Source of the DNA: an uncultured Candidatus Saccharibacteria bacterium
GTDB taxonomy: Bacteria > Patescibacteriota > Minisyncoccia > UBA6257 > UBA11618
Reading direction: 5' to 3'
Assembly: GCA_964432405.1 (NCBI GenBank)
Contig: CAYSNH010000001.1
Span: 150,001-182,000 of the forward strand
DNA: 32,000 nucleotides
In this document: piece after piece, positions 1-32,000 of the stretch
Layout of the letters: each line of letters starts with the position of its first letter
Numbering within the stretch: position 1 is the stretch's first letter
Translations under genes and position numbers: made by a program
The notes under the pieces: model-generated
Databases searched by the model: none
Seen by the model: only the letters and a program-made list of their open reading frames with translations
What the model was told of the DNA's origin: nothing

Positions 1-503
1 ACTAATTTTATAAGTGTTACTTGATAATCGATTAGCAAACCACTAATCTCTGGTCTAATCTCTGATATTTGAGCGGCACTAATAACCTTATTAACAGCCT
101 TTCTTAAAATAACAGGATTGAACTCTATAAAATTCTCGCTTTTAACTTGAGGGATAACCGGAAACTCATCTTCTTTAAGTCCTTGGATCTTAGCTTCATA
201 ATTATCTGTTTTAAAAATAAAGTTATCTCCATCCTTTTCCAAACTAACTCTTTCTTGATTAGTGTTATTAACAATATTGTTTAAAGTATTAAAAGGAATT
301 GTTAATCCACCCTCTTCAATTATTTTTCCGGAAACAGTTTTTGTAATAGCTAGTTCTAAATTAGTGGTTGAGATATTAATCTTATTACCATTAGTTTTTA
401 ATAAAACATTTCTAAGAATTGGTAGATTAGAACTTTCCCCTATAGCTCTCTCTACAGAAGATAACCCACCCTTTAAATTACTTTTCAATATAATAACCTT
501 CAT
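1..503 (-). CDS. dnaN: DNA polymerase III beta sliding clamp, N-terminal part (gene continues past the left edge)
   Basis: Not in the ORF track because it is truncated. Reverse-strand translation from the ATG at 503..501 reads MKVIILKSNLKGGLSSVERAIGESSNLPILRNVLLKTNGNKINISTTNLELAITKTVSGKIIEEGG..., a typical clamp N-terminus. It lies directly downstream of dnaA, the canonical order. Confidence 0.85.
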   Translation of the reverse strand, partial: MKVIILKSNLKGGLSSVERAIGESSNLPILRNVLLKTNGNKINISTTNLELAITKTVSGKIIEEGGLTIPFNTLNNIVNNTNQERVSLEKDGDNFIFKTDNYEAKIQGLKEDEFPVIPQVKSENFIEFNPVILRKAVNKVISAAQISEIRPEISGLLIDYQVTLIKL

Positions 504-767
504 ATTACTAATATATTTATATATTAATTATTAATAGTAGTAGTAGTTAGTAGTGTCGGACCTTTTTTGTGAATAACCTATTATAACCCTTTTATAATCG
601 AATTAAAAATATTTTTTTAAATATGATAATCTGTTCACTTCCTGTGGATTAAGTTTGGATAAGATAGGAGTAAGTGGTTGGTAACTTTAGTCTTTGTTGA
701 ATGGGGTGTTTTTTATTAACTATTTATCCATAACTAACTCACTAGTAATCCTCAGTTTATCCACAAG
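504..767. promoter_or_regulatory. Putative oriC segment in the dnaA-dnaN spacer: DnaA-box cluster plus AT-rich tract
   Basis: One perfect TTATCCACA at 757..765. One-mismatch boxes: TTATCCATA 724..732, TGTGGATTA 643..651, TTTGGATAA 654..662, TGTGAATAA 568..576. A nearly pure A/T stretch at 504..535 and 600..630 could act as an unwinding element. Confidence 0.6.
535..553. repeat. Trinucleotide microsatellite (TAG)4-T-(TAG)2
   Basis: Direct reading of tagtagtagtagttagtag within the dnaA-dnaN spacer. Confidence 0.9.
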
Positions 768-2129
768 TTATCCCTTATCAATAATATCTCTGATCATGAT
801 TATTTTTTGGTTCAACATTTGATTTTTTAAAATCTCTTTTTTGATTTTATCATAGGCATAAATAGCTGTAGTATGATCTCTTTTACCCAATTTATTAGCA
901 ATGTAAGGATAAGATAATCCTAAGATATCCCTCAAAAGATATATAGATACTTGTCGCGGTTCAACAATCTCCTTTTTTCTAGATCGGCTAATTATATCAT
1001 TGATAGAAATCTCAAAAAAGTTAGATACGACTTTCATTATTTGATCAGGATTGGTTGTTTTAGCTGGTTTTTGAACTATATTATCAATTATTTGATCAAG
1101 TGTTTTAGCGCTAACCTCCTCTTTTTTAACCTCTTTATAAAATAAAACCTTATTTAAAATACCTTCCAACTCCCTTAAATTCTTCTGAGTCTTACCAGCT
1201 ATAGCATTAACAACCTCGTCGCTTAACTCCACCCCTTTTTCTTCTAATTTATTACGTAAAACAGCTACCTTAAGCTCGAAATCAGGTGATGATATATCAA
1301 CTGTCATCCCACCTTCGAAGCGAGAGCTTAGTCTTTCCTCAAGAACAGGTATGAATTTAGGTGATCTATCAGAAGATAATATAATCTGTTTATTTTGTTC
1401 AAATAAGGCATTAAATGTGTGAAAGAACTCCTCCTCAGTCTTCTCTTTACCACCAATGAATTGAATATCATCAATAATTAAAACATCTATATTTCTATAT
1501 TTAGCCTTTATAGTATCCATTCTCTTATTTCTCATCGCCCAAATAACATCATTGGTGAATTTTTCAGAGGAAACATATTTAACTTTAATATTTCCCTTAG
1601 ACTTCTTTTTTATCTCGTTACCAGCCGCTTGAATCAGGTGGGTTTTACCAACTCCCACTCCCCCATAAATAAAAAGAGGGTTGTATTTATTACCCACTGA
1701 ATTAAGAACGGCTGTTATTGCTGCATAAGCTAGCTCATTAGTTGATCCAACAGCATAAGACTGAAGAGTGTACTGAGGATTGAGGCTGGTTTCAGGGTCT
1801 ATCTTGAATTCAGTAAAGCTTAACTGAGTTTCGTTTTCAGAAGGGGTTTTTTCTACAAGATCACTTGGTATTAAAGGTTTCTTTTGAGAGTAGATAATAA
1901 ACTCGATCTTCTTAACAGTCTCATCTAGCGATCGTAAAGAACCTAAAATAACTTTATCGTACTTTTTTTCTACCCATTCCTTAGCAAAGTTATTAGGTAG
2001 GCCTATAACTACCAAACCATCTTTCTTATCAACAACCTTACTATTCTTAAACCATGTAACGAAGTTAGGTTTTGATACTTGAAGCTCAATATCTCCCAAG
2101 GCCTTTTCCCAAAACTGATTTAGATCCAT
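768..2129 (-). CDS. dnaA: Chromosomal replication initiator DnaA
   Basis: 453 aa. Walker A GGVGVGKTHL, AAA+ box DVLIIDDIQF, and a C-terminal DNA-binding helix region (RQVSIYLLRDILGLSYPYIANKLGKRDHTTAIYAYDKI). Confidence 0.97.
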   Translation of the reverse strand: MDLNQFWEKALGDIELQVSKPNFVTWFKNSKVVDKKDGLVVIGLPNNFAKEWVEKKYDKVILGSLRSLDETVKKIEFIIYSQKKPLIPSDLVEKTPSENETQLSFTEFKIDPETSLNPQYTLQSYAVGSTNELAYAAITAVLNSVGNKYNPLFIYGGVGVGKTHLIQAAGNEIKKKSKGNIKVKYVSSEKFTNDVIWAMRNKRMDTIKAKYRNIDVLIIDDIQFIGGKEKTEEEFFHTFNALFEQNKQIILSSDRSPKFIPVLEERLSSRFEGGMTVDISSPDFELKVAVLRNKLEEKGVELSDEVVNAIAGKTQKNLRELEGILNKVLFYKEVKKEEVSAKTLDQIIDNIVQKPAKTTNPDQIMKVVSNFFEISINDIISRSRKKEIVEPRQVSIYLLRDILGLSYPYIANKLGKRDHTTAIYAYDKIKKEILKNQMLNQKIIMIRDIIDKG

Positions 2130-2135
2130 ATCCTT

Positions 2136-2163
2136 ATTTTAATCACTCTCATCAACTCGTCAA
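2136..2163 (-). promoter_or_regulatory. Candidate dnaA promoter: TTGACG-N16-TAAAAT, with the -10 ending 6 nt before the ATG
   Basis: Reverse strand reads TTGACG AGTTGATGAGAGTGAT TAAAAT AAGGAT ATG. The -35 is at 2163..2158 and the -10 at 2141..2136. Confidence 0.5.
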
Positions 2164-2196
2164 AATTTCAATGAAATAAGTCTTAGTTTAATAACA

Positions 2197-2216
2197 TGTG
2201 GATTAGTTGTGGAAAA
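2197..2216. promoter_or_regulatory. Two tandem DnaA-box-like 9-mers upstream of dnaA
   Basis: TGTGGATTA at 2197..2205 and TGTGGAAAA at 2208..2216, with 1 and 2 mismatches to TGTGGATAA. They may be an autoregulatory site or a second origin half. Confidence 0.45.
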
Positions 2217-2235
2217 CTATATTTTCTGGTATAAA
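2207..2235 (+). promoter_or_regulatory. Candidate rpmH promoter: TTGTGG-N17-(TGg)TATAAA, an extended -10 ending 8 nt before the ATG
   Basis: -35 at 2207..2212, TG at 2227..2228, -10 at 2230..2235, ATG at 2244. Confidence 0.45.
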
Positions 2236-2243
2236 TAATTATT

Positions 2244-2378
2244 ATGTCAACAACATATCAACCTAAGAAAAGAAAGAGAAAGAGAGTCCACGGATTCTTA
2301 AAAAGAAGCAGTACCCCTAGCGGTCGACGGGTTATAAAGAGCCGTCGTCAAAAGGGTAGAAAAAACATTACTGTTTAA
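2244..2378 (+). CDS. rpmH: 50S ribosomal protein L34
   Basis: Too short for the ORF track. My translation is [44 protein letters not shown] (44 aa), the typical L34 sequence. The TAA stop directly abuts the rnpA ATG. Confidence 0.93.
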
Positions 2379-2681
2379 ATGCTAGCCAAAAAAAACAGGC
2401 TTCCTATTCAATACTTAAAGAGTAAAAAACCAGAAGTTAAACGCTCCCCCTCTCTTACTCTAAAAAAATATCCTAATGATAAAAACCTTCCTCGGGTAGG
2501 GGTTATGGTTGGTAAAAAAACAGTTAAGTCAGCTGTTAAGAGAAACGAGTTAAAGAGACTGGTCTTTGATCAGGTGGGAAAAATATTATCTGAATTAAAA
2601 TCATTTGATTATTTAGTTGTGATTAGTAAGAATAATTCTAAAGAACAATTAATCGAAGAAATTAATAAATTATTTAAATAG
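2379..2681 (+). CDS. rnpA: Ribonuclease P protein component
   Basis: 100 aa, basic. An RNR-like motif (KSAVKRNELKRLV) is present. The rpmH-rnpA-yidC order is conserved. Confidence 0.85.
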   Translation: MLAKKNRLPIQYLKSKKPEVKRSPSLTLKKYPNDKNLPRVGVMVGKKTVKSAVKRNELKRLVFDQVGKILSELKSFDYLVVISKNNSKEQLIEEINKLFK

Positions 2682-3410
2682 ATGTTTAACACCTTCCTCA
2701 CACAACCTATATTCAACGCCCTTATTTTTTTATACAACAACATTGGAGATTTTGGAGTATCTATTATTTTATTAACTTTAATTATCAGAACTATTCTCGC
2801 TCCTCTTTTTTATAAGAGTTTTAAGAATCAAACTCTCTTACAAAAACTTCAACCAGAGATACAAAAAATCCAACACGATCACAAGCATGATCGTGAAGAG
2901 CAAGCTCGAAGAATGTTGGAGTTATATCGTCAACACAAGGTTAACCCTTTTGCTGGCTTCTTGTTAATACTTGTTCAACTACCTATATTAATTGCAGTCT
3001 ATAGGGTTTTTTATTTAGGAGTCACAGATGAAACATTAAAAAATCTTTATTCTTTCGTTTCCCACCCGGACGTGGTTAATAGCAGTTTTCTTGGCTTGAT
3101 TGATTTATCAAATCGGAGTATTCTTATTGTTGTTTTAGCTGCTGTCTTTCAGTATGTGCACGGTCGTCTAACTCTTCCTAAAATAAAGGAGGGTGAGCCA
3201 GAGCCACAAGCTGTTAAGGTTAGCAAGAAGATGATTTGGATTGGTCCAGTATTAGCGATCGCTATATTAATAACCATGCCTTCCGCTGTTGGAATTTATT
3301 GGTTAACAACAACCTTATTTTCTTTAGCTCAACAAATATATATTAATAAAAAGATTTATGGAGATGACGAAAGCAACAATACAACGAATCCTGGAGTTAG
3401 TGGGGTTTAA
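2682..3410 (+). CDS. yidC: Membrane protein insertase YidC (short form)
   Basis: 242 aa, polytopic. Conserved stretches include ILAPLFYKSFKNQ, LQPEIQKIQ, YRQHKVNPFAGFLLILVQLPILIAVY and GIYWLTTTLFSLAQQ. Confidence 0.9.
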   Translation: MFNTFLTQPIFNALIFLYNNIGDFGVSIILLTLIIRTILAPLFYKSFKNQTLLQKLQPEIQKIQHDHKHDREEQARRMLELYRQHKVNPFAGFLLILVQLPILIAVYRVFYLGVTDETLKNLYSFVSHPDVVNSSFLGLIDLSNRSILIVVLAAVFQYVHGRLTLPKIKEGEPEPQAVKVSKKMIWIGPVLAIAILITMPSAVGIYWLTTTLFSLAQQIYINKKIYGDDESNNTTNPGVSGV

Positions 3411-3786
3411 GGATTTTTCTATTAACTTAGATAATGAAGGAAGAAAATTAATAATCTTTATTAACGAAGGAGATTGGTTTAAAGCATGGGTTCCTAGGGT
3501 TATTAGCGATCTTAATCATATCGCTAAGGTTTTAGCTAATAAAAACAATCACAACCCTGTTTTTATTGATGTAAATAATTATCGCAAAGAACGAGAGAAT
3601 ATTATTATAGATATTGCTAAGGCTGCTGCAAGAAAAGTAGTTATTACTAAGGAAGACGTTAGATTGCCAGCTATGAACTCTTATGAAAGAAGGATTGTTC
3701 ATCTAGAACTATCTACTCGTCCAGATGTAGAAACTGAAAGCGCTGGTGAGGGAGTTAGTCGCTGTGTTATTGTGAAGCCTCTTTAA
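3358..3786 (+). CDS. jag: Jag/KhpB-type RNA-binding protein (KH + R3H)
   Basis: 142 aa. R3H signature SYERRIVHLEL. Canonical position after yidC. The start is uncertain: ATG 3358 or 3364, both inside the 3-prime end of yidC. Confidence 0.8.
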   Translation: MEMTKATIQRILELVGFKDFSINLDNEGRKLIIFINEGDWFKAWVPRVISDLNHIAKVLANKNNHNPVFIDVNNYRKERENIIIDIAKAAARKVVITKEDVRLPAMNSYERRIVHLELSTRPDVETESAGEGVSRCVIVKPL

Positions 3787-4930
3787 CAACCTCTTCATCT
3801 ACCCCCTCCTCTTCCTCCTCAGTCATTTCTTTAGTATCAGTTGCTAGCGTTAAGCTATAAAGCTTTCTATTAAATCTATTAATAAAATATAATTTATTAT
3901 CTATTATTTTTAAGTCGATAGCATCAATGTTATCAGATCCGTTATATAAGCTACTCGTTTTAATTGATTGATTATCATCATCAATAGTAAAAGATTTAAT
4001 AACATCGTTAGATATAAACTCTCTATTTAAATAGTCATCGGGTAGAGATGTGTTCGAAGGTATTTGATTTGGGATGGCGCAGTAAAAAATATTTTGATTA
4101 ATAACACATTTAGAAGCTAGGGTTTTGAAATCAAAATTAACAACAATTTTATTTATCTCTGAATTAATTAAGTTAAAAATTCCACCATCTTTCTTATTAA
4201 AGGCAGATGTTAATCTCCAATTCCCTTTTTGATTAATCATTAAACCGTTACCAGAAGCCACTTTATTAATTTTTTTAGTACTTAGGTTAATTAGCCAAGC
4301 ATTGGAAATATATTTGGTGGTAGGTCTATCTATCGCGATCACCTCACTTGGCGTCACCCAGCTTAATTCAGAGCCTGTTAAATGGATATTTAAAATAGAT
4401 CTAGAAGAGCCTTTTTTAAGATCTAGTATTTTTAAATTATTATTATTTAAATAAATAATCTCATTAGAGTTTTCCGGGTGCCAGTCGGCAGAGGTGGTAT
4501 TTTTAGGAAGAGGTGTCCAGTTATTATCATTGGTGTTGTATATAGAAAAAAATGGTTGATTAGGATAATTAAATTTAATCATTATTTTTCTACCATCCTC
4601 AGAAGATTTAACCTTATTAATCCCCTCTATTTTTTGACTAGATATTTTTTCAGAATCTGAGCCAGTATTCTTTTTTATTTCTCCTAACGCGTTAATAATA
4701 TAAATATTTTTTGTGGCCGGATTAATAGAGTAACCAAGAACATCTTCTTGTGATAAAATATTTATCTTATTTTCAGCAACCACACCAAGCTCACCATCTT
4801 TAGAGTCATCAGTTAGTAGATCCACTATTTTAAAATCTATATTACTATCTGAGTCTAAAAATAAATAAATTAAAAAACCGGTAATAATAATTATAAGAAT
4901 TATTGAGATTGTTATAATAATTTTTCGCAT
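3767..4930 (-). CDS. Membrane-anchored extracytoplasmic protein, possibly beta-propeller-like, with an acidic C-terminal tail; last gene of the T4SS-like operon
   Basis: 387 aa. N-terminal TM helix (IIITISIILIIIITGFLIYLF), then Asn/Ser-rich repetitive beta-like segments. The tail is EMTEEEEEGVDEE. I recognise no family. Confidence 0.6.
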   Translation of the reverse strand: MRKIIITISIILIIIITGFLIYLFLDSDSNIDFKIVDLLTDDSKDGELGVVAENKINILSQEDVLGYSINPATKNIYIINALGEIKKNTGSDSEKISSQKIEGINKVKSSEDGRKIMIKFNYPNQPFFSIYNTNDNNWTPLPKNTTSADWHPENSNEIIYLNNNNLKILDLKKGSSRSILNIHLTGSELSWVTPSEVIAIDRPTTKYISNAWLINLSTKKINKVASGNGLMINQKGNWRLTSAFNKKDGGIFNLINSEINKIVVNFDFKTLASKCVINQNIFYCAIPNQIPSNTSLPDDYLNREFISNDVIKSFTIDDDNQSIKTSSLYNGSDNIDAIDLKIIDNKLYFINRFNRKLYSLTLATDTKEMTEEEEEGVDEEVVKEASQ

Positions 4931-4934
4931 TTAA

Positions 4935-6212
4935 TTATGGTTTAGTAGATGGTTGTTTAACATTGGGAATTTCAACGGTAAAGGTTGATTTATCAACGCG
5001 CACATCTAATATTGATGGATTAATTATATATAAAATAGTGGTAGCTAGAGCTAAAAGAACAAGTCCAAATATAGCGCTTGTAATAATGTCTTTAGCCTCC
5101 GCTATTTTACTAGTATTACCACCTGAAACGGTCCACATCACGCCGCCGTAGGTAATCATTATAAAAGCAAGAATACCAGATATACCTAAGGCAAACTGAT
5201 AAATTAAAACTATATAACCACCAATATCTTCCACTTGCTCCTTTCCTAGTATAGGAACGCAAAGTTTATAACCAAGACCATCCGGCCCACATTCTAATTT
5301 TTTAACATTCGTAATCTCAAGGCTGCCCTTACCAGACATAAGAAAGGTTAGCTTGTCATTGTAGATTCTCATTGTAGCACTCGACCTAGTCTCTCCCCGT
5401 CGCCTTTGTTCATTAGTAACGCGCTCCGCATAAGTCCTAGCAGCCGCTCTATTAAACTCATCTCTATTAATATCTAACCAACTTGCTGTTAAAGCAGCGT
5501 GATCCTTTATAAAACCACCCTTTCCCTCCCATAGAGCTTGAAAAGTGGATCTATATGCCACATCACCTTCTTCAGAATCAAAATAAGCTAAAAGGTCACT
5601 TTTACCACCGTTAGCTCTAGCCTTAAAAATACCCGAGGGGCCATACTTACTAGCCCACCTTTGATTAAGCCTGGCCTTGTCTTCTGGGTAAAGACTCATG
5701 CTCATCAACTCAGTAAAAAATAATTTTTCATTAGTGCCATTTCCATCAGAGCCTAAAACAATTCTATCCTCAGGGTAAAGGGTTCCTTGTATAAATAATA
5801 ATTTACCTCTTAAAACATCGTGACCATTATCATTTCCTAGGCGATTTAAATCACTTGAAAAAATATTACCCGTTATTCGCTCGTACTCATCAGCTAACCT
5901 TTTTCTATACTCTCCAGACGTGCCTTTTAATAAGTTCCAAGTAGTGAGCTCGTCTACATCAAGGTATGGATCGTAAAGAGCTCTCTTCATTGTTTGAGCA
6001 TCTCTCTTAATTTTTCTAGCTAGATCCACTTCACTTAAATGATCTAATCTATCTGTTGATGTCGTTCGGTCTATATTTGTCATTGAGACATTTCTTGCCC
6101 CAGCCCTTGTTTCAGCTCCTTCTCTGGCAAGCTCTGCCTCCATAGATAATTGACTAAAGGCAATAGGAGTTGATAGAACAAATAATATTATAATAATAAA
6201 AACTTTTCTCAT
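4935..6212 (-). CDS. Secreted protein with a C-terminal VirB2/TrbC-type T4SS pilin domain fused to a roughly 300-aa N-terminal domain
   Basis: 425 aa. Signal peptide MRKVFIIIILFVLSTPIAFSQ. The C-terminus is ...CGPDGLGYKLCVPILG...IGGYIVLIYQFALGISGILAFIMITYGGVMWTVSGGNTSKIAEAKDIITSAIFGLVLLALATTILYII. This is the two-helix hairpin with a GG..T.SGGN...AK motif typical of T4SS pilins. Confidence 0.7.
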   Translation of the reverse strand: MRKVFIIIILFVLSTPIAFSQLSMEAELAREGAETRAGARNVSMTNIDRTTSTDRLDHLSEVDLARKIKRDAQTMKRALYDPYLDVDELTTWNLLKGTSGEYRKRLADEYERITGNIFSSDLNRLGNDNGHDVLRGKLLFIQGTLYPEDRIVLGSDGNGTNEKLFFTELMSMSLYPEDKARLNQRWASKYGPSGIFKARANGGKSDLLAYFDSEEGDVAYRSTFQALWEGKGGFIKDHAALTASWLDINRDEFNRAAARTYAERVTNEQRRRGETRSSATMRIYNDKLTFLMSGKGSLEITNVKKLECGPDGLGYKLCVPILGKEQVEDIGGYIVLIYQFALGISGILAFIMITYGGVMWTVSGGNTSKIAEAKDIITSAIFGLVLLALATTILYIINPSILDVRVDKSTFTVEIPNVKQPSTKP

Positions 6213-6871
6213 TTTATTGTTAGATTTATTTTTTTAATAGCCACTTCACCAATATTTTTATTATTAATTACATTTATATTTAAATTAACAGAGGTTGGGC
6301 TGTTGTTAGTTGGTATATCTAGCTCTAAAATATTAGGCCTCTTAACATCCTTACCAGAGTGCTTAATATTATTAGAAAGCCAATTAAAGTTTAAATCCGA
6401 TAGATTGCCTATATTAAAAAATAAGGGCCACGCCTTAATGATACTTATTCCAGCTGGTATCGTATGATTCATAAAATTTCTTTCAATAATAACTTTGGGA
6501 ATTACTTTAGGAATGATAAAGCTTTTTTCTAAATTACCTCCTTCAATATTTTTTATTAAAACCCTAACAAATATATTGCTACGACTCACATTAAATTTAT
6601 TAGCAGTTATTTTTTGTAGGCCAACACCTTTTTGAAATAGCTTTCCATCTATATGCCACTCTATTAATTTATTTTTAACATTTAATAATCTACCACCCTC
6701 TATTAACTCAAAGCTCATATTTAATGAGGAGCCGTCAGTTGGCATTATTTTCCCCTGGTAAAATCCTGGTACAAAACTACCCCCCTCCCAATTAAATAAA
6801 AATTCTTGTCCTTGAGCAAGAGCGGGTAGAGATAATAAACAAATAAAAATTATTAAAATTATACGATTCAT
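6209..6871 (-). CDS. Secreted hypothetical protein (T4SS-like operon)
   Basis: 220 aa. Signal peptide MNRIILIIFICLLSLPALAQG. ATGA overlaps with both neighbouring genes. Confidence 0.6.
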   Translation of the reverse strand: MNRIILIIFICLLSLPALAQGQEFLFNWEGGSFVPGFYQGKIMPTDGSSLNMSFELIEGGRLLNVKNKLIEWHIDGKLFQKGVGLQKITANKFNVSRSNIFVRVLIKNIEGGNLEKSFIIPKVIPKVIIERNFMNHTIPAGISIIKAWPLFFNIGNLSDLNFNWLSNNIKHSGKDVKRPNILELDIPTNNSPTSVNLNINVINNKNIGEVAIKKINLTIK

Positions 6872-7284
6872 ATTTTAGTAATTACTTTAGTAGTCATCCT
6901 AACCTTAGACTTCTTTTTTCTTTTAGGTCCCCTTTTAACTTTAGACCCCTTACCTGTTACCGAGCTAACTTTATGCACTGTTTCTGAGGCGATTGATTCA
7001 GGATGGTTGTGAATGTATATAGTTGAGATAAGTAAAATCGTCTTTAATGGAAGGGCGTTTAAAAAAGGAATAAACTCAATTAATACTGATGCGGCGTATA
7101 ACTCACCTCTTGCTCCTCTGAACAATAACCAAAACTGAACAGGTAGCCACACAATAATATTTATAATCCATTTCACAACTTCTCCTGGTCCAATAGCAAA
7201 AGTAACCACCATTTCTATTAACTCAGCAAGAGCAACAAATCCTACTAAGATAAAAGATTCTATTAATCCAATCTTACTACCCAT
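6868..7284 (-). CDS. Small polytopic membrane protein with a basic C-terminal tail (T4SS-like operon)
   Basis: 138 aa. About 3 hydrophobic helices, then KGSKVKRGPKRKKKSKVR. Its start overlaps the end of the VirB4 ORF by 8 nt. Confidence 0.6.
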   Translation of the reverse strand: MGSKIGLIESFILVGFVALAELIEMVVTFAIGPGEVVKWIINIIVWLPVQFWLLFRGARGELYAASVLIEFIPFLNALPLKTILLISTIYIHNHPESIASETVHKVSSVTGKGSKVKRGPKRKKKSKVRMTTKVITKI

Positions 7285-8974
7285 TTAATAAATCTTTTGG
7301 ATTAGTTGTAATAATCTGATCTTCAAGATAAGAAGCTACTATCTTAATAATGACATGATTTAGGCCTGCAAAAAATAGCCCCTCTCCCACAGGGGTGTCT
7401 AATAAGAAGTTTTTTTCACTATCCGTTAGATTAAAGGTTTTTGCCAATAAATCGATCATTGCTGGTTGTTGCTTTAATAGTATTTGTAGGGCGGAGTTGG
7501 TGATAATGGGTCTTCCATAAGGAGATCTTAAAAAGTCTTCAACGTCTTGAGTGATAGTAGTAACGCCTAAGTAGTATTTTCTCGCTCTCTTAACTAAACC
7601 AAACATGAAAGAGGCGCCATCAGGATATTTCATCATCCACCAAGCCTCATCAACTATCATTACTCGTTGTTTTAATTCACTCTTAATTAAATTCCAAATA
7701 AAGTTAACAATTATATACATTGCTATTGGTCTTAACTCCTCCTCCAGGTCTCTAATAGAAAAAACAACTAGTCGATTCCTTACATTAACGTTGGTTGGTT
7801 GGTTAACAAATCCCGCATAACTTCCCTGGGTGTATCGATATAGGCGCTGAGCCAAGGACTGACCACCAGTCAAGCTATTAAGAACAGTTTCTAAATCAGA
7901 TAATAACGGCGGTTGAGCTTTAGAAAAATCTTTTCCAGGTACTATGTCTCTCGAAGCATAAGTTTCAGCCACAGCTCTGTCTAAGAGAGCTTCTTCTTCA
8001 GGAGTTATCTCTCCTAGCATTATCTTTAATAAGCCAGTTATATTAACTATGTGAGATCGTAGGGCGTCAGCAGGATCTTCATCCTTAGGGATGATTGGTA
8101 GATCAAAAGGATTGATATGATCCTTAGAGGCTAAGGAGATGTTAAAGAAGCTGCCACCTACCGCCTCGGCTAGATTTTTATATTCATTCTCGGGATCGAT
8201 AATTAAAACATCCGTCCCAGTCATTAGTAGTCTCAATGCTTCCAGCTTTGCAGCATATGACTTACCAGCACCAGAGGTAGCAAAGATAACTTGATTAGCA
8301 TTTTCTAGAGAGAATCGATCAAAAATAACTAAGGTGTTATTACTAAGATTGATACCTTGTAGAACCCCGCTGTCCGAGGTTAGTGTGGCAGAAACAAAAG
8401 GAAAAAATGAAGATGCTGGCGAGGAGTTAAAAGGAGATGTGATCATTAGAGAGTCTGTGCCTATCGGTAAAGCTGCATCAAAAGCCTCTATTTGCTGGAA
8501 GGTTGCCGGCTTGCTATAAACCAAGCGACTTTCTAATAAGTGATTAATCTTACCCTCCAACTTTTTTAATTCATTAACACTATCAGCATAAATAGTTATA
8601 TAAACCGAGACATTAAATAAATGTTCAGTTGCTTGCTGTAGGGAGTCTCGTAGAGACTCAACATCTTGAAGAGCCGTCTCTAATTTAGGACTCCTAACCA
8701 TACCCTTTTCACTTTTCTCAATTACCTGAGATTCTATCTGAGCCGTCTTTTTTCTTAAGTTTTTTAAAGCAATAGCTGTATCTACCGGATGAACAAAGAT
8801 AGATACATCCATTAATTCAGGAGCATTAATAATTGGCGAGAACCATCCTGTGGCTAGGTAGCGAGGATAGGCTGAGATAAATATAGTCTTAGTATATTTA
8901 TTACCCAGCTTTAAATAATTAGGATTAACCTCTAAAGCAGATGGAGCTATTATATTTTTAATTTCATTATTCAT
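7277..8974 (-). CDS. virB4: VirB4/TrbE/CagE-family T4SS ATPase, central plus ATPase portion
   Basis: 565 aa. Walker A ATSGAGKSYAAK, Walker B RVMIVDEAWWMM, and the YPRYLATGWFSPII segment typical of the region preceding the NTPase domain. Confidence 0.88.
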   Translation of the reverse strand: MNNEIKNIIAPSALEVNPNYLKLGNKYTKTIFISAYPRYLATGWFSPIINAPELMDVSIFVHPVDTAIALKNLRKKTAQIESQVIEKSEKGMVRSPKLETALQDVESLRDSLQQATEHLFNVSVYITIYADSVNELKKLEGKINHLLESRLVYSKPATFQQIEAFDAALPIGTDSLMITSPFNSSPASSFFPFVSATLTSDSGVLQGINLSNNTLVIFDRFSLENANQVIFATSGAGKSYAAKLEALRLLMTGTDVLIIDPENEYKNLAEAVGGSFFNISLASKDHINPFDLPIIPKDEDPADALRSHIVNITGLLKIMLGEITPEEEALLDRAVAETYASRDIVPGKDFSKAQPPLLSDLETVLNSLTGGQSLAQRLYRYTQGSYAGFVNQPTNVNVRNRLVVFSIRDLEEELRPIAMYIIVNFIWNLIKSELKQRVMIVDEAWWMMKYPDGASFMFGLVKRARKYYLGVTTITQDVEDFLRSPYGRPIITNSALQILLKQQPAMIDLLAKTFNLTDSEKNFLLDTPVGEGLFFAGLNHVIIKIVASYLEDQIITTNPKDLLNG

Positions 8975-9640
8975 TTATTTTTTATCTTTCTGAATAGAGA
9001 CGCCCCTTTTTTCAATTAGTGCTGGATTATAGAAGTTGTAAAATAGTTCGACGACCTCGTCTTCTGATAAAGGAACGGCTCTCAAGCCAACTCTATTTAA
9101 GCCAGCCGTCACCTGATCTACTCTCAGGTCTAATTGGCGTTTATTTTCTATGAACTGGTCACTTTCAGTCTTCTTTTCTTCCGCCCTCTTCTTTTTAAAT
9201 AATCCAAATAATCCTCCAGCTATTTTTTTACCTATTTTAGGAAGAGCGATCGGATCATAAGGAACTATAATAAAAAAAGTTTTAGACATAATAGGATTTC
9301 TTTCTACAAACGCCTTAACAAAATCTCGATAGTCAGTAATTATATTTTTTAATAAGCTGGTAGGTTCTTTTTGGTGAAGTTTTTTTAATTGATTAAGATA
9401 GTTGTCAATATTAATTTTTCGAGAATGAATTATTTCTTGAATAGAAAAACTAAGAGAGTTCAAGAATTCTTGATAGCTAAAAATAATCAAATTCTTTTCT
9501 TCTTCAGATTTAAGATCGAAGTTAATTCCTGAAACTAATAATATTTTTCTAAAACCACCGTTTTTTAAAACAACCACATCATCTTTAATATGATCAACGC
9601 TGATAATTTCTTGAGTTGCTAAAGATTTTTGTTTGGGCAT
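8975..9640 (-). CDS. VirB4 N-terminal-domain-like protein (separate ORF)
   Basis: 221 aa. QEIISVDHIKDDVVVLKNGGFRKILLVSGINFDLKSEEEKNLIIFSYQEFLNSL resembles the N-terminus of monoderm VirB4 homologues (Tn916 Orf16/TcpF/PrgJ type). Its TAA stop is immediately followed, in the same frame, by the ATG of the 565-aa ATPase ORF. Confidence 0.65.
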   Translation of the reverse strand: MPKQKSLATQEIISVDHIKDDVVVLKNGGFRKILLVSGINFDLKSEEEKNLIIFSYQEFLNSLSFSIQEIIHSRKINIDNYLNQLKKLHQKEPTSLLKNIITDYRDFVKAFVERNPIMSKTFFIIVPYDPIALPKIGKKIAGGLFGLFKKKRAEEKKTESDQFIENKRQLDLRVDQVTAGLNRVGLRAVPLSEDEVVELFYNFYNPALIEKRGVSIQKDKK

Positions 9641-9654
9641 TGTTTTATTATAAT

Positions 9655-10125
9655 TTATCTATAATCAACACGACGAGCCACTTCTCTTTCGCCGGTAGTT
9701 TTTCTAAAAACCTCATATTCATTCTTCATTTTTTTAAGCCTTTGTAAGAAAGGAAGCATAAAAGACTTCTCTCCCTTAATAGGCTTGCTAGAAGTGTCTA
9801 GTTTTAATTTTAAGTTTGATAGTCCTTTTTTAGCAACTTGCTTACCACCCTTTTTTTTCCAGATGTAAATGCGAGGACGCCAATAATAATTAATCATAGA
9901 TGTTAAGAGGGTGAGAAACGATCTGCCATTATATTTAACAAAGGCAAAAGAGGCGCTTATTATAGCTATTAAAATAGTGAACACTAGCCAGAAATAAAAG
10001 TTTAAGACAAAGAAGCTAAAGAAGATTATTAAGAAGCCAGCTGCAACGTATAAAAACTGTTTAATAGTTAGAGGACCAACTATCCTATCTTCTATATCTA
10101 TAAATTGAGGGACTTGAAAATGCAT
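9655..10125 (-). CDS. PrgI-family (VirB3-like) membrane protein
   Basis: 156 aa. N-terminus FQVPQFIDIEDRIVGPLTIKQFLYVAAGFLIIFF, followed by a second TM helix. This is the PrgI pattern, and the gene sits directly upstream of virB4 as in monoderm T4SSs. Confidence 0.65.
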   Translation of the reverse strand: MHFQVPQFIDIEDRIVGPLTIKQFLYVAAGFLIIFFSFFVLNFYFWLVFTILIAIISASFAFVKYNGRSFLTLLTSMINYYWRPRIYIWKKKGGKQVAKKGLSNLKLKLDTSSKPIKGEKSFMLPFLQRLKKMKNEYEVFRKTTGEREVARRVDYR

Positions 10126-10126
10126 A

Positions 10127-10906
10127 TTAACTAAACCATTTAGAATCTGGAATCTTAACTTTGATTTCTCCTTTAGTCGGAGGTATTTGAGGGGTGTTGA
10201 GAGGTGTGAAGAAATTGCTATAATGCACGATTCTTTGAACCTCTACATTATCATCTAAAGAGTTCTCTATCTCAACTCTAACAGGAGCTTCTTCAACAGA
10301 TCTTTCCTTAACAGGTTCTTTATAAGTGAAAGAAGACTTACTCTCTTCTTCTACAGGCTTAATCTCTCCTATTTCTTCATGAAGAACAAATGGTTGATTG
10401 GGAGTAGGTGGTTTTATTTTTTGTTTTGCTAATGGCAGATTGTTAGGAGCCTCAGTTGCTGGCTTATTTTTAACCTTGGTGGGCTTAGCACTTAACTTAG
10501 CAGGATTAGAATATTCTGTTACCGGCGCCGGTTTATCAGGGTAGGATGATAGTTGGTCAGGTGGAGCTGTAGAGTATTCAATCATCTCATGAACATCAAC
10601 GCCTATTTTCTTTAACTCTGCCTCGATTGGCTGCAAGCACTCATCATGAATTTTTTGAGTCACTTCTTTAGCAGCCTCATAATTTATTTTTAGTTGAGAT
10701 CCTAGTTCATTAGCAAAGTCTCGGGGATCTAAATCCTGAACAGCTACTCGAAGAATTAATTTAGAAATAATCCTTTCCTTATCAGACTTCAAGCTAAGCT
10801 TATCATTGAGAGTAGTTATATTTTTTACTATTTCTTCAGAGCTAAGCCAGTCTCTGATTTTATCAGATAATGAAGCGAAGGCGTTTTGTAATGATGTTGT
10901 GACCAT
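10127..10906 (-). CDS. Hypothetical soluble protein with a Pro/Lys-rich C-terminal half (T4SS-like operon)
   Basis: 259 aa. No TM segment. It is the only long ORF at this position and is tightly packed between its neighbours. Confidence 0.55.
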   Translation of the reverse strand: MVTTSLQNAFASLSDKIRDWLSSEEIVKNITTLNDKLSLKSDKERIISKLILRVAVQDLDPRDFANELGSQLKINYEAAKEVTQKIHDECLQPIEAELKKIGVDVHEMIEYSTAPPDQLSSYPDKPAPVTEYSNPAKLSAKPTKVKNKPATEAPNNLPLAKQKIKPPTPNQPFVLHEEIGEIKPVEEESKSSFTYKEPVKERSVEEAPVRVEIENSLDDNVEVQRIVHYSNFFTPLNTPQIPPTKGEIKVKIPDSKWFS

Positions 10907-10920
10907 AATTTTTTTATATT

Positions 10921-12780
10921 CTAACTAAAAGACGGGCCATTTATATAATCCTTTAATTCCTTTAATTCTTTGTATTCTTTTCCACCAGGCGCCATTGATA
11001 TGAGATCTTCTCTTATGCCTGGACTCTCTCTTCTCCTTACTTCAGGCATTTTTATTTCTAAATGTTGGTTAATAGTGCTTTGAAGGACCTGCTTCTTTTC
11101 TGTTTGAGGTGATCGGGCTAATTCTTTTAATTGATTTTTTGTTAGCCCCATAGCCACCTCGACCTTTCTAAGTTCTGAGGTGGCTATATTTACAATCTCT
11201 TTAGCAGGAATTTTGCCAGTCGCCTTTCTAATTGCTTCAGCTACATTTTCAGTTCCCTCAACAAATTCCCCAGCTAAAGAAGGCATGGTTTTTAGAGCCT
11301 CTTCTTTGGAGTTCATCTTTTTAGCTGAGTTGACAAAAGGTTTTATAGCAGCCTCTCGATCACCCCCTCTTTTATCAAGAAAGTCATCTAATTGACCTCG
11401 TTTCGACAGCTCATTAAGCTTAGCAGCTTTAGCAGTCGCTCCTAATTCTGAGTAACCATATAGCTCCGTGTTATTAAGACCCTTCAACTTTTCATTTTGA
11501 TAGCTGTCAACTTGCTTTTTTCTATCAGCTCTCTTTTTAGAGTCTGCATCAGCTCTGTAGCTCGATGTAAATCTTCTAATACCAGGCATTCTAGCTAGTC
11601 CAGATCCAGCAGCTCCTAACCCAGCCTTACCAGCTCGTAAAGGCAGTTTAGCAAATCCTTTACCAATCTTTTTGGTCCTACCCTTAAATCTGTTATAAAG
11701 AGCAAGTGAGCTATTTTCCACCATGTCTTTTGCGCTACTACTTATTTTTTTTGAAATAATCAGATTACCTAGCAATAATCCAATGACAATAGATAGTCGA
11801 GCTCCTGTTTCAGCAATATTAGCAATAAAATCACTAACATTACCACCGGAACCGCTAATAACACCAAAGACGCCACTAGGATGAGTTTTGAAATTGGTCA
11901 AGAAGATAATAGTTAAATAAATAAAGAATAGTGAAACTGGCAGAAAGGCCAGGTATTCAATGAATTTTCCCTGCCATTCCTCCCAATTCTTTTTAAATTT
12001 AGGAATTGCGCTAGAGATTAAGGCTAAGGGTAGCATTATTAACAACAGGGATAAGGCTATATAACGCACTAGGACTGATAAGGACAATATCATCATAGTA
12101 CCCCCTCCCAAGACGGTGAAAGCAACAACAAAAAATAGTGCTGCTAGTAATTGAAGTGATGCCTTGCCAAATTGAAAATCAGCGCTTTCTGTAAATTTAT
12201 CCTCCTCCTCTTCAAGAGTATCTGTTTTCATAGCCTCTTGTAATCCTAGGGCATGTGCAAGAGATTTGGAAAATTCACTGAAGTCCCCGTGGCTAGCGTT
12301 TGGAGTTGATTTTGTCACAAAGAAATTACTAACAACACCAGTAGCATCAATAAATACACCGGCAATTGATAAGCTAAAGTTGATTAGAAGAGCGACTATA
12401 ATAATCTTTGGCAAAAGATTTTTATATGTATACCCTTGCAACCTTATAATAGTTCCGATAGCAGCTGTAATTATAGCCACAACCAACAACAAGTTAGCAA
12501 AGTCGCGAGATATCTGCCAACCAACTTGTACTAAGGGGCTGTTTATTAGATTGGCATTTAATTCCAGACCTACTTGGATTAAAAATCCAGCTATCATAAA
12601 GACAATTGCCGCTAAATAACCAATAAGATAGACAGCAAAATACAAAAATTTTGCCATTGCGGCATCCACTGCTGAGAGCGTACTGAGAGCGCCGCCCTCT
12701 AAAAAACCTGCTTGAGCTAAGCTAGGTATTAAAATTACCAAGAGTAGAAGTAGAAGTAGTATTTTATGTCCTTTAAACAT
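10921..12780 (-). CDS. VirB6/TrbL-like polytopic membrane protein with a long basic hydrophilic C-terminal tail
   Basis: 619 aa. Signal-like N-terminus, then at least 6 hydrophobic helices over about 340 aa, then a roughly 275-aa charged tail. Confidence 0.6.
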   Translation of the reverse strand: MFKGHKILLLLLLLVILIPSLAQAGFLEGGALSTLSAVDAAMAKFLYFAVYLIGYLAAIVFMIAGFLIQVGLELNANLINSPLVQVGWQISRDFANLLLVVAIITAAIGTIIRLQGYTYKNLLPKIIIVALLINFSLSIAGVFIDATGVVSNFFVTKSTPNASHGDFSEFSKSLAHALGLQEAMKTDTLEEEEDKFTESADFQFGKASLQLLAALFFVVAFTVLGGGTMMILSLSVLVRYIALSLLLIMLPLALISSAIPKFKKNWEEWQGKFIEYLAFLPVSLFFIYLTIIFLTNFKTHPSGVFGVISGSGGNVSDFIANIAETGARLSIVIGLLLGNLIISKKISSSAKDMVENSSLALYNRFKGRTKKIGKGFAKLPLRAGKAGLGAAGSGLARMPGIRRFTSSYRADADSKKRADRKKQVDSYQNEKLKGLNNTELYGYSELGATAKAAKLNELSKRGQLDDFLDKRGGDREAAIKPFVNSAKKMNSKEEALKTMPSLAGEFVEGTENVAEAIRKATGKIPAKEIVNIATSELRKVEVAMGLTKNQLKELARSPQTEKKQVLQSTINQHLEIKMPEVRRRESPGIREDLISMAPGGKEYKELKELKDYINGPSFS

Positions 12781-12785
12781 TATGA

Positions 12786-14180
12786 TTATTTACAAGCTTC
12801 TAATTGCTGTTGGGTGCTTGATATTTTTCCAGTAATTTCATTTTGAATCTGATCCTTAGTAGTCTCTTTAGTAGTTTGGAATGATTGAGCAGCTTCTTCA
12901 TCTAATAAATTAACTATATTATTGTAATGATATGCGATAGTTGGAGTATCTTGATAAGTGGGGTTTTGGATATTAAACTTAGCACTTTCTAGCGCCTCGG
13001 TAATCTGTTTATTATTTAACAGCTCTCCATTTAGTTGATTTAAAGCCCTTTGTTCATTTTCTAGGTTGGTTTCTGTAGATATGACTTCTGGTAAGTTGCG
13101 TTGAGCCTGACAGTCTCTTAGTTCAGCCACCATTACCACCAGCGTAGATTGACTTCCTACTAATGTAGCTAGCACCTCTCCTCCAATCTGTCTTGGTAAT
13201 AGGGTCGCGTCAATTTGAGTAATAAATGTTAGTTGGTTGTCCCCAAAAGTTTTTTCATTAGCCTTAACAATAGACAGGCAATTAGTTAAGTCACTACCTC
13301 TCAATCCGGCACACGGGCCAGAACCGCTTATGTAGCCATTAGTTGGTTTGTCAGGAGTGGTTAAGCTAATTAACCCTTCTGCACCGGACCTAATTAATCT
13401 ATTAATTAAAGCATCCGCTATCGCCCCTACATAAACAGCTAAATCATTGGCGTTAATTAGATAGTCGATATCAGAGCCAACAGCTTTTGCAACTAAAGCA
13501 CCAACTTGAGCTCCTGGAGTGGTAATTGTACAGAATCTTCCAGAAGGATCACACTTTCTAGTGCCTAAGAAGCCATTACCAGAAACAGCCTCTAAAATAC
13601 TAGCCTGAGCCTCTTCAGCAATTCGACGATCTCTCTCATTCATAGCCATAAAGACAGCGCCATAATAATTGTTTTGAGGTAACCACATTTCTGAGTAAGC
13701 AAACCAACCACCGTTACGGAAGTCCTCATAAAAGTTTTCAATATTACCAACGATATCATCTAGTGTGCAAGAAACGAAATCAGTAAATCTTGGCGGGTTA
13801 AGAATGCTTAACTGAACTTGGAGGCCGAAAGGAGAGCAGAGCTCTTCTAATCCTAGCTCTAGCGCAAAGTCACCTGCTGCAATATTAGCCGCATCAGATA
13901 AGAAGCCTTTCCAGTCAGTAACAAACAAAGGCTTCCCTCCTCCTTCAACCCAGTTAACTATCTGATCGGTAACCATTGATAACAATCTTCTTTTTAGAGC
14001 TGCCACAGCTACCTCAGTAACTTTTCTAAAGAATGTTTCGTCACTAGCGTGAGTAAGTAAGACGGGGTTAGATTCAAAGACAACATCGCCAACTCCGAAA
14101 ATAGCCTCGGCTTTTTGAACAGGTGTTAAAATCAAGCTAAGTCCGATAATTCCAATTAAAATTTTATTTCTAATATTCAT
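12786..14180 (-). CDS. Secreted Cys-containing hypothetical protein (T4SS-like operon)
   Basis: 464 aa. Signal peptide ending ...VQKAEA. I recognise no family. The start shares one base with the upstream stop (TAATG at 14178..14182). Confidence 0.6.
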   Translation of the reverse strand: MNIRNKILIGIIGLSLILTPVQKAEAIFGVGDVVFESNPVLLTHASDETFFRKVTEVAVAALKRRLLSMVTDQIVNWVEGGGKPLFVTDWKGFLSDAANIAAGDFALELGLEELCSPFGLQVQLSILNPPRFTDFVSCTLDDIVGNIENFYEDFRNGGWFAYSEMWLPQNNYYGAVFMAMNERDRRIAEEAQASILEAVSGNGFLGTRKCDPSGRFCTITTPGAQVGALVAKAVGSDIDYLINANDLAVYVGAIADALINRLIRSGAEGLISLTTPDKPTNGYISGSGPCAGLRGSDLTNCLSIVKANEKTFGDNQLTFITQIDATLLPRQIGGEVLATLVGSQSTLVVMVAELRDCQAQRNLPEVISTETNLENEQRALNQLNGELLNNKQITEALESAKFNIQNPTYQDTPTIAYHYNNIVNLLDEEAAQSFQTTKETTKDQIQNEITGKISSTQQQLEACK

Positions 14181-14962
14181 TAAATACTTATTTGATTAAT
14201 CTTTAATAAATTCAAAACCTTGCTAGTTACCTCCTTAAACCCAGCATCTATTGACGGGTTGTATCTTAAAGCCGCTAAAGCCTCCAGAGGGCTGTCATTG
14301 GCATCCCGCAACTTAGTCATAACTATCTTTTGCTTAATCATTAAAGAGATTTGTTGCTTGTGTATACTGGTAGCTGGCACAGGAACTTCTAATTTATAAA
14401 AATCAGCTATAGCACCGTCATAAGAAGAAGTTATTTTATCAAAATTATTTTTACTAAACTCCTCCCAATTTATCTTCTGTGTAGCGAAGTGCTTGTTGAT
14501 TATTTTTTGGAAAGAACGTAAGTAGTTGGCAAGAGCTTCTTTGTCGGTTCGATGAGAAATATTAATCCTTGCTAATTTAACATCATTAAATCCAAGATCT
14601 ATATTATTAACTTTCTCCAGCTCTTCATTAATTATAGAGTTGGCTATATTTTCTGGATTAAGAGCCTTGGCATATTTCTGATCATCAATATCTACTAAAC
14701 CATTATTATTTAATTCCTTGATATGTTGAGCTATCTTATTACCTAGCTGTTTAGTAGTCTCTTCTGCAACTGGATTAGTTTGACGTGTGTTAAGAGGAAT
14801 ATCCTCATTTAAGGTATTTGAAATATTTGATTTCTCCTGAGCTGTTTTTGGTGGTGATGCTGTTGGAGTCTGAGTCTCTAATGAATTACCAAAAAATATT
14901 AATCCACCCAAAACAAACAGGCCCATAAGCAAAAACAAACCGAATTTACGCACGGATCTCAT
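14180..14962 (-). CDS. N-terminally membrane-anchored hypothetical protein, first gene of the T4SS-like operon
   Basis: 260 aa. TM helix FGLFLLMGLFVLGGLIFF followed by a soluble domain of about 200 aa. That architecture is compatible with a VirB8-like role, but I see no sequence signature. Confidence 0.55.
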   Translation of the reverse strand: MRSVRKFGLFLLMGLFVLGGLIFFGNSLETQTPTASPPKTAQEKSNISNTLNEDIPLNTRQTNPVAEETTKQLGNKIAQHIKELNNNGLVDIDDQKYAKALNPENIANSIINEELEKVNNIDLGFNDVKLARINISHRTDKEALANYLRSFQKIINKHFATQKINWEEFSKNNFDKITSSYDGAIADFYKLEVPVPATSIHKQQISLMIKQKIVMTKLRDANDSPLEALAALRYNPSIDAGFKEVTSKVLNLLKINQISI

Positions 14963-15016
14963 GTAATAATTATACCTTTAATTAGTAAACTAAAAAATTA
15001 AGAGAGTTATCCACTA
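14963..15016 (-). promoter_or_regulatory. Candidate promoter of the T4SS-like operon: TATAAT 6 nt upstream of the ATG, plus a DnaA-box-like 9-mer
   Basis: Reverse strand reads ...AGTGGATAAC...TTTACTAATTAAAGG TATAAT TATTAC ATG. The -10 is at 14974..14969. TTATCCACT lies at 15008..15016 on the plus strand. The -35 is poor. Confidence 0.35.
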
Positions 15017-15017
15017 C

Positions 15018-15779
15018 TTAAAACAACCTAGACATTTTTTGGATAGTTTCTAAATCCAAGTTTTGAGGCCTACTCCTCTCTTTTATATCTAAATCAGTTA
15101 ATTTTTCTTTTATAGCATCTTTTTCTAGCTCTAATCCTTCAGAAAGATTATTTAAAATAGTTTTTCTAGGCTGTTTAAATAGAATTCTAATGAACTTATA
15201 GTAGCGCTCACTATCTTTTACGTGCTTCGTTCTTAGGCTGATAATAGCGGAGTCAACTTTAGGGGGTGGAATAAAGCTGCCAGGGGGAATAGTGGCTATT
15301 ATTTTAGGATCAGCCCAATATTGAACGCTAGCAGCTAGCAGGTTCATTGATGGCGGTTTGGCAGATAATCTTTTCGCCACCTCTTTTTGCATGGTAAAGA
15401 CGGTTAGAGAAGGCTTATTATCTAATTCAGCAATTATTCTCAATAAATGACCGGTGATGTAATAAGGGATGTTGCCTATTAATTTATAATCCCTATTCAA
15501 TTTATTGGTTATAGGCGGCAGGGCCTTTAACGCATCATCTTCAATAACCTCTAGGATTGCAGTACTCCTATTTTTTAATTTAAGATCGAGAGCTAATTTT
15601 TTATCTTTCTCTAAAGCTATAATCTTGCCTATTGGAGCCTCCATTAACAGCTCGGTTAAAGATCCTCTACCCGGACCAATTTCAATAACAAAATCCCCGC
15701 TCTGTATTTCTAGAGCTTCAATTATTTTTTTCAGAATATTCTGATCTTTTAAAAAATGTTGTCCCAATCTTTTTCCCAT
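15018..15779 (-). CDS. rsmA: 16S rRNA (adenine1518/1519-N6)-dimethyltransferase
   Basis: 253 aa. LGQHFLKD start and SAM motif VIEIGPGRGSLT. Confidence 0.93.
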   Translation of the reverse strand: MGKRLGQHFLKDQNILKKIIEALEIQSGDFVIEIGPGRGSLTELLMEAPIGKIIALEKDKKLALDLKLKNRSTAILEVIEDDALKALPPITNKLNRDYKLIGNIPYYITGHLLRIIAELDNKPSLTVFTMQKEVAKRLSAKPPSMNLLAASVQYWADPKIIATIPPGSFIPPPKVDSAIISLRTKHVKDSERYYKFIRILFKQPRKTILNNLSEGLELEKDAIKEKLTDLDIKERSRPQNLDLETIQKMSRLF

Positions 15780-15782
15780 ACT

Positions 15783-17558
15783 CTAATATTCAATATACAT
15801 CTCATCCTCGTCAGGTAAATGGTCTTTGTCTTGCCCAAGACCTTTAAATACTAACAGCTCCTCAGGTATTTCGTATAAAAATCTTGAAGGAATACTGTTT
15901 AAGGTGAGGAATAGATTTTTTCTAGCCCTAGTCATAGCAACATACATTAATCGCCTTTCCTCTTCTAACTCTTCTGGAGAGCCTAGAGATCTTTCGTGAG
16001 GTAATAATCCTTCACTACAACCACAAACAAAAACATTATCAAACTCCAATCCTTTTGATAAATGAATTGTCATCAATTTAACTCCACCCATCCCCTCAGG
16101 CTGATCCTGGCTTTGTACCAAGCTAACCGCTTCCAAAAAAGCAGCTAAACCCTGACTTTCAAAAGAAGAGGCAAAATTAACCAGCTCCTGAATATTTTCA
16201 ATCCTCTCTTTGTAGTTTTTATAATGACTTTCTAGATAGCTAATATAATTAGAGTTATTTAGAAATGAATCAATCAATTGAGTGAGGCTAAGTTCTGTTG
16301 CTAGACGGGGTAGGTTTTCAATTAACACCCTGCTACGCCTCTTACCAAAAGCTTTTTGCAGACGCTCAAAGCTAACTTCGTCATTAGGATTAAAAGCAAA
16401 GCGTAATCCAGCCAATAAATCTTTAACCTCTTTTCTTTCATAAAAGCGAATACCGCCAAAAACCTGGTAAGGTATTTGTTCGTATATTAAAGCTTGCTCA
16501 ATAGCTCGTGATTGAGCGTTAGTGCGATATAAAATGGCTATTTCATCAGAACTGTTATTAGATCCTCTCAGATCCATTATTTTAGAGGTAATCCAACCAG
16601 CCTCTTCTTCTTCTGATTGAGAAGTGGTGACATTTATTTTATTGCCGGCTGGATTTTGAGTCCAGAGAGTTTTTTCTTTCTGAAACTTATTATGTTTAAT
16701 CAATTCATTAGCCGCATTAATGATATTGGCGGAAGAGCGATAGTTTTCTTCTAATAAAACTACTTTGGCGTTAGGCCAATCTTTTTCAAAGTTAAGAAAA
16801 TTACGAAAATCAGCATGTCGCCAGCCATAAATTGATTGAGCATCATCACCCACAACGCTAAGGTTGTTATGTTTTTTAGCTAGCAGCTTTATTAATAGGT
16901 ATTGGGTCACATTAGTGTCTTGAAACTCATCAACTAAAATATATTTAAATCTATTTTGATACTTTTTTAATATCTTAGGGTCATCTCTCAACAAAATAAC
17001 TATTTTTTCAATCAAGTCATCAAAGTCAAAAGCATTACACTTCTTTAAGGTCTTCTCGTATATCTCATAAGCCCTAGTCATCATCTCATCATCATTAGAT
17101 GAGACTAACTCACTTTTTATTTTTGAAATATAATAACGTATTAAACGAGGCTTATACTCTTCCTTGTCCAAATGGAGCTCTTTAATAATCTTTCTAATAA
17201 CAGATAAAGAATCACCGTCATCGAAGATTGTAAATTGAGAGCTTCTTCCTAAATGTTTTGCTTCAACTCTTAATAAGCGAGCTCCTAATGAATGAAAGGT
17301 GCTAACAATTAATCCCTTGGTATTAACATTTTTGGCCTGACAATCTCTTTCTATCCGAAACTTCATTTCATTAGCAGCCTTGTTGGTAAAGGTAATGGCT
17401 AATATTTTCTCAGCTGGAACACCGGACTCTAAAAGACTAATAATTCTATTAGTTAAAGTCTTTGTTTTGCCAGATCCCGCCCCTGCCGCAATCAATAAAG
17501 GACCCTCTTTATAATCAACGGCCTCTTGTTGATTTTTGTTAAGTTTTTCTGTTATCAT
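15783..17558 (-). CDS. pcrA: UvrD/PcrA/Rep-family SF1 DNA helicase (short, 591 aa)
   Basis: Motif I AGAGSGKT, motif II ILVDEFQDTN, plus YRS..NI and VKLMTIHLSKGLEF and VAMTRAR. The choice between uvrD, pcrA and rep cannot be made from sequence alone. Confidence 0.9.
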   Translation of the reverse strand: MITEKLNKNQQEAVDYKEGPLLIAAGAGSGKTKTLTNRIISLLESGVPAEKILAITFTNKAANEMKFRIERDCQAKNVNTKGLIVSTFHSLGARLLRVEAKHLGRSSQFTIFDDGDSLSVIRKIIKELHLDKEEYKPRLIRYYISKIKSELVSSNDDEMMTRAYEIYEKTLKKCNAFDFDDLIEKIVILLRDDPKILKKYQNRFKYILVDEFQDTNVTQYLLIKLLAKKHNNLSVVGDDAQSIYGWRHADFRNFLNFEKDWPNAKVVLLEENYRSSANIINAANELIKHNKFQKEKTLWTQNPAGNKINVTTSQSEEEEAGWITSKIMDLRGSNNSSDEIAILYRTNAQSRAIEQALIYEQIPYQVFGGIRFYERKEVKDLLAGLRFAFNPNDEVSFERLQKAFGKRRSRVLIENLPRLATELSLTQLIDSFLNNSNYISYLESHYKNYKERIENIQELVNFASSFESQGLAAFLEAVSLVQSQDQPEGMGGVKLMTIHLSKGLEFDNVFVCGCSEGLLPHERSLGSPEELEEERRLMYVAMTRARKNLFLTLNSIPSRFLYEIPEELLVFKGLGQDKDHLPDEDEMYIEY

Positions 17559-17572
17559 GGGTTATTGATACA

Positions 17573-18568
17573 ATGCTTAAAAAATTATCCTTTTTAAGGC
17601 AAAAGGCGGCTCTGCCGGCTATTTTTATTACTTGCGCCTCTATCTTCAACCTCTTTATTCTATCAGGTTTTTTCCAGCCTTTTTCTAACAATACGGTTTT
17701 AGGAGGTCCAGATCAAATGGATAATAATCAAGCGCTCTTGTCAGCGGAAACCCCCATTGATTTTGAGCCGGCTAATAATTTAGAGGATTTTGGTGGTTTT
17801 GCTATTTTAGATAGCTCTTATGTTTTAAGTCCAGGTAGCTCCTTGAGTAATACCCTCCCTACCCGAAACGGCTTAATGATTTATCGAGTCCAGTCTGGTG
17901 ACAACTTATCTAGCATAGCTGCAAATTTTGGCGTATCACTTAATACTGTTTTTTGGGCTAACCCCAATTTAAATAAAAGAAGATCAATACAAGTCGGTCA
18001 GGAGATAGTAATCCTACCAGTCTCAGGAGTTAAACATGAGGTTCAAGAAGGAGAAACCCTTATCACTATAGCCTCTCTCTACAATGTTAACCCAGATCAT
18101 ATTTTAAAATATAATAAACAAATTGTGGCGGGTAGAAGTATTATCATTCCTGGCGCTAAGCCAACTAAAAAAACTACCCATTACACCCAATCTAAAAAGT
18201 TACCACGTCTAGCTGGACATCTTGTTGTCCCAACTACCGGTTGGAACTGGGGGCAGCTTCATTATAATAATGCCGTTGATATTGCTAATGCTTGCAACAC
18301 ATCAATTTATGCCGCCGCTGAAGGCTTGGTGGTTAAGGTTCGATCCGGTTGGAATGGTGGTTATGGAAATTACGTCATCATAGAACATCCTAATGGCATC
18401 TCTACCCGCTACGCTCATTTGCAAAAATCTACCGTGTCAGTTGGTCAGTATGTTGTTCAGGGTGATCAAATTGGTCAAATGGGAAGTTCAGGTAACACTC
18501 ATGGACCAACCGGTTGTCACCTTCACTTTGAAGTTGTGGGCGCTGCTAATCCATTCGCTAAAAGATAA
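17573..18568 (+). CDS. Secreted peptidoglycan hydrolase: two LysM repeats plus an M23 metallopeptidase domain
   Basis: 331 aa. LysM repeats YRVQSGDNLSSIAANFGVSLNTVFWANP and HEVQEGETLITIASLYNVNPDHILKYN. M23 motifs HPNGISTRYAHL and GPTGCHLHFEV. Confidence 0.88.
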   Translation: MLKKLSFLRQKAALPAIFITCASIFNLFILSGFFQPFSNNTVLGGPDQMDNNQALLSAETPIDFEPANNLEDFGGFAILDSSYVLSPGSSLSNTLPTRNGLMIYRVQSGDNLSSIAANFGVSLNTVFWANPNLNKRRSIQVGQEIVILPVSGVKHEVQEGETLITIASLYNVNPDHILKYNKQIVAGRSIIIPGAKPTKKTTHYTQSKKLPRLAGHLVVPTTGWNWGQLHYNNAVDIANACNTSIYAAAEGLVVKVRSGWNGGYGNYVIIEHPNGISTRYAHLQKSTVSVGQYVVQGDQIGQMGSSGNTHGPTGCHLHFEVVGAANPFAKR

Positions 18569-18570
18569 TA

Positions 18571-18595
18571 AAAAACCCCAGAGTTGCCTCTGGGG
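18571..18595 (-). terminator. Intrinsic terminator of the GC-rich orphan gene
   Basis: Reverse strand reads CCCCAGAG-GCAA-CTCTGGGG followed by TTTTTTATTATC. This is an 8-bp GC-rich stem (18576..18583 / 18588..18595) with a GNRA loop and a T-run. Confidence 0.8.
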
Positions 18596-18609
18596 GGCGG
18601 CTGACAAGA

Positions 18610-19602
18610 TCAGCCTTTGCTGGCGGTAGCTCCAAGACCGCCGGGTAGTCTTGATGGAGGAAAGACTTCCTCCATCATTTTTTTACTGACCTCACTTGTG
18701 TGAGCCTCAGCCTTGCTCTGGTTAAAAGTGTCAATCTCATTTTGAGCGCTCTTTCTGCCCAAGGTCGGATCCAGGTTGGGATGGAACTTCCTCCCATTTA
18801 TGAGCTGAGCATTCTTTTGAAGATAGGCCGCTTTACGAGCTCTCCCCAAATGACCTTTGGTCATGTTGTCGCGAACCTCTCCAATCATCAGCTCGTCATC
18901 TCGGAAGTAGTAGAAATGGTGGCCATGGAAAGGATTGGCTACCAGCTTGTAACCGCGGTCAATAGGCTGTCGGCCAATCACAAACGATCCAGTAGTTGCT
19001 CTTTGCCCGTTGCGCAAAACAAACAGAGCATCTTCAACATTTCTGTTGACACCAGTAGCGAGAAAGTTCTCATACTTGATGACAAAAGCTTCCACTGGTT
19101 GAAATCGAGGTGCTGTGTCCGGACAGAAACGGCATTGTTCCATTTCGCCATCAACATGAACTAGGAAGTCCAAGATTTCTTCATCAAGCTGCTCGACGCG
19201 AAGCTTGAGCTCGACAGATTCTTTTGAAGTTCCCATTTCAAGCAGCACTTCTTCAGGGGAGCGTCCTTTGAAAACGGTCTCCCGACAAACCACTTCATGT
19301 GGTTTGAAGTGCTTGTCTTCCTCGATTTTTTTAGCGACGACATCTTGTAGTCGATCGCTAAAAAATTCTCTGATGGGCTTTGTGTGCTGAACACAGTTAA
19401 GCCAAACAAAGTCGATGGGGCTCAAAAGAGTCCCCGGTCCACCAGCCAGCCAATTTCCCACGCGTCTGAGCTCATTGATTGGCAAGAAGCCTTTTCTGGC
19501 AGTACCAAACTCATCCAGCCTTTCGTTGTACAAGACAAAAGCCTTCTCGGACAGGATACTTGGCCTGTCAATCAATAGATCTTTTTTTGAAGTTGTCGTC
19601 AT
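18610..19602 (-). CDS. Orphan protein of unknown function in a compositionally foreign (about 50% G+C) segment
   Basis: The track ORF 18610..19611 begins at a GTG. ATG 19602..19600 is preferred because GGAGAG (19616..19611) lies 8 nt upstream, giving 330 aa. It is the longest stop-free frame here, and its orientation agrees with the flanking promoter and terminator. I recognise no motif. Confidence 0.75.
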   Translation of the reverse strand: MTTTSKKDLLIDRPSILSEKAFVLYNERLDEFGTARKGFLPINELRRVGNWLAGGPGTLLSPIDFVWLNCVQHTKPIREFFSDRLQDVVAKKIEEDKHFKPHEVVCRETVFKGRSPEEVLLEMGTSKESVELKLRVEQLDEEILDFLVHVDGEMEQCRFCPDTAPRFQPVEAFVIKYENFLATGVNRNVEDALFVLRNGQRATTGSFVIGRQPIDRGYKLVANPFHGHHFYYFRDDELMIGEVRDNMTKGHLGRARKAAYLQKNAQLINGRKFHPNLDPTLGRKSAQNEIDTFNQSKAEAHTSEVSKKMMEEVFPPSRLPGGLGATASKG

Positions 19603-19681
19603 GACAAACACTCTCCGTAATAAGGTGCTAAAAATTTTGGGCGGCTAAATTACAATAGCTCTAAAAACCCAATCAGAAACT

Positions 19682-19709
19682 ATTTTACACCAAATTTTTT
19701 AAATGTCAA
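19682..19709 (-). promoter_or_regulatory. Near-consensus sigma70-type promoter TTGACA-N16-TAAAAT driving the orphan gene
   Basis: Reverse strand reads TTGACA TTTAAAAAATTTGGTG TAAAAT. The -35 is at 19709..19704 and the -10 at 19687..19682. This leaves a leader of roughly 70 nt that contains the SD. Confidence 0.6.
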
Positions 19710-19711
19710 AT

Positions 19712-19730
19712 AAAAACAGCCCTACAGGGC
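19712..19730 (-). terminator. Short hairpin plus T-run downstream of tRNA-Ile
   Basis: Reverse strand reads GCCC-TGTA-GGGC then TGTTTTTATTT. The stem is only 4 bp, so this is weak. Confidence 0.4.
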
Positions 19731-19740
19731 CATTTAAATG

Positions 19741-19812
19741 TGGGCATGGGAAGGATCGAACTTCCGACCTCGTCTTTATCAGAGACGCGCTCTACCACTG
19801 AGCTACATGCCC
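19741..19812 (-). tRNA. tRNA-Ile, anticodon GAU, with no encoded CCA
   Basis: Reverse complement folds as GGGCATG TA GCTC AGTGGTA GAGC G CGTCT CTGATAA AGACG AGGTC GGAAG TTCGATC CTTCC CATGCCC A. All four stems pair perfectly, the T-loop is TTCGATC, and the anticodon is GAT. Confidence 0.95.
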
Positions 19813-19833
19813 TAAATTAAACAAGCTAAACAA

Positions 19834-20034
19834 CTATCGTTTTAGTTGCTTAGCTTTATCGAGGTTAAATTTAACAATTTCTTCTGATTTTGACAAGTCT
19901 CCTCCAAATGCCTTGCTAGCTCTATTAGCTAAAAATGACATCGATCGACTGACATAAAAAATTATTAATGCAAAAATAGTGATGCCAATTATCCAGAAGA
20001 TCAACTCTTTTTTATTGTGAAAAAACTTTCCCAT
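19834..20034 (-). CDS. Small single-pass membrane protein
   Basis: 66 aa. TM helix LIFWIIGITIFALIIFYV. It overlaps the upstream gene by 23 nt. No family recognised. Confidence 0.45.
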   Translation of the reverse strand: MGKFFHNKKELIFWIIGITIFALIIFYVSRSMSFLANRASKAFGGDLSKSEEIVKFNLDKAKQLKR

Positions 20035-20533
20035 TGATTATTGATTTAAACTTTTTTTCATCTCCGACCAAGTTAAAGGAATCAAAGCTGACTACATAAG
20101 GACTTCTTTCAATACTACTAACAAAATTTAACCAATTAACAAAAGGGGCGTCAGCAGTTATTGAGAAGCTGAGATAGCCAGGCTTAGTTTCTGAGCCTAA
20201 AACTTCTCTGCCAAAAGAAAACCCTACATCAACATCATTTTTTTTAGCTAGTGAATTTATACTACGAGGAAAATCGATCAATTTATCTGATATTGGTAGA
20301 GTCGTAATTAAAGATAATTTTTCAACGCGCGCCTTTTCAGAATCTTTCTGTAAAGAAGCTAAAGAATCAATAGCCTTATAACGAAGAGCTACTTTATTTT
20401 TTAATTCAACTACCTTAGCAGTTCTTCTATTTATGTCGGCACGCAATAAAGCAATTAAAATTAACAAGACTACTACAACCGCTGCTATAACACTTAAATT
20501 AACAGTCATTACTCTTTTGAAGTCTTTTGGCAT
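20012..20533 (-). CDS. PilO/GspM-like bitopic membrane protein (architecture only)
   Basis: 173 aa. TM helix, then a coiled-coil segment (AKVVELKNKVALRYKAIDSLASLQKDSEKARVE), then a small C-terminal domain. The assignment rests on architecture, not on a motif. Confidence 0.35.
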   Translation of the reverse strand: MPKDFKRVMTVNLSVIAAVVVVLLILIALLRADINRRTAKVVELKNKVALRYKAIDSLASLQKDSEKARVEKLSLITTLPISDKLIDFPRSINSLAKKNDVDVGFSFGREVLGSETKPGYLSFSITADAPFVNWLNFVSSIERSPYVVSFDSFNLVGDEKKFKSIINGKVFSQ

Positions 20534-20548
20534 AAGATTATTATAACA
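20517..20548. promoter_or_regulatory. Overlapping divergent promoters in and around the 19-bp spacer between the PilO-like gene and dprA
   Basis: Plus strand: TTGAAG (20517..20522)-N16-TATTAT (20539..20544)-N8-ATG 20553. Minus strand: TGtTATAAT (20548..20540)-N6-ATG 20533. The two -10 hexamers occupy the same base pairs. Confidence 0.45.
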
Positions 20549-20552
20549 CTAT

Positions 20553-21218
20553 ATGACAGCAAATGAGATTACTTATTTAAAACAATCAGATTCGAATTTT
20601 CCTCAATCATTAAGAGAGATTTCTTCTTGTCCAGGTATTTTGTATTTTAAAGGCAATAAAGATTTGTTTAATTATAAAAAAAAGATTGCCATTGTTGGGA
20701 CTCGTAAGGCGTCTAAAGCTGGCCAAGCTATTGCTAGTCAATTAGCTAAAGACTTATCTCAGCAAGATGTTGTTGTTGTAAGTGGGCTTGCTTCAGGAAT
20801 TGATAGAGCGGCTCATGAAGGTTGTTTAAAAGGTGTTGCCAAGACAATTGCCGTTCTTGGTCACGGCCTTCACTTAATTTATCCTGATGAGAATAAGGAG
20901 TTGGCTTTTCAAATAATACGCAATGATGGGCTGATAATATCAGAGTATCAGTCTGGGCATGCTATAGCTCCTCATCAATTTTTAGAGAGGAATCGTTTAA
21001 TTAGCGGGCTTTGTCAGGGTATAATAATTATCGAAGCTCCTAAGCGCTCTGGCGCACTCAATACCGCTAATCATGCCTTAGAGCAAAATAGAGACGTCTT
21101 CGTTGTTCCTGGCTCAATTCTTGATGCTAATTATACTGGTTCTAATAATCTGATTAAGCAGGGCGCTTATCCAATTACCTCTGCGCAAGATGTTTTAGAT
21201 GCCATGAATTTTAAATAA
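20553..21218 (+). CDS. dprA: DNA processing protein DprA/Smf, Rossmann-fold core only
   Basis: 221 aa. Conserved stretches IAIVGTRKAS, VVVSGLASGIDRAAHEG, IAVLGHGL..IYPDEN, ISEY, FLERNRLISGL and SGALNTA..A.EQNRDVFVVPG. Confidence 0.9.
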   Translation: MTANEITYLKQSDSNFPQSLREISSCPGILYFKGNKDLFNYKKKIAIVGTRKASKAGQAIASQLAKDLSQQDVVVVSGLASGIDRAAHEGCLKGVAKTIAVLGHGLHLIYPDENKELAFQIIRNDGLIISEYQSGHAIAPHQFLERNRLISGLCQGIIIIEAPKRSGALNTANHALEQNRDVFVVPGSILDANYTGSNNLIKQGAYPITSAQDVLDAMNFK

Positions 21219-21280
21219 AATAATTGACAAGTTATTATAAATACATAAAACTTGAATCTTTGTAACAAAATATTTCAAAT

Positions 21281-23263
21281 ATGAGTAAATTAATTATTGT
21301 TGAGAGCCCAACTAAAGCCAAAACTATAAGCAAGTTTTTAGGAAAAGATTATCAATTAGAATCATCTTTTGGTCATATTCGCGACCTACCTAAAAGCACC
21401 TTAGGTATTGATGTTGAGCACAACTTCGAACCAAAGTATCTAGTGCCTGTTAAAGCCAAGAAGGTGGTCAAGCATTTAAAAGAGTTAGCCAAAAAAAGCG
21501 ATGGTGTTATTTTAGCTACTGATGAGGACAGAGAGGGAGAAGCTATCGCTTGGCATCTTGCTGAGGCATTAGGTCTAAAAGGAGAGGAGGTAGAACGTAT
21601 CGTTTTTCATGAAATTACCAAAAAAGCTATCGAGGATGCTCTTTCGCAGCCGCGTCGAATAGATGTCGACAAAGTGGATGCTCAACAAGCTCGCCGAGCT
21701 TTAGATAGGATTGTGGGATACAAGCTCTCCCCCTTTCTTTGGAAGAAGGTAGCTCGTCGTCTTTCCGCTGGTCGTGTTCAGTCGGTGGCTTTGCGCTTGA
21801 TTGTTGAGCGTGAAGAAGAAATAAGAAAGTTTAAGCCAGAGGAATACTGGAGTATCAATGCTTTATTAAATAAGGATAAGGATTTTGAAGCTAGCTTAGT
21901 TAAAATAGATGGCAAAGCGCTTGATAAGTTTGATGTTAATGAAAATAAAAGCGCTGATAAAATAAAGAAGGAATTAGAAAAAGAAAAATTTGTTATCAGT
22001 AAGGTTGAGAGCAAGGAGACTAAGAGAAATCCCTCTCCTCCTTTCATTACTAGTACTCTCCAGAGAGCGGCTTCTAGTCGCTTAGGTTTTACAGCTAAGA
22101 AAACTATGTTCGTGGCACAGAAGCTCTATGAGAAGGGTCACATTACTTACATGCGTACTGACTCAGTTAATCTTTCTCAAGAGTCAACTGTTGCTGCAAA
22201 GCAGTATTTATTAGAAAAATTTGGTAAAGAGTATGCCTCACAAGCACCGCGCGTCTTTAAGAAGAAAGCCAAAGCAGCTCAAGAAGCTCATGAGGCAATA
22301 CGACCAACTAATATTGTTAATGATCCCGAGTCAATTAAATTAGCCGGTGACGAAAAGAAGGTCTATCGAATAATCTGGCAAAGATTTGTTGGCTCTCAAA
22401 TGCCACAAGCTATTTTTGCTAGCACTACCGTTGAGATAGAGGCTGGTAAGTACGGTCTTAGAACTACTGGCAGCACTTTGCAGTTTGATGGTTTCTTAAA
22501 AGTTTGGCCTCAAAAATTTGAGGAAAGAGATCTACCACTTCTTAAAGAAAAAGATAAGTTAGTTTTGAAAAAGATTGATGCCGATCAGCATTTCACAGAG
22601 CCTCCTCCTCGATATAATGAGGCCAGCTTGGTAAAAACTTTAGAAGAGCATGGTATTGGAAGGCCTTCAACTTATGCGCCAATCATTTCTGTTATTCAGG
22701 AGCGTAACTATGTTGAAAAGGAAAATCGTCGTTTTACTCCTACTCAAATAGGAGAGCTCGTTAATAAAATGTTAGTTAACCACTTCCCTCGTATTGTGGA
22801 TATTGATTTTACCGCTAACATGGAAGATAATTTAGACGATGTCGCTGAGGGGAAAAAGGATTGGCATAAGATCATCGCTACCTTTTACAAGCCCTTTATT
22901 AAAAATTTAGAAATTAAATACGAAGAAGTGAAAAGCGAAAAACCAGAACCAGAAAAAACTGACGAGGTCTGTGACAAGTGTAGTAAGCCAATGGTTATCC
23001 GCGCAGGTCGCTATGGTAAGTTCATGGCCTGCTCAGGATTTCCTGACTGTAAGAATACTAAAAAAGTCGAGGGAGATGATTCAGGACCTCAATCAACCGG
23101 GTTAAAATGTCCGGATTGCAAAGAGGGTGATGTTATTCAACGCTTTACTAGAAAGGGTAAGCGAAAATTCTGGGGTTGTTCTAAATATCCAGAATGTGAA
23201 TATGCTACCTGGGAAGATCCGACTCAGGAAAAGAAAGAAAAAGAAGATAAAAAAGACGCTTAA
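21281..23263 (+). CDS. topA: DNA topoisomerase I
   Basis: 660 aa. N-terminus LIIVESPTKAKTISKFLG, TOPRIM DEDREGE, active-site region ITYMRTDS, and two C-terminal Cys4 zinc ribbons. Confidence 0.97.
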   Translation: MSKLIIVESPTKAKTISKFLGKDYQLESSFGHIRDLPKSTLGIDVEHNFEPKYLVPVKAKKVVKHLKELAKKSDGVILATDEDREGEAIAWHLAEALGLKGEEVERIVFHEITKKAIEDALSQPRRIDVDKVDAQQARRALDRIVGYKLSPFLWKKVARRLSAGRVQSVALRLIVEREEEIRKFKPEEYWSINALLNKDKDFEASLVKIDGKALDKFDVNENKSADKIKKELEKEKFVISKVESKETKRNPSPPFITSTLQRAASSRLGFTAKKTMFVAQKLYEKGHITYMRTDSVNLSQESTVAAKQYLLEKFGKEYASQAPRVFKKKAKAAQEAHEAIRPTNIVNDPESIKLAGDEKKVYRIIWQRFVGSQMPQAIFASTTVEIEAGKYGLRTTGSTLQFDGFLKVWPQKFEERDLPLLKEKDKLVLKKIDADQHFTEPPPRYNEASLVKTLEEHGIGRPSTYAPIISVIQERNYVEKENRRFTPTQIGELVNKMLVNHFPRIVDIDFTANMEDNLDDVAEGKKDWHKIIATFYKPFIKNLEIKYEEVKSEKPEPEKTDEVCDKCSKPMVIRAGRYGKFMACSGFPDCKNTKKVEGDDSGPQSTGLKCPDCKEGDVIQRFTRKGKRKFWGCSKYPECEYATWEDPTQEKKEKEDKKDA

Positions 23264-23281
23264 GAGAAAGCGTCTTTTTTA
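23254..23281 (+). terminator. Intrinsic terminator of topA, overlapping its stop codon
   Basis: AGACGCT-taagagaa-AGCGTCT followed by TTTTTT. Confidence 0.7.
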
Positions 23282-23293
23282 ATCCATTAACTA

Positions 23294-24322
23294 TTAATTA
23301 CTCATCGCATCAACCGCTTGTAAGAAGCCTTTGTAGGTAGTAGAGATTATTAGATAGTCATCAATAAGTCCGTAGTTAAATGAAGCTATCGTTCCGCTAC
23401 CAAAGGAAGAGTAGCGACTGGTATTGTTATCTCCTACCGGGCCAGTTTTAAAGTCGCTAGGATCAGTGGCTGGCGGAGTTAGAAAAACATTTTTAATAGA
23501 AGCTCCCTCGATTTCTTCTAATATTTTTTTCATACTAACATAGTCATAATCAGCTGTTTCTGGACTTCTAAGTCGCACGATATATCCAGGCCATGTTCCG
23601 TAACCCAACTTTGAAGTGTTGTAATAAAGGAAACTGGTAAAGTCTTTTTCGAAAGAATTCTTTAGCATGTTTCCAGCATCAGAGTCTTTAAGCTCTGGTA
23701 GCAAGGTAGTTAAAAAGTCATGACTGTTAGCTGGATTGCCTCCAATAGAGAAAGTCACCTCTTTTAATCCCTCTCCTTCATTATTTGCTAGAACATTACT
23801 TCCTTCATTTTGTAAGGTGGTTAAGATAGCTATTAAGTTATAATCACTAACACTAAGAGAGCTAATATTGTCAGCTGAATTACCAAAAGCTGATACGTGA
23901 GTTATGGCTGGAACGATAGGCTCTTCTACTGTCGTGTCTGTATCAGACTCTTCTACAGCAGTCTCTTCAGGAAATAGAAGTGGGCCAGCATATTTATAGC
24001 CAAGTAGGGCTACGCCAATTATTAAAACTATTACCAATAACCAGACTAACCATCGTCGAGCACCTCCTTTGGCTTCCATCTCTACCACCCCTGGCGAACT
24101 GTATTCATTAGGAGAAGTTGTTTCTGGGGGAGTGATAGGCCCACCCATATCATCAATCTCAGAGGGCTTAATAATCTCTGGCTCAGGCATACCACCACCA
24201 GTTTCTTCGACTGATTTTACATCAGACTCTAAAGACCTCATTTTTATCTCGGGTTGAGGTGGTGGAGGCGGACCACCTTGTGAAGAATCTTGTAAAGGAT
24301 TCTTTTCTTGTTCTCCGTTCAT
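23294..24322 (-). CDS. Bitopic membrane protein with a Pro-rich N-terminal region
   Basis: 342 aa. GGPPPPPQPE, then TM helix WLVWLLVIVLIIGVALLGY, then an external domain of about 230 aa. No family recognised. Confidence 0.6.
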   Translation of the reverse strand: MNGEQEKNPLQDSSQGGPPPPPQPEIKMRSLESDVKSVEETGGGMPEPEIIKPSEIDDMGGPITPPETTSPNEYSSPGVVEMEAKGGARRWLVWLLVIVLIIGVALLGYKYAGPLLFPEETAVEESDTDTTVEEPIVPAITHVSAFGNSADNISSLSVSDYNLIAILTTLQNEGSNVLANNEGEGLKEVTFSIGGNPANSHDFLTTLLPELKDSDAGNMLKNSFEKDFTSFLYYNTSKLGYGTWPGYIVRLRSPETADYDYVSMKKILEEIEGASIKNVFLTPPATDPSDFKTGPVGDNNTSRYSSFGSGTIASFNYGLIDDYLIISTTYKGFLQAVDAMSN

Positions 24323-24349
24323 GTTGTTTATTGTAGCACAATAAACAAC
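24323..24349. repeat. Perfect 12-bp inverted repeat with a 3-nt loop, abutting the start codon at 24322
   Basis: gttgtttattgt-agc-acaataaacaac. On the reverse strand the loop and 3-prime arm contain TGcTACAAT, 7 nt upstream of the ATG. TTGACT lies 15 nt further upstream. Confidence 0.85.
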
Positions 24350-24367
24350 TAGTCAATGTGGATATTA

Positions 24368-26458
24368 TTACACCCCTTTTAGAGAAAGACTGATCTTGCC
24401 GCGTTCTGTTTTAATGATTTTAGCTCTTACAGACTCACCTTCTTTAACAACGTCTTCTACTTTTTTAACAAAGCCGTCTTTTAACTCAGAAACATGAATC
24501 ATTCCATCAGAGTTATAGCCAAATTCAACGATCGCTCCAAATTCTAGGATCTTAACGATCTTTCCTTCAACAATCTCCCCTACTTTATAGTCATGGGTTA
24601 TATCCTCAACGATTTTTTTAGCCTCCTCTGCTGCTTCAGCGGTACCAGCAGTTATATAAATTTCACCACTTTGGTCAATATCAATACTAGTAACTCCAGT
24701 ATCTTCAACAATTTTATTGATCATCTTTCCTCCAGAGCCAACAACAGCACCGATTTTATCAGGATCTATTTTAGTAATAGTAATAGTTGGCGCGTATTTA
24801 GAGATTTCTTTACGAGGCTCTTTAATAGCTTTGTTTAGAGCATCTAATATATGAAGACGCGCTTTCTTAGCTTGTTCAAGAGTGTCTTTAATGATTTCAG
24901 AAGTTATGCCATCAACTTTTACATCTAATTGAACAGCGGTTACGCCATCTTTAGTACCAGCTACCTTAAAGTCCATGCCACCATGATGATCTTCCGGTCC
25001 CTGAATATCAGTTAAGACTTTATAGACGCCTTTTTCATTAATAGCTAGTCCCATCGCAATACCAGCTACTTGGTTTTTGATTGGTACTCCAGCATCCATT
25101 AAGGACATTGATGATGCACACACAGAAGCCATTGAAGAAGATCCATTAGAAGAAAGGATTTCTGACACTAATCGAATAGTATAAGGAAATTCTGACTGAT
25201 CAGGAATAATATTTTTCAAAGCTTTCTCTGCTAAAGCGCCATGACCAATTTCTCTTCTTCCAGGACCACGCATCCAACCGGTTTCGCCAGTGGAGTAAGG
25301 TGGAAAGTTGTAGTGAAGGAAGAAGTGCTTTTTGCCTTGAAATTCCATGCTTTCAATTTGTTGAGATTCACTTGGTGCTGCTAGAGTAGTGACCCCTAAT
25401 GATTGAGTGCTGCCTCGAGCAAACAAAGCTGAACCATGATGTCTCTCAAATAATCCAACTTCAGAGTATAGATCTCTTACCTCATCAATTTTTCTACCGT
25501 CAGGTCGTTTGTCATTTTCAACAATATTTTTGTGAAAGAGATTATTCAAAGCTTCTTCAAAAATATTACCAGCAAAAGCAACGTCCTTTTCTTCGTGATC
25601 CTCACCCTCTAACATGTCGGTCATTTCTTTATGAAGAGCAGACAAATTATCTTTACTTTTGTCTTTATCAGCTACATACATAGCTTTTTCTAACTTACCC
25701 TCTAGAAAGCTTTCCACTTTTTTAACTAGCTCAGGATCAGGTTGGCTTATTTCAACATCAGCCTTTTCTTTACCAATCTCTTTAACTACACTTTCCTGGA
25801 ATTTAATTAATTTATTGATTTCTTTCTGACCTAGATCAAAAGCTTTTTGAATTTCATCTTCTTGAACTTGCTTCCCCTCTAACTCAATCATGTTGATAGT
25901 GTTTTTAGGGCCAGTCACAACACACTCTAGATCAAATCCTTCAGCTAGTTGTGAGATGGTTGGGTTAGCCACATATTTATCACCAATCTTAGCTACACGA
26001 ATTCCACCAATAGGACCTTTCCAAGGGATGTCTGAGATAGCTAAAGCCACGGAGGTGGTAGCTAGTGCTACAAAATCCGGATCATTCTCTCCATCAAAAG
26101 ATAGGATAGTGACAATAATCTGCATATCTCGACGAATGTTGTTATCAAATAAAGGACGAATGGTTCTATCAATCATTCGGCCAGTCAAAGTAGCTTCATC
26201 AGAAGACTTTCCTTCTCTACGCATGTAGCGACTACCAAGAATCTTACCGGTAGCATAAAACTTCTCTTCATAATCAACGACTAATGGCATGTAGTTGATA
26301 TCTTTATCTCGATTACTCATTACCGCTGTTACCAAAACAGTGGTTCCACCATACTTACCAATCACTGCTGCATTAGCTTGCTCGGCTAGCCGAGATACTT
26401 CAAAAGTTAGGGGCTTACCCGCTACATCAATGGAAAATTGCTTTCTGTTTAATTTCAT
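24368..26458 (-). CDS. pnp: Polyribonucleotide nucleotidyltransferase (PNPase)
   Basis: 696 aa. Two RNase PH domains, a KH domain (IGAVVGSGGKMINKI) and a C-terminal S1 domain (VGEIVEGKIVKILEFGAIVEF). Confidence 0.97.
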   Translation of the reverse strand: MKLNRKQFSIDVAGKPLTFEVSRLAEQANAAVIGKYGGTTVLVTAVMSNRDKDINYMPLVVDYEEKFYATGKILGSRYMRREGKSSDEATLTGRMIDRTIRPLFDNNIRRDMQIIVTILSFDGENDPDFVALATTSVALAISDIPWKGPIGGIRVAKIGDKYVANPTISQLAEGFDLECVVTGPKNTINMIELEGKQVQEDEIQKAFDLGQKEINKLIKFQESVVKEIGKEKADVEISQPDPELVKKVESFLEGKLEKAMYVADKDKSKDNLSALHKEMTDMLEGEDHEEKDVAFAGNIFEEALNNLFHKNIVENDKRPDGRKIDEVRDLYSEVGLFERHHGSALFARGSTQSLGVTTLAAPSESQQIESMEFQGKKHFFLHYNFPPYSTGETGWMRGPGRREIGHGALAEKALKNIIPDQSEFPYTIRLVSEILSSNGSSSMASVCASSMSLMDAGVPIKNQVAGIAMGLAINEKGVYKVLTDIQGPEDHHGGMDFKVAGTKDGVTAVQLDVKVDGITSEIIKDTLEQAKKARLHILDALNKAIKEPRKEISKYAPTITITKIDPDKIGAVVGSGGKMINKIVEDTGVTSIDIDQSGEIYITAGTAEAAEEAKKIVEDITHDYKVGEIVEGKIVKILEFGAIVEFGYNSDGMIHVSELKDGFVKKVEDVVKEGESVRAKIIKTERGKISLSLKGV

Positions 26459-26459
26459 C

Positions 26460-27002
26460 TTACTTTTTATTTGTTCTAGTTTTAGTTATTCTACCAATCT
26501 TCTTTTTCAAAATCATTTTAGGATTATTGTCTAAATCAATAAACTCCTCAGCCGCCTCCTTTAAACGACCAGAGGAGCTTCTACCAAACGCAGCCACTTC
26601 AACTCCTTTGCCTAATCCCCATTTGAGATAATCAACTAAAGGAACAAAATCACCATCTCCAGTCACCAGGACGATTACATCCAGAGAATCAGCCATTCTA
26701 ACAGCATCGACAGCCATACCAACATCCCAGTCGGCTTTTTTCATGCCACCAGGAAAGATTTGAATGTCTTTCATTCTTAATTCAATGCCACTTTTTTCTA
26801 AGGCATCAAAAAAAGAAGATTCACCGACAGTACTTTCTGTCTTGACTACATACCCGATTGATCTAATTAATCTTCGGCCAGCAACCAACTCTTTCATTAG
26901 CTCTTTATAGTTAACACGAGCCTGAAAAAGATTTTTAGATGAGTGGTATAAATTTTGAATATCAATAAAAATACCCACTCTCTGCTCTTTGTTTTTAATC
27001 AT
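26460..27002 (-). CDS. NYN-domain (LabA-like) predicted ribonuclease
   Basis: 180 aa. Acidic motifs VGIFIDIQNL, ADWDVGMAVDA and VLVTGDGDFVPLV match the NYN/LabA pattern. Confidence 0.8.
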   Translation of the reverse strand: MIKNKEQRVGIFIDIQNLYHSSKNLFQARVNYKELMKELVAGRRLIRSIGYVVKTESTVGESSFFDALEKSGIELRMKDIQIFPGGMKKADWDVGMAVDAVRMADSLDVIVLVTGDGDFVPLVDYLKWGLGKGVEVAAFGRSSSGRLKEAAEEFIDLDNNPKMILKKKIGRITKTRTNKK

Positions 27003-27004
27003 TA

Positions 27005-27265
27005 TTATAAACCTAACTTCTTCACTAGAGAGCTGTGAGTTTTGCTATCTGTTCTTGCTAGATAGCGGAGTAAACGACGACGTTTACCAACCATTTTTAA
27101 CAAACCTCTTCGAGAGTGAACGTCTTTAGGATGTTTTTTCAAATGAGATACTAATTCTTCGATTTGTTTAGTTAATAAGCTAATTTGAATTTTAGCTGAA
27201 CCAGTATCACTTTCATGAGCACCGTGTTCTTTTATAATATTTTTCTTTTTACGTGGTGTAAGCAT
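27005..27265 (-). CDS. rpsO: 30S ribosomal protein S15
   Basis: 86 aa. Conserved stretches [50 protein letters not shown]. Confidence 0.95.
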
Positions 27266-27269
27266 TTTT

Positions 27270-28364
27270 TTATTTTTTTAATTTAAGAAAAATTCTTTTC
27301 TCTTCAGGTTTTATTAATTCAATAGTGAAATTATATTCTTCGTCGACTTTTAATTGATTTTTCATTTCTTCAACTCCTCCAAATTCAGAAACATGAATAA
27401 GTCCCTGAATATTTTGGTCTAAGCTAATAAAGGCGCCAAATGGATTAAAGCGGTTAACCTTACCACTCACATCCTGACCTACCTCATAAGTCTTTTCTAC
27501 TTCATCCCAAGGATTTTCTTTTAGAGCCTTGAGAGAAAGAGATACACGACCATCTTTAATCTCAACAATCTTTGCCTTTACTAAATCATTAATCTTGATA
27601 ATCTCTTTTGGATTTTCAATTAAGCGGTGATCAAGCTCAGAAATATGTATCAATCCCTCAATATCTGGATCATTAGCAAACTTCATGAAAACTCCGAAGT
27701 CAGCTACACCGGTAATAATGCCATCGATGACATCCCCTTCTTTATAGCTTACTAACTTCGCTTTTATATTTTCTGTTGTAAGGGCTTTTTCAGAGATGAT
27801 CAGCTTGTTAGCTCTAGAATTAACATCAATCACCTTAACTTTTAAGGTCTCACCAACAAGCTTCTCTAGCTCTTCTTGAATTTTTGATCGATCACCATCA
27901 TTAATCTGAGGATAGTTATCGACACTTAATTGAGAAACTGGCAAAAAGGCCTTTAAATTATTAATATCTCCTACCAATCCACCAGAGTTAGCCATATTCA
28001 TTTTTATCTCAATAGTTTCTTCACTATCTTTAAGCTCTTTCATCTCCTCCCAGGCTTTTTGCTTGTGAGTTTCTTTAAGAGATAGCTCAGCATAGCCTTC
28101 ATCGTTCTCTACTTCTATGACCTTGGCTAAAGTAGTACCTCCTTTAGAGAGCTCTTTGATAGTGTCTTGGGCGTTAATAAGCTCTAGACCATAGATGATT
28201 CCAGTGCCACGACGACCAAGGTCAAAAAAAGCGGCCTTATTAGTTTTGCCAATATAAGTTGCTTCTACCAACTCATTTTGTTTCAAAACAGCAATAGCTG
28301 CCGGGTCATTTTTTAAAATGTTAGCCAGTGGAGACCTGGCTTTTTTAGAAATATTAATTGACAT
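27270..28364 (-). CDS. Multi-S1-domain RNA-binding protein (ribosomal protein S1-like)
   Basis: Four S1-like repeats, for example [20 protein letters not shown] and [20 protein letters not shown]. The track start at 28415 is a TTG lying inside the predicted -35 box. ATG 28364 (MSINISKK...) is preferred, giving 364 aa. Confidence 0.8.
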
Positions 28365-28386
28365 AATAATCAGAAAATATATCAAA

Positions 28387-28415
28387 ACTATAGTGGTTTT
28401 ATTTAAAAAAAGCAA
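28387..28415 (-). promoter_or_regulatory. Candidate promoter of the S1-rpsO-NYN-pnp operon: TTGCTT-N17-TATAGT
   Basis: The -35 is at 28415..28410 and the -10 at 28392..28387 on the reverse strand. Confidence 0.45.
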
Positions 28416-28430
28416 GCTTTATTTAATAAG

Positions 28431-28457
28431 ATAAAAGAAAAGACCCGTTTCCGGGTC
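28431..28457 (-). terminator. Intrinsic terminator of the GC-rich mini-gene
   Basis: Reverse strand reads GACCCG-GAAA-CGGGTC followed by TTTTCTTTTATC. This is a GC-rich stem with a GNRA tetraloop and a T-run. Confidence 0.8.
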
Positions 28458-28463
28458 CTTGAA

Positions 28464-28652
28464 TTAATAATCTTCAGTATGACCAATAGCGCTTGAGGGC
28501 ATGCTAAGGGTTGGGATTATGGGCACAACCCAAGGTTTTGTGCCTTGATCAACGCACGCTCTTCGAGCCTCTTCTCTAGCTGTCCAACTGGCCCTAATTT
28601 TTAAGCATGCAGCGTGAATTTCTTCTGGTGTTGGTGATGGCCTCTCTGTCAT
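28464..28652 (-). CDS. 62-aa orphan protein in a second compositionally foreign segment
   Basis: Sequence MTERPSPTPEEIHAACLKIRASWTAREEARRACVDQGTKPWVVPIIPTLSMPSSAIGHTEDY. The SD AAAGGA (28665..28660) lies 7 nt upstream of ATG 28652. The 28-aa N-terminal extension in the track runs through the predicted promoter, so I discard it. Confidence 0.55.
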   Translation of the reverse strand: MTERPSPTPEEIHAACLKIRASWTAREEARRACVDQGTKPWVVPIIPTLSMPSSAIGHTEDY

Positions 28653-28707
28653 TTGCGAATCCTTTCTTTTTAAAGTTCTATAATCTCTCAAAGAGACGTG
28701 TTCATAT

Positions 28708-28736
28708 ATAATAGAACAAAACAATGAAAAAAGCAA
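28708..28736 (-). promoter_or_regulatory. Candidate promoter of the mini-gene: TTGCTT-N17-TATTAT
   Basis: The -35 is at 28736..28731 and the -10 at 28713..28708 on the reverse strand. This leaves a leader of about 50 nt that contains the SD. Confidence 0.45.
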
Positions 28737-28764
28737 CTTGTTTTACATCAAAAAAAGTGCTAGA

Positions 28765-29274
28765 ATGAAGCATAAATTAATTATGATTATTAACTCTCTT
28801 GGTGAAGGAGGGGTTAGAATTCAAACCTCTGGAACTACAATTATAATCGAACCCTATAAAGACAAGATTCCCGCTCGTGTTAAAGCGGATATCTTTATTA
28901 AAACCACTTCAAACGAAGATAAGGTGGTTGCTGATCACATTATTAAGGGTCCTGGCGAGTATGAAATCAAAGAGGTGGAGATTGTTGGCTTCCATCCTTT
29001 CATTTATCGTCTTAAAGCTGAAAATCTTTCTCTTGGATTTTTGGGCATGCATAGTTCTGAGGATTTAACCGATATCGATATTTTATTTGTCGATGGTGAT
29101 AGTGAGAAAGCTAAGATTATTAGGCAAATAGAACCAAAGATGGTGGTAGTGGTTAGTGGCAAGGCTGAGGAGATTGGTAAAGAGTTAGGTCTGAAGGCTA
29201 ATAAGCAGGAGAAGATTACTTTAAAAAAGAAAGATTTAGCTAATCAAGACATGCAGCTTGTTCAATTGAAATGA
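28765..29274 (+). CDS. Degenerate metallo-beta-lactamase-fold-like protein (metal-binding His motif not evident)
   Basis: The layout (...IIIEPYKD...ADIFIKTTSNED...GPGEYEIKEVEIVGF...LGFLGMHS...DILFVDGD...IEPKMVVVVSG) parallels small MBL-fold hydrolases, but HxHxDH is replaced by TTSNED. The start is uncertain: the track TTG at 28738, or ATG at 28765 or 28783. Confidence 0.4.
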   Translation: MKHKLIMIINSLGEGGVRIQTSGTTIIIEPYKDKIPARVKADIFIKTTSNEDKVVADHIIKGPGEYEIKEVEIVGFHPFIYRLKAENLSLGFLGMHSSEDLTDIDILFVDGDSEKAKIIRQIEPKMVVVVSGKAEEIGKELGLKANKQEKITLKKKDLANQDMQLVQLK

Positions 29275-29639
29275 GTAAAGATATAAAAAGTTTTATTTCT
29301 AGGATTCAAGAGTCCGATGAGAATACTAAAAAAAAGTGGCTAATTATCCTATCTAGTATTAGCTCGGTTATTGTCATTGGTCTTTGGGCGGTGTATCTTA
29401 ACTTTACCACCGCTAGTATAACTGCGGTTAATCCGATGCAAGAAAAAAAACCAGGATTTTTTAAAGTTTTCTTTGCCGGCGCATCAGTAGTTGGTGATAA
29501 GGCAACAACAGGATTAGCTAACAGTTATGTTTATTTCAGTGACAAGACCAAGTCTGAAAATAAGTTTTCAATTAACAAGGACGAACACAATTTTATTTAT
29601 AAAGAGATAAAACCATTACCTAATAGACAGCTACCATAA
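29271..29639 (+). CDS. Small bitopic membrane protein
   Basis: 122 aa. TM helix [25 protein letters not shown] overlap with the upstream gene. Confidence 0.5.
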
Positions 29640-29640
29640 T

Positions 29641-32000
29641 ATGGCTAAGGAAAAAGAAATAAAAAAATCAAAAATAGAAGATATAGAAATTACCGAAGAA
29701 TTACGTGAGTCATACCTAGACTACGCGATGTCGGTTATCGTCTCTCGAGCTCTGCCAGATGTGCGTGATGGTCTTAAGCCAGTACAGCGACGCATTCTTT
29801 GGGCTATGTGGGATAGTGGTTTGAATCCAGGTGCTAAGTTGAGAAAATCAGCTAATGTTGTTGGTGAGGTTTTAGGGCGTTACCACCCTCATGGTGATAA
29901 TGCGGTATATGATGCGATGGCTAGAATGGTACAAGACTTCTCTCTTCGCTACCCTCTTATAACTGGACAAGGTAACTGGGGTTCTATTGAAGGAGATTCT
30001 CAAGCTGCTATGCGTTATACGGAGTGTAAGATGGCTAGAGTTTCTGAAGAGCTCTTGTTTGATGTTGAAAAAGAGACTGTTGATTGGCAAGAGAACTATG
30101 ACGCTAGTCGAAAAGAGCCCGTTTGTTTACCAGCCAGACTACCCCACCTTCTGTTAAACGGTGCTATGGGTATTGCTGTTGGTATGGCTACCAACATTCC
30201 ACCTCACAGCTTAGATGAGGTAGCGGATGCAGTCATTCATTTAATTGATAAGCCAAAAGCTACTGGTGAAGACTTAATGAGCTTTATTAAAGGGCCCGAT
30301 TTCCCAACCGGTGGAATTATTTATGATAAAAAAGCTATTACCGCCGCCTATCTTTCTGGTCGAGGTGGTATTACTTGTAGGGCTAAGACTGAAATTAAAG
30401 AAGACCGTATTGAAATTACAGAGGTCCCTTATCAAGTTAATGTTTCTGACTTGCTTGTTAAGATTGCTAATTTGGTAATGGAAAAAAAGATTGATGGTAT
30501 TAGAGATGTTCGTAATGAATCAGATAAAGATGGCTTGAGTATTGTGATTGAACTCAAGAAAGACACTATCCCCCAAAGAGTTCTAAATCAATTATTCAAA
30601 TTTACTGAACTACAAAAAGATTTTCATCTTAATATGATTGCCTTGGCTAATGGTTTGCAGCCACAAGTCATGTCAGTGATCGATATTCTTAAATATTACT
30701 TAGAACATCGCCAAATTGTTATTCGAAGGCGTACAGAGTTTGATCTTCGTAAGGCTAAAGAAAGAGCTCATATTCTAGAAGGGCTTTCCAAGGCTTTGTC
30801 AGTGATTGATAAGGTTATTGCTACGATCAAAAAATCTAAAAATAGAGATGATGCTCGTAAGAATTTAATTACCAAGTTTAAATTCTCCGAGATTCAGGCT
30901 AATGCAATTCTAGATATGAGATTGCAGAGTTTAGCTGCTCTTGAGAATAAAAAAATTAATGACGAGCTTAAAGAAAAGAAAGCGATCATTAAAGAATTAG
31001 AGCTTATCTTAAAAGATCCTAAAAAAATTCTTAAAATTATTAAAGATGACTTAAAGAGTCTTAAGGCTAAATATGGTGGCGAGCGAAGAACTCGAGTTGT
31101 TGCCACGGGCCTAAAGTCTTTAGGCGATGCCGACCTTATTAAGTCTGAAGAAACTATTATTACCCGCTCAAGAGGTAGTTATATTAAAAGAGTTTCTCCA
31201 ACTGCATATAAATCTCAACATCGAGGTGGTAAAGGGCTAATTGGCTCAGATGTTGCAGAAGAAGATTTCATTGAGCATCTCCTTATCGCTAATACTCATG
31301 ACAACATACTCTTCTTTACAGACAAAGGGCGCGTTTTCCAAACCAAGGTTTGGGAGATTCCTTCTTCAAGTAGAACTGCTAAAGGAAAATTAATTCAAAA
31401 CTTCTTAGAAATCCCTCCTACAGAAAAAGTTAGTGCCATGGTTACCTATCAAGATAAGTCTGATGGTTACTTAATCATGGCTACCAAAAAAGGAGTCATC
31501 AAAAAAACCTCTCTAAAAGATTTTGATAAGGTGAGGCGGACCGGAATCATTGCCATCTCTCTAAAGAAAGATGATCTCTTGAGTTGGGTTAGACTGTCTT
31601 CTGGTAAAGACAATGTTATTTTAACCACTCGACAAGGTCAGGCTATTCGCTTTAAAGAATCTCAAGTCAGAGCTATGGGTAGAACTGCCGCTGGAGTAGC
31701 CGCTCTTCGTCTCAAGGAGGATGATGAAGTTAGTTCACTTAATATTATTAATGACGAACACATTAAGAAGGCTAAATTATTGGTGGTAATGGATAGGGGG
31801 TATGGTAAGCAAACGAGTATTGCACAGTATAAGATTCAGAAACGTGGCGGTCTTGGTATAAAAACTGCTAGAATAACTAGTAAGACCGGCCAATTGATTT
31901 CAGCTCACTTAATCAATGGTGAAGAAGACCTCTTCGTCTTGTCTGCAAAGGGTCAGATGATTAGAACAAAGATTAGTTCTGTTCGTTCTGCTAGTCGTGC
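29641..32000 (+). CDS. gyrA: DNA gyrase subunit A (continues past the right edge)
   Basis: Not in the track because it is truncated. My translation from ATG 29641 reads [60 protein letters not shown]...[53 protein letters not shown], which includes the active-site Tyr region. Confidence 0.95.

Follow-up and report, generated by a model that had tools for sequence, protein, structure and literature searches.

What is a run of type IV secretion genes doing in the chromosomal core of an ultrasmall bacterium, close to the probable origin of replication? The window analysed here, a 32-kb stretch of a Paceibacteria genome, contains a cassette of 11 minus-strand genes packed tightly across positions 3767-14962, between rsmA and jag/yidC/rnpA/rpmH/dnaA (Table 1). 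The locus lies on the chromosome, has no relaxase and belongs to the type IV secretion/pilus gene clusters typical of ultrasmall Patescibacteria; its probable role is that of a surface apparatus serving contact with a host or exchange.

Table 1. Cassette genes and neighbouring features, with positions in the window
Feature	Assignment	Positions	Strand	Length (aa)	Profile or basis
K	bitopic protein, first gene of the cassette	14180..14962	-	260	
J	Sec-signal, Cys-rich secreted protein	12786..14180	-	464	
I	extended VirB6/TrbL-like polytopic membrane protein	10921..12780	-	619	orthologs
H	predicted cytoplasmic protein	10127..10906	-	259	
G	PrgI/VirB3-like small membrane protein	9655..10125	-	156	PF12666
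F	TrsD / VirB4 N-terminal domain as a separate protein	8975..9640	-	221	NF041427
TAAATG junction	one in-frame TAA, then directly the ATG of the VirB4 C-terminal part	8972..8977	-		
E	VirB4 ATPase, C-terminal part, MPF_FATA-like	7277..8974	-	565	NF045971
D	small membrane protein	6868..7284	-	138	
C	Sec-signal secreted protein, putative tandem Ig-like beta-sandwich domains	6209..6871	-	220	
B	annexin-pilin fusion	4935..6212	-	425	PF18895 + annexin profile matches
A	membrane-anchored extracellular TolB-like (PD40/DPPIV_N-type) beta-propeller	3767..4930	-	387	
rpmH		2244-2378			
probable oriC	five DnaA-box-like sites, ~3 kb from the cassette end	568-765			dnaN-dnaA gap
dnaN		3-527			

Position, conservation and absence of mobility genes

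The genes follow the order K>J>I>H>G>F>E>D>C>B>A with successive gaps of -1, 5, 14, 1, 14, 0, -8, -4, -4 and 4 nt. The original prediction had its ORF coordinates, strand and packing (intergenic gaps of -8 to 14 nt) right, and the junction strings it quoted match the minus strand letter for letter (TAATG at 14178-14182, TAAATG at 8972-8977, and ATGA at 6868-6871 and 6209-6212). The siting in the chromosomal core was equally correct, as dnaN, dnaA, rpmH, rnpA, yidC, jag, rsmA, uvrD/pcrA and gyrA all lie in the window, the last of them at its end. The 3' ends of gene A, which closes the cassette, and of jag overlap by 20 nt, and the GC content of the cassette is in line with that of its flanks. 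Allowing at most 1 mismatch, a DnaA-box search returned 14 matches in the window, 5 of them in the dnaN-dnaA gap and 2 more at 2197-2216.

The gene-neighbourhood comparison that had been proposed was run on 27 species-level loci spanning rsmA to yidC/dnaA, and revealed the same placement in all 27 genomes, with 26 of the 27 loci collinear. Each of the 11 families was present in 19-27 of these loci (G in 27; H in 27 after profile iteration; K, C and A in 25 each; J in 24; D in 19). The cassette is a class-level conserved block in the chromosomal core, inherited vertically. In GTDB genomes, the VirB4 protein E has at least 588 relatives; among the best 80 of these loci, every title that names a lineage names a Patescibacteria group (Paceibacterota, Parcubacteria, Wolfe-/Jorgensenbacteria, and some labelled Saccharibacteria), the remaining titles giving just "bacterium".

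As originally predicted, no relaxase, VirD4/T4CP, VirB11, integrase or transposase was found in the 32-kb window, and the suggested search beyond it found neither relaxase nor T4CP within 10 kb of either end. These 10-kb flanks contain one tyrosine recombinase, a 292-aa protein with Phage_int_SAM_1 and Phage_integrase domains that adjoins ftsH and looks XerC/D-like by its Pfam domains. Missing mobility genes and collinearity both bear out the non-conjugative reading, and the core of the original prediction, a chromosomal, relaxase-less, Patescibacteria-type T4SS-like operon, held wherever it was testable.

Secretion core, pilin and partner proteins

All four T4SS parts named in advance were recovered, with VirB4, PrgI/VirB3 and the VirB2-type pilin above curated cut-offs and VirB6 via its orthologs. 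In the membrane core, (i) E matches NF045971 conju_CD1110 (1e-112; 377.8 bits, cut-off 325; model positions 186-731 of 752) as well as PF19044, PF12846 and PF01935, and carries a P-loop (ATSGAGKS, aa 232-239) and a Walker B motif (VMIVDE, aa 438-443), (ii) F scores 3e-9 against TrsD and covers positions 15-183 of the VirB4_CagE model and 2-102 of the CD1110 model, PF26593 TraC-like being annotated on a protein identical to F, (iii) G, with two neighbouring hydrophobic segments predicted, matches PrgI at 7.9e-10 (39.6 bits, cut-off 27), and (iv) I has ~8 hydrophobic segments predicted in aa 1-343, followed by a hydrophilic C-terminal domain of ~275 aa. While I itself gave no match in Pfam and PDB sequence searches and scored under the cut-off against NCBIfam CD3337/EF1877 (1.9e-4), 5 of 40 orthologs match PF04610 TrbL/VirB6 (best 1.3e-7) and 1 matches TrbL_4. 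Profile searches found no outer-membrane core component (VirB7, VirB9 or VirB10), and neither a VirB8-like scaffold nor a VirB1-like hydrolase was recognised in the cassette. Outside the cassette, an M23-LysM peptidase at 17573-18568 is a candidate VirB1-like hydrolase.

F and E lie in the same frame, so that reading through 7277-9640 gives 788 codons with a sole internal stop at codon 222, and in the nearest relatives (loci L005, L006, L013, L034 and L038) both VirB4 parts are fused across the same junction into proteins of 768-790 aa. The split ATPase singled out earlier is therefore real as a split but not as an oddity, being a standard TrsD + VirB4 pair; TrsD adjoining virB4 is reported in 1,664 cases.

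The pilin B begins with a Sec signal (aa 1-21), followed by annexin-like repeats (aa ~61-295, nt 5328-6032) with GNGTNE at aa 157-162. Behind the repeats, a conserved linker with two Cys residues (C308, C318) leads into the VirB2-type pilin core (aa 330-402, nt 5007-5225), which matches T4SS_pilin at 9.4e-10 over aa 337-397, above the cut-off. The fusion had been flagged as worth studying, and rightly so: a profile built from 8 sequences reaches 1e-8 against annexin IV of the PDB and ~1e-6 against annexin V/A2, and the N-terminal domain matches multi-repeat Annexin proteins (phmmer, 2.8e-13 among 1.84e9 proteins) with the GxGT motifs aligned. B itself is below the Pfam Annexin threshold. At the level of structure, the annexin assignment is weak; in the AF2 model (pLDDT 62.6), every Foldseek hit in the top 50 is an annexin, though none has an E below 1.4e-3 and TM is 0.2-0.3, and the modelled repeat arrangement superposes poorly on the annexin tetrad.

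The annexin fold is known for membrane binding. Since the GxGT motif is kept in just one repeat of B, Ca-dependent lipid binding by this protein is not assured. Like bacterial annexins and annexins A4/A5/A2, its N-terminal region has a GxGT(D/N)E endonexin-type motif; unlike them, it has a single Ca-site motif left, follows a Sec signal and is joined to a T4SS pilin. A 2014 survey of bacterial annexins (Kodavali et al., PMC3894181) describes annexins fused to TM regions, toxin domains and peptidase domains, and the word "pilin" is absent from it; no mention of an annexin-pilin fusion was found in the excerpts of PMC12102498 or PMC10633639. A cassette pilin fused to an annexin-like domain appears to be a new detail. 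The fusion is confined to a small sub-lineage, where the homologs are encoded at the corresponding place of their respective cassettes and share a mean identity of 88% in the pilin core versus 56% in the annexin part (34-36% to the most distant homologs). Across species, the domains appended to the pilin are hypervariable, with total lengths of 99-589 aa. Cleavage might remove a domain of ~300 aa from a pilin, or such a domain might be at odds with filament packing. Three short pilin genes lie ~4 kb past the window end.

Six partners had been called unassignable, which no longer applies to A (TolB-like) and probably not to C (Ig-like), and still applies to K, J, H and D as regards fold; the view of them as orphans matching nothing fails, as all six are families conserved across Paceibacteria. 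For A, which has an N-terminal TM segment (aa 1-29) and an acidic C-terminal tail, the family profile matched 12 TolB sequences and aligned with the TolB propeller (4r40, residues ~230-350) at 2.8e-9; its orthologs show faint PD40, DPPIV_N, YqgU and S9_N matches and one PG_binding_1 match. Unlike TolB of Tol-Pal, A has a membrane anchor, no TolB N-domain and no Tol-Pal partners, and its gene closes a T4SS cassette; the organism itself is taken to be monoderm. Among the orthologs of C, 8 of 40 match BiPBP_C and others match Ig_3, Cadherin-like, MG4 or PKD_3, while its profile weakly matches the Hoc Ig-like protein in the PDB (5e-4); C is probably an Ig-like beta-sandwich protein, on a weak assignment.

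In K, a low-complexity linker joins an N-terminal TM segment (aa 3-29) to a C-terminal domain of ~130 aa, predicted to be extracellular, a location suggested by the bacterial TSP3 Ca-binding repeats of 14 of 40 orthologs. It had no Pfam or PDB-profile match, sequence profiles lent no support to a VirB8-like assignment, and a word-index search yielded just 4 close homologs. J combines a helical N-domain with a long C-terminal three-helix bundle (aa ~300-464, nt 12789-13283; AF2 pLDDT 96-98, mean for the protein 69) for which Foldseek against the PDB gave no significant match (best E 0.06). Its 91 homologs, all from Patescibacteria and all "hypothetical", share invariant C115, C138, C357, C463 and T221-P222-G223; one ortholog has gained Fn3, Ig-like and F5/8-C domains. 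H, with no TM predicted, has a conserved N-terminal domain of ~110 aa and a Pro-rich, probably disordered remainder, and its family gave no Pfam match in any of 39 members and no PDB profile match. D, with three hydrophobic segments predicted and a Lys/Arg-rich C-terminal tail, belongs to a family with neither Pfam nor PDB match, recovered by iteration in 65 of the best 80 of at least 588 loci.

Relation to described systems

The overall system has been described before (Wang 2023, PMC10633639; Quinonero-Coronel 2025, PMC12102498), and T4SS-like loci in Patescibacteria are, as acknowledged from the outset, not new. Because of this, of the standard TrsD + VirB4 pair and of the class-wide distribution of the partner families, we rate the novelty of the locus lower than the original prediction did. 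The Patescibacteria-clade T4SS (PMC12102498; S. epibionticum SEML1_0006-0019 in PMC10633639) shares with our cassette an MPF_FATA-like VirB4, TrsD as a separate neighbour gene, PrgI/VirB3, VirB6, VirB2-like pilin(s) and the lack of a nearby relaxase and T4CP, and in Paceibacteria and Microgenomatia it is likewise chromosomal, adjoining dnaA, rnpA, ksgA and rpmH (PMC12102498). Most neighbour genes are left unannotated there; here, the 11-gene Paceibacteria order is defined and folds are proposed for A and, probably, C. Saccharimonadia clusters contain a 6-pilin array, whereas here one fused pilin lies inside the cassette and three short ones ~20 kb off. In S. epibionticum, the system, pilin array included, is essential and has no recognisable T4CP or relaxase (PMC10633639; PMC12857230), and a cultured member forms tubular structures toward its host that may be T4SS pili (bioRxiv 10.64898/2026.06.21.733656).

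Like the monoderm MPF_FATA T4SSs compared (pCF10 Prg/Pcf, pIP501 Tra, pGO1 Trs and CTn2/CD1110), the cassette has the CD1110 family as its best curated VirB4 match, encodes PrgI and TrsD, and lacks VirB7, VirB9 and VirB10. Unlike them, it has no relaxase, VirD4/TcpA coupling protein, PrgB-type adhesin or recognisable VirB1/VirB8, and is chromosomal, vertically inherited and non-mobile; the VirB2-type pilin that it encodes is missing from Gram-positive systems (PMC12857230). H. pylori ComB (DNA uptake), Bordetella Ptl and Brucella VirB (protein export) also lack a relaxase and an operon-near VirD4, and thus illustrate that a VirB4-centred machine can serve ends besides conjugation. These are diderm systems with VirB7/VirB9/VirB10 outer-membrane cores and, except in ComB, VirB11, and a sequence relationship to the cassette is seen for VirB4, VirB3, VirB6 and VirB2 alone.

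Proposed function and competing explanations

We favour, at a probability of roughly 0.8, a VirB4-driven pilus or host-contact machine of monoderm conjugation ancestry that is not a conjugation system. Monoderm (MPF_FATA) conjugation machinery is the ancestor, re-purposed for an episymbiotic lifestyle. The cassette encodes a membrane core (TrsD-like N-part and VirB4 ATPase C-part, VirB3/PrgI, extended VirB6), a VirB2-type pilin, the conserved extracellular or membrane-anchored partners K, J, C and A (so placed by signal peptides or TM anchors, plus domain matches in orthologs), the small membrane protein D and the cytoplasmic H. Because this retained set seems to resemble the VirD4-independent pilus-biogenesis subset of T4SSs, VirB4-driven pilin extraction is proposed, pilus formation itself being suggested by gene content. 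VirB4 and TrsD, docked on VirB3 and VirB6, would pull pilin from the membrane and polymerise a pilus or tube, which the extracellular partners would take through the wall and hold against the host cell. In this sub-lineage B, with annexin repeats on its extracellular N-terminus, may be a specialised subunit binding host membrane lipids, and the shaft may be built from the three short pilins encoded past the window end. A VirD4-like T4CP may sit elsewhere in the genome, which keeps T4CP-dependent substrate transfer conceivable; most genomes of Patescibacteria have VirD4-like homologs, as a rule at a distance from virB4 (PMC12102498).

It is somewhat unlikely that the cassette is instead an effector translocator, injecting symbiont proteins that manipulate or lyse the host, as the T4CP-less Ptl and Brucella VirB export proteins. 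Given the lack of coupling and relaxase proteins, Wang 2023 prefers protein export or some other role (PMC10633639), effector delivery is speculated on in PMC11665869, and the conserved secreted J and C, instead of being structural, could be exported substrates or form part of the tip; yet no toxin- or enzyme-domain candidate lies in or beside the cassette, neither a secretion signal nor an adaptor can be recognised, and all partners keep a fixed order, as structural components would.

We consider it improbable that the machine works inward, as a ComB-like or "straw"-like T4SS taking up DNA, RNA or other material from the host cytoplasm and so feeding a cell that is unable to make nucleotides. 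The H. pylori ComB DNA-uptake T4SS also has no T4CP or relaxase (a precedent cited in PMC11665869, a review in which the T4SS itself is still considered a candidate nucleotide route), host RNA uptake is reported alongside the possible T4SS-pilus tubes (bioRxiv 10.64898/2026.06.21.733656), and ABY1-class T4SS loci adjoin comF, recG and radA (PMC12102498). Genes for DprA, a PilO-like protein and PNPase lie in the window, 6-12 kb from the cassette, but DprA and PNPase fall outside the conserved block of the 27-locus comparison. Moreover, none of the 11 proteins showed a nuclease domain or one that binds nucleic acids in domain searches, and import through a VirB4/VirB6 channel is without precedent in a monoderm. 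In S. epibionticum, competence needs ComEC, which is dispensable for growth, whereas the T4SS is essential (PMC12857230), so that ComEC-dependent transformation is excluded as the cause of T4SS essentiality.

Lastly, an ICE, or a decayed ICE remnant, lying near the origin by chance and serving conjugative DNA transfer now or formerly, has a VirB4 most similar to monoderm ICE/plasmid conjugation ATPases (NF045971 CD1110 and NF045975 Mbov_0397 ICE families) and the conjugation-plasmid families PrgI and TrsD in its favour, but is already contradicted, and very improbable, given the missing mobility genes and flanking tRNA/att signature in the window and its 10-kb flanks, the XerC/D-like look of the sole recombinase in reach, the unremarkable GC content, the position shared by 27 species-level genomes, 26 of them collinear, and a published VirB4 phylogeny in which Patescibacteria form a monophyletic clade with almost no inter-class transfer.

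An eleven-gene cassette with a fixed chromosomal position

The original prediction had described eleven co-directional, tightly packed genes on the minus strand of the window, and we could confirm their coordinates, successive genes from K to A being separated by -1, 5, 14, 1, 14, 0, -8, -4, -4 and 4 nt, with the predicted junction strings (TAATG, TAAATG and two ATGA) matching the sequence exactly. The same-strand run extends upstream of K to uvrD/pcrA and rsmA, which lie 3 nt and 55 nt, respectively, from their downstream neighbours. As promoter and terminator consensus scans of the window gave results no better than those for shuffled sequence, it is from the packing alone that we infer an operon. 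No Shine-Dalgarno-like GGAGG occurs in the 25 nt before the start codon of any of the 11 cassette genes, these regions being A/T-rich, and translation initiation in this lineage may be independent of Shine-Dalgarno pairing. An Rfam search of the window returned tRNA-Ile as its sole match. The locus had also been called origin-adjacent, which is reasonable, because seven of the fourteen DnaA-box-like sites of the window fall in the two gaps around dnaA.

Coordinates of the cassette genes, their surroundings and the fused VirB4 genes of relatives (window positions unless a locus is named; L085, on the same contig as the window, and L086, both reaching past the window ends; L005 to L038, related loci)
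Feature	Position	Strand	Remark
K	14180-14962	-	
J	12786-14180	-	
I	10921-12780	-	VirB6 candidate
H	10127-10906	-	
G	9655-10125	-	PrgI/VirB3
F	8975-9640	-	TrsD/VirB4 N-part
E	7277-8974	-	VirB4 C-part
F-E junction	8972-8977	-	TAA, then ATG
D	6868-7284	-	
C	6209-6871	-	
B	4935-6212	-	annexin-like part plus pilin
A	3767-4930	-	putative TolB-like propeller
jag	3358-3786	+	
jag-A overlap	3767-3786		convergent
rpmH	2244-2378		
dnaN, dnaA, rnpA, yidC			with rpmH and jag on one flank; dnaN cut by window start
rsmA, uvrD, tRNA-Ile			other flank, with the features below down to gyrA
DnaA-box-like site	15007-15015	+	rsmA-K gap
M23-LysM peptidase	17573-18568	+	
ORF, 333 aa	18610-19611	-	GTG start
PilO-like gene, dprA, topA	20012-23263		5-8 kb from cassette
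ORF, 342 aa	23294-24322	-	
pnp, NYN-domain gene, rpsO, S1 protein	24368-28415	-	one run, further along the rsmA side
gyrA			after the S1 protein; cut by window end
PBP1, ruvC, yebC, PilB-type ATPase, ruvB, tsaE, polA			10 kb past one window end
PilB-type T2SSE ATPase	L086:16766-18430		about 7 kb beyond dnaA
gyrA, solute-binding protein, three short T4SS_pilin genes, Band_7, 292-aa tyrosine recombinase, ftsH			10 kb past the other window end
Three short T4SS_pilin genes	L085:14181-15472	+	~33.45-34.74 kb window-equivalent, ~1.5-2.7 kb past window end
Fused VirB4	L005:9314-11686		
Fused VirB4	L006:746-3106		
Fused VirB4	L013:788-3160		
Fused VirB4	L034:9344-11716		
Fused VirB4	L038:9368-11674		

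A VirB4 scan of one genome per GTDB species retrieved at least 588 relatives. Identity was 58-71% for the 80 best loci, whose titles, where a lineage was given, name Patescibacteria groups (Paceibacterota, Parcubacteria, Wolfebacteria, Jorgensenbacteria and similar), some being labelled Saccharibacteria. In these 80 loci, families were assigned from single-sequence searches and then from iterated profiles run against the ORFs, and the conserved order was rsmA - K - J - VirB6 - H - PrgI - TrsD - VirB4 - D - C - pilin - A - jag/yidC/rnpA - dnaA. Of the loci that cover the whole interval, 27 in number, 26 are collinear with the window; H, PrgI, TrsD and VirB4 are present in all 27, K, C and A in 25, J, VirB6 and the pilin in 24, and D in 19, while no extra unassigned ORF of at least 150 aa lies in the interval in 20 of the 27. 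These counts and this collinearity indicate that the six proteins previously regarded as unassignable are fixed components of a class-wide cassette, and not cargo.

One DnaA-box-like site, TTATCCACT, which carries 1 mismatch, is located just 5' of K in the 55-nt gap to rsmA, where a TATAAT also stands 7 nt before the ATG of K. In related loci, boxes in this gap reach 1.28 per kb against a background of 0.38 per kb (about threefold, on small numbers). Control of the operon by a DnaA box is not established, since a box occurs in this gap in just 4 of 25 related loci, and the site is suggestive at most as a regulatory element.

Secretion core and the two-gene ATPase

Profile searches bore out three of the recognised components: (i) the VirB4 ATPase, E matching NF045971 (CD1110-family VirB4) at 1e-112 and 377.8 bits (curated cut-off 325) over model positions 186-731 only, with both the P-loop ATSGAGKS (aa 232-239) and Walker B VMIVDE (aa 438-443) intact, (ii) the PrgI/VirB3-like protein, G matching PF12666 at 39.6 bits (Pfam cut-off 27), and (iii) the VirB2-type pilin domain, B matching PF18895 T4SS_pilin at 38.9 bits (Pfam cut-off 26.6). 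The best curated VirB4 families for E are CD1110 and the Mycoplasma ICE VirB4. Judged by its VirB4 with intact Walker A and B motifs, the cassette belongs to the VirB4-defined T4SS superfamily; its placement in the Patescibacteria clade within MPF_FATA follows the phylogenetic clade given in PMC12102498. The TrsD that this clade encodes beside virB4 is supplied by F, which matches TrsD at 3e-9 (under the curated cut-off of 200 bits) and covers the N-terminal model positions of VirB4_CagE, CD1110 and other VirB4 models; a protein identical to F carries PF26593 TraC-like in precomputed annotation.

F and E lie in the same frame, separated by a single TAA with an ATG directly after it, and translation across the junction yields 788 codons with one internal stop. 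The split is also seen in one strain variant and in three other metagenome contigs that are nearly identical, and the junction is open in five of the closest species-level relatives, which encode a single VirB4 of 768-790 aa; the two-gene form is therefore equivalent to a full-length VirB4. The state has thus switched between split and fused recently among close relatives, and low-level read-through of the stop in the window lineage is conceivable. The split ATPase had been put forward as worth studying; it is no novelty, the two-gene form being the majority state in the phylum.

For I, the VirB6/TrbL-like claim draws on orthologs and topology and not on a direct Pfam match: a direct search gave no Pfam match and CD3337/EF1877 at 1.9e-4, below cut-off, and a PDB sequence search with the family gave no match, while 5 of 40 orthologs match PF04610 TrbL/VirB6 (best 1.3e-7) and about eight predicted hydrophobic segments precede a hydrophilic tail of about 275 aa. 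Homology of I to VirB6 is thus supported transitively, through sequences of its orthologs, and the protein would correspond to what the 2025 FEMS review (PMC12857230) terms an "extended VirB6".

None of the 11 cassette proteins contains a hydrolase domain, as a VirB1-like cell-wall hydrolase would. A secreted M23 peptidase with two LysM domains is encoded 2.6 kb upstream of the cassette on the opposite strand, and it adjoins the cassette in only 3 of the 80 related loci (phmmer). VirB1-like proteins with M23 and LysM domains have been noted in Patescibacteria (PMC12102498), and the peptidase is a candidate wall-remodelling partner.

Accessory proteins and an annexin-like pilin fusion

The description of six partners as unassignable held for K, J, H and D, for which no fold match was obtained, and failed for A, which is TolB-like, and C, which is probably Ig-like; all six are conserved. 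A has an N-terminal anchor, and its family profile matched TolB beta-propellers (12 TolB sequences in the PDB, 2.8e-9 to 5e-6), which points to a TolB-like beta-propeller; its orthologs gave faint matches to PD40, DPPIV_N and YqgU, and one match to PG_binding_1. C carries a signal peptide, 8 of 40 orthologs match BiPBP_C and others Ig_3, cadherin-like, MG4 or PKD, and the family has a weak PDB profile match to Hoc; C is, as a weak assignment, probably made of tandem Ig-like sandwiches. K is predicted to be bitopic, as expected for a VirB8-like protein; Pfam gave no match, and a 40-member profile retrieved no VirB8, PrgL, TraM or TcpC chain from the PDB even at E <= 5, its sole match being to an OmpA-family protein over the linker, probably a TSP3-like region. 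Because 14 of 40 K orthologs carry bacterial TSP3 Ca-binding repeats, an extracellular location is suggested for this protein. The 91 homologs of J, all from Patescibacteria and all annotated "hypothetical", share four invariant and two near-invariant cysteines and a TPG motif; in the AlphaFold model a three-helix bundle at the C-terminus is very confident (pLDDT 96-98) and the helical N-domain is poorly defined, and a Foldseek search with this model returned nothing significant. A surface location would fit J, since one ortholog has gained Fn3, Ig-like and F5/8-C domains. H, predicted to be cytoplasmic and Pro-rich, and D, with three hydrophobic segments and a basic tail, were without match in Pfam and PDB profile searches.

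B is a 425-aa protein with a Sec signal in front and its pilin core (aa 330-402) at the C-terminus. An exhaustive search of 1.84 billion cluster representatives gave only 15 relatives of its 304-residue N-terminal region, some of which (about 375-430 aa) likewise end in T4SS_pilin, the remainder being long and carrying between two and seven Pfam Annexin repeats (lowest E 1e-94); phmmer links the region to Annexin-repeat proteins at 2.8e-13 to 5e-5. Alone, B did not match Pfam Annexin at E <= 0.1. A profile of eight sequences (B and seven full-length homologs) matched solved annexins across two repeats (annexin IV at 1e-8, V and A2 near 1e-6), and annexin chains make up 57 of the 60 PDB matches listed; this profile match argues for membership of the N-terminal domain in the annexin repeat family. 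GNGTNE (aa 157-162) aligns onto the GxGT(D/N)E motifs of Annexin repeats, with T160 and E162 invariant across the eight homologs; the Ca-site motif GxGT is kept in only one repeat of B, the first repeat having YDPYLDVDE. The AF2 model is all-helical (pLDDT 62.6 overall, 65-90 over aa 50-295), and its top 50 Foldseek matches in the PDB are all annexins at probability 1.00, with scores so weak (best E 1.4e-3, TM 0.21-0.34, rmsd 12-14 Å) that this fold evidence is only corroborative.

Across the eight B homologs, mean identity is 88% in the pilin core and 56% in the annexin-like part, falling to 34-36% there for the most distant pair, and distant homologs (43% and 68% identity) are encoded at the corresponding place of their respective cassettes. 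In the 80 related loci, 64 of which have a pilin gene in this slot, an HMM built on the annexin-like region found no match; their pilins, of 99-589 aa in total, keep a VirB2-type core of about 75 aa with unrelated sequence appended, mostly C-terminally. The pilin gene, downstream of family C, accordingly appears to be a hotspot for domain accretion, an attachment place for lineage-specific domains, which here are annexin-type repeats, a fold known for membrane binding. None of the papers searched links annexin to VirB2 or pilins, and the 2014 survey of bacterial annexins (PMC3894181) leaves pilins unmentioned; the fusion is new as a variant, though a modest one, and only a small lineage has it. 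Past the window end, the three short T4SS_pilin genes (132, 141 and 120 aa), which follow gyrA and the solute-binding protein and precede Band_7, the tyrosine recombinase and ftsH, encode proteins 24-29% identical to the pilin core of B and are candidate shaft pilins.

It is possible, though we consider it doubtful, that the fusion is a functional pilus subunit whose lipid-binding module, on the surface or tip, docks on or inserts into the host membrane. If true, an annexin domain would be known for the first time from a secretion-system filament and would be a concrete molecular handle on how an essential Patescibacteria T4SS touches its host, and the hypervariable pilin-appended domains of other Paceibacteria would be host-range determinants.

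Relation to the published system and proposed role

The same system was described by Quinonero-Coronel et al. in 2025 (PMC12102498), who found VirB4 in 2,417 of 3,035 Patescibacteria genomes as a monophyletic clade nested in MPF_FATA, with PrgI/VirB3, VirB6 and VirB2-like pilins (PF18895) near virB4; in that paper, VirB8 goes undetected in nearly all cases, relaxases are all but missing, and the system adjoins dnaA, dnaN, rnpA, ksgA and rpmH in Paceibacteria and Microgenomatia. Wang et al. 2023 (PMC10633639) showed that epibiotic growth requires the saccharibacterial version together with its pilins, and that this version has no recognisable coupling or relaxase proteins. Most of the parts that the original prediction had held worth studying are consequently already published or typical (the relaxase-less, origin-adjacent locus, the split ATPase and a monoderm pilin), and the annexin fusion is what is new. 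The finding is real and was correctly interpreted, and the locus is an unexceptional representative of a system that was published in 2023-2025. Our analysis adds four things: the Paceibacteria cassette defined as 11 genes, folds assigned to two of its proteins, a single TAA at which split and fused states toggle, and the fusion of annexin-type repeats to a pilin. The complete version with its fixed order can serve as a reference parts list; it is not a new type of system. It is recognised that the role of the Patescibacteria T4SS has yet to be settled, the system being essential in the one species tested, yet without conjugation parts, and its function was called unknown by both the 2025 FEMS review (PMC12857230) and a 2024 PNAS perspective (PMC11665869). 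In a 2026 preprint (bioRxiv 10.64898/2026.06.21.733656), host RNA is reported to be taken up, and tubular structures reaching the host are described as possible T4SS pili.

By analogy, the retained set (VirB2, VirB3, VirB4/TrsD, VirB6 and extracellular partners), which is accompanied by no T4CP, relaxase or VirB11 nearby, would resemble the VirD4-independent pilus-biogenesis subset of classical T4SSs. In the Agrobacterium VirB system, VirB4 is implicated in pulling pilin out of the membrane. This likeness favours a pilus or tube machine, and we put at roughly 55-60% the probability that its primary output is a pilus or tube that contacts or penetrates the host; the Sec-exported K, J, C and A would form wall-spanning or distal parts, and the annexin-pilin would supply membrane binding in the window sub-lineage. 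Export of effectors by the same apparatus is a less probable reading, and import of nucleic acids or other material through it a slightly less probable one still, both overlapping with the pilus model. That the locus is an ordinary ICE or conjugation machine is very improbable, and an ordinary ICE is ruled out, given that matches to relaxase, VirD4/TcpA, VirB11, integrase and transposase are all missing among the ORFs of the window, as had been predicted, that relaxase and T4CP are also absent within 10 kb on each side, that flanks and synteny are fixed in 27 species, and that the GC content of the cassette (0.29-0.41) is similar to that of its surroundings, even though VirD4-like genes, which are present in most Patescibacteria genomes far from virB4 (PMC12102498), could possibly provide a T4CP elsewhere in the genome. 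The tyrosine recombinase past the window end, with its Phage_int_SAM_1 and Phage_integrase (Pfam) domains, looks XerC/D-like.

Several other genes lie close to the cassette. The PilO-like gene (PF04350, 1.1e-4, just over the cut-off), dprA and the PilB-type ATPase indicate that the surroundings of the origin also contain scattered genes for competence and type IV pili. PNPase, encoded in one run with an NYN-domain ribonuclease-like gene, rpsO and an S1-domain protein, has been proposed to turn host RNA into nucleotides in Patescibacteria (bioRxiv 10.64898/2026.06.21.733656), and its closeness to the T4SS may be coincidental. Two ORFs are without Pfam match, the one of 342 aa and the one of 333 aa, the latter being a 330-aa gene in the source contigs and lying where the GC content of the window is highest (0.42-0.46 vs 0.28-0.41 elsewhere). 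Finally, the 3' ends of jag and A overlap by 20 nt, and gene callers on the source contigs sometimes shorten jag (to 128 aa) and lengthen A (to 390-392 aa).

What the first reader, a model, noticed from the sequence alone, without database searches (positions are those of the whole stretch)
18571..19740. Self-contained GC-rich orphan gene cassette beside tRNA-Ile
The 1-kb gene at 18610..19602 differs sharply in composition from its surroundings. Positions 18961..19020 have 30 G+C of 60, whereas 20041..20100 have 19 of 60. As a by-product, long stop-free ORFs appear in several frames on both strands. The cassette has a complete expression kit of its own: TTGACA-N16-TAAAAT, a leader of about 70 nt, GGAGAG 8 nt before the ATG, and an 8-bp GC stem with a GCAA loop plus a T-run as terminator. 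The native genes I inspected mostly lack an SD and often have the -10 right next to the ATG. The cassette lies directly 3-prime of tRNA-Ile(GAU), a classic site for foreign DNA, yet there is no integrase and I found no repeat of the tRNA 3-prime end. The 330-aa product matches no family or catalytic motif I know. It looks like a moron-like horizontally acquired single-gene module, possibly a defence, anti-defence or host-interaction factor.
Basis: partly seen in the sequence, partly recalled or inferred. Interest (0 to 1): 0.7.

Follow-up and report, generated by a model that had tools for sequence, protein, structure and literature searches.

The report
Ancestral GC-rich orphan gene beside T4SS
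The odd-looking GC-rich gene is real, but it is an old, vertically inherited, fast-evolving orphan gene at the edge of the type IV secretion block of a Patescibacteria (CPR) genome, not recently imported DNA, and it is worth attention because its GC-rich codons and its own expression signals have been kept for a very long time.

Summary
Gene X (18610..19602, minus strand, 330 aa) has 47% GC against 36% for the rest of the window, and its GC3 z-score is +6.5. It has a near-consensus promoter, a leader of about 72 nt, the only clear Shine-Dalgarno among 29 window ORFs, and a strong terminator.

The reading as a horizontally acquired moron is not supported. Orthologues sit at the same tRNA-Ile/M23 junction in at least six independent assemblies. 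Remote homologues (27-34% identity) still lie next to the LysM-M23/UvrD genes. Every one is GC-richer than its own genome. Synonymous sites are saturated and show no drift toward AT. A UvrD tree shows clade-wise vertical inheritance. No homologue turned up in phage, plasmid or viral collections.

The protein matches no known family or fold. The AF2 model (pLDDT 76) shows a helical half with HTH-like units, a small beta domain, a long helix and a disordered LxGGLG tail.

In about 25 related Paceibacteria species the same slot holds other GC-rich, SD-led orphan genes that mostly end in Gly/Arg/Lys tails. The slot lies at the end of the conserved T4SS-KsgA-UvrD-M23 block.

Best guess, which is inference: X is a strongly expressed, rapidly diverging accessory or cargo protein linked to the T4SS. 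Its molecular function remains untested.

The parts
19740..19812 (-). tRNA-Ile(GAU), immediately upstream of the cassette on the same strand
   Evidence: ARAGORN and Rfam RF00005 at 74.5 bits. It is invariant in the relatives.
19714..19735 (-). Hairpin plus T-run after the tRNA. It looks like a terminator and insulates the cassette from tRNA transcription.
   Evidence: Terminator scan. The stem sequence differs between the window (GGCCCTGTAGGGCT) and its relatives (CAGCGCTAAAGCGCTG), but a hairpin is kept.
19682..19709 (-). Sigma-70-type promoter TTGACA-N16-TAAAAT
   Evidence: 11 of 12 consensus matches. The -35 box is invariant and the -10 box nearly so in L001, L002, L053 and L054. Equivalent near-consensus promoters occur in remote homologues L004, L005, L006, L056 and L047.
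19603..19676 (-). 5' leader of about 72 nt, with a 5'-proximal hairpin (UUGGG...CCCAA enclosing an inner stem) and a second stem that touches the SD
   Evidence: RNA fold gives -15.4 kcal/mol, z = -1.3. The ATTGGGTTT motif is invariant across the window, L001, L002, L054, L004 and L056. The 4 consensus pairs show no covariation, so the structure is plausible but not proven.
19611..19616 (-). Shine-Dalgarno GGAGAG, 8 nt before the ATG
   Evidence: It is the only canonical SD among 29 window ORFs. It is conserved as GGAG(A/G)A in relatives and as AGGAGG or AAGGAGG in remote homologues.
18610..19602 (-). Gene X coding sequence, 330 aa. An orphan protein with conserved motifs GNWLAGGPG, HEVVCRETVF, DGExExCxFC, FQPVEAF, TTGSFV, PFHG, KGHLGxARK and a C-terminal LxGGLG.
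   Evidence: ORF. Purifying selection: dN 0.22-0.33, pS 0.48-0.71, with an excess of third-position changes. Family alignments. No Pfam, NCBIfam, PHROG or PDB match. AF2 model with pLDDT 76.
18652..18677 (.). Perfect 11-bp inverted repeat inside the 3' end of the coding sequence (encoding MMEEVFPPS). On the + strand it is followed by T7, so it may be the terminator of the convergent M23 gene and/or a 3' mRNA hairpin.
   Evidence: I9. The stem is kept in L002, L053 and L054 with paired changes (GGAGG/CCTCC against GAGG/CCTC) and is degraded in L052.
18576..18595 (-). Intrinsic terminator of gene X: 8-bp stem with 6 G-C pairs, GCAA loop and a T-run. It lies between the convergent X and M23 genes.
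   Evidence: The stem is nearly invariant in L002, L052, L053 and L054.
17573..18568 (+). LysM-Peptidase_M23 gene, the conserved convergent neighbour that anchors the slot. Probably the VirB1-like cell-wall hydrolase of the T4SS block.
   Evidence: Pfam domains on record. 84-87% aa identity in near relatives and 61-67% in remote ones. PMC12102498 reports that VirB1-like homologues, some carrying M23 or LysM domains, are associated with virB4 in Paceibacteria.

Best explanation
Shown:
- Gene X is a genuine protein-coding gene under purifying selection.
- It belongs to a very small Patescibacteria-restricted family (Ca. Harrisonbacteria/Paceibacteria-type genomes).
- It has been inherited vertically at the distal end of the conserved block T4SS genes - KsgA/RsmA - UvrD - LysM-M23.
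- Its amino-acid divergence from near relatives is about 3-5 times that of its flanking genes (38-48% against 8-16%).
- Its GC-rich codon usage and its private expression kit have persisted well beyond synonymous-site saturation. The kit is a near-consensus promoter, a leader of about 72 nt with a 5' hairpin, a strong SD and a strong terminator.
- These features set it apart from a genome that is AT-rich and almost free of SD sequences. They are therefore maintained features, not marks of recent import.

Inferred:
- The kit resembles that of very strongly expressed, long-lived mRNAs, so X is probably an abundant protein.
- Four things point to an accessory or cargo protein of the Patescibacteria T4SS that acts at the host interface, possibly by binding nucleic acid: its position at the edge of the T4SS block; its rapid divergence; the lack of a signal peptide; and the family-wide disordered C-terminal LxGG(L/G)G tail, which is extended by Arg/Lys runs in most members.
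- In this reading, divergence is driven by host adaptation.
- The window's own protein has lost the basic extension of the tail.
For: Real coding sequence: dN/dS pattern and third-position excess.

Rarity: 3 clusters among 5.8 billion proteins and 7 representatives among 1.84 billion.

Synteny:
- The order tRNA-Ile - X - M23 - UvrD - RsmA is the same in L003 and L051-L056, and the parts of it carried by the short contigs L001 and L002 agree. Flanks are 84-92% identical while X is 52-62% identical.
- X is still at this junction in L056, where UvrD is only 58% identical.
- X is next to M23/UvrD in L004, L005, L006, L037 and L038.
- The UvrD tree shows a clade-specific distribution.

Persistent composition:
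- X is above its locus GC in all 11 family loci, by +0.016 to +0.183.
- Polarised substitutions give AT->GC 142 against GC->AT 121.

Expression kit:
-.
- Across 40 related loci, GC-rich ORFs carry an SD in 18 of 26 cases against 38 of 338 for other ORFs, p = 1e-10.

T4SS context:
- T4SS pilin, VirB4-like, PrgI and TraC-like genes lie in the window.
- The block g619-g464-g260-RsmA-UvrD-M23 is conserved in about 28 loci.
- PMC12102498 places the Paceibacteria T4SS near dnaA/ksgA, finds VirB1-like homologues associated with virB4 there, and finds no relaxase in most genomes, so the substrates are unknown.

C-terminal tails: net charge of the last 20 aa is +2.4 for the GC-rich ORFs against -0.13 for other ORFs, p = 3e-5. 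GG occurs in the last 30 aa in 9 of 26 against 22 of 303.

Structure: AF2 pLDDT 76, with only weak sub-domain resemblance to sigma-4/KorA-type HTH units and to OB/SSB folds.
Against: - There are no expression, localisation or translocation data. High expression is inferred from sequence signals only.
- The window protein's own tail is not basic (net charge 0 over the last 20 aa).
- No secretion signal is known for monoderm-type or CPR T4SS, so the comparison with the Agrobacterium/Bartonella-type positive tail rests on my own knowledge and on analogy.
- S1 and PNPase in the same window show no GC3 rise. If GC3 reflects expression level, it is not a general rule in this genome.
- Linkage to the T4SS is by position only, and housekeeping genes (KsgA, UvrD) lie in between.
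- The fold searches gave no significant hit, so nucleic-acid binding is only a lead.
Confidence: 0.35

Rival explanations
1. X is a cytoplasmic nucleic-acid-binding protein, either a regulator or a nucleoid/RNA-associated factor. It would be built from HTH-like three-helix units, a Cys/His knuckle, a small beta barrel and a Gly/basic tail. It would act inside the CPR cell, for example on T4SS, competence or DNA-processing genes, and would not be exported.
For: - Sigma-4, KorA and FixJ-type HTH domains recur as the best local structural matches, with probabilities of 0.1-0.3 over about 50 residues, in three separate searches.
- SSB/OB folds appear as weak hits.
- The unit PEEV..G(V/T)SKE.VE..L is repeated two further times in P0009 and P0010.
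- D151-G152 and C157 are invariant, C160 is nearly invariant and H149 is conserved in most members (HxDGExxxCxxC).
- Basic Gly-rich tails occur across the family.
- The neighbours are DNA-handling genes: UvrD, DprA and TopA.
Against: - No match reaches significance (best E 0.035-0.3).
- Regulators rarely combine a consensus promoter, a long leader and the strongest SD in the genome.
- Divergence of 38-48% while neighbours differ by 8-16% is unusual for a housekeeping DNA-binding protein.
- This reading does not explain the GC-rich codon usage.
Confidence: 0.2
2. X is a recently acquired foreign single-gene module (moron-like), inserted next to tRNA-Ile from a GC-richer, SD-using donor and not yet ameliorated.
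For: - GC3 z-score of +6.5, no TTA codons, and SD-led translation unlike the native genes.
- Location next to a tRNA.
- An empty M23/tRNA-Ile junction exists in one distant relative, L042.
- The tRNA-Ile/X gap is plastic: L051 and L052 carry an extra 376-aa gene there.
Against: - The position and the GC excess are the same in every relative of the clade and in remote homologues.
- Identity of X falls in step with identity of the flanks, and inheritance is clade-wise.
- pS of 0.65-0.71 means synonymous sites have turned over, yet GC3 stays high and there is no GC->AT excess.
- No integrase and no att repeat.
- No homologue in IMG/VR, phage or plasmid records.
Confidence: 0.05
3. X is a single-gene defence or anti-defence factor kept in a variable slot. 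Its fast evolution would reflect an arms race with CPR phages or with host immunity.
For: - A single-gene cassette that diverges quickly.
- A weak PADLOC hit to candidate PDC-S04, E = 0.002.
- The same slot holds different orphan families in different clades.
Against: - The PADLOC hit is 15.8 bits and occurs in only 1 of 10 family members.
- There are no defence genes nearby, and the slot lies in a core, origin-proximal block rather than a defence island.
- The slot's families follow host phylogeny rather than being shuffled.
Confidence: 0.1
4. The GC excess is a by-product of a local recombination hotspot through GC-biased gene conversion. X would be a diversifying locus flanked by conserved genes, and the composition would say nothing about function.
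For: - The X coding sequence is the most diverged segment of the locus: 63-69% nt identity against 79-83% for the flanks.
- Both C-ending and G-ending codons are raised.
- Substitutions are slightly biased towards GC.
Against: - GC3 offsets of +0.2 to +0.35 (up to 0.73 in family A and 0.94 in sister families) seem to me too large for such an effect. This rests on my own general knowledge, not on a tool result.
- It does not explain the co-occurring SD, leader and consensus promoter.
- X identity tracks flank identity, with no sign of mosaic exchange.
Confidence: 0.1
5. The junction is an assembly chimera that joins DNA from a GC-richer organism to the CPR contig.
For: A sharp composition step at both borders.
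Against: - The same junctions occur in independent assemblies from different samples and pipelines (L003, L055, L001, L002, L051-L054).
- The borders fall at a conserved terminator and a conserved promoter.
- The gene diverges in step with its flanks.
Confidence: 0.01

Closest known systems
Phage morons and tRNA-adjacent genomic islets (single-gene HGT cassettes)
   Same: A single gene with its own promoter and terminator, placed between conserved genes, next to a tRNA, with composition unlike the surrounding DNA.
   Different: It is inherited vertically for a very long time at a fixed position. There is no prophage, integrase or att repeat, and no relatives on mobile elements. It is GC-richer rather than AT-richer than its genome, and the deviation is at equilibrium rather than decaying.
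Effectors of VirB/D4-type T4SS with positively charged, disordered C-terminal signals (Agrobacterium VirE2/VirF, Bartonella Beps). This comparison rests on my own knowledge.
   Same: It is linked to a T4SS block, has no Sec signal peptide and diverges rapidly. The family has a disordered C-terminal tail with a GG motif, extended by Arg/Lys runs in most members and in the sister GC-rich families.
   Different: The Patescibacteria T4SS is of the monoderm conjugation type (PMC12102498), for which neither effectors nor a signal are known. There is no homology to any effector. The window protein's tail is not basic. Translocation is untested.
Highly expressed bacterial genes with stabilising 5' UTRs (for example ompA and S-layer genes). 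This comparison rests on my own knowledge.
   Same: A near-consensus promoter, a long leader with a hairpin near its 5' end, a U-rich tract and strong SD in the wider family, and a strong intrinsic terminator.
   Different: There are no expression data. The protein has no signal peptide or structural-protein features. The GC-rich coding sequence in an AT-rich genome has no counterpart in those examples.
Sigma-70 region 4 / KorA-type helix-turn-helix domains
   Same: These are the best local structural matches of the helical half of the AF2 model, over about 50 residues in three searches.
   Different: The E-values are 1-5 and the probabilities at most 0.3. There is no sequence-profile match (Pfam, PDB). 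The overall architecture, with a Cys/His knuckle, a beta domain and a long helix, matches nothing.

Membership tests
Integrase-mediated genomic island at a tRNA gene | Tyrosine or serine integrase gene at the border | tested here: not met
   Every ORF of at least 100 aa was either scanned with Pfam or has Pfam hits on record, and none is an integrase.
Integrase-mediated genomic island at a tRNA gene | Direct repeat of the tRNA 3' end (attL/attR) flanking the insert | tested here: not met
   The repeat finder on 18300..20100 found only a 13-nt, 92% match to the T-arm, and it lies inside the coding sequence (D6). Nothing flanks the cassette.
Integrase-mediated genomic island at a tRNA gene | Patchy presence among close relatives, with empty sites | tested here: not met
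   X is present at the same junction in all 8 sampled relatives of the clade. The only empty junction, L042, is in a distant lineage with UvrD 52% identical.
Recently transferred (un-ameliorated) gene | Composition decaying towards that of the host genome | tested here: not met
   pS is 0.48-0.71 between relatives, yet all keep raised GC3. Polarised changes give AT->GC 142 against GC->AT 121.
Phage moron | Located inside a prophage or phage genome, with homologues in phages | tested here: not met
   The context is chromosomal and origin-proximal: dnaA, rnpA, yidC, gyrA and the T4SS genes. There was no hit in IMG/VR, INPHARED phages, PHROGs or BFVD.
T4SS-translocated effector (VirB/D4-type C-terminal signal) | Genetic linkage to a T4SS | tested here: met
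   X lies about 10 kb from the VirB4-like, PrgI, TraC-like and pilin genes, at the end of a block conserved in about 28 loci.
T4SS-translocated effector (VirB/D4-type C-terminal signal) | Disordered, positively charged C-terminal tail | tested here: inconclusive
   At family and slot level the feature is present: +2.4 against -0.13 net charge, p = 3e-5. The tail is disordered in the AF2 model (318-330, pLDDT below 50). However, the window protein's last 20 aa have net charge 0.
T4SS-translocated effector (VirB/D4-type C-terminal signal) | T4SS- and coupling-protein-dependent translocation into a target cell | not testable with these tools
   This needs a reporter-fusion or proteomic experiment.
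PADLOC candidate defence protein PDC-S04 | Significant profile match across family members | tested here: not met
   E = 0.002 and 15.8 bits in the window protein only. The other 9 of 10 family members do not match.
Structured non-coding RNA mistaken for a gene | Match to an RNA family, or no coding signal | tested here: not met
   Rfam finds only the tRNA. The codon-position substitution pattern and indels in multiples of three show that it codes for protein. Local mRNA structure exceeds synonymous shuffles (z = -4.2), but control genes reach -3.1.

The most novel reading that the evidence does not exclude
The slot downstream of the T4SS-linked M23 gene may hold the long-sought cargo of the Patescibacteria type IV secretion system.

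In the most radical version, the cassette is tuned for expression in the host bacterium rather than in the CPR cell. Its consensus sigma-70 promoter, strong SD, intrinsic terminator and GC-rich codons are all foreign to a leaderless, SD-poor, AT-rich genome. The gene itself, as DNA or mRNA, would then be delivered to the host, in the manner of T-DNA.

The milder version is that these GC-rich, SD-led proteins with basic tails are the translocated protein effectors. I put that version at about 0.25-0.3.
Probability: 0.04. Interest if true: 0.95.

Novelty: new variant of a known kind. Interest (0 to 1): 0.6.

Why it matters
Patescibacteria (CPR) make up a large share of bacterial diversity, and most appear to live on other cells. 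Their conserved chromosomal T4SS is thought to matter for that lifestyle, but what it transports is unknown, because most genomes have no relaxase (PMC12102498).

This work points to a concrete, sequence-defined set of candidates. These are one gene X family plus at least four other orphan families, all in the same slot at the end of the T4SS-KsgA-UvrD-M23 block. They can be recognised by three unusual and measurable marks: GC3 far above the genome, SD-led translation in an SD-poor genome, and Gly/Arg/Lys C-terminal tails. That makes the substrate question testable by expression and translocation assays.

Separately, the finding is a clean counter-example to a common rule. A GC3 offset that survives synonymous saturation in a vertically inherited gene shows that atypical composition does not always mean recent horizontal transfer. 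Some selective or conversion force must be holding the composition in place.

Tried and rejected
Database and homology searches that gave nothing:
- Pfam, NCBIfam, PHROGs, PADLOC and PDB sequence searches with the single protein and with the 10-member family. Only sub-threshold noise appeared: sopT E = 0.045, GH3 E = 0.59, PDC-S04 E = 0.002 in one member.
- Rfam on the whole window found only the tRNA.
- Scans of viral contigs, phage records and plasmid records for homologues found none.

Structure work:
- The first AF2 run, with 5 sequences, was too poor to use (pLDDT 53).
- The second run, with 10 sequences, reached pLDDT 76. Foldseek against the PDB and BFVD gave no hit below E = 0.03.

Other tests:
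- Flanking att-like repeats: none.
- RNAalifold on six leaders gave only 4 pairs, none covarying, so I do not claim a proven leader structure.
- Codon bias from high expression, as a general rule in this genome, is rejected because S1 and PNPase have ordinary GC3.
- Excess mRNA structure in the coding sequence is suggestive (z = -4.2) but not unique, since controls reach -3.1.
- hhalign between the slot's families links only A with E (94.7%). A-B1 (24.9%) and B2-C (13.9%) are unproven, so I do not claim that all slot genes are homologous.
- Literature searches found no earlier description of these genes.
Full report
**1.

The ORF at 18610..19602 (minus strand, 330 aa from the ATG at 19602) is the compositional outlier of the window.
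- Its GC is 0.474 against 0.360 for the rest.
- GC3 is 0.483 against 0.284 +/- 0.031 for 26 other ORFs, z = +6.5.
- None of its 31 Leu codons is TTA (background 46%), and ATC, GTC, TAC and CTG are two- to six-fold enriched.

The expression signals are as described:
- promoter TTGACA-N16-TAAAAT at 19709..19682, 11 of 12 matches;
- GGAGAG 8 nt before the ATG;
- terminator CCCCAGAG-GCAA-CTCTGGGG followed by a T-run at 18595..18576;
- tRNA-Ile(GAU) at 19740..19812 directly upstream.

The remark about native genes is also right. Among 29 ORFs only X has a canonical SD, and many others have a TATAAT-like box 5-12 nt before the ATG, which suggests leaderless mRNAs. The antisense ORFs are the usual shadow of a gene that avoids A-ending codons.

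**2. It is a real gene for an unknown protein**
- Against its nearest homologues, third codon positions change most (0.35-0.50 against 0.19-0.25 at second positions).
- dN is 0.22-0.33 and pS 0.48-0.71, and indels are in multiples of three.
- No Pfam, NCBIfam, PHROG or PDB sequence match exists for the protein or for a 10-member family profile.
- A PADLOC hit (PDC-S04, 15.8 bits) is confined to one member.
- The family is tiny: 3 clusters among 5.8 billion proteins and 7 representatives among 1.84 billion.

**3. It is ancestral, not imported**

Near relatives:
- Homologues of 52-62% identity lie at exactly the same junction, in the order PilO-like p173 - tRNA-Ile - X - M23 - UvrD - RsmA. This is seen in independent metagenome assemblies, with the short contigs carrying the parts of the order they span (L001, L002, L003, L051-L055).
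- Their flanking genes are 84-92% identical to the window's. X therefore diverges about 3-5 times as much as its neighbours at the amino-acid level, and its coding sequence is the least conserved segment of the locus. Nucleotide identity is 63-69% for the X coding sequence, 70-77% for its promoter and leader, and 79-83% for the flanks.

Remote homologues (27-34% identity) keep the linkage:
- L056 has the identical gene order, with UvrD 58% identical.
- L005 and L006 have X convergent with M23.
- L004 has X beside UvrD-M23.
- L037 and L038 also have X directly after M23.
- In L006 the tRNA-Ile-p173-DprA-TopA block is inverted, yet X stays with M23.

Phylogeny and mobility:
- A neighbour-joining tree of UvrD places the X-bearing genomes in one clade, with a second, basal pair (L037/L038) whose sister L042 has an empty 361-bp M23/tRNA-Ile junction.
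- Identity of X falls in step with identity of the flanks.
- There is no integrase in the window and no att-like repeat.
- No homologue was found in IMG/VR, phage or plasmid collections.
- The organisms are Patescibacteria of the Ca. Harrisonbacteria/Paceibacterota type.

**4. The GC excess is a maintained property**
- In all 11 family loci X is GC-richer than the rest of its locus, by +0.016 to +0.183, with GC3 up to 0.73. This holds across genomes whose own GC ranges from 36% to 49%.
- Synonymous sites between the window and its closest relatives are saturated (pS 0.65-0.71), so a transferred gene would have ameliorated by now.
- Parsimony-polarised changes on six branches give AT->GC 142 against GC->AT 121, which shows no decay. 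This method has known biases, and UvrD also shows an AT->GC excess, so I use it only to say that amelioration is not visible.
- S1 and PNPase have ordinary GC3, so a general link between expression level and GC3 is not evident in this genome.

**5. The expression kit is conserved and exceptional**
- The -35 box, the -10 box, the motif ATTGGGTTT at the start of the leader and the SD are conserved in near relatives.
- Remote homologues have equivalent near-consensus promoters, 60-90-nt leaders, a U-rich tract and AGGAGG.
- Leaders fold into a 5'-proximal hairpin in the window, L004, L005 and L056. The consensus has only four invariant pairs and no covariation, so the structure is plausible but unproven.
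- The terminator between X and M23 is almost invariant.
- A second hairpin inside the 3' end of the coding sequence (18652..18677, followed by T7 on the + strand) keeps pairing through coupled changes. It may terminate the convergent M23 gene.

**6. X is one case of a wider pattern**
- In 45 species-level genomes carrying the M23 orthologue, the strongest GC-rich island almost always lies 0-3 kb downstream of M23 and never upstream.
- The island holds minus-strand ORFs of about 200-450 aa. They fall into family A (X), its remote relative E (hhalign 94.7%), and families B1, B2, C and D with no demonstrable homology to A. None has a Pfam domain.
- GC3 in these ORFs reaches 0.8-0.96.
- They carry an SD in 18 of 26 cases against 38 of 338 for other ORFs (p = 1e-10).
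- They have near-consensus promoters and long leaders.
- Their C-termini are more basic (+2.4 against -0.13 net charge, p = 3e-5) and more often contain GG.
- Each family is confined to one host clade.
- Upstream, the block g619-g464-g260-RsmA-UvrD-M23 is conserved in about 28 loci. In the window it continues into PrgI, TraC-like, VirB4-like and T4SS-pilin genes.
- PMC12102498 describes this chromosomal, origin-proximal, monoderm-type T4SS of Patescibacteria near dnaA and ksgA. It notes that VirB1-like homologues, some with M23 or LysM domains, are associated with virB4 in Paceibacteria. It also stresses that a relaxase is absent from most genomes, so the system's substrates are unknown.

**7. 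Structure**

With 10 sequences AF2 gives pLDDT 76 and pTM 0.69. The model has:
- a well-defined helical region (residues 15-150);
- a Cys/His-bearing segment and a small beta domain (about 150-230);
- a long helix (283-313);
- a disordered tail.

**8. Interpretation**

Shown: X is an ancestral, vertically inherited, rapidly diverging orphan gene. It has a private, conserved expression kit and a maintained GC-rich coding sequence, and it sits at the distal edge of the T4SS block.

Inferred: the kit suggests strong expression. The position, the fast divergence, the lack of a signal peptide and the family's C-terminal LxGG(L/G)G tail with a basic extension suggest an accessory or cargo protein of the T4SS working at the host interface, perhaps binding nucleic acid (confidence 0.35).

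Rivals:
- an intracellular DNA- or RNA-binding regulator (0.2);
- a defence or anti-defence factor (0.1);
- GC-biased conversion at a recombination hotspot as the sole cause of the composition (0.1);
- recent HGT (0.05);
- an assembly chimera (0.01).

The cause of the GC excess remains unexplained. The most radical reading the data allow is a cassette tuned for expression in the host cell (about 0.04).

**9. Verdict**

The finding is more interesting as a persistent, clade-wide class of GC-rich, SD-led orphan genes attached to the Patescibacteria T4SS block. To my knowledge, and on the basis of three literature searches, this class has not been described.

Noticed in passing
L007 7416-8309, L008 7337-7990, L009 8036-8887, L010 7962-8795, L012 7669-8319, L013 8787-9581, L014 9481-10206, L017 8858-9733, L022 7426-8157, L024 8528-9250, L026 4506-5183, L028 8924-9877, L033 8668-9600, L039 8276-9043, L040 9214-9924, L044 7489-8226, L016 2930-3655, L020 5899-6984 (all minus strand): In about 25 related Paceibacteria genomes the slot 0-3 kb downstream of the LysM-M23 gene holds other GC-rich orphan ORFs. 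They are +0.10 to +0.23 above locus GC, with GC3 up to 0.96. They belong to at least four families unrelated to X by sequence, have no Pfam domain, and mostly have an SD, a long leader, a consensus promoter and Gly/Arg/Lys C-terminal tails. Each family is confined to one host clade.
   Followed up: partly
L013 about 9640-9700, L014 about 10265-10325, L020, L033, L040 (upstream of the B2-family genes): The promoters of the B2 family share an almost identical spacer, TTGACA(A/G)GGGTCTTTTTTTATG(C/A)TA(G/A)TAT, although the proteins are only about 25% identical. This suggests an operator or factor-binding site within the promoter.
   Followed up: no
window, all ORF starts (for example 8975-9640, 14180-14962, 20012-20533, 20553-21218, 23294-24322, 26460-27002): The genome is essentially free of SD sequences, and many genes have a TATAAT-like box 5-12 nt before the ATG. 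This implies widespread leaderless mRNAs. Across related loci only 11% of ordinary ORFs have an SD-like motif.
   Followed up: partly
window 28464-28652 (-), with a terminator-like hairpin at about 28441-28461: A second small GC-rich (47%) ORF of 62 aa (MTERPSPTPEEIHAACLKIRASW...), with AAGGA 8 nt upstream and its own terminator. It has no Pfam match and lies in the gap between the S1 gene and the next + strand gene.
   Followed up: partly
window 568-765 and 2197-2216, against about 28300-28740: DnaA-box-like sites cluster on both sides of dnaA (5 within 568-765). However, the cumulative GC-skew minimum and the switch of gene orientation lie about 26 kb away at roughly 28.3-28.7 kb. Between the two, almost all genes are on the minus strand, so the position of the origin is ambiguous.
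   Followed up: partly
L052 1394-2524 and L051 about 500-1640: An extra 376-aa gene of normal GC is inserted between tRNA-Ile and X in two contigs. Its product is Cys-rich and has an N-terminal hydrophobic segment. The gene is absent in L001, which carries the same X protein cluster, and in the window. The tRNA-Ile/X gap is therefore variable at strain level.
   Followed up: partly
L042 6864-7226: An empty site: M23 is followed after 361 bp by tRNA-Ile(GAU), then p173-DprA-TopA, with no X homologue. This lineage is sister to L037/L038, which do carry X.
   Followed up: yes
L006 7033-12706: A rearrangement: the TopA-DprA-p173-tRNA-Ile block is inverted relative to the window while X stays convergent with M23. 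X is therefore linked to M23 rather than to the tRNA.
   Followed up: yes
window 18652-18677: A perfect 11-bp hairpin inside the 3' end of the X coding sequence, followed by T7 on the + strand. The stem is kept in relatives through coupled nucleotide and amino-acid changes. It may be the terminator of the convergent M23 gene, embedded in the X coding sequence.
   Followed up: partly
L010 2642-5937: The UvrD orthologue matches in three separated pieces (2642-3808, 4886-5386, 5641-5937), with an insert of about 1 kb. This could be an intein, an inserted gene or a pseudogene.
   Followed up: no
window 18610-19602 (strongest at coding-sequence nt 150-375, about 19227-19452): The X mRNA folds more stably than versions with shuffled synonymous codons (z = -4.2 summed over 150-nt windows). 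Two of eight control genes (p173, NYN) reach about -3, so this is suggestive only.
   Followed up: partly
L014 11828-12671, L033 11935-12913, L047 6451-7253, window 29691-29929: Further GC-rich patches that do not belong to the M23 slot. The one in the window is the 5' end of gyrA. The others contain no long ORF in the listing and could be RNA genes.
   Followed up: no
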